This document shows, in pieces, positions 1-64,000 of a stretch of 64,000 nt of DNA (position 1 is the stretch's first letter; every line of letters begins with the position of its first letter). The notes below the pieces were generated by a model. It was not told the DNA's origin. It saw nothing but the letters and a program-made list of their open reading frames with translations, and did no database searches. Origin of the DNA: Oopsacas minuta. Taxonomy: Eukaryota; Animalia; Porifera. The position numbers and the translations under genes were made by a program. The DNA is taken from contig JAKMXF010000166.1 in assembly GCA_024704765.1 (NCBI GenBank), positions 304,699 to 368,698 of the forward strand, given 5' to 3'.

Positions 1-2
1 TT

Positions 3-1052
3 GTAGATAAAAGCACAAAGCTTCCTTTCTCAAAGCAAAAAAGTATGGAAAGTAAACCTGATAAGATTTATGATTCTAAAGGAAATCATTATTACTATTT
101 GGATGATTGTGTTAATGTATTTATGTCATCAAGTGCACACCCTGAGCCCAGTCTGAAGATTACTCCTTCCTTACAAAATGGTACAAAATCTCCTAATAGA
201 TCTAACTATCTTGCAATTAGACCATTGAATACAGTTATTGGAAACAAACAACCAACGGACAGACCCTCAATTCATAAGAAATTCACAAAGAGATCTCAAA
301 ACATTACTTCTACTCCAGGAAGTGGAATTGGATGCTCAACACCGGAATTAACCACGTGTATGATATTCGAAGATTTCAAAGAAGGTAGTAATTTTTCAGA
401 GGTTTACAGTCCTGAGTCGAAAAGATGTCCCCCCAAACAACCAGACGAGTATTATAAAGTGATGGAAGGTGAGAAGAATGTAGATATTGAATATGAAGAA
501 TTTTCGAAATTGGTTTCTAGTCCTGAGAGTAAAACAAAATCTCAGGATAGTAAAATTTTAAAACGAAAACCCGAAATTCCAATAATTTCTACAAAAATTC
601 TAAATATGAATAAAGTAGGTAATAGTGTTGTAGATAAAAGCACAAAGCTTCCTTTCTCAAAGCAAAAAAGTGTGGGAATTAAACCTGATAAGATTTATGA
701 TTCTAAAGGAGATCTTTATTACTGCTTGGATGATTGTGATAATGTATTTATGTCATCAAGTGCACACCCTGAGCCCAGTCTGAAGATTACTCCTTCCTTA
801 CAAAATGGTACAAAATCTCCTAATAGATCTAACTATCTTGCAATTAGACCATTGAATACAGTTATTGGAAACAAACAACCAACGGACAGACCCTCAATTC
901 ATAAGAAATTCACAAAGAGATCTCAAAACATTACTTCTACTCCAGGAAGTAGAATCAAACCGGAATTAACCAGGGATATGATATTCGAAGATTTCAATGA
1001 AGGTAGTGATTTTTCAAAATTCGCTGCCGAATTAAAACACAGATATAAATAA
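3..1052 (+). CDS. Uncharacterised Ser/Lys/Pro-rich protein with a 209-aa internal tandem duplication; 5' end lies outside the window
   Basis: The frame is open from position 3 (VDKSTKLPFSKQKS) into the ORF at 45..1052. Sequence starting at 1 recurs at 628 (period 627 bp). No recognisable domain. Confidence 0.6.
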   Translation, partial: VDKSTKLPFSKQKSMESKPDKIYDSKGNHYYYLDDCVNVFMSSSAHPEPSLKITPSLQNGTKSPNRSNYLAIRPLNTVIGNKQPTDRPSIHKKFTKRSQNITSTPGSGIGCSTPELTTCMIFEDFKEGSNFSEVYSPESKRCPPKQPDEYYKVMEGEKNVDIEYEEFSKLVSSPESKTKSQDSKILKRKPEIPIISTKILNMNKVGNSVVDKSTKLPFSKQKSVGIKPDKIYDSKGDLYYCLDDCDNVFMSSSAHPEPSLKITPSLQNGTKSPNRSNYLAIRPLNTVIGNKQPTDRPSIHKKFTKRSQNITSTPGSRIKPELTRDMIFEDFNEGSDFSKFAAELKHRYK

Positions 1053-1375
1053 GAGTAATTTTGTAATTTGTGCTTTATTGAAGTTTGATATGTATAATAT
1101 GACTGTAAGCACGTATTTTACACGTATTTGTAATTAAAATTTCCAAAATTTGTTTTTTCCAGTAAAATCTGATAGCACACTTCACAACGCTCTGTCAAAT
1201 GTACGCTCGCACCTGTGAGAGTAATCTACTTTTCAGAATCAAATTATAAGTATCTTGTTACATTTATTGCTTTACATAATTATTACATTAGGACCTTGCA
1301 CTTTTAGATACTATGTGAGGATATATTAATAATATATGTGGAGTTCTCAGTATATGAGAGTTTTTAATTTACTTA

Positions 1376-2335
1376 ATGATTCATAGAGATAAACTTTCCA
1401 CTTTGGGTAATGTCAGTAAACCATTTCCACATTTCAGTGGATCAATTTCAAAGCATGAATCTAGGTCACAATCTGTCAGCAATCCAGAAATCTACGTTGA
1501 AATGATTAATCCATTGAATGATAAAGTTGGGAGAACACATATTTTTCATGAAAAGTTATCAAAGAGTTTTGTGAGCCCCCAGAATGGGAGTATTAAACAA
1601 ATACAAGACATTCAAGTCAGGATATTTCCAGATAAAATACAATCTGGAGATAGGGTTATATTATGTAATAATAAGATGAAGAATCCTAAGGGCAAAATTG
1701 TTAACAAACCTGAAAAACCAAAGCAAGAACAGCCCCCTGTATTTAAGAAAAACTGGCAGCATAGAAAATTAACGGATAAAGATAATGACGTATCTAATTC
1801 AAATGTTCAGATTCATAAACCACTACACAAGCAATTTACTGAGGCAAGTATTGTCCTACCAATCATGAAGTATAGTATGAAGTATAGTCCTCCTATAAAG
1901 CAGAGAGATACTAGCAGGTCAATTGGTCATGAAAATATTTGTGAAATTTTAGCAAGCCTTAGCAACAAAAATTCTGAGGAATGTAACTCGAACCAAGAAG
2001 AAATAATTTATGAAACCTTCAATTCAAATGAGTGTAATGAATCAGAAGTATTCTCTCCACAAATTACGAAAGCTAGCCCTACCAGTACTCAGAGAGGAGG
2101 CAAATCTAATACGCTTCTATATCTACCAATTGTCCCAATCCATAAGAAACCACTAATCCCTAGCTTACAGAGATATAACTCGAATAGAGAAGAAGGTTAT
2201 AAGCAACATAAATTATCTTGCAACAATATTGCCAAACCGAAGAGACCTGCTCCCCCAATCCCAATCCTTAGATCTTCCTCAAATAGGGAAGATATAAAGC
2301 CTTTTCATACAGGAGAAATTAAGCGAAAATATTAA
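1376..2335 (+). CDS. Uncharacterised low-complexity protein (319 aa) with a Pro-rich PKRPAPPIP motif
   Basis: ATG-initiated 960-bp ORF in AT-rich DNA; no domain recognised. Confidence 0.55.
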   Translation: MIHRDKLSTLGNVSKPFPHFSGSISKHESRSQSVSNPEIYVEMINPLNDKVGRTHIFHEKLSKSFVSPQNGSIKQIQDIQVRIFPDKIQSGDRVILCNNKMKNPKGKIVNKPEKPKQEQPPVFKKNWQHRKLTDKDNDVSNSNVQIHKPLHKQFTEASIVLPIMKYSMKYSPPIKQRDTSRSIGHENICEILASLSNKNSEECNSNQEEIIYETFNSNECNESEVFSPQITKASPTSTQRGGKSNTLLYLPIVPIHKKPLIPSLQRYNSNREEGYKQHKLSCNNIAKPKRPAPPIPILRSSSNREDIKPFHTGEIKRKY

Positions 2336-3196
2336 AACTCTCAAAATGATTTTTCCGCTAATGATTTGTATATTTGGCACAAATTTGTACATCTCTGCTC
2401 GTCTGTAGTTTTTTATGTATCATGTAATTGTGATTATGTTTTCAATTCCTTTCATTTAGTATTAATTTGGAGAAAATAACCAAATCTTTGGAAATTTTAT
2501 TCGTTTACTGTTATGTATTGAGTTATCATATCACTATCATTGAGCTTTACTACCTGGAACACTAGCTGGACCATCAAGAATTCAGTATGCTAGCAGAATG
2601 TTACAAGATGTGTATTGACAAAGGCGGTGGCTATGGCTTACAATATTAATTATTTTTGCACATAAAGCTCAAAACCTTCGGAATGCCCCTTGAATGAAAC
2701 GTTTTGCGGCTGTGTTAGCTATTCTACGCGATAACTATCGTACCTAAATGGTAAATTTGGATAACTTTGCCTCTGCCCAATCCCTTATAGTCCTGCAGTC
2801 ACCAGATCTTCAGGAACATCGGAAATCCATGGGAGATGAAGTTCCATGTTGGCATAGTAATGTGAAGTGGGGTGGCCAAGGCTGCCCCACACCACTGATC
2901 TTAGGCTCAGAGTCTAAGAGAATTATTTAATTTCATCACATAATTCTATATCTTTTTATCATAAATAATTGAAATTATTCGCTCCCTAAGATGCCAACTT
3001 GGCATCTCATTAAGTTACATTTAGAGCCGCGAAAAACCATGAGAGTTGGTATATCTGATCCTAAACGATGTAACCAGCGGTGTTATGCTGTTTGGACGCA
3101 GCTCCCATAATTTCATATTCGTGTTTCACCGTAAGAATATTTTAATTTTGGTATTCTATTCTAATCTAAATTACAATAATGGTATTTTAGATTAGT

Positions 3197-6100
3197 ATGG
3201 CCAGTCAAACGGATGATTTCAATAAAATCAAGCTATACATAGAGTCTGAACAGGGAAATCAGCCTCTACTCCTTAGCTGGGACACAGCGTTACCTCTCAG
3301 AGCTCTCATAGCTGAAGTTTGTTCGCAATGGAGTATCAAAAATCCTGAATCTTTCGCACTAAAAACCTCTTCTTCTACTCAAGAATTTTATCTAACAGAT
3401 GAAGCTAGAAGAGAGCTCAAATCTGGACAACTATTACACATGACTGCTTCTCCGAAGAAGATGGCTGAAGAAGTGAAACAGCTCTTGAATACTCAGACAG
3501 AAGAGGCCAAGGAAGAGTGTTTCGAACTATTACAATTATTGTCTAAAGATCCTCTCTTCGTTACATCATTCTTATCAACTGATGGCATACATTTCCTGAT
3601 GGAAGCTATTCAGAAGGAAATAATGAACTACAACCCAGAGGCTCATCCCATGAAAGTAAGTTATCACTTATTTGTGCTATTGATAGGCCAGTTTACTAAT
3701 ATTATAATAGTACATATGATAAAACAATTTTTGAATTCATTCGTTAATTTATGTTTCAACCTTGACCAGAAAGGATTGATGATACGGTAGAAACCGGTGT
3801 CAGTAAATAGTGTTCCGCCCGTGAATAATGTTCGGGACACAATTCCCTAGTGGAAAATGTTCGGGGAAACCATATTCACTACTAAATATGGGGAACACTA
3901 CAGTAGAGAGGAACTATATTCGCTAGTGAATAATGTTCGGGGGAACACTAATGGCTGTGACACCGAATATATTTAACACACATTTTTTGTACGAAAAATT
4001 TGTTAAAAATATCCCTGTTACTAGTGTATTCGTTTTTTAGAGAATATTCGATTCGTTTAATTTATAATTTTTCGTTCTAAGCACATTTAATTATCGCTAA
4101 TAAGGCCATGTAAAGTAATATACTTGTTTCTCATCCCCGCCCGTCCTGACAGATTTATTTGTATTTTTCCAAATTTATGGCTATTCCTTTGGTCACAGAG
4201 TGTGTAATCCATATTTTAATGCTTGCATAGTTGAAAAAATTCTAAATATTTCTGCCAAGAAAGTATGTGATGAGATAATGGAAGAGTAATCTACACATTA
4301 ACTGCCCTGTAAAAAATAAAAATAAATTACCGTTCGCCGTCCCAATTTCTGAAGAAATTCCGTGGATGAGAAACAAGTAATTTATTTTCATCGCCTAAAT
4401 ATGCCACGTTTATCCGAACAATAATTATTACTTCCTTACCAACATTATCTCTTCTCTTCCTCTCTAAGGGAAGGATACGATGAGCATCTAGCTTTCCCTA
4501 TAAGCTGTGTAGCTGTAGCCCAATGAATTCACTCCTTTTCTAATAAATATGACATTTATTTGATTCTAAACTGAATCATAATTAGCGTATAGTACAAGCA
4601 TTTAAACATCATGTAGAATCCCTTCGTATATTTTTTAACTGGCTTTCATTTGTGTTAGAAAACTTACTATGTTTGGCATACACACATTCATTATACCTAT
4701 AAATTACTGAAATATTTATCGTAGACGATTGATGGATTGCTAGAATCGTTTCAAGACATCATGGAGCAGTCAATGGTATCTTGGACTATAATACAACCCG
4801 AGTATATTATCAATCTTTGTGAATTTCTTAACAAACAGAAGGAACCACAATTACAAACAAAAGTATTGACGCTTCTAGAAAATGCTATTTTTAACAGTGA
4901 AAAACTCTACCTTCCCATATTTGAGTCTCTCTCAACAGAGACTCTAACCTCTCTTACTTCTGATAAAAGCCCTTCCGTACAGCTAGCTACCCTCTCGTTC
5001 ATAAATGCTATGCTCGGTAAAGGTAACACTATGGAGTATCTGCAATTACTCAAGAAACAGAGGATACTTCAGGGAATCGGTAGCCATGTTATTGGTAGAC
5101 ACCCTCAGGTCAAACCGGAAGTAGCACATCAACTATACGTTTGTCAGAACCTTTCCCTCGGTGTCCTGGAGAAGAGAGCTACTTCGAGATTCATAGACCA
5201 TTATGATACCTCATATAAACATTTAGTGTATCTAGTAAACTCACTACACATACAGACACCTGATACAGCTAACAAGAATATTGAAGATGAATTCGTTAAG
5301 CTAGGATTTCTCAATGAAGATCCTACTGAAGATTTTAATGACGTACCTCCAGGTCTACTTGCTCTCGATTGTATGGTTTATTTCGCGCAGAGTCAGCCGG
5401 AGAACTTCACTAGGCAAGTCTTAAGGAAATTAGAATTTCAGTGTCCTTTCGGACATACTTCAATTTTCTTAACAAAGATGATGTATAGCTTGTTGAAAGT
5501 AGGAGAGCCTGTATCTGATATTTCTACCGACTATATTCCCATGTTCTTCTCTAATCAGAACTTTTTTGAGGAATTTTTCTGTATCAATATTCAATTATTG
5601 TTTAAAACTTGGAGAGAAATGAGAGCTACTCCTATTGACTTCGAGAAGGTAATGAGTGTCGTGCAGAAACAGATTGATATGGTGATGCGTGATCCCGAGG
5701 TTTCATCACTAGACTCTTACAGGAGGAAAATTATGCAGTTGAATTACTCACAAATTCTTAAACAGCTTGATATCGAGAAGGAACATCAAGATGCGAATAT
5801 TTTCAAAGCTAAGCCAGTTATGGAGCTTAGAGATAGATTACAACCTCAAATACTTGACCTTATCAAGAGACAGAGACTCAATCAGCTGGTCAAAGGGGAG
5901 AGCTTTTCTGATCCTAAGAGAAAGAAAACTATTTTCTGTAGATTGACACAGAATCATAAATTCTTACATTACGGAGAAGTTGAGGGTAACAAAGTACCAA
6001 GTATTGAAGAACTAGAAAAGAAAATACAAGTCAACCAAATGAAGGAATTGTTGTTGGGTAAAGACATTGTATTTAAAAGTAAAAACAAAACAGAAAGTCA

Positions 6101-6374
6101 TGCATTAGGCATTGTATTCAGTGGTGGAGAAGATAAGAGGCTTGAACTGTTAGCTACGGATGAGAGAAAATTTTGTGTTTGGATTGATGGAATTCGAATT
6201 CTTCTAGGACAGCAACCAGACTCTGATTTAGCTATTAGTGATATGGAAACTCTACTCAATATGGACATGAAGATACATTTGTTAGCTATTGAGAATATTC
6301 CAATACCAGATTATCCTCCTGTCATACCTCCAAATCCTCCTAATCTCGATTTCTGTACTACCCCTGATTTGTAA
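3197..6374 (+). CDS. ELMO: Engulfment and cell motility protein (ELMO), join(3197..3655,4725..6374), about 702 aa
   Basis: The N-terminus matches the ELMO RBD (LRALIAEVCSQWSI..FAL..FYLT). ELMO domain (GF..DPTEDF..PPGLLALDCMVYFA, CPFG), split PH domain (FCRLTQNHKFLHYG) and C-terminal PxxP (PDYPPVIPPNPPN) are present. A phase-0 GTAAGT donor at 3656 and AG acceptor at 4724 join the two ORFs in frame. Confidence 0.95.
3795..3965. mobile_element. MITE in the ELMO intron (family with GTGAATAATGTTCGGG sub-repeats)
   Basis: Imperfect TIRs CGGTGTCA..GTGTTCC / GGAACAC..TGACACCG and internal GTGAATAATGTTCGGG repeats. A related partial copy lies at about 10529-10627. Confidence 0.65.
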
Positions 6375-7126
6375 AAATCTTACATTCACATTCACACTAT
6401 TATGTGTGTGAATTGTGTTTGTGTTAGAAAGACTTTTTATTTGAATATCTATAAATTGAATAGTTTCAAGCTGTAATTCTATATTTATTGTCTTCGTATT
6501 AGTTATCTTTATCTATGCGAATTTTCTAGTCGCTGTGTGTCGCTAAGCAGAATTATATTATTTTTATTTTGTTGGACTAGTGCAATTATATATGCATATG
6601 TTTGTTCTCATTATTATTTCCTAGTTATTTAGTTATGACTGAGGGTCTTGCTTGCAATTGCTGTTGTGTGGGTGTTCTTGGCATGTCTGTACAACATATG
6701 TTTGATATTCGTCCGCGGAATTCGCCTTGGTAATACCCTGTTCCTAAGTCCTACGATATTTTCAAAATTGGCATGAGTAATGGGGAAGGCCAATATTTCA
6801 TTTCATGGCATTCCACTAATCCATGGTAAATCCACACTCTAACAAGCAGAGAAGAACCTCAAAACGCTGGTACAACATACATTATATCTATGCTAATTGC
6901 TATGAGTACATGTTGAATATTTGATGAGTAATGAATGAATTATGGAAATAGATAATACAATATTTGACAGCATAATTTGATCCAGAATTACGTCATGCAT
7001 ATTTTCCAGAAAATTATTGTTCCCTATATTTGAATTTCTTGCGTGAATGCTCCCTCCCATCCAGTTTTATCGTCGTACAACTAATAATATTCCCATTTTA
7101 TCCTCAATTGCTATTATTACTAGTTC

Positions 7127-8425
7127 ATGACAATGTACTCTCTCAGACATAAACCATCTTCAGCTAAGAAGCCAGCTAAATCCCCAAAGCATCCCCCTGT
7201 TTGTGTATTTTGTAATAAATGTGATAACATGGAAGGACAGTTAGGCACGTTAATTTCTTCTAAAGTATCCTCATTGTCTGCACATGAATATTGTCTCACT
7301 TTCTCAGCTGGCCTCTTCAACCAGGAAGATGAAGACGTTGGTATAAATGGATTTCATGAATCAGGAATTAGAGAAGAACTGAAGAGAGGAAATAGATTAT
7401 GTTGTAAGTATTGTGGGAAGAAAGGAGCAACGCTTGGTTGTGAAGATAAGCGTTGTAAGAATGCTTACCATTTACCCTGTGCTCTTCGTTCGAACTGTTT
7501 ACTACAATATTTTGGAGCTTTTCAAGTATTCTGTCAATTCCATCACATCAAACAAGTCATACATGACAAGAAATCTACAAGTTTCCATGAAGAAGCAATC
7601 AGATCACTAACTTCAGAAGAAGAGAATGATATTAAGCAATCTCTAATTACTATTCCATTCAATTTCTTCATACCTGAATCTGCATACACAAGTTTAATCC
7701 CCTCTCTTCCTTACACTAAGAGAAGAGCATCTGTCCTACCTACACAACCAGATGATCAGATCTGTACTTGTACTTTGCACCCTGTCAAGGGTCGTACACT
7801 TGACCTTTCACCTGATTCATTACTCTACTATTTCTCAGAACCTGATCCCACACATCAAAGTACAATAAGTTGTGGTATATGTATCTGTGATATCGATAAC
7901 AAACCTTCCTTCCACAACCTAGTTACCCCGTGTTGTGGAAACTATTTCCATCGTCCCTGTCTACAGAGGATGGCTCTATCAGCTGGTAAGCACCACTTCA
8001 AATGCCCTATGTGTGGTAACGTGGAAGATTTCCAAAACGAAATGCAAACATTCGGTATAAACCTCCCAGATAGAGACGCTCTATGGGAAGATGGAGATGC
8101 GTACCATGATTTACACAGTATATTTGAAGAGTGCTGTGCTTCAGACTGTTTATGTCCACATGGGAGACAATTCGCATTAGATGATAGTGTGTTAGAAAAG
8201 GAAGATCCCTCATGGGCTATATTTATATGTAGTTCGTGTGGTCAATTCGGTTTACACTACAAATGTTGTAGGAAGGAATATCCTCATTTGATTTGTGAGC
8301 TTGATTCTGAAATCTGGAATTGTCCCACGTGTAGTGTTGCATTGGATATGGCTAGGATAGAAGATACAAAATTAAACTTAAATGTAAAGCTAAAAGATTT
8401 TTCTATTCACCTTGTAAAAATTTAA
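7127..8425 (+). CDS. PHF7/G2E3-like PHD/RING finger protein without a HECT domain
   Basis: Extended PHD (CVFC..HEYC; CKYCGKKGATLGCEDKRCKNAYHLPC..FCQFH), RING-like PHD (CGIC..PCC..FHRPCLQRMALSAG.HHFKCPMC) and a third PHD (CSSCG..HYKC..WNCPTC). Intronless. Confidence 0.85.
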   Translation: MTMYSLRHKPSSAKKPAKSPKHPPVCVFCNKCDNMEGQLGTLISSKVSSLSAHEYCLTFSAGLFNQEDEDVGINGFHESGIREELKRGNRLCCKYCGKKGATLGCEDKRCKNAYHLPCALRSNCLLQYFGAFQVFCQFHHIKQVIHDKKSTSFHEEAIRSLTSEEENDIKQSLITIPFNFFIPESAYTSLIPSLPYTKRRASVLPTQPDDQICTCTLHPVKGRTLDLSPDSLLYYFSEPDPTHQSTISCGICICDIDNKPSFHNLVTPCCGNYFHRPCLQRMALSAGKHHFKCPMCGNVEDFQNEMQTFGINLPDRDALWEDGDAYHDLHSIFEECCASDCLCPHGRQFALDDSVLEKEDPSWAIFICSSCGQFGLHYKCCRKEYPHLICELDSEIWNCPTCSVALDMARIEDTKLNLNVKLKDFSIHLVKI

Positions 8426-8616
8426 TAATTGAACTTCTTGAAATTGTGAATTTGCTAGTTTAATTAGAATTTAACAAACCTATTTTTAGCTTTTTCTAAT
8501 CAACATACAATTTGTAAATTTGACTATCATAAATACTACTACATTATCCAAACGAAATTCCATAGACTTTCTAACTATACCTGTTTTCCCATAATTATTT
8601 TCTAAATCTGGAAAAG

Positions 8617-10140
8617 ATGGCTGGTAAACGTACATATAAAGATGAGTGTAATTTTATTGAGAGAGAAGGAAATTGCACTTTCAAAATCAAGAAAGACTTC
8701 GTTCCTAACATGCAAGTAGAAGGACGATTCTATGTGAATGACAGACTGAAGAAATTAATGTTTGATGAATTAAGTCACCATTCGAGGAGTCAGGGAGTAG
8801 GAGGATTTCTCCCAGCTGTAAAGCAGATAGCTAATGTAGCCTCTCTCCCAGGCATAGTACACCGTTCCATAGGACTACCTGATGTACATTCAGGATACGG
8901 ATTTGCTATTGGTAATATGGCCGCGTTTGATATGGAAAATCCTGATGCAGTTGTATCACCAGGGGGAGTAGGATTTGATATAAACTGCGGTGTAAGACTT
9001 TTGAGAACTAATCTATGGTTAGATGACGTAGCACCAGTAAAGGAGGAATTAGCTCAATTGCTATTTAATCACATTCCTGTGGGGGTAGGGTCACGTGGTG
9101 TAATTCCAATGGGGGCCAGGGACCTCGAGGAGGCCCTGGAGCTCGGGATGGATTGGACCCTGAGAGAGGGGTTTAGTTGGGCGGAGGACAAAGAACACTG
9201 CGAGGAATACGGTAGAATGTTACAAGCAGATCCTTCCTGTGTATCAGCTCGCTCTAAGAAAAGAGGTCTACCACAACTGGGTACATTAGGTGCTGGCAAC
9301 CACTATGCTGAGATTCAGATAGTAGAGGAAATATTCGACAAGAAGGCGGCATATATTATGGGAATAGAGGAAGAGAATCAAATATGTGTAATGATTCATT
9401 CAGGAAGCAGAGGCCTGGGTCATCAGGTAGCTACAGATGCATTAACTGATGTAGAGAAAGCAATGAAGCGTGATAAGATTCTAGTGAATGATAGACAATT
9501 AGCTTGTGCTAAGATATTTTCAAAAGAAGGACAAAATTATCTTAAGGGAATGGCAGCTGCTGCTAACTATGCTTGGGTTAACAGATCTTCTATGACATTC
9601 CTGGCTAGACAAGCTTTCTCTAAAATGTTTACAGCTGATCCAGATGATCTAGACATGCACGTTATATATGATGTATCTCATAATATAGCAAAAGAGGAGC
9701 TACACGTCATCAATGGACAAGAAAGACGACTGCTTGTTCACAGGAAGGGATCAACACGAGCATTCCCTCCTTTTCACCCTCTCATCCCAGTAGACTACCA
9801 AAATTTTGGGCAACCTGTAATTATAGGAGGGACAATGGGCACCTGCAGTTATGTTCTTACGGGTACGAATAAAGGAATGGATGAGACATTTGCTACAACT
9901 TGTCACGGAGCTGGCAGAGCGCTCTCACGTGCTAAATCTCGTCGTAACCTACAATACACTGATGTGTTAGAACAATTAGAATCTCAAGGAATTTCTATTC
10001 GTGTTGCTTCTCCCAAACTGGTGATGGAGGAAGCAGCTGAATCATACAAAGACGTCACTGAGGTTGTCAACACCTGCCATGCTGTTGGCATATCTAAAAA
10101 GGCTTTCAAACTTAGACCTATAGCTGTAATTAAGGGATAA
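8617..10140 (+). CDS. RTCB: tRNA-splicing ligase RtcB (eukaryotic type)
   Basis: [74 protein letters not shown] and TCHGAGR motifs; 507 aa; intronless. Confidence 0.98.
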
Positions 10141-10310
10141 TTTCATTCAATTCTATAGTAGAGATTTAGTCGTGATTACGTATCGATCAATTCACTTTTT
10201 AGATTTGGACTAGATTTACAATTGCTTTCTCACATTTGAATATTTCTTCGACCTGATATTTATAGAAATTTATATATTATTTTAGTAGTTATTTATCTAG
10301 TTATAGGGAA

Positions 10311-10441
10311 TGGCGGAAAATTGGTGGCGGAAACATCAAAGCAGGATAACCACTAATCGAGGGCAAATCTCCACTCCGATCAAGCCGGTAATGCAACGCG
10401 AATTTCCCCAAGACTATTCTTCCGCAACCAACTTTCCGTCA
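10311..10441. mobile_element. MITE with TG(G/A)CGGAAA-type TIRs
   Basis: TGGCGGAAAATTGGTGGCGGAA versus the reverse complement of TTCCGCAACCAACTTTCCGTCA. A second copy at 23981-24170 shares the internal AAGCAGG..CACTAAT..AGGG.AAATC motif. Confidence 0.65.
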
Positions 10442-10528
10442 ACAAATTTTACGAAATAATTCTCCTCTCTCAAAGGTAGTTACATATTTCACATGCTGAT
10501 ATATATATTTTGATAGCTCAACTTTGAA

Positions 10529-10627
10529 CTGTTTGGGGAACAATATTCTCTAGTGAATAATGTTTGGGGTACCATATTCCGTAGGTAATAATGTTCGGGC
10601 TGGGGAACATTATTCACTGTGACACTG
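10529..10627. mobile_element. Partial copy of the ELMO-intron MITE family
   Basis: GTGAATAATGTT(T/C)GGG sub-repeats and a TGTGACACTG end resembling 3956-3965. Confidence 0.5.
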
Positions 10628-10867
10628 GATATATGAACCATCCTGTAAAACGGTTCTCGTGTGTTTCTATATAATTTATATGTTATAGGAACATATTTTG
10701 CTACTCCCTAAGGTGTTCTTATAAGCGATAACCACTGTAACAGCAGACTCTAGTTAATAATACGTACAACATGCAACAAGGTCCAAGAGTCCACCGAATA
10801 CATTCTACAATCTAATTATTGCATTATCTCATTTCAATTTACCGATATTTTCTATGAGAAATTGTAA

Positions 10868-12517
10868 ATGGTATACATTTACAAGACTTTAGTTTCCAAT
10901 CAGCTGCTTTTCATATTGTTGCTTGTATCTGTTCTGTACTTTCTCCTGAAATTATCTTCTCCAAACCTCACAAGATCAACAACTACATTAACTCCTGTTA
11001 TTCTACATGATTACAATTTCGGTTTTGAAAGAACTTGCTCAGATATATCAAATACGTCATCAGACCTAATTCAACAAATATGTCATATAGAACAGAGCAA
11101 ACTTACACCACTACACAGCCGTACAGTACTTGTACGTGATACATCTCGTATACGTTATTACGCACAGAGAGACTTACAAGGCTGGCAGATGTTCTACGAG
11201 AATATAGGGTATAAGGTTGTAGAACCTCGATTCTCATTAACACCACCTGATCCGTGTCTATACGATGTTCTGCTGTGTATGGGTCTTGTGTTACAGGACC
11301 AGTCGTGTGTGTCTCCACAGGATTACCCTAGATTAGCACCTGGACAGAGAGTAAGTCAATTCTACGGTATGAGACAGGTTCTGTGGAGAAAAGATTCATT
11401 CTGTAGAACAATGAAGAGTGTATTTGCTCGTATTCCTAAGAGGGTTTCTACTGATTTCCTATTCGATTGCTGGGTCCTACCTAATGACCTAGAGGATCTA
11501 CGTGGAGTGATGCATGGAGAACCAGATGGGCTATGGATAGCTAAGCCTAGATCTAGAGGGGAGGGTAAAGGAATCATGATTGTACATAACTTAGCTGAAC
11601 TATACGAATACAATCTATTAGGCAGTGTAATCCAACCATATTTAGATAGAGTTATGTTGATAGAAGGCAGGAAATTTGATTTGAGAACTTATGTGCTTGT
11701 GACGTCAATAAATCCATTACGAGCTTATTTCTACAAAGAAGGGTTAGTTAGACTTGCTTCTGAGTTGTACAACAAAACTGGTAATTCTAAAACTCAGTTC
11801 CTTACTAATACATCTGTTGGGAAGCTAGTCGCTAATATTAATGATATTGTGTGGATGTATAAAGATCTTATAAAGTATCTTAGAAAAATGAATTTTGATG
11901 GAGATTTATTGTTTGAACGAGTTGAAGAGGTTATTGTGAAGACGTTGCTTGCTGGAGAAGTAGGATTCCATAAATTGTATCAAGATACATTCCCGGGGTA
12001 TATGTGTGAGAATTGCTACCAGTTATTAGGAGTTGATGTAATTATTGATGAAGATTTGAATCCAAAAGTGATAGAAATTAATGGTATACCTTCAATGCAG
12101 TTGTCACATGATCTTGGTGTTAAACCTGATCCAAGCAAGCCATACACTGCTACGAAATTCGGACTTTTAAGAGACACATTAAATACTCTATATCAGCCGA
12201 ACACACGGCCTCATCAACTTGAGCGTATGATTGATAAATTGGGGATTGGAATAGTACCTAGTACTTGTGAAGAACAACATCAGTTTTGTGTTACAAATCG
12301 CGAGTTTGCTTTTCTAGTTGATAGTCAAAGAGAATTCTTTTCTAAGGGAATGTATAAGAGAATTTATCCAACTCAAAATGGTGATTTATATACTGATCTT
12401 CTGACACACACCCACAAGACTATTATGAAGACAGCTGACGACAAAAATCAACTTACCACATACAAATTACATCATCTGATGACACTTATTGAAATATACA
12501 ATCTACAAAATCACTGA
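10868..12517 (+). CDS. Tubulin-tyrosine-ligase (TTL/TTLL) family ATP-grasp protein with an N-terminal signal anchor
   Basis: WIAKPRSRGEGKGI, VIQPYL..LIEGRKFDLRTYVLVTS..PLRAYFYKEGLVRLAS, FLTN and CYQLLGVDVIID..LNPKVIEIN..PS are TTL-domain motifs. Residues about 13-29 (LLFILLLVSVLYFLLKL) are hydrophobic. Confidence 0.85.
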   Translation: MVYIYKTLVSNQLLFILLLVSVLYFLLKLSSPNLTRSTTTLTPVILHDYNFGFERTCSDISNTSSDLIQQICHIEQSKLTPLHSRTVLVRDTSRIRYYAQRDLQGWQMFYENIGYKVVEPRFSLTPPDPCLYDVLLCMGLVLQDQSCVSPQDYPRLAPGQRVSQFYGMRQVLWRKDSFCRTMKSVFARIPKRVSTDFLFDCWVLPNDLEDLRGVMHGEPDGLWIAKPRSRGEGKGIMIVHNLAELYEYNLLGSVIQPYLDRVMLIEGRKFDLRTYVLVTSINPLRAYFYKEGLVRLASELYNKTGNSKTQFLTNTSVGKLVANINDIVWMYKDLIKYLRKMNFDGDLLFERVEEVIVKTLLAGEVGFHKLYQDTFPGYMCENCYQLLGVDVIIDEDLNPKVIEINGIPSMQLSHDLGVKPDPSKPYTATKFGLLRDTLNTLYQPNTRPHQLERMIDKLGIGIVPSTCEEQHQFCVTNREFAFLVDSQREFFSKGMYKRIYPTQNGDLYTDLLTHTHKTIMKTADDKNQLTTYKLHHLMTLIEIYNLQNH

Positions 12518-12748
12518 ATCATTTTATTTTGCTAGTATTTACTTTTTTATTTATTTATTTTCAGTATTAAGTGTCACTTCAATATTTTGTTTAACTCTGC
12601 TGCTTTCTAGACACAATAACTCTGTCAATTTTCAGTGAATGCTCTTCTCTCTAATTGTGTACCAGTGAGCAAGTAATTAGGGATCAAGTAGAGTATTACA
12701 ATACCGGGAGTGAGACAATTAACTACAGAGACATTTCACGACAGCTTA

Positions 12749-13516
12749 GTCCTACATTTCATTACAGATATGTCTTTTGTGTACAGATGATATTTTGTAC
12801 AGGCAGGCTGTCTGTCTAGGGGCCTAGGAAGAATAGACCATGAGTCACTATTGATGCTGAGGTTATGACCCATCTGACCCTCGTATCCATGACCCACCCA
12901 TGTTATATTGACCCATCGAGCGACCCATTGAACCATTGAGTGACCCATTGAACCATCGAGTGATCCATTGCGCCATTACCTACTTTGAAATTCTAACATA
13001 ATGTTTTACAACCCAGTGGACGTTTACGAATCATTCTTCAATATCTCTATTAGAATTCATTTATTATACACATTACTTTATATGGATATGTCGGTAGCCT
13101 AACATTGTCGACCAGATTTTTCTATTTACTTTTCAGTCTGTTGAAAGGTCATTTTCCTGGCTTAGTGAAAGATCACTTTTATTTTGAGGAGATAGGGTTT
13201 TTAATATATAAATTCTTGCCGACATATAACTAATCTTTTATTTAATAATACATCCAGCTGTCTTTACTGAATAGTCATGGTGATGAGTCAATGGATCACA
13301 CGATAGGTTATTGGGTCTCTCAATGGGTCACTAGGTAACTCGATTGGTCAATAGCCACTCAATGGATCATGCGACGCGGTTACGATGGATCAGATGAGTC
13401 ATGGCTCATGGGTCACCAAAAGTGAACCATGGTCCACTTTTCGTAGATCAAACAGCCTACCTGTACAAAATATCCTCTGTACACAAAGGTCGTATATTTG
13501 TAGTGATATGTCGTAC
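12749..13516. mobile_element. Foldback/MITE-like element with inverted arms and GACCCATTG/CAATGGGTC sub-repeats
   Basis: 12774-12811 (CTTTTGTGTACAGATGATATTTTGTACAGGCAGGCTGT) is the near reverse complement of 13452-13489. Tandem TGACCCATTGAACCAT sub-repeats on the left are mirrored on the right. Confidence 0.65.
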
Positions 13517-13531
13517 TCCCTTACAATTAAT

Positions 13532-13984
13532 GCATTAGCCGATCGTGTTAAACAAGATCGCGATCCCGATCCCGATCTTAGCTGAAATTATGATCGGTGA
13601 TCCCGATCAAGATCCTTATTTCAAAAACGATCGCGATCCCGATCTCGATCATTTTTCCGATCGTTTGTGTAATATTCAAGACATATATTTTTGATAGTTA
13701 CATCATTTCTTATACCAAAAGAAACACAGGTGGAGAATCGAGGCATTCTAGAAACGAATATTACTGATTGTTGAATACAAATTTGGAACAATTACCTAAG
13801 TTTAAAAAACGCTAATGATAGTAGCATTCAAAGTATACAAAATGATCGAAAATTTTGTGCAAAAAAGGATCGCGATCTTACATTCGATCTTTAATAAAAC
13901 AATGATCGCCGATCGTCGCCAGATCGTCAAAAAGTATCGCAATCGTGATCGAGCGATCAATGATCGTACGATCCTAATGCCCTA
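13532..13984. mobile_element. GATC-rich non-autonomous element (hAT-like end)
   Basis: GCATTAGCCGATCGT versus ACGATCCTAATGC(CCTA); clusters of CGATC sub-repeats at both ends. Confidence 0.55.
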
Positions 13985-14049
13985 CTTACAATACACATTG
14001 CATTACCTCTAATGACATATAATGAAAAGTAGTGTGCATGCTCATAGAG

Positions 14050-14214
14050 TAGGGTGGCCATCACATTATTTCTATTACAAAATTAACCATCCATTTATAG
14101 ATTTATAACATATACATAATTGTCAGATAATATCTTGTCCAGGAAAGTCCAGGAATTTTTGGGTATAACTGCTCAACTGTACAGGATTTATGCCTAAACA
14201 TGCTGGTCACCCTA
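14050..14214. mobile_element. hAT-type MITE
   Basis: TIRs TAGGGTGGCCA / TGGTCACCCTA and an 8-bp TSD TCATAGAG / TCACAGAG (7 of 8 match). Confidence 0.8.
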
Positions 14215-14933
14215 TCACAGAGTCGAGTGTGTATCTTACCTTCGGTATGCTGGATTATTGCATTTTCTGACACAATTCTGAGTGTTGTTAGAATTTTCCC
14301 TTGGATCAGCTTCAGGAATCCTCTTGAGTGTTGCTCAGATGTTTCCTACTTGCTAGTTATATTGTTCAGGGTTTTTGAAGCGATAGAAGGGACGTTGAAT
14401 GAGAAATTTCTTAAATTCGCGAGAATATTGGTTGTAAGTGGAGTATTATCGCATTTTATGACGCTAATCTAGATGTAGTTCTGAATTATATCTTTGATCT
14501 GTATCAAGAATTATTTAAGACCTGCATGCATGTGAGAATGCGCACTCGACATTTTAATACCCCTCTATGAAGTAAACTAAGTACAACAACAATTTGGTTG
14601 AAATTGAGGAACTTAATACTTAGAGAACCAGGCAGTTTATCCAAATCAGGTATTGAATGAACGATACACCGTGTCATATACATTAGTTGCATTTACATCA
14701 TTTCCTTTCTCCCTCAGATATATTTTCTCAGAAATATTCTAGCCTTAAACATGACGTTATTCTTGTACTCTCTCCTCAAAATTCCACATTTCAATTATTA
14801 AAGACCTACATTAGTTGATTCTAATATAAGAATTCGTAATTCAAGCATGCGTCATGGTTAGGCTCTTATATTAGCACAAATAGATAGTCGTGTACATAAT
14901 TTATAGTTTGCAGTATTTATACAATTGTGATTT

Positions 14934-17900
14934 ATGAAATTTATACTTTCAGTTTATCTCCTCAGCTCTGTGATGGTTTCGCCAAAGATAATTTTCTCAT
15001 TAGTTTTATTCTCAATTTGTTTGTACTCTGTGAAATGTCAACTCGATCTTGACACGAATACCCCCGGGACTAATACCTCACTAATTTATCTCTATATCAA
15101 TTCAGACTCAACTCTACGGCTCTTCCCATCCGTATCTCTCTCTATACCAGATTTCAGACCTAATACAGCTACTGTTACTGTGTCAACTCCAACAATAAGT
15201 AGCAACTTTCCATGCTTCATGGAAATTAACTCTCTCTCCTGTAAATCAGCTAATTTATCTTCATCAAGTGATATATCTATAGAAAGTGCTATAACATTCC
15301 TACAGAGCTTATACTACCGGAATACTGCTGCAATAGAGAACAGAATCGTGGATGTAGAGGTAGTTGTTAGCTACCAGAATAATAATGAGGATAGAGCATT
15401 AAATACTCTTACAGAAACTGCTAGCTTATTAGAAACGAGAGATACACCAGTTATTTCTTTCAAAGATGGGTACGAGTATGCCCCCGTGTATCGCCATAAA
15501 TTCAGACCTGTCTTCTTCCTTGATGGAACTAACTTCACCATCTCATCTGCAGGAGGGCTCTACACTTCTCTCCTTGTATGTGTGTTCACACAATCTGAAC
15601 TGGAGGCTATATCTGTAAATAATGATCATCCTCTTGTCGACTCTCCTATCACGATTAATGAAATTGATCGTGTCTGCTCTCGACTGAACTTCTCTCCAAT
15701 CAATGATACGACTCTACTGGAAGTATTTTCTGTATTCAGTTATACAGAAAAGACTGACATGATTGATAACTACAATGATAGAGTTATCAGCATTTCAGTT
15801 GATGCTGGGTTTAACATTGGTTATCCGCTACTATTTAATATAACATACTACATGGCTATAATACCAACTCCTATATATGTTGAAACTCTTCCAGTGGTGT
15901 ATTATGACGATGTAGCAGAGTTATATGTTGCTAGCTTGTCATCTGTGAGAATGAGTGACGTCATGAATATAACTAGACAATCTCCAACAGATCTCAACCC
16001 GATCACTTCACTTCTCCTACAATCAAATTCCTCTCATGTTGCTAAGGTTACTCTATGGAATGATCAGCAATGTTCCAGCACCTGGTTAAGTCATCCAGTA
16101 TACAAATTCGATTTTTGTTCAGATCAACAGTTCTTCTTCGACTTGGAATTAACCACTCTCTTCCTTCTCAAATTCGGTGTAAAAGTAGAAACAATTACAG
16201 TTGACGGTAAAGAACTGAAGATATACTCTACTGAAAATAAGCCGGCTTATGGATTCATTACACTTATCGGGAGTGAGACCCAATCTCCAGATGCTAATCA
16301 CTTCTCTGTGTGGTTCAAGAATGCTCCTGGTGAATTGGGAGGGTGTCCCCTTGAGATAACCAATGGTCTTGTAGTTGACTACCAAATCTGCCTGACAGGG
16401 TCAGAAGATAACATTGAATTTTGGTACTCCGGACTAGCACCTGATCACCATGAGGTTAGAGTGACTTATCCAACTCAAGGAGCGTTCCGCCTCGACGATT
16501 GGAATTTCGTATCCGTATCTGTTACAAATATTTCTGTATATCTTTTGCTGAATGAAATCGAATTGGCTCCAAGTGAGTTTTATTGGTTTGATGAATTAGG
16601 AGAAGATTTCTATACTCAGATACCAGTACACCTATACAGTACTAGTCGAGATGATGCTACTGAAATTTATATTCTCGGAAAAGACCGTGGATTCATTGGA
16701 GAAGTTACTGGTGTTATTGTGGATCAGTTCTTCATTACGACAGGCGAAGCTCATTGCATGTTTTCGTGTATTGAAGGTTTTTATATGAACGAGACTATCA
16801 TTGGTATTTTACAACAGAAAGGATTACAGATTACATTTGTTAGAGAGTCTTTTGAAGTGACAGGGAATATGAGTATTATTGATATTAACTACATACTACA
16901 GAACCTGTATTATCTTACGCCAAATGACAGCTCCACTACATACAGATTAATCGCTGCTAGTGCTTCTGATGATATGTTTTATTCTACAGGAGTTACACGT
17001 ATTTCCGGAAGGTGTAGTGATTGCTTCGATCATTCTCACTGTTATGCTACTGAACACTTAAGTATGTGTCTATGTGAGAGGGGATACTTTGATGCAAGTA
17101 TTGATGGAGATATGTCAGTGTGTAAGCACCCCATGGATTGTACCTATTTGAATGGAGGATGTAGTGAATTAGAACAGTGTATACAGATTGATGATGAAGT
17201 AAGGGAGTGTGTTGACGCCTGTGATTCTTTTCCCTGTCTTAACAATGGTGCCTGTAGTATTGTTAATGTAACACATTATGAATGTGCTTGTCCTGGTGAG
17301 TTCTACGGGGTTGATTGTGAATGTAGGAATAGTTGTTTAGTACAGGACTGCTCACCTGGTGTATGTCTAGACTTTTGTAACGGTTCTTACATTTGTTTGA
17401 CTAAATCTTCTTCTGTTATTCCTACGATGAGTTCTACATTCCCACCTGCTACGTCAAGCTCCTTGTTGTTCACTACTTCTCAGGCTGTAACATCTATGTT
17501 TTCTAGCTCACTCATATCTGAATCTACTTCTTTACAGGAGTCTTCTCTAGTACAAACTTCTGTATTAGCTACTTCTTCGCTTCAGCCTTCTAGCTCAAAT
17601 ATAGAATCTTCTCCCTCCGTTACTAGCAGTCTTAAAGAAAGCTCTACTTCTTCTTTTGTTATTACGTCATCTATGGCTGTTGTATCTAGTACTGTCGTTT
17701 CTACCACTCCACCAGTATCATCTACTGTTAGTGATGTTATGACGTCATCACAAGTTGTTTCATCTACTGTTATAGATGTAACCTCATCCGATTCAGTGAT
17801 ACCTACGTCATCACAGATACCTTTTAGTTCTACAGCTGACATACTGATGTCATCACAGAGACTTTCTAGTTCTACAGCCGATATACTGACGTCATCACTA

Positions 17901-19619
17901 ATTCTCCCTAGTTCAACAGTTGACATTTTCACGTCATCACAGATACCCTCTAGTTCTACAGTGGACATACAGACGTCATCACAGATACCTTCTAGTTCAA
18001 CAGTTGACATTTTCACGTCATCACAGATACCCTCTAGTTCTACAGTAGACATACAGACGTCATCACAGATACCTTCTAGTTCAACAGTTGACATTTTCAC
18101 GTCATCACAGATACCCTCTAGTTCTACAGTGGACATACTGACATCATCACAGATACCCTCTAGTTCTACAGTGGACATACAGACGTCATCACAGATACCT
18201 TCTAGTTCAACAGTTGACATTTTCACGTCATCACAGATACCCTCTAGTTCTACAGTGGACATACTGACATCATCACAGATACCCTCTAGTTCTACAGTGG
18301 ACATACAGACGTCATCACAGATACCTTCTAGTTCAACAGTTGACATTTTCACGTCATCACAGATACCCTCTAGTTCTACAGTGGACATACAGACGTCATC
18401 ACAGATACCTTCTAGTTCAACAGTTGACATTTTCACGTCATCACAGATACCCTCTAGTTCTACAGTGGACATACTGACATCATCACAGATACCCTCTAGT
18501 TCTACAGTGGACATACAGACGTCATCACAGATACCTTCTAGTTCAACAGTTGACATTTTCACGTCATCACAGATACCTTCTAGTTCAACAGTTGACATTT
18601 TCACGTCATCACAGATACCCTCTAGTTCTACAGTGGACATACTGACATCATCACAGATACCCTCTAGTTCTACAGTGGACATACAGACGTCATCACAGAT
18701 ACCTTCTAGTTCAACAGTTGACATTTTCACGTCATCACAGATACCCTCTAGTTCTACAGTGGACATACTGACATCATCACAGATACCCTCTAGTTCTACA
18801 GTGGACATACAGACGTCATCACAGATACCTTCTAGTTCAACAGTTGACATTTTCACGTCATCACAGATACCCTCTAGTTCTACAGTTGATATTTTCACTT
18901 CATCACAAATTCCTTCTAGCTCTACAGCTGATTTACTGACGTCATCACAGATAGCCTCTAGCTCTACTGCTGATATCCTGACGTCATCACAGTTAGCCTC
19001 TAGCTCTACTGCTGATATACTGACTTCATCAGAAATACCATCTAGCTCTACTGCTGATATACTGACGTCATCACAGATACCCTCTAGTTCTGTTGTATCA
19101 TTGAGTTCTACAGATATTGTAGAATCTACTACATCTACTTCTACTAGTGTTGTCTCAGTACCTAGCGTTATGAGTTCATCCATCATTATTTCCGCAACCT
19201 CTACACCTTCCCAATCTGTCTCTTCGATCCTTGAATCAACACAATCTTCTCCTGAAACAAGTAGTTCTGAAGATATTTCCAATACAGTAATCAGTATCAC
19301 CGCAGAACCTTCTGTTATTATTTCGAATACGGAAATAGAATCTTCAAGTGTTACTGTCCAGCCTAGTACTATTCCTACGGACTCTACAACTCAATTGCCT
19401 GCTTTCAGTGTGCAAACTGCCATAGGTGTTGGTGTAGGCATATTCATTCTTATTCTAGTTATTATTTTCGCAATTGCGCTTATAATCGCATTGTTTCTAG
19501 TAAGAATGAACGACTCCAGAGGATTAGACCCTACTAAAGATTTCGATGGTCCGGAGGCCACCTCTCCCGCACAGATAACTGCTGTGTTTAAAAACAGAGA
19601 GATTTCAGATATCAACTAA
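14934..19619 (+). CDS. Type I membrane protein: signal peptide, LamG plus calsyntenin-like module, EGF repeats, Ser/Thr mucin stalk, TM helix, short tail
   Basis: Signal peptide (KIIFSLVLFSICLYSVKC; the second Met at 14973 may be the true start). LamG-like WNFVSVSVTN..FIGEVTGV, EGF motifs (CLNNGACSIVNVTHYECACPGEFYGVDC), about 30 x 14-aa repeats, TM GVGVGIFILILVIIFAIALIIALFLV. Confidence 0.85.
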   Translation: MKFILSVYLLSSVMVSPKIIFSLVLFSICLYSVKCQLDLDTNTPGTNTSLIYLYINSDSTLRLFPSVSLSIPDFRPNTATVTVSTPTISSNFPCFMEINSLSCKSANLSSSSDISIESAITFLQSLYYRNTAAIENRIVDVEVVVSYQNNNEDRALNTLTETASLLETRDTPVISFKDGYEYAPVYRHKFRPVFFLDGTNFTISSAGGLYTSLLVCVFTQSELEAISVNNDHPLVDSPITINEIDRVCSRLNFSPINDTTLLEVFSVFSYTEKTDMIDNYNDRVISISVDAGFNIGYPLLFNITYYMAIIPTPIYVETLPVVYYDDVAELYVASLSSVRMSDVMNITRQSPTDLNPITSLLLQSNSSHVAKVTLWNDQQCSSTWLSHPVYKFDFCSDQQFFFDLELTTLFLLKFGVKVETITVDGKELKIYSTENKPAYGFITLIGSETQSPDANHFSVWFKNAPGELGGCPLEITNGLVVDYQICLTGSEDNIEFWYSGLAPDHHEVRVTYPTQGAFRLDDWNFVSVSVTNISVYLLLNEIELAPSEFYWFDELGEDFYTQIPVHLYSTSRDDATEIYILGKDRGFIGEVTGVIVDQFFITTGEAHCMFSCIEGFYMNETIIGILQQKGLQITFVRESFEVTGNMSIIDINYILQNLYYLTPNDSSTTYRLIAASASDDMFYSTGVTRISGRCSDCFDHSHCYATEHLSMCLCERGYFDASIDGDMSVCKHPMDCTYLNGGCSELEQCIQIDDEVRECVDACDSFPCLNNGACSIVNVTHYECACPGEFYGVDCECRNSCLVQDCSPGVCLDFCNGSYICLTKSSSVIPTMSSTFPPATSSSLLFTTSQAVTSMFSSSLISESTSLQESSLVQTSVLATSSLQPSSSNIESSPSVTSSLKESSTSSFVITSSMAVVSSTVVSTTPPVSSTVSDVMTSSQVVSSTVIDVTSSDSVIPTSSQIPFSSTADILMSSQRLSSSTADILTSSLILPSSTVDIFTSSQIPSSSTVDIQTSSQIPSSSTVDIFTSSQIPSSSTVDIQTSSQIPSSSTVDIFTSSQIPSSSTVDILTSSQIPSSSTVDIQTSSQIPSSSTVDIFTSSQIPSSSTVDILTSSQIPSSSTVDIQTSSQIPSSSTVDIFTSSQIPSSSTVDIQTSSQIPSSSTVDIFTSSQIPSSSTVDILTSSQIPSSSTVDIQTSSQIPSSSTVDIFTSSQIPSSSTVDIFTSSQIPSSSTVDILTSSQIPSSSTVDIQTSSQIPSSSTVDIFTSSQIPSSSTVDILTSSQIPSSSTVDIQTSSQIPSSSTVDIFTSSQIPSSSTVDIFTSSQIPSSSTADLLTSSQIASSSTADILTSSQLASSSTADILTSSEIPSSSTADILTSSQIPSSSVVSLSSTDIVESTTSTSTSVVSVPSVMSSSIIISATSTPSQSVSSILESTQSSPETSSSEDISNTVISITAEPSVIISNTEIESSSVTVQPSTIPTDSTTQLPAFSVQTAIGVGVGIFILILVIIFAIALIIALFLVRMNDSRGLDPTKDFDGPEATSPAQITAVFKNREISDIN
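17800..19090 (+). repeat. Coding 42-bp tandem repeat (I[F/L/Q]TSSQIPSSSTVD), about 30 units
   Basis: GACATTTTCACGTCATCACAGATACCCTCTAGTTCTACAGTG-type units: 24 core units plus about 7 degenerate flanking units. Confidence 0.95.
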
Positions 19620-19780
19620 ATATCTTTCCTTTCATCTTATCTTAAAATCCATTCAAGTTTCACTTAGTATAGTACTTTTCTTTTTAGTTCATAAAAGTAT
19701 TTTTACTAAAGACATTTATTTCTAAACTTGTGTATCCCATTACTGTAGAAATAATTATAACGTATTCGCCTGTTTGTATA

Positions 19781-22258
19781 TGTTACACGCAAATCGTGAA
19801 AATGCCCATTTCATGCATTGGGCAAACAAATGCTCAATGAGTGAAATGAGCAATTGTATTGTCCATTTCATTGAATAGATATTTGGTTACTCATTTCATG
19901 TAATGGTCTTTCAAATTATTACACACTTCATGAAATGTGCAATGCTGTTTATCTAAAGATTTTCGAGAATATGTACTTATAATTCTATGAGGAAACATGA
20001 TAAGAAAACAAATTATATGAATGAGAAATGAGAAAATATTTAGGAAATAACTTGAGAAAACAACTTAGTCTGTCTGTTTTCAATACGTACTAATCTATGT
20101 TGTCACATGATCCTTTCCCATGACAAGCACTGTTGCATATTAGCCCTGCCTTTAAACAAGAGCAACGTTTTGTTAAACAATTGCTCTTGCAATGACATCT
20201 GCGAAATCCCTGATCACCACATATGCTCTGTGCTCGAACAATTTCGCGAATCGATAATTCTTCATCTGGTATGTGTTCCGAATTCAGTCCAGTAAATTTG
20301 ATAAATTCAACTTGATTTCTTGCAAGTCGGCCTCTTATTTTTGCAGTTCTAGTTCCTATTTGATAACCTCTCTGATCAAATTCCAAAACAATCCCAATTA
20401 TATTTGGTGGATCACCTTTGCTTCGATCAAACTGGGATACAGGCACAGCAACACTATCACCGATACGAAGAGGACGCAGGGTGCGAGTACTGCGTGCAAT
20501 CATTTTTTTGGCTTGTTTTTGGATACCTTTGCAAGCTTCTATTCGTGCACGTCTTGCCGGATGGCTATCATTTCCTCTAAAGTCCGAGAGTAGAGAATTA
20601 GAAACATTTGTATGATGCAATTCTGGATCTTTTCCTCGTATTAAATCACTAAGAATCTCTTCAGTACTGTCATTACCTAGTGGAGTTGTGGTACATGGAA
20701 ATATATGAGTACTTTCATTCTCCAGCGAAGATTCTGCCAGAGGGAGTAGATGAGTTCTCTCATTGTCCAGTGAAGATTCTGCCATTGGGAGTAGATGAGT
20801 TCTTTCATTGTCCAGTGAAGATTCTGCCATTGAGGGGGGTAGATGATTACTTTCAGCATCAGGATTGTCATTACCAGGTGAAACTATAGTTTCTGGATTA
20901 TTAGAATTAACATCTCCGTTTTCAACTTCACAGATTTGAATTTCAAGATCTTCCTCCAATATACCTGTAAATATTTTATCGAGAAAATCTGTTGGTAGAA
21001 TACTTTCAATCCACAACGTGGTCTGTTACCAGTCATTGCTTTATACGGTTCCATTCCTATTGCTTCATGATATGAAGTGTTCATAGACCATTGCACAAAA
21101 CGGATCCCATAGCTCCATTTGGATGTATTATTATCTCGCATCCAAGCCATCAATTGAGTCTTCATGTCACCATTGCTCCGCTCGACTGATCCTTGACTTT
21201 GGGGATGACGTGGACGTCCATTCACAAGAAGTTCTGGCCAAAGAGTTGAAAGTTCTTGAATCACTTGTCCCGTAAATTCACGACCATTATCTGATTGTAA
21301 GATATTTGGTGCACCAAAGTCTAGGAAAATCAAAAGCAATTGATTTGCAACTTCTGTAGCTGTTTTTCTTTGTAGAGGATGAATAACATGGAATTTTGTT
21401 AGATATTCCATGTAATGTAATATAATTCTGAAATTACCATCTTGGATTGTTTGCATATTAACAAGATCCACCTGGCCACGTTCATTTAAGTCTTTCACTG
21501 TTAGAGGACGTATAACTACGCCAGAAGCAGTCTCTCGTCTTGCTCTCTTCTCTGCACATCTTTCGCAACGTTTTATATATTCCTGGACAAGGTAACGCGG
21601 GGTATTGGCAAATTTATCTTGTATCTTTTGTGAGTTTTCTTTTCACCTCCATGGCCTGTTGCGATATGCATAGAAAATATTATATTAATAACTTCCTCTT
21701 TTGTTGCCATGTATTTTCCATTCCGCTTAGTAACCTCAGCAACAGATCCAATAGATACTAAGGAATAAACATTCAATATATTGTAACATTCTCTTGGAAG
21801 AGATTTTCCCGTTCTTCCACATCTCAAGACATCGACGACGTATTTTTCATAATTCTTATCCCATAGAGTTTGATTTTCTGCCACTATCTCCTCCATATCT
21901 ATGATTAATTCACCAAAAAGGAAAACGAAAGCATTGATGTTCCCGAATTGAGATCATTTATAAATGAAGAACGCTTTGATATGCACTCATAACTGCGTGT
22001 TATTAGGGCAACATTATATTCAATAAGGAAGAGTGTAATCATAATTGGTGTTGAAAATTGATTATTTATGAATAACATGTTACTAAGACAACAGCATTGC
22101 ACATTTCATGAAGTGTGTAATAATTTGAAAGACCATTACATGAAATGAGTAACCAAATATCTATTCAATGAAATGGACAATACAATTGCTCATTTCACTC
22201 ATTGAGCATTTGTTTCCCCAATGCATGAAATGGGCATTTTCACGATTTGCTTGTAACA
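19781..22258 (-). mobile_element. Full-length Ginger-type (KRBA2/SCAND3-like integrase) DNA transposon
   Basis: 169-bp TIRs (19781-19949 / 22090-22258) with TGT...ACA termini and a 4-bp TSD TATA on both sides; integrase coding sequence inside. Confidence 0.9.
20090..21896 (-). pseudogene. Ginger transposase (HHCC + DDE integrase + C-terminal CXC), split by two frameshifts
   Basis: H..TGHGG...CERC zinc motif, RGQVDL, LQSDNGREF, PRHPQSQGSVERSN and a C-terminal CHCKSNCLTKRCSCLKAG..CNSACH. The pieces are in three frames, joined by 1-nt shifts near 21620 and 21005. Confidence 0.88.
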
Positions 22259-22439
22259 TATATATTGTATGGGTCAAAGAGTAACGAGATGACACGATTA
22301 CGATACGGTACAATTAATATTTTAAGACGAGACGGCTTGTTCATTACAACTCTCCAATACAGGCTGGATCATACGCAGCACATAGAGATAGTATTAAAAT
22401 TACGGTTAATTGGGTTTCCAAAAAAATAATAATAATAAG

Positions 22440-23020
22440 AAAATTTCAAACGTCAGGTACACAACTAGAGGTCATGAGTGTACATGCCAAATTTCGTGTT
22501 TTAATCTCTAAAGATGTGAACAGGAGAGCGTACGTAAATATACCTATACAGGTCAACCTCCGAGATACAGCACAATCCCATTCCAACGATTGATTTTCCT
22601 ATACAAATTGTACTTCTTAAACCTCTGAGATAGGGCACCTCCGAGATGCGGCAATCTTCTGAAATTACAAATAAATCACACATAGTAATACCATTCATAA
22701 ATAATTTTACAAATATGCAGTTAAAACTTCCACAATTAATATTCTAACTTATCTAATTGTAGAAATTTAGAAATAAGAGGAGTCAGTCTGAAGACAGGGT
22801 TACCACAATATCCTTCATTTTATCTATTTAAATCTTAGTTTCATACAGATTATAGACACATGTAATCGGTATTCAATAACTATTAGTAACTTATCTATTA
22901 TTGTAAACATCGATCTTTCGGCCTTAAAATAGTATATTAAGCGAGTATAAGGGCAACCTCTGAGATATGGCACAAATTATTCTCCCGATGACTCCGTATC
23001 TCGAAAATTTACCTGTAAGT
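22440..23020. repeat. Probable non-autonomous element relic with ACCTC(C/T)GAGAT sub-repeats
   Basis: The motif recurs at about 22555, 22622, 22638 and 22956; ends not defined. Confidence 0.3.
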
Positions 23021-23195
23021 CAACCATTTTAGTACTGAGCCACTACATATAGCACAGTCGGAACAGTAAATATAAATATCTACCAATAATGTGTGACAAT
23101 GTAATCGCTGCATATGACATTATGTTTGGGCCTAGATTTATAATTAACTTACTTCTGTAGTTGTTTGAGTACAAAAGAATTACTAATACTACAAA

Positions 23196-23639
23196 ATGTT
23201 CAAATTTTTCTTTTTGGTAAACAAGCAAGGTCAGACTCGTCTTGCACAATACTACGATAATACACCAGCTGAAGAAAGGGTAGTATTAGAAGCGGAAATT
23301 GTAAGAAAATGTTTAGGAAGAAATGAAGATAAATGTTCCTTTTTCGAGATGAAAGGTTTTAATATTATTTTCCGAAGATATGCAGCTTTATATTTCATAG
23401 CAGGAGTCACAGCTGAGGAAAATGAATTAGCTATTTTGGAATTCATCCACAATTTAGTTGAGACTTTTGACAAATACTTTGACAGCGTATGCGAACTTGA
23501 TATAATGTTCAACTTGGACAAAGCTTACATGATTCTTGACGAAATGATCTTGGATGGAGAAATATTCGAAACGAACAGGTCTAGAGTGTTGGCACCTGTT
23601 AAACAACTCGAGAGAGATATGTTTAACAAGACAACTTAG
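23196..23639 (+). CDS. AP4S1: AP-4 complex subunit sigma
   Basis: MFKFFFLVNKQGQTRL..YY, RRYAALYF, ENELAILEFIHNLVE, CELDIMFNLDK, ETNRSRVLAP match AP4 sigma; intronless. Confidence 0.93.
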   Translation: MFKFFFLVNKQGQTRLAQYYDNTPAEERVVLEAEIVRKCLGRNEDKCSFFEMKGFNIIFRRYAALYFIAGVTAEENELAILEFIHNLVETFDKYFDSVCELDIMFNLDKAYMILDEMILDGEIFETNRSRVLAPVKQLERDMFNKTT

Positions 23640-23980
23640 TTATTATATTAACTATTGCTTGATATTTGTGTAATTTGGTGTTAAGATTTATTACAAGTAA
23701 ACAAATTACGCCATATAAGGAATAATCACACATAAACCAAGGTTGCTTGCAACCAAATAGTTCAATATTCAGTTAAACCGAATTTCAGTATTCGGTATTC
23801 AGTTAGATTAATCAAACCGAGTATTATCAAAATTCGTTATCGTATTCGTATTCGGTAATGCAGCTAGACATTTTGGAGGGAAGGAGGGAGAGAATTTCGA
23901 TAAAGAAAGGACAGATTAAACTTATCCAAATCACCGCGATTTAGACAACTAAAATAAAAGTCTAAATGGCACAAAAAGAA

Positions 23981-24170
23981 TGGCGGAAAGTTGGTCTCGG
24001 GCAAGGTGGTTTCGGAAATTTGGTCGCGGAAGCATCCAAGCAGGTATAGACACTAATTCAGGGAAAATCCCCATTACAACCTAGCCAGCAGTGACTCAAA
24101 AGACATGGAAGAACTAGGAATTTCTGAGCCAATTTTTCGTGGAAATTCTTCCGCGACCATCTTTCCGTCA
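23981..24170. mobile_element. MITE, same family as 10311-10441
   Basis: TGGCGGAAAGTTGG...CCATCTTTCCGTCA termini and shared internal motif. Confidence 0.6.
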
Positions 24171-24590
24171 ACGGCACAGAATGTTTTCCGGTGACGGGCC
24201 ATTTTCCAGTCTACTCGTCCATTATTTCCTATGCTATACGGAACGGCTCGTGAACTTTTTGCGATGCTTGATGTCAGGCCTCCTCTATACCCATTTTTCT
24301 GGGAAACGGAAACGTTGGTAGACCCATTATTGACTTATTGTCCTAACACATTTGAATACCAGAAAATATTATGTAGAATAGGACTAGTGTACTTAATAAA
24401 TTAAGGCCCTTGTTAAATTCATAGGTAATTTGTTTCAGCTCTACATGATATCCGTCTGGCCGGCTTTTCATTATCATTCATTGTTTTATTTCTTATCAGA
24501 ATACAACATGACCAATTTGCAGAAAGATTTAGACTACTTTGAAATAATTGTATAATTTGTACATACATAGCATATATAAAGTTATAAACT

Positions 24591-26304
24591 ATGAAACGTG
24601 GTATAAACATATTGAGAACTCGTTCCAGGATAGAGCTGATTAATGACACACTTCGTGCTATAGCAGGTAACTCCTGCAGATGTCCTGCTCATTCACCAGG
24701 TCTATCAAATAGTTCTCTGTCTCCTCAACACAGACATGTGTCATCCTCTGACAATATCTCTACAGACTACGCATATGAGGTAGCTTCCTCTAATGTACGT
24801 ATAGGTAGAGGTGCTACGAGGGAGGTTGGTAAGGATTTAGTGAATAGAGGTGTGAAACGAGTTATGCTATTCACTGATAAGAACTTGATGCTACAAACTC
24901 CATTCTCAGCGACAGAGAAAGCTCTCAGAGATGAGAATATAGAGTTTGATGTATTCAGTGAGGTAATGTTAGAGGAATTGTATCTTTACGAATATCTTTC
25001 TATTTATCCATGGTTTATAGGTACGAGTAGAACCTACAGATTATAGCTTTAAAGAAGCTATCGACAGAGCTCAGCTAGGACAGTATGAAGGGTTCGTAGC
25101 AGTAGGAGGAGGTTCTGTAATGGATACTGCTAAAGTAGCTAGATTATTTGATATGTATCCAGAGAAGGATTTCTTAGATTTCGTTAATCAACCTATTGGT
25201 AAAGGAGAGCCTATTTTGAGACAGTTGAAACCTCTCATTTGCATTCCTACCACATCAGGAACTGGCAGTGAGACTACTGGGATGGCAATATTTGACTTAA
25301 AATCCATGAATGCTAAAACTGGATTTTCTAATAGAGCTTTATGCCCTACGCTTGCTATTGTAGATCCCCTTAATACTCTGTCAATGCCTAAGAACGTAGC
25401 TATCTACTCGGGTCTAGATGTATTATGTCATGCATGCGAGTCTTACACTGCTATTCCTTATTATAAGAGATCTCCTGTACCAGTTAATCCTATGCTAAGA
25501 CCAGCTCATCAAGGTAGAAATCCTATATCTGATATTTGGGCAGTGGAAGCTCTCAAGTAAGTTATTCCTGTTCTCGCTGTCAAAACAGATTTGTTGGTGA
25601 CGTCAAACAAATGCATTCAGGGCTGTTTTTGTGAGATAAATTAACTATAAAAGGATACAATTGGCTAGTTCCTGAGTAGCTGTTATTTCGTTGTACAATC
25701 CTATAGATTGATAAACAAATATTTCCTACGTTCAGTTGACACTATTGAAGATGAGGAAGCTTCTGCTCAAATGAGTTTCGCATCTGTCTTGGGTGGGATA
25801 GGATTCGGTAATGCAGGTGTCCATTTGTGTCATGCAATTTCATACGCAATATCTGGCTCTGTGAGGAAGTTCTGTCCTCCAGGCTACTCACCTGATCACC
25901 CTATAATTCCGCACGGTCTATCTGTCATCATGACTGCTCCTGCTGTTTTCAATGAGATAGGATATGTAGAGCCAGACAGGTGCATTCAGCTGGCTGGACT
26001 TTTAGGTGAATTTGCTTATTGTCAGTTAGAATAATTTATATCTACGAGTTTATATCTAGGTGCTAGGATCAATAACATCAAAACAGAGGATGCAGGTCGA
26101 TGTCTATCAGATCATCTGTGTAAACTAATGAACAAACTAGACATACCTAACGGTCTCTCAGCTCTGGGATTCTCTCCAGAGGATATTCCTATGTTGGTGA
26201 AGAAAACCTTACCCCAGGAAAGATTAACTAAACTCAGTTCAAATCCGGTAACGCCATCTCTTCTAGAGAGTATTATACACAAGTCAATGAATGTATACAA
26301 CTAA
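24591..26304 (+). CDS. ADHFE1: Hydroxyacid-oxoacid transhydrogenase, mitochondrial; join(24591..24962,25021..25556,25707..26005,26060..26304), about 483 aa
   Basis: TDYAYEVASSNVRIGRG, VAVGGGSVMDTAK, IPTTSGTGSETTG, DVLCHACESYTA, GNAGVHLCH..SY, IIPHGLSV. GT-AG introns of 58, 150 and 54 bp restore a continuous frame. Confidence 0.95.
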
Positions 26305-26497
26305 TTCTTACATATGCCCTTATTGAAGTCGATACCTTTTATTTTAACGATTAGCATTTGTTATTTTACGAATTACGACAATCCTTATTTTCACTTTGAA
26401 AATGATAAAAATACTTTCGCGTTTATATTACAAAATTTTGTTATAAGTTGCTTTGAGTGATTTATTTATCAAAATTATTCTTGCAATTTAGCACCAA

Positions 26498-28234
26498 ATG
26501 GCGAATAAGAGTAGCGTAATTGCAAAATCAATATTTTTTGGTGGAAATATCTTGACAATGGAAGATAGTCTCCCTGAAGTAGAATCTATTGCAGTACTAG
26601 ATGGTGTAATATTAGCTCTTGGCTCGCTTTCAGATGTAATGAAATTCGCTGGAGATGAAACAGAGTTTATTTATCTCAACAAAAATACTCTGCTTCCAGG
26701 TTTCATAGAACCACATCAACATGCTATAAACCGTATTAAAGAATCCTGTCAATCAATCAATATAGGAGCTTATTACTGCAAAACTGCAGAAGAAGTAATA
26801 AACAAAATCCGAGTTGAAGTCAATTCAGTACTCCCTAATGCAGATAAGGTACCTACCCCATGGTGCATATTCACAGGATGGGATCCAGAGCTCGTACCAA
26901 ACCTTCCTAAATTGAATGCTGATTTTATTGAGAAAGAATTTTCATCTGTCATCCCGATACTTATCATAGCACAAAATTTACATTCAAGTTTTGTAAACAG
27001 AAAAATATTCGAAATAACCAACATTACAAAAGATTATAAATCAAAACCAGATGACTTTCTTACTGACAGCAATGGTGAATTAACAGGAGAGATTAAGAAA
27101 GCTACCAATTCATTCTTATTAATAAGTAAGGCACCACCTGCTTCTGAATCCCGATTAGCTTATGCTATAACCAGAATATATCGAGACTATTCGTCTCGTG
27201 GATATACAACTGTTACTGAGTTAGCTTACGAGCCTAATAAAGTGATTGATGAGTTGATTAAAAGCGTGGCATCGAGAAGAGATTGTCCAGTACGACTTGC
27301 TTTATATCAGAAAGAAGATATTACTAAAGATATTTCAGAGCTCCATCCCATTAATTCACCTGATATTGACAAGTTATGGCTGGCAGGTGTTAAACTATGG
27401 GCTGATGGATCCCCTCATTCTGGGACTATGGCTGTAAGAGAACCTTATCTTAAATCTACTCTAACAGATTTCCTATCTTTCCCAAAAGCACCAAACTACG
27501 GTCACTTAACTTTCTCTACTGATACACTTTATCATAAAGTTTGTTTCTATCACAAATTAGGCTTACAAATAGCTATACACGCTCAAGGGGAGAGAGCTAT
27601 CGAGCAGGTATTGGACGTATATCAGCGTGTTATTCCTGCTAAAGATAATAGAATTCGTCATCGAATTGAGCATTTAGGGTTAGCAACAGAAAAACAACTT
27701 GCTTTATGTGAGAAACTTGGAATTTGTCCTTCATTTTTCGTAGATCAGCTACGTGTATATGGTTCTACTTTTAGCGAGTATTTATTGGGTGCAGACCGTA
27801 CCAACAGATGGTCTCCACTAGCTACAGCTATTAAGCTAGGTTGTACTATATCCATACACCAGGATAATCCAGCTTTTCCTGGTCCCCCTCTACCATTCAG
27901 TAACATTAAGACTGCAGTTACTAGAAGTGAAGCAAAAGGAGATAAAATGGTACATGGAGAATCTGAACGTATATCTGTACATGAAGCGATTAAAGCGTGC
28001 ACTATAGGACCGGCTTGGCAGTTGTTTCGCGAGGATAAGCTTGGTAGTTTAAAGGTTGGAAAATTCGCAGATTTTGTAATTCTCACACAAAATCCTTATA
28101 CGGTATCTGGTGATGAGTTAGGAGAAATTCAGGTAGTAGAGACTTACATTGGAGGATATTGTAATGGATTTAGCACCAAGAATGATATGAAAATTCCTTC
28201 TTTAAGGATATTAGAATCTACAAATGCTCATTAG
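26498..28234 (+). CDS. Amidohydrolase family 3 (YtcJ-like) metal-dependent hydrolase
   Basis: LLPGFIEPHQH, GVKLWADGS, IAIHAQGERAI, RHRIEH, SIHQDNP, ISVHEAIKACT..AWQ, GSLKVGKFADFVIL; intronless. Confidence 0.9.
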   Translation: MANKSSVIAKSIFFGGNILTMEDSLPEVESIAVLDGVILALGSLSDVMKFAGDETEFIYLNKNTLLPGFIEPHQHAINRIKESCQSINIGAYYCKTAEEVINKIRVEVNSVLPNADKVPTPWCIFTGWDPELVPNLPKLNADFIEKEFSSVIPILIIAQNLHSSFVNRKIFEITNITKDYKSKPDDFLTDSNGELTGEIKKATNSFLLISKAPPASESRLAYAITRIYRDYSSRGYTTVTELAYEPNKVIDELIKSVASRRDCPVRLALYQKEDITKDISELHPINSPDIDKLWLAGVKLWADGSPHSGTMAVREPYLKSTLTDFLSFPKAPNYGHLTFSTDTLYHKVCFYHKLGLQIAIHAQGERAIEQVLDVYQRVIPAKDNRIRHRIEHLGLATEKQLALCEKLGICPSFFVDQLRVYGSTFSEYLLGADRTNRWSPLATAIKLGCTISIHQDNPAFPGPPLPFSNIKTAVTRSEAKGDKMVHGESERISVHEAIKACTIGPAWQLFREDKLGSLKVGKFADFVILTQNPYTVSGDELGEIQVVETYIGGYCNGFSTKNDMKIPSLRILESTNAH

Positions 28235-28399
28235 ATATTATTATTGCTATTCTTTAGGGGTTGAATTATTCTCAGATGGTTATACGATACTGTGCTGATT
28301 ATATGTTTGACTTAGTTCGTAGTAGGCACAGGCATTAAATAGTCAATTGATTCTGGTGGAGTTTATTATTTGTATTCGTATTAGTCTAGTACCATTTCT

Positions 28400-29100
28400 T
28401 GAATTTTAGAGCTGTTAAGGATGACTGACAACTACCTTAACAATTTTAATTAATTCCTAATTTGTTTTAGAGAATTTAATTACGTCATTAAGTCCCCAAT
28501 CGCTTACAAACACCTGTTCGTTATTCACTTCGGTGCCCTGTGACTGATCTTGCAAGAACTTACCCTCTGTAGAGAAGATCTGCATTCTTCTATTCTCTCC
28601 ATCTAAGGCTATTACAGTAGAAAAATCCAATTTTCCTTCCTCACGCCATATTTCCAATTATTCTGATCGGCTCAACATTGTTCCTTTAGAGACAATAGAG
28701 TCCAGCTACGCCCTGAATTTCCCCAACTTCTCCAGCTGTTCTAAGAGAGAGTCTAGACTTTCAGTGTGGAAGAAAGGAATTGGGATAGGTACTTGATCAA
28801 CGTATTTTTCTTTTCTTCTTCCAATTCTTTACATGCTCCTCTTGGAGTTTGAGGATAGTATTTTGAAGAATAGTAGTCTTTTTTACTTGTTTGATAGATT
28901 CTCCACATCTTCTATTTGTTTCTGTCTTGTTCCTTCCTTCTTTTGATATCTATCACGAGGTTGAATACGATACTGTATGTAATGTTATGAAGTTACTTTC
29001 AGATACTGAGATTCAGTTACACTACATTTGGTATTCACGATTTATTGATTTCATTATGAGCGACAAGATGTGGTACAGTCTACAACCTTTGGACAATGTT
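28400..29100 (-). pseudogene. Degraded coiled-coil + NHL-repeat gene
   Basis: NHL-like fragments (IALDGENRRMQIFSTEGKFL; VFVSDWGLNDVIKF) preceded by broken coiled-coil-like frames; similar architecture to 35539..36747. Confidence 0.55.
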
Positions 29101-29442
29101 TTAAAATTTTCGAAAAGATCTAATTGTATCAGATTCTACTGTGAACAAATTACATAATATTCTATATTACACATATTAATCTTTCATCGTTTATAGAACT
29201 TTCGAAAACATTTCCTCCCAGATTCTATAGTATTATTCAATTCATTTCACTAATCCGAACGAATTATTTTGTAATTGAAACACTCCCGAATATTACAAAC
29301 TTTAATAAACCATTACGACGTTATTAACCAGCTTACCCTTGCTTATTTGGAAAATTACTGTATTTATACGTATATAAATATTTGACTCATAATTTACATT
29401 CTTGCTAGGAAACAATTCGAAACAAGTAATTATTCATCTAAT

Positions 29443-31551
29443 ATGAGTTTTGTAACAGAAGAATCTGATATGACATTAGACTGTTCTCTAATTTCAAATA
29501 TGGAAGATAGTCTAGAAGATCCAGATGTTTCAAATCAGAGTATTTCAGATAAAGCTCTTGAAATGTCAGAAATACCTGCAACACCCAATTTACAAACATT
29601 TCATTTCGATCCAGAAATGTTCGACCGTGAAGACGAAAGCACTGAAGAAGCGAAAAGAGAAATAAAAAATGTATTCTCTTTCTTAGACAGAAAGAATTTG
29701 AAAACGACATATTCCGCACTAATGAAAGAACTTGATATCCCATCAAATTATGATAATATAAATTCAGTACAAGGAATTAATTCTATTACAGATACAGTCT
29801 TATCAACATTTGAAGCACAAGCAGATAAATATTCCAGTAGATATTCAAACTTGTGTCAGTTTATAAATCGATCTCTTGAAACACATCGTTTTGAGCTGTC
29901 TCGTTTTCTCTATCCAATATTTGTTCATTTCTACATCTACTTGATACAAGAGGGAAATATCCAAGCAGCTAAATCATTCTTTAAACAGCATTACTTATCA
30001 CTAGATGATTTCTACAGAGATGATCTGCGCCATCTCTTAAGTATATCACAAGTAGAACACCTGGAAACCAGTCAGTACACACTTAATTTCCAAAGAGAAA
30101 AGTTCTCTATTCGTATTTCCTCACAAACTGAGCAGTTATTAATGAGATATTTGCATTCAGAGACTGCTAACCCAATCCTCAACACACTCAGTAATAATGT
30201 TTCAATTGACTTATACGATGGACCTCCACGTAATGTACATGATGTTTCTAAGCACACGGGTGCCTTAATGGGAGAGACCGCACCATCTGTAAATCGATCT
30301 AAGGTGCTGTATGGTGTCCCTACTGATCAGAATTTTCTAGAATTTCTAGAACAAGAAGCTAACGAAGCTGAAAAGAAGAAAAAACATAAATTATTACAGA
30401 ACCTTTCTCCACACAAAAAGAATAAGCAAGTTTCTATTCCCAATTCACCACAGCCTACACGTATTCCTGTACCAATTAAACAGGAGAGAGAAATACAATC
30501 TAAAGAACCTCTATTCAGAGCCTGGTTACAACAAGCTCATCTCTCTGCTACTGAACTTCCTTGTATTTGTTTCTATTCCTTCCTTAACTGTTATGAAAAT
30601 GTTATTTCTATTTCCATCAATCCTCCAGGCTCTCTCATTTGTGTGGGATTTTCAGACTCAAAGATTCGTATCTGGGCTCTCACTCCTTTGAAACTTCGCA
30701 GTCTCAAGGCTCCCGATTTGCTAGCAGATCTCCCACAGACAAATGAAGACTGTACCTTTGATCAAATAATAGACGAATCATCTACAAAAGAAGTACAGGT
30801 ATTACTTGGTCACACAGGTCCTGTATTTTCCACTTGTTTCAGTCCTGACTCTAGTCTGCTAATCTCTGCTAGTGAAGACGGTACTGTTCGTCTCTGGTCT
30901 CTTCACACATTCACTCAGTTGGTCTGTTATCGAGGTCACGTGTTCCCGGTCTGGTCAGTGGAGTTCTCTCCTCTCGGCTTCTACTTTGCAAGTTCTTCTC
31001 ATGACACCACACTACGAATATGGAGTACTGATCAGATACTACCTGTACGTGTGCTAGCTGGTCACTATAGTGACGTAGATGTGTGTAAATTCCATCCAAA
31101 CGGTAACTACATAGCTTCAGGCTCTTCTGATAGAACTGTGCGCTTATGGGATGTCCTGGATGGTAAATGTGTGCGAATATTCACAGGTCATAAAGGTACT
31201 GTACACACCCTTGCATTCTCTACTGATGGGAAATGTCTAGCTAGTGCAGGCAGGGATAACCGTGTTCTGGTATGGGATATCCCTTCAGGGGGAATGATGG
31301 TAGAGTTAAAAGGTCACGCAGGGTGTGTCTACTCTCTAGCCTTCAGTAGAGATGATAATATACTAGCTTCTGGTGGTATGGATAATTGTGTTAAATTATG
31401 GGATATGAGATTAATTCTAAACAGTTCTGATAGTGATAGAGCTTCTTATAAGTTTGTTATCAAATCTTTCTATACAAAGTCCTCTGCGATAAATATGTTG
31501 TCTTTCAATTTCTCGAATGTATTGATTGCTGCTGGTATTTACACCAATTAG
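29443..31551 (+). CDS. TAF5: Transcription initiation factor TFIID subunit 5
   Basis: NTD2 (FELSRFLYPIFVHFYIYLI) plus WD40 repeats typical of TAF5 (LLGHTGPVFSTCFSPD..ISASEDGTVRLWSL; GHYSDVDVCKFHPNGNYIASGSSDRTVRLWD); intronless. Confidence 0.95.
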   Translation: MSFVTEESDMTLDCSLISNMEDSLEDPDVSNQSISDKALEMSEIPATPNLQTFHFDPEMFDREDESTEEAKREIKNVFSFLDRKNLKTTYSALMKELDIPSNYDNINSVQGINSITDTVLSTFEAQADKYSSRYSNLCQFINRSLETHRFELSRFLYPIFVHFYIYLIQEGNIQAAKSFFKQHYLSLDDFYRDDLRHLLSISQVEHLETSQYTLNFQREKFSIRISSQTEQLLMRYLHSETANPILNTLSNNVSIDLYDGPPRNVHDVSKHTGALMGETAPSVNRSKVLYGVPTDQNFLEFLEQEANEAEKKKKHKLLQNLSPHKKNKQVSIPNSPQPTRIPVPIKQEREIQSKEPLFRAWLQQAHLSATELPCICFYSFLNCYENVISISINPPGSLICVGFSDSKIRIWALTPLKLRSLKAPDLLADLPQTNEDCTFDQIIDESSTKEVQVLLGHTGPVFSTCFSPDSSLLISASEDGTVRLWSLHTFTQLVCYRGHVFPVWSVEFSPLGFYFASSSHDTTLRIWSTDQILPVRVLAGHYSDVDVCKFHPNGNYIASGSSDRTVRLWDVLDGKCVRIFTGHKGTVHTLAFSTDGKCLASAGRDNRVLVWDIPSGGMMVELKGHAGCVYSLAFSRDDNILASGGMDNCVKLWDMRLILNSSDSDRASYKFVIKSFYTKSSAINMLSFNFSNVLIAAGIYTN

Positions 31552-31690
31552 AAATTGACTATTCAACTTGTATATTGATGCGGATCGGGGCATAAACATT
31601 TTATCCGTCGTATCGGGAGTTCACTATATGATCGATTAGGACCGACCATATCGGATCTGGTCCTTAATTAGGAGAGCATTAATTTTAATA

Positions 31691-31775
31691 CAGTGGAACC
31701 TGCATAATCCGACGCTCGTTGGGACATGAAAATGCCGTGTTATTATAGAGGTGTCGGATATTGTAGTTTCCACTG
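31691..31775. mobile_element. Tc1/pogo-type MITE
   Basis: TIRs CAGTGGAACCTGCATAATCCGAC / GTCGGATATTGTAGTTTCCACTG; TA on both sides. Confidence 0.75.
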
Positions 31776-32104
31776 TACGTATACGTATACCCTTATGAAT
31801 TTTTTACCTGCACTACTCATTAATTCATATTTGGCAGCGACAGCCAAGACTGATCCTATATTTTTAGGTGATGTATATACTCTATACTCTATAGTACATT
31901 GCCCTCTGTGTGAATAATTATAATTACATAATATATGAACTTTTTTGGTCAATAATACACCCCGTTCAATGAACTAAACAAAATTCCTTTACATAACTGA
32001 CTGAGGCCAATTAAGCAGTATGACTCATGGTTAAGTTAAATTAGAACAAATTTTCATGACATATCTTAACTGTTTATCTCTTCTTCAGTAATCTTACATA
32101 ACTA

Positions 32105-34093
32105 ATGGCTGCCCTATCACCTACATCACATCCTCAAGATAAACACATTACTCCTACAGAAGCTGTGCTCCCTAATTGGAAGCTAGACATACTGGAAAAG
32201 AAACGAAGGGCAAAAGAAGCAGAATTATTAATGAAAGAAGAAGAGAATCTCAAAAAGAAATTTATCCCAGAATGGAAGCGTGAACTAATCAAGAGGACAC
32301 GTAGTACACAGGTTCCAGTATTTAAAATGGCAACACCCCTTCTTCCTATCCCGTCCTCTCCCCCTTCTGTTCCCCCTATAGACCCCTCTCCCAAACAACA
32401 ACAGGACTACCCCCCGCTACCCCCCTGGATCAGAGAAAAACTGTCTAAAGTCGCTAACGAACTCAAATCAGAACAACAAAGCACTCTAACATCAGATACA
32501 GACTCACAAAACCTTCCTCATGTAGTACAAGAAATAGTTAATAAGTTCTCATCCATACCCCCTCCGCTCCCATCTCCATCTGCTGTGACGTCGCAACAGA
32601 TACCTGAAGTTAATTATGATCACAATTTGATGGATGATTCTAGTCTAGCTAATCTCCCTGATTGGAAACGTAACATTATCGTACGCAGAAGGAGAGGACA
32701 AGTTTTGAAGAGATTATCATTAACCAAGGATGATTTAGATATGATATCTTCTAGAAACAAAAGTCCAGCTAAATCAACACCTGATAAAGTTGATATACAG
32801 TTACAGAATATGTCTGATAAACGAGAATTAGACGAGAGAAAACTTGAAATGAAGAAAACTCAAGAAAATGTAAAAGTTGATACAACGATAGATAAATCTA
32901 ATACAAATATTAAGTCAGCTGGTATTCCTAGAACTTTCTTCGTCACTCAAGAACCTCAGATGAAAGTTAAGGAGCTGTTAGATAAATTTGCTCCTATCCC
33001 AAACATGACCCCCTCGGTGATGTTATTTCCTTCTGTACCAAAGAGTATGCGAATAGCCAAGAGACCCCCACCCCCACCTCCTACAACTCCAACTAAGCAA
33101 ATTGTCACGTCATCACCTGCAAGTAACAAGACAGAAGCACCTGATAAGTTACCGTTATCTCCTGAAGTAATTCTGACTGTAGAAGAGTATAACAGACATC
33201 ATGCATTGCTAGTACAAGCTCTTGCAAGTCAAATCAGTCCATCCATGGTTAATGGTAATGAAGATATGTTCAATTTCATAATCCCAGAGAACACACCCTC
33301 TAAACGTGCCCGTACCCTCTCCCCTGATACCCCTATCTCTAGTGTAGATCCATACACAAAAGTTACAGACATATCACAGCCTCTATACCTCCCTCCTAAA
33401 TACGAATACCCCCCGCATGATGTCCCAGAGATTTCAATGAACAATGAAAAGCATATTGACATATCTTTAGAAGAAGTTACATTGAGTTATATTGATGAGG
33501 TCAACGATGAATCTGTGGTACCGATACACCGCCCCATATCCCCTGATCAGGTACCCCTTGTACCCTGGAGGGACACTTTAGAGAAGATAAAGTCTAAGAG
33601 AAAAGAGAGAGTTCCTTCAGATATTTATGAGAATGTTATCATTGTTTCAACTCATGAAGTTCCTATACTCAAATCTTCTCTCAAAACACCAGGAGTACGT
33701 TCACAGAGGGGCAGGATACATTTCTCGGATACAATTCCTTCTGTCTATCAGTACCCAAAACTTGAAGTAGAAGAAGGATTCGGGAATATTAATTCATTCT
33801 CAGCTAATCAAGAAGAACTTTCACATAGATTGCATCCATCGATTTCATCAGCTAGACAAGCACAATCAGATAAGCTACAGAACTACACACCTGCTATTCT
33901 AGACTACTTTGACTCTCTAGTATCAACTCCCGCTCAGCCTGTTTGGATGCAAGGAGAACAGGATGAAGATCAGAGTCCTTCTAGAGATGAGTCAGACGAA
34001 GTGATAGATTCATTCACAGCTGTTCCAGTAGATTTTGAGGATGAATTAGACATGAGTAACTTGTCTGATAGAGCAGCAGCCATGATCTGGTGA
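32105..34093 (+). CDS. Phostensin/taperin-like PP1 regulatory protein
   Basis: Repeated P-x-W-K motifs (LPNWKLDILEKKRR, IPEWKRELIKR, LPDWKRNIIVRRRR). C-terminal RIHFSD..SVYQYP (RVxF followed by YxYP) and LQNYTP. Confidence 0.7.
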   Translation: MAALSPTSHPQDKHITPTEAVLPNWKLDILEKKRRAKEAELLMKEEENLKKKFIPEWKRELIKRTRSTQVPVFKMATPLLPIPSSPPSVPPIDPSPKQQQDYPPLPPWIREKLSKVANELKSEQQSTLTSDTDSQNLPHVVQEIVNKFSSIPPPLPSPSAVTSQQIPEVNYDHNLMDDSSLANLPDWKRNIIVRRRRGQVLKRLSLTKDDLDMISSRNKSPAKSTPDKVDIQLQNMSDKRELDERKLEMKKTQENVKVDTTIDKSNTNIKSAGIPRTFFVTQEPQMKVKELLDKFAPIPNMTPSVMLFPSVPKSMRIAKRPPPPPPTTPTKQIVTSSPASNKTEAPDKLPLSPEVILTVEEYNRHHALLVQALASQISPSMVNGNEDMFNFIIPENTPSKRARTLSPDTPISSVDPYTKVTDISQPLYLPPKYEYPPHDVPEISMNNEKHIDISLEEVTLSYIDEVNDESVVPIHRPISPDQVPLVPWRDTLEKIKSKRKERVPSDIYENVIIVSTHEVPILKSSLKTPGVRSQRGRIHFSDTIPSVYQYPKLEVEEGFGNINSFSANQEELSHRLHPSISSARQAQSDKLQNYTPAILDYFDSLVSTPAQPVWMQGEQDEDQSPSRDESDEVIDSFTAVPVDFEDELDMSNLSDRAAAMIW

Positions 34094-34685
34094 CAGGCTA
34101 AACAGTTATACAGGTCGTACAGCTGCTGTGTGTTTTGAGGATTGATGTAGACCGTATACACTAAGTAACTTTACAGCTTATATTGCCAAATTAATTATCT
34201 CTATTTATTTGGATTATTACGAATATTTTATTCATTATTTAAATCAGATTTAATAAGTGTTATTTGCTTTCCTCCTCTACTCAATGTATTTTACGCAGTG
34301 TTGCCAACGGAAATTTTGAAAAACCCAAATTGAAGCTTAAAATATCCCAAGTTGGTGTGCAAGTTGGTGAGATTAACAAGTTGGTCTGGTTGACTAATAC
34401 GCGTATTATTTGTATTAGCATTCCAAATGTTGATTCTTCTGAAGCCTGAACAACCGGACAGTCTCTTAGGCCATGAGATAGATAGCGATAGCTGTTAATT
34501 AATACCTAACAGTCACAATTTTCCGCTAAACAAGATGTTAAACTGTGAGCGTAGTTACCCAGCCACTACTCACTGGTATATGGTATCCTGAAAATAGAGA
34601 TAACGCATGGTAAGTTTATTAGAAAACAATTACGTAATACGATTAATATGTAATACGCTTCAGTCACAATTAGAATTTAATATCA

Positions 34686-34841
34686 AACCATAATATTATT
34701 CTGTGAATGTGTTATAAGTAAGGATGATTTTATTTCTGATTGCTTTACTAAAAACTTGACTAAATCTTCATATAAAATTTGCAGGTAAGTTGGCTTTAAG
34801 CTTTAGTGTCATCCCGACACTTTATATAAATACAAGAGATT
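34686..34841 (+). repeat. Dispersed ~155-bp repeat with CAG|GTAAGT and a 6-bp hairpin (copy A)
   Basis: Aligns by eye with 46343-46502 and its mirror 61353-61512. Confidence 0.7.
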
Positions 34842-35538
34842 GTGGTTGTGTACCCTTAATAAATCTTATGATGTTATCTTAAGATTTATTGAGGCTTCAC
34901 TTTTGTTGTGTTTCGTCAAGTGTTGTCAGATTTAAAACTAGGTTAGATTTTTTGACTTCTAAAAATTCCTAAGATTCATATGCATTGTGTATGCTTGTTC
35001 ATTTTAATGATTATAGTGAGTAACGTGCTTTTAAATATCAACAACTTCCCTGTTTCCTTAAGTGTGTTCAAAGTTACGTAACGCAAATTTCTATAAATCT
35101 TCAAATAGGTTATATAAGTGATCTCCACTGTATTCAAAAGTCCGAGCTTTTTCGAGGAATTTTCTTGTTGAGTTTATTCTAATAATGAATACTGGCACTT
35201 CCCTACAGTCCGAAATATCGTGCAAAACAATTTGGTACATGGTACATGAAAATAGGGAAGGATTATTCATTGAATTTGCATTATCGGCAACTCATTGGGA
35301 TCGTTAACAGAGTTGGATTATAGAGGTCTTCCGTATCATGCAGGGTTCCATTGTACATACGTAAATGATAAATTCGCCAAGCTTAACTGCCGAACCTTGG
35401 GACTCGAATGACCCCATAAGTTAAGAAATACTGCTATAATTCTGTTTACGGCCAAACCCTTTGTATTACCCATAATCTACCGTATTTATCATATGTATTG
35501 ATAAAATTAACTCACATTTAATTAGTAATATTATTGAC

Positions 35539-36747
35539 ATGGCAGCTAAAGATCCACCAAATGATATATTCGATTCTCTAGCAGCTGACATTATCGAATT
35601 ATTTGATAAATTGTTTTCTCAAATACATGCAAGAAAAGATGCTTTGTTGGTTGAATTGGAATCAAGAAAACTTGCATTTTATGAAAAATTGAAAACTCAG
35701 AATTCAGACCTCCAGGAACTAGAAAAAGCTCGCGGGCAATTGGAGAAAATCAATCTTGAACAATCAAAGACTGATTTGTTTATACAATCATTTGAGTCTA
35801 TCGATAAGCAAATTAGCATGCTTAAAACCGAGCAATCTCCCAAACTCAAATTCGATTATTCTATCACTGAAATTAGTTCCAAAATACAAAAACTTGGATC
35901 AATTTTAGAGTTAACAAGACAAAATTTGTATTCAAACGTAACACAAGCAACTAATATTTTCGGCGACTCTGGAAAGAAAAACAAGAGCAGATTTACTTCG
36001 CCCCAATATATATTCTCTGACAGAAGCAGACTATTCATGTTAAATTCAGATAAACTACGAATTCATTTTTACCATGGGAGCAAGAAAGCCGAGATTGAGC
36101 ATGAAGAAATATCCCCGCTTTGTGTTGTCGCCCATGATTGTTACATTTATGTTTGTTGTAAAGAATATCCACACGACTATTCTATCCGTAAATACAATAA
36201 GGATACTTATAAATGCAAAACCACTGTAAACCAAACTGGAGGATCCAGTAAGTACCTGGAATTCCCATGTGGTATTGCTCTCGCAGGTTATAATAACATT
36301 CTCATTGCGGACTGTAATAACAATAGAGTTTGTGTATTTGATTCAAATCTGTATTACAAGCGAGAATTTGGCATTGGAGAACTTAAAAAACCGAAATCTA
36401 TACAGGTTAGCGATGAACTAGTATACGTACTTCATAGCAACCAGTATTACATTCAGGTATTTAACCTATCTGGAGAAAAAGTTGATTCTATTTTACCTAT
36501 TCACCGAATTAGGTTGAAAGATCCGAAATCATTTTGTCTAGATGACCAATGCAATATAATAATAGCAGATTATGGAGCAGACACAATCAAGATATTCACT
36601 CCTGCAGGAGAGATAATCCACAAGATAGGGAGAGAGACTCCTGGTACTGAAGACGTGTCAGGGTGTTTTGGTGTTGTTTGGATTGAAGGCAGATTGATTG
36701 TTTCATGTGAAAGTCTTGATTGTATTAAATCATTCTATATGATTTGA
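35539..36747 (+). CDS. Coiled-coil + NHL-repeat protein (TRIM/NHL-like, no RING or B-box)
   Basis: N-terminal coiled coil; NHL blades (FPCGIALAGYNNILIADCNNNRVCVFD; PKSFCLDDQCNIIIADYGADTIKIF). Confidence 0.85.
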   Translation: MAAKDPPNDIFDSLAADIIELFDKLFSQIHARKDALLVELESRKLAFYEKLKTQNSDLQELEKARGQLEKINLEQSKTDLFIQSFESIDKQISMLKTEQSPKLKFDYSITEISSKIQKLGSILELTRQNLYSNVTQATNIFGDSGKKNKSRFTSPQYIFSDRSRLFMLNSDKLRIHFYHGSKKAEIEHEEISPLCVVAHDCYIYVCCKEYPHDYSIRKYNKDTYKCKTTVNQTGGSSKYLEFPCGIALAGYNNILIADCNNNRVCVFDSNLYYKREFGIGELKKPKSIQVSDELVYVLHSNQYYIQVFNLSGEKVDSILPIHRIRLKDPKSFCLDDQCNIIIADYGADTIKIFTPAGEIIHKIGRETPGTEDVSGCFGVVWIEGRLIVSCESLDCIKSFYMI

Positions 36748-37016
36748 TAATTATAGTCGAATTTCTTAGTCACTTTATTGATCTAGAACGAACAATTTCG
36801 AGTATTATTACTTCATTATATCTAATTCGAAATATATTGCTGAATTTCATATTTTCTTAGATTTTTCTAGAGCACATACACTTATTAGATTTTTGAACAA
36901 TTAGATGATCATGTATTATTGTGTTAATGAATCATATCACTTTTCTTTCCAGTTGTATTACTTGGGTTCGTTTCAGGGGTCAAATAGACTGACCAAACAT
37001 AACAATATATAAATTA

Positions 37017-37289
37017 CAGTATGACCCTCGCTTATCCGAACAGGGCCTAAAGGTTATAGGACCCGGCTAATTTTCAAAAAGTCCTAATTATATCCAATTC
37101 TACCCTGACAATACATAATAGTATACTATTACACATGTTGGCTGCCTTTTCATAATTTGTACAACTTTTGAAAAAATGTACTCCTAGATCCTATAATATT
37201 GTTTGTTTTGTTTCAATGTATTCGCTGATCCGAACGAAATATTTTGCAATTGGAACTGTCCTATTCGGATTAGCGACGAGGGTTTGCTG
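37017..37289. mobile_element. Tc1/pogo-type MITE
   Basis: CAGTATGACCCTCGCTTATCCGAA / TTCGGATTAGCGACGAGGGTTTGCTG; TA flanks. Confidence 0.65.
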
Positions 37290-37546
37290 TAGTACTGTTT
37301 GCCATAGTTAATTGACTTTATTGTTGAATTGCATTATTTTAAGTGAAAACAATTAATTGTTTATCTGATGTAGTAATATACCTGGCTCCCATACCGAATA
37401 GTTACACTATGCATTGCTTTGCTTTGCTTGAATCCATGCTTTCACCTTACTAATGGTAAACCTTCTCCCTAGCCGGCGATATGACTCTAACATAATCTAT
37501 AAAACACCCGATAAATTAGCTCATTTTCTAATTTATACTTAGTCTT

Positions 37547-38617
37547 ATGTGTGCTCCTTCGGACGAGGCTAGTCAGCAATCTAGAAAGATTGATAAATTT
37601 ATTACAGATGATCTCAAAAGAACTAAATCAGAATTACGAGTACTTCTCCTCGGTACTGGAGAAAGCGGGAAGACTACTGTAATAAAACAAATGCGGATCA
37701 ATTATGGGGACGGATTCGATCAGGAATCAAGAGCTAAACTCCGTCCTAATATCTACAGGAACATATATAATGCTGTCCACTATATTATCAATGGAATGGA
37801 TACTTTAGGTCTTAAATACGCAAAATCTTCCATTACAGATCGAGAAATTGACAGCCTCCTGGAGGTTGATCTGAATGCAATTCGTGACCAAATCTCTGAC
37901 AGGCACAAGATACTTATAAAGAAATTCCTAGCAGACTCTAACGTGAAAACTTGCATACAGCAACATGAGAAAATCCATATGACAAAATCTGCTGTGGATT
38001 TTCTGGATAAAATAGATGAGATTTTCAATCCTGACTACATCCCCAGCATACAAGATATCCTCCTGGAGAGGACACCATCTACTGGCATAAAGGAATACAT
38101 GTTCGGTCTAAAACACGGAGGTAATAAGTATAATTTTAGAATGATGGATGTGGGTGGACAGAAAAATGAACGACGAAAATGGATACATGCATTTGAGCGT
38201 GTGAATGCAGTAATATTCCTTACAGCTATATCTGAATATGATCAAGAGTTGGAAGAGGAGCCTGGGTCTAATCGCCTGTCTGGAAGCGCTGATTTGTTTC
38301 AACAGGTCGCTAACTTGGAGTGGTTCCCTGCCAGAGACACCTCTTTAATTCTCTTCTTAAATAAAATAGATCTTTTTGATGTGAAGATGAAAACTATCTC
38401 TTTCAAAAAATATTTTCCTTCTTACACCGGAAGGGATTTGAATCCTGATTCAGTCAAATCTTATATCCAGCAGCTCTTCTTTTCCCAAGCCCCCAAAAGG
38501 AATATCGTATCGCATTATACATGCGCAATTGATACAAAGCAAATCAAAAAGATTTTCGAAGCAGTGAAAGCGAACTTGATTGAAAGGCACTTGAATATCA
38601 TCACAGGTGCTCTATAA
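37547..38617 (+). CDS. Heterotrimeric G protein alpha subunit, divergent (Gq-like P-loop)
   Basis: G1 LLLGTGESGKTT, G2 RTPSTG, G3 DVGGQ, G4 LFLNKID, G5 TCAIDT; intronless; 356 aa. Confidence 0.95.
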   Translation: MCAPSDEASQQSRKIDKFITDDLKRTKSELRVLLLGTGESGKTTVIKQMRINYGDGFDQESRAKLRPNIYRNIYNAVHYIINGMDTLGLKYAKSSITDREIDSLLEVDLNAIRDQISDRHKILIKKFLADSNVKTCIQQHEKIHMTKSAVDFLDKIDEIFNPDYIPSIQDILLERTPSTGIKEYMFGLKHGGNKYNFRMMDVGGQKNERRKWIHAFERVNAVIFLTAISEYDQELEEEPGSNRLSGSADLFQQVANLEWFPARDTSLILFLNKIDLFDVKMKTISFKKYFPSYTGRDLNPDSVKSYIQQLFFSQAPKRNIVSHYTCAIDTKQIKKIFEAVKANLIERHLNIITGAL

Positions 38618-39194
38618 CGTTACATCATTCCTTTATATCACTTAAGTTACTAGGGTAGTGATATTTTTCTAAACTTTCTCACTTATTAGATACCTTAGGT
38701 TTTATGTAATAATATAGTTTTGCTACTTTTATTATTTCATATTTAAAGTGCTTTTATTTTTTGAAAATTCTTAGTCTATTTATAGTAGACGTTTGTTGCT
38801 AGCATTAAGTAGCCATCTGTCAGAATAGAATTTATATATCTTCGTTTAGAATTAATATTTAACGATTGAAGTTACATATATGCGCTATATTGGGTATAAT
38901 TCTTTTGACACATTTATCTTGAGTACATAACTTATGTTGATTAAGTTCATAAGTGAGTAACAGGTCTGCTATTGACTTAAGCACAAATCCTGATTGAGGG
39001 TTATGGCTCGGTCGCAGCCCCGTTGAACAAATACAAAGTATATGTGTGAGCCACCCTGGATCATTCAATTTTTAGAAGTTCGGTATCCTCTGCCCATACT
39101 CACTGTAATAACCAGTTTAGTCCTTACAGTATACTCTGACTATTGGAGTTAGTAAATTATCGTTACTTATAATTTATATATAACAATAGGTGTT

Positions 39195-42100
39195 ATGCCT
39201 AAGCATAAGAAACACCTCGTGAAAGGCTCGAAGCACGTCTCTAAGATCATAGGCAGTGACGATGAAATACAATCTACTGATGAATCAGTTCGTAGTGCAG
39301 ATAGTTTAAGTATAGAAGATGATAAGCCTTCTATTCTGGCAGGAACTACACACACGATAAGTAGATTATCCTCTTCTTCTATTGAGGACTTTCCTTCTAC
39401 TAGATCACATATCAGAGATCCGTTAAATCTGTCTAAGCCAGCTCTTACTGAGAGACAACAACTGAATTTGTTACTTAAGTCAACAGCTGAGGAGCCTCCT
39501 CGATCTCCAAACCCTCTCACTCTCCCCTCCCATAAGAAACAGCTCCCTCGGGTACAGAGACGTAACGCACAGGGAGAGACCCCTCTACACCTGGCTAGTA
39601 TCAGAGGTGAACTCAGTACTGCTATGGATCTGGTAGCTCAAGGAGCACAGGTACTTTATCAGATGTTAATTATTGTTTGGTAGCAGCAGATTATTCTGAT
39701 TAGTATTTAGAACGTAAACTCTTAAGTTCATTTTTTGTTGGGACAAGGGTGTGAAAAACGATTAATCATATAATATGTGTATAGTAGAATTTTGATAAGA
39801 CTTAAGACAGGTAAAACGTAATACCTCAATATCCCAATAAATTATTCCCATCAATTTTAATGGTAATCGGACACTTCGTCGCCTGAACATTAGTCGTCAG
39901 ACAAGGTTGAGAAGCTGAGCATGTGAGTAAACTAAATGGATAGCAGTGAAGAATTTTGATGTGATTGTAGAAGGATCTGAAGGCTGTGAGTTGCGCTTGG
40001 ATATTTAGAACTGACTAAGAAGATGCTATAAAATGGATTTTGACAGGATTATCTAGCGTCGCTTTGTTCAAGTTGGAGAAGCTGAATTTTAAGCCTGTCG
40101 CAAATTATGACAATAGAGAAACTCTCTCCTATTTAAGAGGGATAGCACACAACTTTCAATTTTAAACTATGCATATAATACACTTATCTCTTTTATATAA
40201 TACAGCATATATTAAAGTTTGTGACCGTTATATTATTTAGTACTTCCGTAATATACTTATCGATTAATATCCAGACTAAATGTCCGGCGACAAAGTGTCC
40301 GCCATTCAATTTTAATACAATATCTATTCGGGTAAGACATCATTTATGAATTCCCTTTCTATCAGGTCAATACACCAGATAACGCAGGCTGGACACCACT
40401 TCACGAGGCTGCTAACTTTGGACACACCTCCTTAGTAGCATTCCTATTGAGATGTGGAGCTAAAGCAAATGCTCAAAGTATTGACAGAGAAACTCCTCTC
40501 CATGATGCTGCTCTATCTGGTCACGAGAAGATATGTAAACTACTGCTTCATTACGGTGCTAACCCACTCAACGTCAACAAAGATGGTAAATTATTGCTGT
40601 AATATAATGAAATGACATGCTAACTATTACTTGCATTGAATACCCTATCATGTATCCTCAGGGAGTATGTATAGACATTTCCATAAATAGAGATTGTATT
40701 ACCAAACTTTAACATCAAATTATGAAATATCTGCAACAAATTGCTCATTCAGATCTTTGGCGAACAGATATTGTAGATGATTTAGATTTAAATTTAAAAT
40801 TTTCTTGGTATACTCCTTTGTATTCATGACTCGTATAGAGTATGTATACGAATATATGAGTGTAGGGCAACTGGCTGATGGTTCTCGAAGCGTATTTGAT
40901 TGGTCATGAACTTATTACGTATATTAAAATGGACAATACGAATAGAGATACCATTTACACACAGTCAAGATAGGTCTCTACGTTTATAGACAGACTATAA
41001 TTGATATACATAGATTAATGCAATTTTGCAAATTCATTTAATGGTCAGTGTATACACCAAATTCTGTCAAATCTGCTGATGTCTAGTTGTGACGTTGGAC
41101 ATAATTTTCTGGCGTCTAGACATACAAATTAGAATATACATATATTCTATCAGAGCTATTATTCTATCATCGATAAAATCCGGTGGATGTAGATATATTC
41201 CACGAAATGGCCGAAGTTGTCATATGTAGAGTTACTATGTATAAACCTTGCCGATCAGGTTGTAGATCTCCTTCCTCGCCACTAGGCCACTACTGCTGAT
41301 GTCAATCAGATTAAGGTTAGACTGAAATTCAAACAAATTCTTGGGTACATACATGGGTATTTCAAGAGTATTTACGGCTAGAAGAGTGACTCAAACACCT
41401 ACACAGTACCAGTTGAAGTATACACGGTACGGCCTCGCCGTACTGCCCGTACCTCTTTTTGAAATGAAGTCCAGCCCATGAAACGTGTACAATTTTTCGG
41501 TGTACCTGGCACCCTGTTCATGGAGGTTACATTGTAGCAGCTTAAAATAATATTTCTACTTTGTATTTATTCTAATACTCAACTGAATAGATTTTGGCTT
41601 AGTAATTTAGAGTAAGCAAATACTACCAATTTGCTTATGTCCCTTTCTGGAAATACGATCCTTGTATTTACCATTTAGTAATGTTCCTTTATGAATTTTG
41701 GAAATGTCATTATTTAGCGGTGGTTACACCTTGGAGTGTGCTGATAAGAATATTTTTCAAATCTTTGTTGCATGAAAATTTGTTTTTGGGATTTTGAGGG
41801 CTATTCTGTTACATGTAACAATGTTGCAAGAATAGGAACATAATTTTTCTGCAACAATGTGCAATAAAATTTAATTTTTGCATGTAACCTTATTGCATCG
41901 TGTATGTTACCTTGTTGCTGTAACAAATTTGTGTGCAGCAAAGTTGCATCGTGTATATATTATACGTAGAGACTTGCTCTTAAAATATATGTAGAGGCTT
42001 GGTCTTAATGGCTACAATGTGGTAACAGAGTACGCTGAATCTGAACTTTGCATTTTCAATTTTTTCATACATTTCATAGATTTTGTTATTTTATCCTCTA

Positions 42101-44747
42101 CTTAATCGATCCATGAAAGTTCGATTACCATGCGAACACAAAGTGTTCGTAAGCCTTGCAACGAGCAAGCCAAGCGGCTTGAACTGATTCATTGCGATAT
42201 AGGAACTTTTATTGATTGCTTAATTATAACTTTTAAGTACATTGTTGGCAATAATAAAAATATATTTTCTTTCCCATGAAACAATTAGCTATTAATTATC
42301 TCTCATTTCACAATTGCCTCATTGAGAAATGTATTATCATAGATTGCTATGTATTATTACATGATTTTTATCCAATCTTCTCTTTTCTTACTGATAAAGT
42401 ATCTAATAATTATTTAAATAATTCATTTTGAATTAATCTCTGCTGAAAGGAAGGTTTGTTTAATTCGTTTGAATAATGAGTAGTGGTTGAGTTTATTTCC
42501 ACAACTGCGCTATCATTTCTTTCTCTAGACAACTTCATATTTCATTCTACTACACATTCTATCTTTTGTGTGATGTGATAATAGTTCGCATTTTGCTCAT
42601 CTTCTTGCTATATAAACTTAGAAATTTTCTAGTGCTGTATGGTTTTGATAGTGTGTAATTGGAATGTTCCTGTCCCTGCCAATTCATAAATTTGGTGTCA
42701 ACCTCAATTATTCTTCTAACCAATATTACACCTCATCATTTATTTTAACCACATTATAATCTCAGATCCAATTAAATGCTGTTAGTAATAACGTAAAAGG
42801 ATTACATTGACGTAATTATGTCTTTCACACATTGTCTCATTAAACCAAATATTATTATACGTATTAACCATTAATTAAATCAGGATTCTGTATGGTATTT
42901 TCCTACAATAAGAAGCCAATATTCTGTTCATTCAGAGGTTTATTATTGCAAGCTTTCTCTAATCTATAATAGAATTACTAAACGTGTATTTATACGTACT
43001 AATTCATGCAGTTTATTCTAATAATTAATTAATTATTATTCATGTATGATCTAAACACGCTCGAATTACTCTACTAACTCGCTCTATTTGATATGGTTTT
43101 AATGAAGAATGCTCTGTAACTGCATACATATATTCATACATCATGATTATCATATTAACTTGCTTTTTGATATCCTAACCATTATATATATTTACTTATT
43201 TTCCAGGTAAAACAGCAATCGATCTAACAGAGAGTTCTAACATTAAACAGATTCTCTCCGACCCAAAACAGAGTAGAAATCGAGGAAAGAAGAGTAAACA
43301 ATTCCAACAAATTCCAGCTCTTCCCTCCAGTGACAACGAAGATTCCTCATTCGTATTCACTTACGCTGAATTTGATTCTCCCACTGAGAAACACTCTCTC
43401 CCTTCTGATACGCCTTCTTCCTTACCTCCTGAAAAATCAGACCCCATTCCCTCTGGGATTAGTGGTACCCTTGACAGTTACACTTCTAAGTGGGCGAGTG
43501 AGTCTAGCACTGACGAGACACGAGAGAGCGAATTGAGTCCAACAATTGTTTCAAAATTATCGAAATTAACTTCTGAACATCCCAAGATGATACACAACAG
43601 AAATTCAAACAATTCTGAGAAGAAAAAGAAAAAGCATAAAAAAGATTTACGTCACGAGAAAGTATCTAGATCCAGTGATAAGAAATTATTCTCTCAAGAA
43701 GATGAGACCCCTTCCAAGTCTTCTGATAACGAATTATTCCGTCTAAACTCTCCAATGGAGGAGGGAACACCCCAGAAACGATCCCAGCAACAATCTGATA
43801 GGAACAAGAGTGATACAGTGAAGCACAAAAAGAAGGAGTCTTCTAATACTATTTCTATTCATCACAGAGATATATCCACACATATTTCTCCTGTAGAACA
43901 TACTCCATATGTTTCTGCTCCTAAACCAGGAAAGTCAATATCTCAGGGCAAACAGAAACGATTGTCTAAGCGAACAGCTGATTTATTATCCGACACATCT
44001 GATGAGAATCATGTAACTTTCAAATCTAAACTAGACACTGATAAAGTTTCCAAATCCTCCGACCAGAAAGAAGGTGTTGTCTCTCTCCTGGATGACCTAT
44101 CCTGGATCTCAGAGCTACCTCCTCCTAAACGGATCCGTCCTGTCAACCATTCCACCCTTGTACAGAGGAGATGTGAAAAATCCAATCCATCCATCCTCCC
44201 TACTAACTATGAGGAGTTCTTATCCTACCGACAGGATTACCCTTCCAATCGTATCGACCCTACAGGTCCTCTCGTACACTCATACAACTTCCCTCCTGAT
44301 CTTATGGCTTTGTACGAGGAACAAGAGAGAGCTCGTCTTGTTATTGCCAAAAGACACACCCAAGAAAGAGAACAGCTGGAGCTAACATATGAACAGGAAT
44401 TATTAAGAGTATATCAGCGATCAGCTCGTGCTACCCCACCACCCAGTGCGTGTGCTGTCCTCTCTTCTGCTTCAAGACTACAGCAAGGGATCAACTCCCC
44501 TATAGTCTCTCCCTTAGATCCTCCCACTCAACAATATGATCCTAACCTCTTAAGGAATTTAGTTCAAGACTTGTATGACAAATTTAAGAAACTAATCCAG
44601 AACCTGACTGCTAGACAGAAATCGGATTGTGATGCTCTTTATTTCACTCAAATAGAATCATGGGATAGCTGTGTACAGTCACAAAGCACAGTTCAACCTC
44701 CTGTAATAGACTCAAACAAACAAATAACAACTACACATCTCGTTTAA
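39195..44747 (+). CDS. ANKRD11: ANKRD11/ANKRD12-family protein; join(39195..39650,40366..40585,43207..44747), about 738 aa
   Basis: Ankyrin repeats (GETPLHLASIRG; GWTPLHEAANFG; ETPLHDAALSGH; GANP..NKDGKTAIDL across the exons). Family C-terminus present (YEEFLSY, QER.R..H..ERE.L..EQELLRV..R.AR, PSAC.VL, QD..DKF...L..RQ....AL...Q...W). GT-AG junctions are in frame. Cannot distinguish ANKRD11 from ANKRD12. Confidence 0.88.
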
Positions 44748-45578
44748 TTGTGTATATACATAAATACAGTCAATCTGAAGCATCATATATTGATTCACTT
44801 TGTTCATTCCAATTGAAAATTATTTGTTAACTCGCGTATGTATTTCTTTAATATACTTTGTGAGTATAGTTGGTAGATTGTTTTGGTAATTTGAATAATA
44901 TTTTGAATTTGATAATGATGAACTCATTATTTTGATCACTGTAATCTAATGAGATTATATTATGATTGACTTCATTACGAATTTGTTTATTGTACTATTT
45001 TATACAAGCCAGGATACTTTCTAGTCACTGAGGTCCTAAATAAAAGTTCTATTTACTCTACATTTATTGGAAATGAGGAAATGAAGTGATGCCCACCGTG
45101 AGGACCAGAGATATATGGATGAGTCCGTGCCTTGTACGATTGTACATTCCGTAATGCACTGACTCTGCAATATATTGTTGTAGTTTTCAATTAGTTTATG
45201 TATGTATGATGTATATTCTATTTGGCTGTAATCAACAAATAATACAAATGCGAACTTTTGAAGAAGAAACAAGCCTTCTTTATTGATGCTGCCTTTTGTA
45301 TATTGAACTGATGACAATCTCTCTGATAGCAGTGCTTTGATCTAATAATTATTTCTATTACGCACTTCGTTCACTGAGTTGTCATATCACTCTACTTTGT
45401 TGCTGAGAATATTTGTAAATATGTTCACAACTATCATGTTTGTCGAAGAAATGTTTAGTGAATGTGATAGCTATTGGAAAAGAAATTGGGGTCCCAATCT
45501 CTGGGCCTTTCTCCAATCCCGGGATTGAATTAACAATTCTATCATCCTATAAATATGTCTACGAAATAAATAAAATAT

Positions 45579-45756
45579 AACCTCGTTAATACAAACACCA
45601 ACGGAGGGTCAAAATTTGTTCGCTTTATCCTGAGTTTGTATTAACCGGAGTAAATCCAATTGAATAACCATTATAGGGCCCTGATATTGTGTAAATATTT
45701 GTTCGTCTTATCCCGAAATTCGTATTAACCGTGTTTGTATTAACCAAGTTCCACTG
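45579..45756. mobile_element. Tigger/pogo-like MITE at the outer edge of the palindrome (mirror about 62099-62260)
   Basis: AACCTCGTTAATACAAACAC versus GTGTTTGTATTAACCAAGTTCCACTG; the left TIR has lost its CAGTGG end. Confidence 0.65.
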
Positions 45757-46939
45757 TGTAACGGAAAAGCATTAAAGTAATAATATTTATCTCTGATTAA
45801 TGTTTTAGTGATATTAATATACTAATCGTGATTATTTCTCTCATTGTATCGAAAAAAACAAAGAGTATTGATAGATTCATTATTAAGTTTATGACTCTAA
45901 CCTCTTGAGAATTTAGTTCAAGACTTGTATAACAAATTGAATAAACTGATACAGAGGTAAGCAGCTGGTGAAAATACTCGTCCTGCTTCTACTCATTGCA
46001 TTAATATCTTAGCAAGAGATCCTGGGATTGGGAACCCTAATTAGAAATGATTCCACACTACTTGTTAAGCCAAAAATCATACTTTTAATAGAAATCTCTG
46101 ATGAGATAAACAATTATATTGCACGTGAGGAGGAAATAGAAAGATTAGTATAGATTTAGGCTACACAGCAATCTACATATGTATATCCCTTTCTATATGG
46201 AGGTGTAATTGAAATTTATAAGAAACATTCCCTCTGTCCTATCAATTGTTAGTCTCATCTCTCACTGAAAAATAGGAATTAAATCGATGGATTTTGTAAC
46301 TTGAGAGTTGAGTATGAATGAATGTGAATACATTTCTAATAGAACCATAATATTATGTTCTTAATCAGATATAAGTAAGGATTATTGTGAATTGTATTTG
46401 CTTTACTAAAACTTATTCAAATCTTCACATAAATAAACTACAGGTAAGTTGGTTCTATGCCTTGGTGTCTTTCCGACACCTTATATAAAGTTAAGAGGGA
46501 TTACTTTTATGTAAATCAAATTTCGTTAAAAGATGATGAATATCCATTGTAATTGCAATTCAAATGCATGATAAAGCTAATTATTCACCTCAATAGATCT
46601 GGTAGCTGTGTACGTATGTTATGTTACATGAATCGATTTGTCATCATATTCAATCTTCATACGTAATAACCAATATGCAACACTTGATGGTATCTATGAG
46701 TACACTGAGGATCATGATGTATACGGACGTGGGAAGGTTCATATAATTTCACATATTGTGAGTTTGTGTTCTCCCAGATACAAGATATGTCCATAAACTG
46801 ATGTATCTTCTAGATACTTATGTGTCCATGCTACCTACTCCTTGCAATCAATATTCCTACGTGCCAGGCACTTGGTTTTGGTGGGCATTGCTTGCCCCTT
46901 ACCAAAGTTATCGTTTCCACTTCAACCTCTAGGAGGAAC

Positions 46940-47490
46940 ACTGTCAAGGGACCTGGTTTAGTCTGAGGGTCAAAAACCGTTTTGTACAGGAACGTCATAT
47001 TGGCCTACCTAAAATTATGCTCATAGTCATCTGCGATTGAAGATGTTTGTTCGAATTATCACCTCCGTATCGAACCATTATTTCCTCAATAACTTATCTG
47101 CAGTAACCAATCCAATAATATCTAGGTAATCACATATACCGGAAGGAGTCCTGATTAAATCCTACCATGTTATGTCCCGTAATATTCCCGACCTCATTCT
47201 CATTTACAAGGACACCGTTTCCGGTATTATTCATCTTAAATAGGACCCTATCACACCCAAATACCAATATATCCGAGTCCTGGCTGATGACTGCATGTGC
47301 TAGACCCCTCTTATCCATATAGACCGACAGCGCGTCCGCTTCACAAGGCGCCACTTCACACTGAATTCCTTCCTTTGCTCAGGTGTGTTGATAGGATTCA
47401 TCCACCACACTTATGGATTTTACCTCTGAACACGCCCAGGGCTGAATCAATATATTATTTTGACACCATTTCTTATTCTATCAAGTACAA
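46940..47490 (-). pseudogene. EXO1: Exonuclease 1 pseudogene fragment (left-arm copy)
   Basis: Mirror image of 60365-60915. Confidence 0.75.
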
Positions 47491-47571
47491 AAACACTCTA
47501 AGTCTGTTATATACAAGAGTATATGACTAATATATTATGAAAAATATATCTACAAGTTATAATGCTGGTAA

Positions 47572-48822
47572 CTATTTTATATTAATTTGAAGAGTTATGC
47601 TGTCTTCTTTACAATCTTTATCTTCTAATATTTCAGTCTTTGAAATTAATAAAGGACGCCAAAAACCTTCATTTCTCACCTCACTAGGTCTGAGTAGTGT
47701 ATTCATAATTAGTATTACTGTTAATGTGATTGAGAAGAATAAACGTATATTTGTATCTGATAGGCCAGTGTAGTTTATCATCGTAAGCTCCTTTCATATT
47801 ATAAATCAATACATGTACTTTACCTGTATTCCACCGATCCCATAGAATAATCCCCTGACACTTGTATAAACCTACATAGAATGGATCACTGTAAGTATAT
47901 TCTCTGTTTTCTATCTTCTATTTAACACTTTTAATCTTCCATTCCAATTGTCCTGTAGATAGAGGTAGAGCCGTAAAATATCAAGTTTATCTTCCAGTAG
48001 TTTATTATCTTTAGATGTTTCAATTTGTTTCTGATTGACTATAAGTACCAGCTGTATTAGTATAGCTATACCCATGATAACTAGTGCTGATATCACCCAT
48101 ATACTCCTCGTCCTAGAAGTATTCCATCTATCCAAATTGCTTATTTCAAATTCCTTCATATCCATTTTCTCTCTCAGCTGATTTAATTCACATAGCAATA
48201 ATTTCTGATGACTAATCATTTTCTTAGTTATATGTGTGTCCAGGTCCTTTCTTGCAATTTCAATTGTCTCACAACCCACTTCCTTATAAGGACATATAAC
48301 CACACCATCTGGATTGCCCAGACAAATTCTAGCGTGTTCTTTTGTTCTGTTAGCTTGTACTTCTTTTCTACAGTACTTGCACCTTTGATTTCGGAAGGGA
48401 CACTCTTTCTGGTGTCCCAATGTGTCACATTTTTGTAACACCTTTCCACATCCTTTCTGACATTTCATTTTCTCTTTAACACAACCATTCATGTGTTCCT
48501 CAATATTGTTCAGCTTTCCTGAACAATCACAACCTCGTATTGATGGAGGACATCTGCATTTCAGTTCCCTTACAAACTCCTCTACTTGCTCATCAACTTC
48601 CCCGCCTCTACCTTCTGTACAATTTGTACAGAATGTCTTGCCTTCAGAGATCTGTGGTTTTATGCTAATTCCATCACATTTTGAACAGAATATGAATTTC
48701 TTCATATTCTCGTGGACCTATTCCTTGAGTAGGCCTGCTCGATACCCTCCTGTCTTTTCCCTCCTATCCACGTCGATGAGAGTAGTTGTAGAGTCTGGTG
48801 TTACAGGTTCTCTCTCTGCCAT
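47572..48822 (-). pseudogene. TRAF-like pseudogene (left-arm copy)
   Basis: Mirror image of 59033-60283. Confidence 0.75.
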
Positions 48823-50160
48823 GTATTTACTCACTTGTTTACTTGTTTGTTAGTTATCACTTATCAGTTAGTTACAGTTCTGTGCTGTAATTCAATAGCT
48901 ATTACATAGGAGATTAATTTCAATAGTTACTTGTGAATATTAAACACTCTGCAAAGGTGTGAAATATGATTAAACATATGATAAACATGATCATGTGCAT
49001 ATTCCCGGCTCTAACCTTCTAGAATCTAGAAGGTGTAAAAATATAATTTACGTAATCATAATATACGATTATCGACACAAACTTGTGCTAATGTGGCATA
49101 AGAATATCCTAATTGGGTTATTGGGATAGTTCAAGTCGTGGGCTACATTGTCGCTTTTATGAGCCAACCGATTAGAATTATAGTGCTCGAGTTATTTACC
49201 AAATTGTGTCACACAACGACACTATATATAAAGCCAAATCCGTCAATTAGAAACTTTTTTCATTAACATAGAATGCAGTTTTGTGTGTTGCAGTATCAAC
49301 TTTATACTATACCCTACTATTTTACACATTTATGCTCAGTTGTAAAAGTCTACAATCTGAGATTTCTGGACAGAATTGGAAATATCTAATTGTTACCGGG
49401 AATTATTCAGTGTAGGAATGGTGCATTAAATGTTATCATACCAGATAACTGTTAATGAATCCGTTTTTAGCTTAACTACAATATCCCACATTCATATTAC
49501 ACAATTCATGATAATTACGCAAATAATACACGAAATTATGTGAAATTAAGTAGTCCTTAGCCATGAGTAATTCTGGATACAATCGATTTCAACATTTCCA
49601 TCTGTTCTCAAGTGATGTTCTATCGTATTCAATAGGTATTACGAGTGAGTGAAAATTTAAGGTTCGACCACTCCAGAAATGTCAAGGGGGAAATTTCCGA
49701 GTGCATGATATTCAAAAAAAAAAATCAAGCATAAAGATTTAAATGGTGGTTCCATAGCAATAATGGGGTAAGAATAAAGTGTTAATGATCCTATTAATAA
49801 GAATGTTTCATGTTGTAAATGGGAGGGCAAGAACGGACAAATGGGGGGCATTGCCTCCCCCTCAGTTACACCACTGGTCATCTATAAGAAAGCACTTCAC
49901 AACATTTTCAATGAAACCTAAATATTACACACCTCAAAAAATACTTATCGTATGATTGGAAGTAATTATAGAATTAGTGCTACAAAATACACTACTGGCC
50001 TAGCATACAAATGAGTAGTAAATAAAGACTGGAGAATAGATATGAACAGAAGTAAATACAACAACAGACGCCTGACTAAATAGTATACCAAGGAAACATA
50101 AAGACATTATCCATACAATGAACTCAACAATCAGCTGATGATACTGCCATTCTAGTCTGG

Positions 50161-51933
50161 TCAGATGTCGAAGTTCGTTTCAACCTGTAGAGCTACATTA
50201 GCATGTTTCAAGGTTTCAACTTCTGATTCGGGAAGTGGGTTTCCTATTATGGGTGCTACCTCTTTCATTCTGTCTAATTCAGCAATTGTAGGATTATATT
50301 CTGGAACATATTTTGTATATAACCCTCTGAAATGATAGAGAAGGAACAAGATTACCACGATTAACAGGACTAATAATATGATTAGAACGAAAATTATCAC
50401 AGCAAACACCACTATTATATATTCAGTCTCACCAAAGTTCGAGATTTGAGGGCTTATGGTGATGAATTCGCAGTCGCTATTGTTTGAAGTGGAGATGTTG
50501 TATCCCTCAAAACAGGAACAATAAAATGAACCAATTGTGTTGGTACAATTCTGTGAACAACCTCCATTGTTTACCCCACACTCATTCACATCATTGCAGA
50601 AAGTTTCATTGAGATTAACGAATCCCTCGCCACAGTCACATGTGTATGAACCAAGTGTGTTAATACAGTTACCTTGACATGTAATACTACTGTCTTCACA
50701 CTCATCTATGTCTGAGCATACGAAACTACTATTATTGTATAAGGCACGTTCTGGTGGATAAGTACAATTACAACCAGTCTCTGTATCAACTCTATACCAA
50801 TTATAACCCTGACAGACTATTGAATCGTTGAAACACGGATAATCGGGGTTAACACATCCCACATAGAGGCTGGGATCATCGACTTGGAGGCCTGGGTTTC
50901 CTGGACAAAAATTGTATGAGTCTAGTTCTATTTCGACATTATATACGTCTTCTAGTATGTAGATCCATTCTGTTTCACAGGTGCAATCGAATGCAATGTA
51001 TTCAAAAGACAAGTAACTTAATTGTGGAAATTGTTCAAATATTTCTGGACTCAAAAGCGTTGGATTATAATTGTCGAGGTGGATTTGTGTAATGCTTTTG
51101 GCTAGTGTAAGGGTTGATAGTGGAAATGATGGATTAAGCCCCAAGCGAACATCTTCTAATGCATCCAAATCAATGAAAGTGTATTCTCCAACCGTAGTTA
51201 TGTCATTATTGGAAAGATAAATTGTATCCAATTCATGTAAACCATCAAATGTACAGTCATATAACTCGTGGATTTCATTGTTATTTATACTCAATCGTCT
51301 TAACTTGTATGTGCCTTTAAATGAATCTGACATTAATTTTGTTATGCCTCCGGATTCCCAATATAACTTCTCCAATTTATCCAGCCCCCCGACAAGAGTT
51401 CGATCAATGACACGACTTGACTCTTCTCTTATAAACGAGCTTTCGACTTCAATTTCTATGAGATGTATATTTTGTGAGAAAAATGGCATCAAATTCGATC
51501 CTAACGTAGTAGCTTCGTAGTACTCCAAGTTCGGGAAATACGTAAAGAAGTCGTTATGGTTAATAAACACCTCATAGTAGTAAAAAATCAATTTAGTCAC
51601 GTTATAATTTATCGTAGAAGTTTCAACAAAAATGGGTTCATAGAATTGATTTTCTATTTCCAAAATTTCTATGTTACTAGGAATATTTATATTCAACGTA
51701 GTACCAGCACCTCCCACCAGTATTTCAATATCAAGATAATGGTAACTTCCCTGAGAACATTCATAGATTTTTTCCTGTATTGCTTCTGTATCATGCCCGC
51801 GAACTTCACAGTCTAGTTCATCACCGTCCTCAAAGCATGTCACTATTGTATTCCCACAATTACCACTGACTAAAACAGCTGAATGTCTGAAAACGAGAAT
51901 ACATAATAATAGTACCTTGCTTATTGATTTCAT
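50161..51933 (-). CDS. LRR + calcium-binding EGF type I membrane protein (left-arm copy)
   Basis: Signal peptide, LRRs (LRRLSINNNEIHEL..TFDGLHELDTIYLSNNDI), LRR-CT (AFDCTCETEW), two cbEGF (DIDECED; DVNECGVNNGGCSQNCTNTIGSFYCSC), TM helix, cytoplasmic tail. Confidence 0.9.
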   Translation of the reverse strand: MKSISKVLLLCILVFRHSAVLVSGNCGNTIVTCFEDGDELDCEVRGHDTEAIQEKIYECSQGSYHYLDIEILVGGAGTTLNINIPSNIEILEIENQFYEPIFVETSTINYNVTKLIFYYYEVFINHNDFFTYFPNLEYYEATTLGSNLMPFFSQNIHLIEIEVESSFIREESSRVIDRTLVGGLDKLEKLYWESGGITKLMSDSFKGTYKLRRLSINNNEIHELYDCTFDGLHELDTIYLSNNDITTVGEYTFIDLDALEDVRLGLNPSFPLSTLTLAKSITQIHLDNYNPTLLSPEIFEQFPQLSYLSFEYIAFDCTCETEWIYILEDVYNVEIELDSYNFCPGNPGLQVDDPSLYVGCVNPDYPCFNDSIVCQGYNWYRVDTETGCNCTYPPERALYNNSSFVCSDIDECEDSSITCQGNCINTLGSYTCDCGEGFVNLNETFCNDVNECGVNNGGCSQNCTNTIGSFYCSCFEGYNISTSNNSDCEFITISPQISNFGETEYIIVVFAVIIFVLIILLVLLIVVILFLLYHFRGLYTKYVPEYNPTIAELDRMKEVAPIIGNPLPESEVETLKHANVALQVETNFDI

Positions 51934-53114
51934 TGTTAGCTTGTTTGTTAAGAATATTATTGTTATAATTAACTATGGGGTACTTCTCTTATTTATATGT
52001 CAGACTAGACAAGTTTTCTATAAATTTATTCAGTGCTATTGTACAGCTTCCTCGAACATTTGCAATGTTATCACGCACCGCACTTTCACCTTGGGAGGTT
52101 CTTCTACTGTAGTGTTTGTTAAGAAGAAATATTTTGTGAAACGTGACCTATATTGCAAGAAACTTACAGTAGGTAAGTTCGTCATTTATTTCATTACGTG
52201 TCATATTTCTATTTGTTTAATGGACACTAAATTTAGTAATCCACAAGAAAGTGTAGAATTGCAATTACGTACATTTGAAATTGATAATTTGGTAAATCTG
52301 TTGAAATGGTTATTTTATTCACAAATAGAGGATTTCATCTTTCCTACTTACAATCTTTCTCAATTTAAGATACATCATTAAATTTGTGATACAATAATAT
52401 TATTCCATGCAAAGTAGGAATATTCCTACTTGGCGTGAGAATTTATGCATTGTGAAATATTAACGGGTGTTATTTCCAATTTATTTCAACAATTACAATT
52501 ATCGAATCACTTCCTGATGGCATCTCTGACACCAAGGGAAATTTCTTCACCTAAATCCAAATAGTAAAGTACACGCATGAATACAACGTATTTTGATAGA
52601 CTAATTCGATAAAAATGATTCTCACCATGGCAATATCCCTTCAAATACACCAACCAACAACGAGGGGCAAGCCAAGCATCCAAACAACTCCCTATAGGTA
52701 TGTGTGACATTATTCCGAGGGAAAATATCTTAATAGATAATATACATATTCCAAATTTGTTGCGCCTAGTAGGAATATTCCTATTTGCCACGAAACAATA
52801 TCATATAATGAAGTGTCATCCACAAACTACATCTATATTATTGAATCTCAATTGTTGTTTGTTTGTTTGTCTGTTGTCAAGGAAAGCATTACAATTACAT
52901 TTCAATTCTTCGAACCCAATTACAATTAATTACAATTGCACTGTATGAATATTAACTTTTAATTATGAATGCAGTAATCCAATTTAGTAGAATTATGACT
53001 TATCTTGCAAACTAAACAAATTGCGAGACTAAAGACAAATAATATACTGATCAAGAAGAATTATACTAAATTTAAGAAAGGATAATACTATATAAAATTA
53101 CTAATGATGTATTA

Positions 53115-54159
53115 CACAGGCCAACAAAACATATTTTTGTTTCTGTTGCCTAAGATTTTAGATTGAATTTAGACTATATTTGCTGTGCTGAGTTCGAAAA
53201 TGGCATCGGCTTTGCTGGATTGGCTCTTGATTTTAGTCTACATTTATGTTTATATTGTTAGTTACCTTTTTCAAATGTATATTCAATTTAATCAATAGTT
53301 TATAATTATAAGTATCTAGCATATTCCAACTCTATGGCATCGTCAGGAAGAAAATGTTCTAATGATCCTAATACGTTCTGTTACATATGTGGTGAATATA
53401 CGTTGAAAGATCAGAGAAGAAGTATCTCAGACTTCGTGCGAAAGGCATACTTTGCTTACTTTGAGGTGAAGCTTGGAGACCAAAACAGCTCTTCAATATT
53501 TGGTCAATTCAATCTGGAGAAACACAATAATCTAAGCAGGAACCTCAACCTGTCTAAAGAGTGTTCAGAAATTTTGCATCCAGGAACTAAGATAACATAT
53601 TATCGTCATAGAGAAGAAGGATTACTTCATTACTTTAGCCATCAAGAAGGCCTCGTCTTCTGCAATGACATTGGAGGACTTCTCCTGGAAATGGGAGTAC
53701 CACAATATTGGCCAGAAGGTTAGCGTCTATTCATTGATAGTTCCAAGAGAAGCTTGAAGTGCGTTTTATTGCATAATGGAAATGAATATGCATCTATTCC
53801 AATTGGACATTCAACAAATCTCGAAGAGGAGTCTGAAAATAGTAAGATGGTATTGGAAAAATTGAAATAACTTGAAACCAGTGATTGATATATGTTGATC
53901 TCCAGATGGTAAACTTTCTACTTGGCCAACAAGCTGGATACAATAAGTACTCTTGTTTTATATGTTTATGGGACAGCAGAGCCCGCAAAGATCATTGGGT
54001 AAATAAAGTGTGACCCTTAAGAACTGATCTAACAGTTGGAGGAGCAAACATTCTGTATGAGCCATTGGTTCCTAGAGAAAAAATCATTCTTCCACCCCTC
54101 CACATCAATTTGGGTTTTATGAAGCAGTTAATAAAATCTCTGGATAAAGACGGGCCCCC
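53115..54159 (+). mobile_element. 5' part of a Chapaev3-like (CMC) DNA transposon, internally deleted; its first 581 bp are mirrored at 54160-54740
   Basis: CACAGGCCAACAAAAC terminus after TTA. Transposase remnants: MASSGRKCSNDPNTFCYICGEY, RLFIDSSKRSLKCVLLHNGN, LGQQAGY, CLWDSRA, IILPPLHI.LG.MKQ. Stops and deletions present. Superfamily assignment is from recall of family motifs. Confidence 0.65.
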
Positions 54160-55921
54160 CCCATTTCCAGGAGAAGTCCTCCAATGTCATTGCAGAAGAC
54201 GAGGCCTTCTTGATGGCTAAAGTAATGAAGTAATCCTTCTTCTCTATGACGATAATATGTTATCTTAGTTCCTGGATGCAAAATTTCTGAACACTCTTTA
54301 GACAGGTTGAGGTTCCTGCTTAGATTATTGTGTTTCTCCAGATTGAATTGACCAAATATTGAAGAGCTGTTTTGGTCTCCAAGCTTCACCTCAAAGTAAG
54401 CAAAGTATGCCTTTCGCACGAAGTCTGAGATACTTCTTCTCTGATCTTTCAACGTATATTCACCACATATGTAACAGAACGTATTAGGATCATTAGAACA
54501 TTTTCTTCCTGACGATGCCATAGAGTTGGAATATGCTAGATACTTATAATTATAAACTATTGATTAAATTGAATATACATTTGAAAAAGGTAACTAACAA
54601 TATAAACATAAATGTAGACTAAAATCAAGAGCCAATCCAGCAAAGCCGATGCCATTTTCGAACTCAGCACAGCAAATATAGTCTAAATTCAATCTAAAAT
54701 CTTAGGCAACAGAAACAAAAATATGTTTTGTTGGCCTGTGTAATACATCATTAGTAATTTTATATAGTATTATCCTTTCTTAAATTTAGTATAATTCTTC
54801 TTGATCAGTATATTATTTGTCTTTAGTCTCGCAATTTGTTTAGTTTGCAAGATAAGTCATAATTCTACTAAATTGGATTACTGCATTCATAATTAAAAGT
54901 TAATATTCATACAGTGCAATTGTAATTAATTGTAATTGGGTTCGAAGAATTGAAATGTAATTGTAATGCTTTCCTTGACAACAGACAAACAAACAAACAA
55001 CAATTGAGATTCAATAATATAGATGTAGTTTGTGGATGACACTTCATTATATGATATTGTTTCGTGGCAAATAGGAATATTCCTACTAGGCGCAACAAAT
55101 TTGGAATATGTATATTATCTATTAAGATATTTTCCCTCGGAATAATGTCACACATACCTATAGGGAGTTGTTTGGATGCTTGGCTTGCCCCTCGTTGTTG
55201 GTTGGTGTATTTGAAGGGATATTGCCATGGTGAGAATCATTTTTATCGAATTAGTCTATCAAAATACGTTGTATTCATGCGTGTACTTTACTATTTGGAT
55301 TTAGGTGAAGAAATTTCCCTTGGTGTCAGAGATGCCATCAGGAAGTGATTCGATAATTGTAATTGTTGAAATAAATTGGAAATAACACCCGTTAATATTT
55401 CACAATGCATAAATTCTCACGCCAAGTAGGAATATTCCTACTTTGCATGGAATAATATTATTGTATCACAAATTTAATGATGTATCTTAAATTGAGAAAG
55501 ATTGTAAGTAGGAAAGATGAAATCCTCTATTTGTGAATAAAATAACCATTTCAACAGATTTACCAAATTATCAATTTCAAATGTACGTAATTGCAATTCT
55601 ACACTTTCTTGTGGATTACTAAATTTAGTGTCCATTAAACAAATAGAAATATGACACGTAATGAAATAAATGACGAACTTACCTACTGTAAGTTTCTTGC
55701 AATATAGGTCACGTTTCACAAAATATTTCTTCTTAACAAACACTACAGTAGAAGAACCTCCCAAGGTGAAAGTGCGGTGCGTGATAACATTGCAAATGTT
55801 CGAGGAAGCTGTACAATAGCACTGAATAAATTTATAGAAAACTTGTCTAGTCTGACATATAAATAAGAGAAGTACCCCATAGTTAATTATAACAATAATA
55901 TTCTTAACAAACAAGCTAACA

Positions 55922-57694
55922 ATGAAATCAATAAGCAAGGTACTATTATTATGTATTCTCGTTTTCAGACATTCAGCTGTTTTAGTCAGTGGTAATTGTG
56001 GGAATACAATAGTGACATGCTTTGAGGACGGTGATGAACTAGACTGTGAAGTTCGCGGGCATGATACAGAAGCAATACAGGAAAAAATCTATGAATGTTC
56101 TCAGGGAAGTTACCATTATCTTGATATTGAAATACTGGTGGGAGGTGCTGGTACTACGTTGAATATAAATATTCCTAGTAACATAGAAATTTTGGAAATA
56201 GAAAATCAATTCTATGAACCCATTTTTGTTGAAACTTCTACGATAAATTATAACGTGACTAAATTGATTTTTTACTACTATGAGGTGTTTATTAACCATA
56301 ACGACTTCTTTACGTATTTCCCGAACTTGGAGTACTACGAAGCTACTACGTTAGGATCGAATTTGATGCCATTTTTCTCACAAAATATACATCTCATAGA
56401 AATTGAAGTCGAAAGCTCGTTTATAAGAGAAGAGTCAAGTCGTGTCATTGATCGAACTCTTGTCGGGGGGCTGGATAAATTGGAGAAGTTATATTGGGAA
56501 TCCGGAGGCATAACAAAATTAATGTCAGATTCATTTAAAGGCACATACAAGTTAAGACGATTGAGTATAAATAACAATGAAATCCACGAGTTATATGACT
56601 GTACATTTGATGGTTTACATGAATTGGATACAATTTATCTTTCCAATAATGACATAACTACGGTTGGAGAATACACTTTCATTGATTTGGATGCATTAGA
56701 AGATGTTCGCTTGGGGCTTAATCCATCATTTCCACTATCAACCCTTACACTAGCCAAAAGCATTACACAAATCCACCTCGACAATTATAATCCAACGCTT
56801 TTGAGTCCAGAAATATTTGAACAATTTCCACAATTAAGTTACTTGTCTTTTGAATACATTGCATTCGATTGCACCTGTGAAACAGAATGGATCTACATAC
56901 TAGAAGACGTATATAATGTCGAAATAGAACTAGACTCATACAATTTTTGTCCAGGAAACCCAGGCCTCCAAGTCGATGATCCCAGCCTCTATGTGGGATG
57001 TGTTAACCCCGATTATCCGTGTTTCAACGATTCAATAGTCTGTCAGGGTTATAATTGGTATAGAGTTGATACAGAGACTGGTTGTAATTGTACTTATCCA
57101 CCAGAACGTGCCTTATACAATAATAGTAGTTTCGTATGCTCAGACATAGATGAGTGTGAAGACAGTAGTATTACATGTCAAGGTAACTGTATTAACACAC
57201 TTGGTTCATACACATGTGACTGTGGCGAGGGATTCGTTAATCTCAATGAAACTTTCTGCAATGATGTGAATGAGTGTGGGGTAAACAATGGAGGTTGTTC
57301 ACAGAATTGTACCAACACAATTGGTTCATTTTATTGTTCCTGTTTTGAGGGATACAACATCTCCACTTCAAACAATAGCGACTGCGAATTCATCACCATA
57401 AGCCCTCAAATCTCGAACTTTGGTGAGACTGAATATATAATAGTGGTGTTTGCTGTGATAATTTTCGTTCTAATCATATTATTAGTCCTGTTAATCGTGG
57501 TAATCTTGTTCCTTCTCTATCATTTCAGAGGGTTATATACAAAATATGTTCCAGAATATAATCCTACAATTGCTGAATTAGACAGAATGAAAGAGGTAGC
57601 ACCCATAATAGGAAACCCACTTCCCGAATCAGAAGTTGAAACCTTGAAACATGCTAATGTAGCTCTACAGGTTGAAACGAACTTCGACATCTGA
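55922..57694 (+). CDS. LRR + calcium-binding EGF type I membrane protein (right-arm copy, identical translation)
   Basis: Same 590-aa translation as 50161..51933. Confidence 0.9.
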   Translation: MKSISKVLLLCILVFRHSAVLVSGNCGNTIVTCFEDGDELDCEVRGHDTEAIQEKIYECSQGSYHYLDIEILVGGAGTTLNINIPSNIEILEIENQFYEPIFVETSTINYNVTKLIFYYYEVFINHNDFFTYFPNLEYYEATTLGSNLMPFFSQNIHLIEIEVESSFIREESSRVIDRTLVGGLDKLEKLYWESGGITKLMSDSFKGTYKLRRLSINNNEIHELYDCTFDGLHELDTIYLSNNDITTVGEYTFIDLDALEDVRLGLNPSFPLSTLTLAKSITQIHLDNYNPTLLSPEIFEQFPQLSYLSFEYIAFDCTCETEWIYILEDVYNVEIELDSYNFCPGNPGLQVDDPSLYVGCVNPDYPCFNDSIVCQGYNWYRVDTETGCNCTYPPERALYNNSSFVCSDIDECEDSSITCQGNCINTLGSYTCDCGEGFVNLNETFCNDVNECGVNNGGCSQNCTNTIGSFYCSCFEGYNISTSNNSDCEFITISPQISNFGETEYIIVVFAVIIFVLIILLVLLIVVILFLLYHFRGLYTKYVPEYNPTIAELDRMKEVAPIIGNPLPESEVETLKHANVALQVETNFDI

Positions 57695-59032
57695 CCAGAC
57701 TAGAATGGCAGTATCATCAGCTGATTGTTGAGTTCATTGTATGGATAATGTCTTTATGTTTCCTTGGTATACTATTTAGTCAGGCGTCTGTTGTTGTATT
57801 TACTTCTGTTCATATCTATTCTCCAGTCTTTATTTACTACTCATTTGTATGCTAGGCCAGTAGTGTATTTTGTAGCACTAATTCTATAATTACTTCCAAT
57901 CATACGATAAGTATTTTTTGAGGTGTGTAATATTTAGGTTTCATTGAAAATGTTGTGAAGTGCTTTCTTATAGATGACCAGTGGTGTAACTGAGGGGGAG
58001 GCAATGCCCCCCATTTGTCCGTTCTTGCCCTCCCATTTACAACATGAAACATTCTTATTAATAGGATCATTAACACTTTATTCTTACCCCATTATTGCTA
58101 TGGAACCACCATTTAAATCTTTATGCTTGATTTTTTTTTTTGAATATCATGCACTCGGAAATTTCCCCCTTGACATTTCTGGAGTGGTCGAACCTTAAAT
58201 TTTCACTCACTCGTAATACCTATTGAATACGATAGAACATCACTTGAGAACAGATGGAAATGTTGAAATCGATTGTATCCAGAATTACTCATGGCTAAGG
58301 ACTACTTAATTTCACATAATTTCGTGTATTATTTGCGTAATTATCATGAATTGTGTAATATGAATGTGGGATATTGTAGTTAAGCTAAAAACGGATTCAT
58401 TAACAGTTATCTGGTATGATAACATTTAATGCACCATTCCTACACTGAATAATTCCCGGTAACAATTAGATATTTCCAATTCTGTCCAGAAATCTCAGAT
58501 TGTAGACTTTTACAACTGAGCATAAATGTGTAAAATAGTAGGGTATAGTATAAAGTTGATACTGCAACACACAAAACTGCATTCTATGTTAATGAAAAAA
58601 GTTTCTAATTGACGGATTTGGCTTTATATATAGTGTCGTTGTGTGACACAATTTGGTAAATAACTCGAGCACTATAATTCTAATCGGTTGGCTCATAAAA
58701 GCGACAATGTAGCCCACGACTTGAACTATCCCAATAACCCAATTAGGATATTCTTATGCCACATTAGCACAAGTTTGTGTCGATAATCGTATATTATGAT
58801 TACGTAAATTATATTTTTACACCTTCTAGATTCTAGAAGGTTAGAGCCGGGAATATGCACATGATCATGTTTATCATATGTTTAATCATATTTCACACCT
58901 TTGCAGAGTGTTTAATATTCACAAGTAACTATTGAAATTAATCTCCTATGTAATAGCTATTGAATTACAGCACAGAACTGTAACTAACTGATAAGTGATA
59001 ACTAACAAACAAGTAAACAAGTGAGTAAATAC

Positions 59033-60283
59033 ATGGCAGAGAGAGAACCTGTAACACCAGACTCTACAACTACTCTCATCGACGTGGATAGGAGGGAAAA
59101 GACAGGAGGGTATCGAGCAGGCCTACTCAAGGAATAGGTCCACGAGAATATGAAGAAATTCATATTCTGTTCAAAATGTGATGGAATTAGCATAAAACCA
59201 CAGATCTCTGAAGGCAAGACATTCTGTACAAATTGTACAGAAGGTAGAGGCGGGGAAGTTGATGAGCAAGTAGAGGAGTTTGTAAGGGAACTGAAATGCA
59301 GATGTCCTCCATCAATACGAGGTTGTGATTGTTCAGGAAAGCTGAACAATATTGAGGAACACATGAATGGTTGTGTTAAAGAGAAAATGAAATGTCAGAA
59401 AGGATGTGGAAAGGTGTTACAAAAATGTGACACATTGGGACACCAGAAAGAGTGTCCCTTCCGAAATCAAAGGTGCAAGTACTGTAGAAAAGAAGTACAA
59501 GCTAACAGAACAAAAGAACACGCTAGAATTTGTCTGGGCAATCCAGATGGTGTGGTTATATGTCCTTATAAGGAAGTGGGTTGTGAGACAATTGAAATTG
59601 CAAGAAAGGACCTGGACACACATATAACTAAGAAAATGATTAGTCATCAGAAATTATTGCTATGTGAATTAAATCAGCTGAGAGAGAAAATGGATATGAA
59701 GGAATTTGAAATAAGCAATTTGGATAGATGGAATACTTCTAGGACGAGGAGTATATGGGTGATATCAGCACTAGTTATCATGGGTATAGCTATACTAATA
59801 CAGCTGGTACTTATAGTCAATCAGAAACAAATTGAAACATCTAAAGATAATAAACTACTGGAAGATAAACTTGATATTTTACGGCTCTACCTCTATCTAC
59901 AGGACAATTGGAATGGAAGATTAAAAGTGTTAAATAGAAGATAGAAAACAGAGAATATACTTACAGTGATCCATTCTATGTAGGTTTATACAAGTGTCAG
60001 GGGATTATTCTATGGGATCGGTGGAATACAGGTAAAGTACATGTATTGATTTATAATATGAAAGGAGCTTACGATGATAAACTACACTGGCCTATCAGAT
60101 ACAAATATACGTTTATTCTTCTCAATCACATTAACAGTAATACTAATTATGAATACACTACTCAGACCTAGTGAGGTGAGAAATGAAGGTTTTTGGCGTC
60201 CTTTATTAATTTCAAAGACTGAAATATTAGAAGATAAAGATTGTAAAGAAGACAGCATAACTCTTCAAATTAATATAAAATAG
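59033..60283 (+). pseudogene. TRAF-like pseudogene: RING, zinc fingers, hydrophobic helix, MATH domain
   Basis: ATG at 59033 and in-frame TAG at 59135. Zn fingers follow (CPFRNQRCKYC; CPYKEVGC). After a frameshift the MATH domain reads LEWKIKSVK*KIENREYTYSDPFYVG..MKGAYDDKLHWPIRYKYTFILLN, then a further frame gives EDSITLQINIK. Confidence 0.75.
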
Positions 60284-60364
60284 TTACCAGCATTATAACT
60301 TGTAGATATATTTTTCATAATATATTAGTCATATACTCTTGTATATAACAGACTTAGAGTGTTT

Positions 60365-60915
60365 TTGTACTTGATAGAATAAGAAATGGTGTCAAAATAA
60401 TATATTGATTCAGCCCTGGGCGTGTTCAGAGGTAAAATCCATAAGTGTGGTGGATGAATCCTATCAACACACCTGAGCAAAGGAAGGAATTCAGTGTGAA
60501 GTGGCGCCTTGTGAAGCGGACGCGCTGTCGGTCTATATGGATAAGAGGGGTCTAGCACATGCAGTCATCAGCCAGGACTCGGATATATTGGTATTTGGGT
60601 GTGATAGGGTCCTATTTAAGATGAATAATACCGGAAACGGTGTCCTTGTAAATGAGAATGAGGTCGGGAATATTACGGGACATAACATGGTAGGATTTAA
60701 TCAGGACTCCTTCCGGTATATGTGATTACCTAGATATTATTGGATTGGTTACTGCAGATAAGTTATTGAGGAAATAATGGTTCGATACGGAGGTGATAAT
60801 TCGAACAAACATCTTCAATCGCAGATGACTATGAGCATAATTTTAGGTAGGCCAATATGACGTTCCTGTACAAAACGGTTTTTGACCCTCAGACTAAACC
60901 AGGTCCCTTGACAGT
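60365..60915 (+). pseudogene. EXO1: Exonuclease 1 pseudogene fragment (right-arm copy)
   Basis: GIQCEVAPCEADA, AVISQDSDILVFGC.RVLFKM..GNG, FRYM then CDYL with CILSG deleted, DDYEHNFR*ANMTFLYKTVFDP; contains stops and deletions. Confidence 0.8.
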
Positions 60916-62704
60916 GTTCCTCCTAGAGGTTGAAGTGGAAACGATAACTTTGGTAAGGGGCAAGCAATGCCCACCAAAACCAAGTGCCTGGCACGTAGGA
61001 ATATTGATTGCAAGGAGTAGGTAGCATGGACACATAAGTATCTAGAAGATACATCAGTTTATGGACATATCTTGTATCTGGGAGAACACAAACTCACAAT
61101 ATGTGAAATTATATGAACCTTCCCACGTCCGTATACATCATGATCCTCAGTGTACTCATAGATACCATCAAGTGTTGCATATTGGTTATTACGTATGAAG
61201 ATTGAATATGATGACAAATCGATTCATGTAACATAACATACGTACACAGCTACCAGATCTATTGAGGTGAATAATTAGCTTTATCATGCATTTGAATTGC
61301 AATTACAATGGATATTCATCATCTTTTAACGAAATTTGATTTACATAAAAGTAATCCCTCTTAACTTTATATAAGGTGTCGGAAAGACACCAAGGCATAG
61401 AACCAACTTACCTGTAGTTTATTTATGTGAAGATTTGAATAAGTTTTAGTAAAGCAAATACAATTCACAATAATCCTTACTTATATCTGATTAAGAACAT
61501 AATATTATGGTTCTATTAGAAATGTATTCACATTCATTCATACTCAACTCTCAAGTTACAAAATCCATCGATTTAATTCCTATTTTTCAGTGAGAGATGA
61601 GACTAACAATTGATAGGACAGAGGGAATGTTTCTTATAAATTTCAATTACACCTCCATATAGAAAGGGATATACATATGTAGATTGCTGTGTAGCCTAAA
61701 TCTATACTAATCTTTCTATTTCCTCCTCACGTGCAATATAATTGTTTATCTCATCAGAGATTTCTATTAAAAGTATGATTTTTGGCTTAACAAGTAGTGT
61801 GGAATCATTTCTAATTAGGGTTCCCAATCCCAGGATCTCTTGCTAAGATATTAATGCAATGAGTAGAAGCAGGACGAGTATTTTCACCAGCTGCTTACCT
61901 CTGTATCAGTTTATTCAATTTGTTATACAAGTCTTGAACTAAATTCTCAAGAGGTTAGAGTCATAAACTTAATAATGAATCTATCAATACTCTTTGTTTT
62001 TTTCGATACAATGAGAGAAATAATCACGATTAGTATATTAATATCACTAAAACATTAATCAGAGATAAATATTATTACTTTAATGCTTTTCCGTTACACA
62101 GTGGAACTTGGTTAATACAAACACGGTTAATACGAATTTCGGGATAAGACGAACAAATATTTACACAATATCAGGGCCCTATAATGGTTATTCAATTGGA
62201 TTTACTCCGGTTAATACAAACTCAGGATAAAGCGAACAAATTTGACCGTCGTTGGTGTTCTATAACCTCCCAACCCATTCTCTTACAAATTAGTTTCAAT
62301 GAGCTCTATACCATTAGCGAGTGCAATAACAATCCTACACATATTCGAACCAATTTGGAAATAGCTCACTTGACTCACATCGTTTACGCATATACGTATA
62401 ATGTAATATTTTTGTATATTCTGTCAATAACTTTCCTACACTCCATTCAATATTACACTAGCTATATCCAGAGATCTCACGCTTTTTCTGTGTTCCAAAT
62501 TATAATCTCACGCCATTTTATGATTCTTTACTGTACATTTGGATGCCAAAATGCTAAATCTCACGCCTTGTGAGAAAAAATCTCATGTGTTGTTTAGACG
62601 TCAAGTTGACATCTATGTACATGTATAACAATATAAATCAATTACAAATATTTTATTCTTACAATCTAGCTAAATGTAAATAACATAATTCACTCTAGAC
62701 GTGG

Positions 62705-64000
62705 TTATTTTATGTGATAGAAAAACTCTATCAAAATACTATCTTTGACACAAATTCCTGGTTTCCCTATTAGATCCCAAGGGATGCTAGCTAATTTACA
62801 AATATTAACTGTACCCTTGAGTACATGTGAGTTCTTGTAGATGTATTGTGTTGTTTGGTGAATTTGATTCATTAGCACAATTCCTGAGTAGAAAGTATAG
62901 GTTTGCCTAGATGAGAGATTGATCTCACAAGTCAGCTCGATGTTTGGTGATTTTTTATTCTTCAGACATCTGCAAAATATGGATATCTTGTGTATTAAAT
63001 TATTTAAGGTCAATTCGTTCCCTTCTTCATTTAGATATACAAACACATTTCTGTTATTTATAACGTCATTTATTTGATCAACCATGAAGTTAAACTTTGA
63101 GGCCGATTTGATTGTTTTGTCATATTTTAAGCACGCTCCCTCGAATTTTACTTCTGTCTCTAACGAAGGTTCCACAATTTGTCTTAGTCTTTGATTATCT
63201 TTAGCTATTAAATCAAAGGTGGTTTGTATTTTTTCTATTTGTGTAGTTTTAGAATTGATCTCTTCTTTGAGAATTGAATTTTCATTATTGGTTTGTAATA
63301 TTTTATTTTGAAGGCTTTCTAGCTTCATTTCCATATGTAGCAGTCTGTTGTCATTATTGTGAGTATCTAAATGGTTTCTATATACTCTCTCACAACACCC
63401 ATACTTCTTGTAATCACATTCTAACAAAGTATTAGAACACATATCTTCTATGTGAGACTGCATGTCTTGTCTCAGTATTGTTTCTCCACACTTATTCACA
63501 CACTGTAACGGGAAATTTGTACACACTTCTAAATGGAGAGTGAGTCCACCAGCTCGGTGAGATTCTGTACAGAATTCACATTCAAGAATTCGATTGGTAC
63601 ATTGTTGAGTGATGTGTGTATTCATGTGGATCCTCTTGATGACAGCTCCACATGACAGGTGACATTCTTTGTGAAAATACTCACATGTGTCTAGATGAGC
63701 CTCTGCTGATGAAATGACATCTTCCCAGTCACATCCACGTGACTTCAAGGGACAGAAAATAATCAAACTACTTACTATCTCTCTGTTTGTTATCAAAACA
63801 TTGTATGGATTTCCTTCTGCACATACCAAGCATACGAATGTCTGAGGAGAACCTATTCCACAAGCACCTCGTGTTAATCCCTCACACTTACTGCAGATAA
63901 CTAAAGTTCTCAAGAATGAAGGAATCTCTTCCTTCAGGAGATCAGGCTTGTAGCCCAAACTATTCCCATCTTTCTCAATACACAACAGAGACTCTGTGTT
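62705..64000 (-). CDS. TRAF-like protein (RING, TRAF zinc fingers, coiled coil, divergent C-terminal domain); 5' end outside the window
   Basis: GYKPDLL..ICSKCEGL, CPLKSRGCDW, CTNRILECEFC, CDYKKYGC; the frame is open to the window edge. Confidence 0.88.
   Translation of the reverse strand, partial: NTESLLCIEKDGNSLGYKPDLLKEEIPSFLRTLVICSKCEGLTRGACGIGSPQTFVCLVCAEGNPYNVLITNREIVSSLIIFCPLKSRGCDWEDVISSAEAHLDTCEYFHKECHLSCGAVIKRIHMNTHITQQCTNRILECEFCTESHRAGGLTLHLEVCTNFPLQCVNKCGETILRQDMQSHIEDMCSNTLLECDYKKYGCCERVYRNHLDTHNNDNRLLHMEMKLESLQNKILQTNNENSILKEEINSKTTQIEKIQTTFDLIAKDNQRLRQIVEPSLETEVKFEGACLKYDKTIKSASKFNFMVDQINDVINNRNVFVYLNEEGNELTLNNLIHKISIFCRCLKNKKSPNIELTCEINLSSRQTYTFYSGIVLMNQIHQTTQYIYKNSHVLKGTVNICKLASIPWDLIGKPGICVKDSILIEFFYHIK

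Follow-up and report, generated by a model that had tools for sequence, protein, structure and literature searches.

A ~16.6-kb palindrome with identical arms bearing an LRR-EGF receptor gene in the Oopsacas minuta genome assembly, possibly a very young inverted duplication

The palindromes of ampliconic genes on mammalian sex chromosomes are kept alike by arm-to-arm gene conversion. The palindrome described here from the glass sponge Oopsacas minuta resembles them in its kilobase-scale, near-identical arms, short unique spacer and intact arm genes; however, its arms are much shorter, its inner edge is sharp, and no sign of age or orthologous palindrome was found. Inverted duplications and DUP-TRP/INV-DUP rearrangements (PMC4352052, PMC11293582), which form when break-induced or microhomology-mediated replication switches template repeatedly between inverted repeats, likewise have two junctions in cis, one lying in inverted repeats (here two MITEs) and the other having little or no homology (here at most 3 nt), with the duplicated segment inverted and the breakpoints clustered in repeats. 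DUP-TRP/INV-DUP events are triplications within duplications, whereas O. minuta has two copies with apparent loss of the intervening DNA, and the human low-copy repeats are far longer than the O. minuta MITEs (~185 bp, roughly 80% identity). Fold-back inversions and hairpin-primed palindromes, including those of yeast ODIRA (PMC10766183, PMC10766186), share the short-loop fold-back, arms derived from the same locus and possibly a short imperfect inverted match. Under ODIRA, an inverted triplication bounded at each junction by short inverted repeats is expected (PMC10766183, PMC10766186), from which the O. minuta palindrome differs, and fold-backs of the cancer type run to the chromosome end or into breakage-fusion-bridge cycles, whereas here a second junction closes the palindrome after 8.1 kb. 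The palindromes of the 2013 draft of Adineta vaga were, as is the case here, seen only in a draft scaffold-level assembly without long-range verification (PMC8494291). Those were blamed on erroneous scaffolding of phased haplotypes (PMC8494291), while in O. minuta the two arms match exactly, contain no gaps and are connected by a unique loop.

The window analyzed is a stretch of 64 kb on the 788-kb contig JAKMXF010000166.1 of the published O. minuta genome, and all positions given are those of the window. By repeat search and direct string comparison, the left arm (45612-53695) and the right arm (54160-62243) are exact reverse complements over 8,084 nt, with 0 mismatches, and enclose a spacer of 464 nt (53696-54159, + strand), so that arms of 8.1 kb each form a palindrome of ~16.6 kb in total. 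The earlier note, made by reading the sequence, had reported the same arm length, spacer length and coordinate symmetry and had proposed a full arm alignment as a check; its figures are reproduced here, and that alignment is perfect. Exact inverted arms of this length cannot have arisen by chance. Within the window, no other inverted repeat reaches 200 nt, and there is no N.

Each arm carries one intact gene, which encodes a receptor of 590 aa with LRR_8, EGF_CA and FXa_inhibition domains, a predicted signal peptide and a single transmembrane segment (residues ~505-533). The left copy (50161-51933, - strand) and the right copy (55922-57694, + strand) have the same sequence and the same 1.8 kb of upstream DNA, and since their 5' ends point to the center of the palindrome, they form a head-to-head pair. 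A TRAF-like gene lies in two frames at 47687-48717 (- strand; zf-TRAF piece at 47914-48717, MATH piece at 47687-47917, both on the - strand), with its mirror copy at 59138-60168 (+ strand). An EXO1-like XPG_I fragment of 82 aa (47133-47378, - strand; mirror copy at 60477-60722, + strand) has an intact relative on contig C44 with 80% amino acid identity and an open frame of 694 aa. Domain matches in each arm bear out the gene content given in the earlier note (an intact LRR-EGF-TM receptor present twice, TRAF and EXO1). Its description of the TRAF copies as pseudogenes holds as to their presence in both arms, split over two frames, but pseudogene status is not established, as a short intron could account for the change of frame.

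The inner junction identifies which side of the palindrome is parental. An unclassified dispersed repeat (53114-54158, + strand) has many copies in the genome at 84-89% identity and a family extent of ~1530 bp, and no Pfam domain was found in three frames. The copy at the center of the palindrome runs unbroken across 53695/53696, from the left arm into the spacer, which comprises family positions ~585-1070 and ends at the fold-back junction. Left arm and spacer therefore belong to a single uninterrupted repeat copy, which marks the left side as parental where it meets the spacer. The repeat is then cut at 54159/54160, after ~1070 of its ~1530 bp, while other copies and the family consensus extend ~460 bp past the break. 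As the right arm, the derived inverted copy, abuts the repeat at an internal repeat position, the structure represents a true fold-back around a unique loop of 464 nt. The junction itself (54152-54162, + strand) reads GGG followed by a run of eight C, the sole G/C homopolymer of at least 8 nt in the window. Microhomology is limited to 3 nt or less (CCC/GGG), and the C run is as long as the contributions of the two sides added together, a pattern nearer to a blunt join. In the repeat consensus, an imperfect 8/9 match is located 11 nt downstream (CATTTGCAG in the consensus versus CATTTCCAG at the arm start) and may represent a short inverted match. The inner boundary is razor sharp, with no degenerate zone. 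An orphan stretch of the repeat beginning at the breakpoint, as a mis-assembled remainder would leave behind, was looked for elsewhere in the assembly and not found.

The outer end of each arm falls within a copy of a high-copy, Tc1/mariner-like MITE of ~185 bp with ~26-nt TIRs, whose other copies show TA target-site duplications. In the left copy (45573-45760, + strand), perfect arm identity starts 40 nt inside the element. The mirror copy (62095-62266, - strand) matches it exactly up to 62243 and then continues into a different MITE end (62244-62266, - strand), a 23-nt remnant that carries four 1-nt deletions and zero substitutions relative to the family consensus. MITE-like similarity thus extends past the perfect arms by 17-23 nt on the right and ~40 nt on the left, and past 62266 the DNA is unique, with no arm homology beyond the MITE end. 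The claim in the earlier note of unique DNA on both sides therefore needs correcting, as the flanks are not purely unique, whereas its reasoning that two junctions are involved is correct, with both the inner (54159/54160) and the outer right (62243/62244) being new joins. The remnant is MITE-derived, and its source is not the left flank: it has the consensus bases at both of the private substitutions of the left copy. The deletion-bearing form occurs once in the genome, and a subfamily trait was rejected for that reason; per 188 bp, a natural MITE copy differs by ~20 substitutions and has 0-1 indels. No second allele or haplotig was found, with neither flank having another copy in the assembly.

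We see an even chance that the palindrome is a real and very young inverted duplication produced by replication-associated template switching. The layout of the junctions matches what a replication-based fold-back or template-switch duplication would be expected to leave: two inverted copies with a short unique spacer continuous with one arm, and a second junction back to the forward track within a MITE, where a different MITE end is followed by unique DNA. A junction formed by homology within an inverted repeat pair, combined with a second junction of the microhomology type, is the published signature of replicative inverted rearrangements (PMC4352052, PMC11293582). The sequence demonstrates the anatomy, the repeat identity of both junctions and the parental status of the left inner side; the mechanism, the order of the switches and the existence of both copies in the animal are inferred. 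In the proposed sequence of events, a fork or broken end inside the 1.53-kb dispersed repeat would have folded back onto a point 464 nt upstream with 3 nt or less of pairing, and 8.1 kb would then have been copied in reverse, including the receptor, the TRAF-like gene, the EXO1 fragment and the MITE. Exit from the reverse track would have taken place inside the MITE through pairing with a second, oppositely oriented MITE beside the present right flank, with loss of the remaining dispersed repeat and of whatever stood between the repeat and the right flank. The outcome would be two identical, divergently oriented copies of a type-I LRR-EGF membrane receptor, that is, a doubling of dosage in a receptor/TRAF neighborhood. 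The perfection of the arms carries little weight in this argument, since an artefact also gives zero differences in 8 kb and a de Bruijn assembler writes the edge of a collapsed repeat twice. Additionally, the inner junction (GGG plus C8) and the outer one (four 1-nt deletions) each show oddities of the indel type that may stem from joins lacking support and left unpolished, which speaks against a real duplication.

Alternatively, and with somewhat lower but still substantial probability, the animal may have only one copy of the segment. A chimeric or snap-back molecule would have given rise to a hairpin-type contig with a false fold-back path, and scaffolding (SPAdes scaffolder, SSPACE) or gap filling would then have used the MITE to connect this contig to the right flank; what truly remains of the dispersed repeat, together with a short downstream piece, would have disappeared among the discarded contigs. 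The assembly graph was built from Illumina data at ~186x and PacBio reads were used, but not nanopore reads; the hybrid SPAdes assembly was processed with SSPACE (-n 15), Pilon and GapFiller (-n 10), contigs shorter than 1 kb were discarded, and there was no whole-genome amplification (PMC10280926). The word "palindrome" is absent from the genome paper (PMC10280926). Such a pipeline permits merges on short overlaps and drops contigs of less than 1 kb, both junctions lie inside repeats, the arms are perfectly identical, and the inner junction coincides exactly with the C8 run. The outer remnant (consensus-like, with four 1-nt deletions, and unique in the genome) resembles a gap-fill or long-read consensus more than a natural MITE. 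There is also a precedent, as the palindromes of the first Adineta vaga assembly were gone in the chromosome-level assembly (PMC8494291). On the other hand, two independent errors are required, and chimeric reads would have to pass coverage filters at ~186x. The 15-mer at the merge point is found in 0/6 other MITE copies inspected, making an SSPACE overlap merge there improbable, and a neighboring TRAF palindrome keeps 2 mismatches, so the pipeline is not simply fabricating or flattening every inverted repeat. A missed SMRTbell adapter would not leave the 464-nt unique loop seen at the inner junction, and a palindromic k-mer self-loop does not fit it either. No scaffold gap or palindromic k-mer center was found at the junction, where there is no N and the center is a non-palindromic loop, and for lack of a palindromic center, a self-loop artefact of de Bruijn assembly, as treated in PMC9528984, was rejected. 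Two of the artefact routes raised in the earlier note, MDA chimeras and fold-back long reads (nanopore fold-back or a missed PacBio adapter), are unlikely given the published methods (no MDA was used) and the loop.

A palindrome that is old, with arms held identical by arm-to-arm gene conversion and only the outer 17-40 nt escaping it, is a distinctly unlikely reading. Identity breaks off abruptly at the outer edge, where 0/8084 differences give way to several within ~30 nt, arm-to-arm identity exceeds 99.9% (it is 100%, part of which the assembler may impose), and patchy tracts of 96-97% identity between otherwise diverged head-to-head receptor paralogs are compatible with conversion. However, the inner boundary lacks any degenerate zone, homology ends with the MITE and there is none further out, and the two outer edges share no derived state: compared with a consensus-like ancestor, the left edge has two substitutions and the right edge four deletions. 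A palindrome older than its arm identity implies would be expected to show decayed homology beyond the arms or to have an orthologous palindrome in relatives; the first was not seen at the locus, nor the second in the one relative contig compared. The nearest receptor paralog elsewhere has only 84-93% DNA identity, and the single relative contig examined, a weak test, yielded no orthologous pair. The choice framed in the earlier note, between a duplication that is recent or maintained by conversion and an artefact, was the right one, although its conversion option is now disfavored. Insertion as a unit of a giant fold-back or composite transposon is hardly credible: the arms terminate in MITE terminal inverted repeats and an exact 9-bp direct repeat, TATAACCTC, stands just outside both of them (45576-45584 and 62261-62269), but 6/9 bases of the left TATAACCTC belong to the MITE terminal repeat itself and 6 bases of the right one come from its mirrored, near self-complementary stretch (TATTAAC minus one base), so that chance is needed for only three bases, and the supposed termini are out of register by a 10-nt offset, the MITE family makes TA rather than 9-bp duplications, and the 8-kb arm content is absent elsewhere in the genome. 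The status of TATAACCTC as a target-site duplication was rejected on the grounds of this overlap, the misaligned termini and the single-locus arm content.

Inverted pairs are also found beyond this palindrome. Other head-to-head pairs of the LRR-EGF receptor family in O. minuta show partly diverged inverted homology (88-97%), a head-to-head TRAF pair with 2 mismatches in 677 nt begins 1.1 kb to the right of the palindrome, and a cofilin palindrome of 956 nt lies on the same contig. With these older receptor pairs and the two smaller palindromes (TRAF and cofilin), inverted duplication looks recurrent and real here, which lends plausibility to the fold-back or template-switch reading. The best receptor homologue outside Oopsacas (54% identity) is a single receptor gene on an ENA contig, and no shared neighbors were found around it in this one relative contig, again a weak test of synteny. 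A broader proposal, which we regard as rather doubtful, is that the palindrome is the largest and youngest case of a genome-wide process in O. minuta, in which frequent fold-back inverted duplication and subsequent arm-to-arm conversion would generate and reshape head-to-head gene pairs, with clusters of receptor and TRAF genes (of the innate-immunity type) as a main substrate and short MITEs as landing pads that close the palindromes.

If the palindrome is an artefact, 8 kb of the reference assembly are spurious, as is the second gene model, and other perfect palindromes in the O. minuta assembly would need read-level checks. If it is real, it would be a fresh gene duplication with both breakpoints intact in an early-branching animal, exposing the sequences that seeded it (a dispersed repeat and a MITE pair) and doubling an LRR-EGF surface receptor beside TRAF genes. 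Taken with the TRAF and cofilin palindromes and the older receptor pairs, it would then suggest that inverted duplication regularly contributes to gene-family change in this compact genome, and, should the genome-wide process hold true, a glass sponge would have expanded its receptor family to a large part by inverted rather than tandem duplication, as a principal route.

A search of the window for repeats recovered a palindrome at 45612-62243, whose two arms (45612-53695 and 54160-62243; 8,084 nt each, 464 nt apart) are 100% complementary, and direct string comparison found zero mismatches between them. The 8,084-bp arms, 464-bp spacer and exact symmetry described in the earlier note are thereby borne out, and the full-arm check for mismatches that it proposed has been run. 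The two copies lie in inverted orientation around a short spacer (53696-54159) continuous with the left arm, and this arrangement cannot be attributed to chance. The 64-kb window contains no N and no other inverted repeat ≥200 nt in length; a direct repeat links positions 1-300 and 628-927 (300 nt, 97% identity, 627 nt apart). Comparisons were made against the whole assembly (61.46 Mb, 365 contigs), in which the window corresponds to C166:304699-368698 (C166 being the contig that carries it).

Each exact arm contains an intact 590-aa ORF (50161-51933 on the minus strand, mirrored at 55922-57694 on the plus strand), confirming the claim of two identical, divergent copies of an LRR-EGF-TM receptor whose transcription is directed outward from the palindrome centre. 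The ORF encodes LRR_8, two calcium-binding EGF and one FXa_inhibition-type EGF domains, a signal peptide is predicted at its N-terminus, and a single transmembrane segment (about residues 505-533) is followed by a tail of ~55 residues; the predicted product is a type-I receptor-like protein. It belongs to a large glass-sponge family with more than 40 loci in the O. minuta genome, the closest paralog lying on contig C88 (81% protein identity, 84-93% DNA identity). The arms were also said to carry TRAF and EXO1 pseudogenes. This holds for EXO1, represented by an 82-aa XPG_I piece (47133-47378) of an EXO1-like gene, the likely source of which is an intact relative on contig C44 (C44:511222-511461; 694-aa open frame, 80% amino acid identity to the fragment). 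The TRAF-like gene, which shares only 25% identity with the right flank's intact TRAF gene, is divided between a zinc-finger ORF (47914-48717) and a MATH ORF (47687-47917) in another frame, a change that may reflect a frameshift or a short intron, which makes it at most a possible pseudogene. Split genes were searched piecewise, with no spliced model joined for any search. Elsewhere in the window, many housekeeping genes at 4737-36747 (ELMO, RtcB, TTL, amidohydrolase and TAF5-like WD40) are single long ORFs, consistent with an intron-poor, compact genome, and a 1,561-aa ORF (14934-19619) with no clear Pfam domain includes ~35 tandem copies of a 42-bp (14-codon) unit at 17715-19196.

The inner junction lies within a copy (53114-54158) of a dispersed repeat of ~1,530 bp with constant ends, dozens of copies of which occur at 84-94% identity (e.g., in the comparison stretches L002:1499-3030 and L003-L008); the repeat has no Pfam match, and no terminal inverted repeats were seen. 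The window's copy aligns unbroken over the boundary between left arm and spacer, and therefore the left arm and spacer are parental. It ends at family position ~1070, precisely at the start of the right arm, where other copies extend 460 bp further, so 54159/54160 is a true fold-back join, connecting sites within one repeat copy that are separated by 464 nt. This join has no more than CCC/GGG of microhomology. Where the repeat consensus has GGCCCC, the join has GGG and then eight C, and no other G/C run in the window reaches a length of 8. At 11 nt past the join the consensus reads CATTTGCAG, which agrees with the start of the right arm at eight of nine positions; we give little weight to this possible short, imperfect inverted match. 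A search of the rest of the assembly for a stray fragment of this repeat beginning at the breakpoint found none.

At its outer end, each arm terminates inside a copy of a ~185-bp element that has TA duplications and ~26-nt terminal inverted repeats beginning CAGTGG (start, CAGTGGAACCTCG) and is a Tc1/mariner-like MITE; copies occur at 45573-45760 and in stretches L011-L014, L019 and L020. Allowing up to three mismatches, the genome contains 236 matches to a 26-nt terminal motif (versus none for a control), giving at least 236 recognisable ends. The left MITE is an ordinary copy (18 substitutions and no indels relative to the consensus; normal copies have ~20 substitutions and 0-1 indels per 188 bp), and perfect arm identity begins 40 nt into it. 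On the right, identity stops at 62243 and the following 23 nt (62244-62266) are a MITE end with the consensus base at both sites privately mutated in the left copy; the outer right join (62243/62244) is therefore between the arm's MITE and another MITE end. That end has four single-base deletions and no substitutions relative to the consensus, a form with no other occurrence in the genome (versus 236 gapless ends). The sequence at the outer right junction does not copy the left flank, nor is it an element that decayed in the ordinary way; error-prone synthesis at a template switch is one possible source of the deletion cluster, and gap-fill or long-read sequence left unpolished is another. The flanks had been described as unique DNA; past the MITE they are indeed unrelated to each other, but both arm ends sit within it.

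The earlier note proposed a recent or conversion-maintained dosage duplication of the receptor, or an artefact, and is supported in part. As judged from the assembled sequence, a real, recent inverted duplication has an even chance of being correct. One join lies in an inverted repeat pair and the other has little homology, with a segment inverted and duplicated and intervening DNA lost; this layout is the published signature of replicative template-switch rearrangements (PMC4352052, PMC11293582), to which fold-back and ODIRA models are related (PMC10766183, PMC10766186). The palindrome shares both kinds of join with these rearrangements. Its anatomy is established; how it arose, and in what order the templates were switched, we infer. 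On the favoured reading, a fork or a broken end within the dispersed repeat would have folded back 464 nt, 8.1 kb would then have been copied in reverse, and synthesis would have returned to the forward track via a second, inverted MITE.

An assembly artefact is a serious but less probable rival. The published assembly, from wild adults of a single cave population, combined Illumina and Canu-corrected PacBio reads in SPAdes 3.9 (k 21-99), followed, once scaffolds <1 kb had been discarded, by SSPACE (-n 15), Pilon and GapFiller (-n 10); short-overlap merges were permitted and small contigs dropped, and the word "palindrome" does not occur in the genome paper (PMC10280926). Both junctions fall in repeats and show indel-type oddities, palindromes in draft assemblies have been retracted previously (PMC8494291), and the perfect match of the arms carries no information, since an assembler that resolves a collapsed edge writes it out twice. 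However, two independent errors would be required, neither missed-adapter reads nor palindromic-k-mer self-loops can account for the 464-nt loop, a chimeric junction should fail ~186x short-read coverage filters, and the 15-mer that an overlap merge at the join would require is absent from the other MITE copies inspected. Additionally, neither whole-genome (MDA-type) amplification nor nanopore data entered the assembly (PMC10280926). A neighbouring inverted TRAF pair retains two mismatches, so the pipeline does not flatten all inverted repeats. An old palindrome with arms kept alike by conversion is unlikely and ranks last among the three main readings, given its sharp inner edge, homology that stops with the MITE, and outer edges without a common derived state. 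Insertion of a mobile element, suggested by an exact 9-bp direct repeat (TATAACCTC) near both outer ends (45576-84 and 62261-69), is highly improbable and was rejected, since the repeat is largely the MITE's own terminal repeat (direct at left, via a near self-complementary core at right, leaving three bases to chance), the proposed ends do not line up in register, and the contents of the arms occur at one locus only in the genome.

If the palindrome is a real duplication, it has company. The right-flank TRAF gene (840-aa open frame) lies head-to-head with a second (827-aa open frame) in a pair beginning 1.1 kb right of the palindrome (63324-64000 onward; C166:368022-368698 and 369826-370502, or L021:3324-4000 and 5128-5804), inverted-identical over at least 677 nt save two C/T differences; the genes differ beyond, and the rest of the spacer reads as N in the stretch retrieved, so the arms may be longer. 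A cofilin pair on that contig, ~31 kb upstream of the window (C166:270371-273535; L025:2371-3326 and 4580-5535), has perfect 956-nt arms that end abruptly and are separated by a spacer of 1,253 nt; its boundaries carry no MITE and no dispersed repeat. Head-to-head receptor-family pairs on two further contigs (C333:76001-86000, L022; C66:771001-781000, L023) display patchy inverted homology of 88-97%, with short tracts at 96-98% in genes otherwise 72-80% alike, a pattern suggestive of gene conversion between paralogs in inverted orientation. Taken together, these cases make inverted duplication look like a recurrent process in the O. minuta genome.
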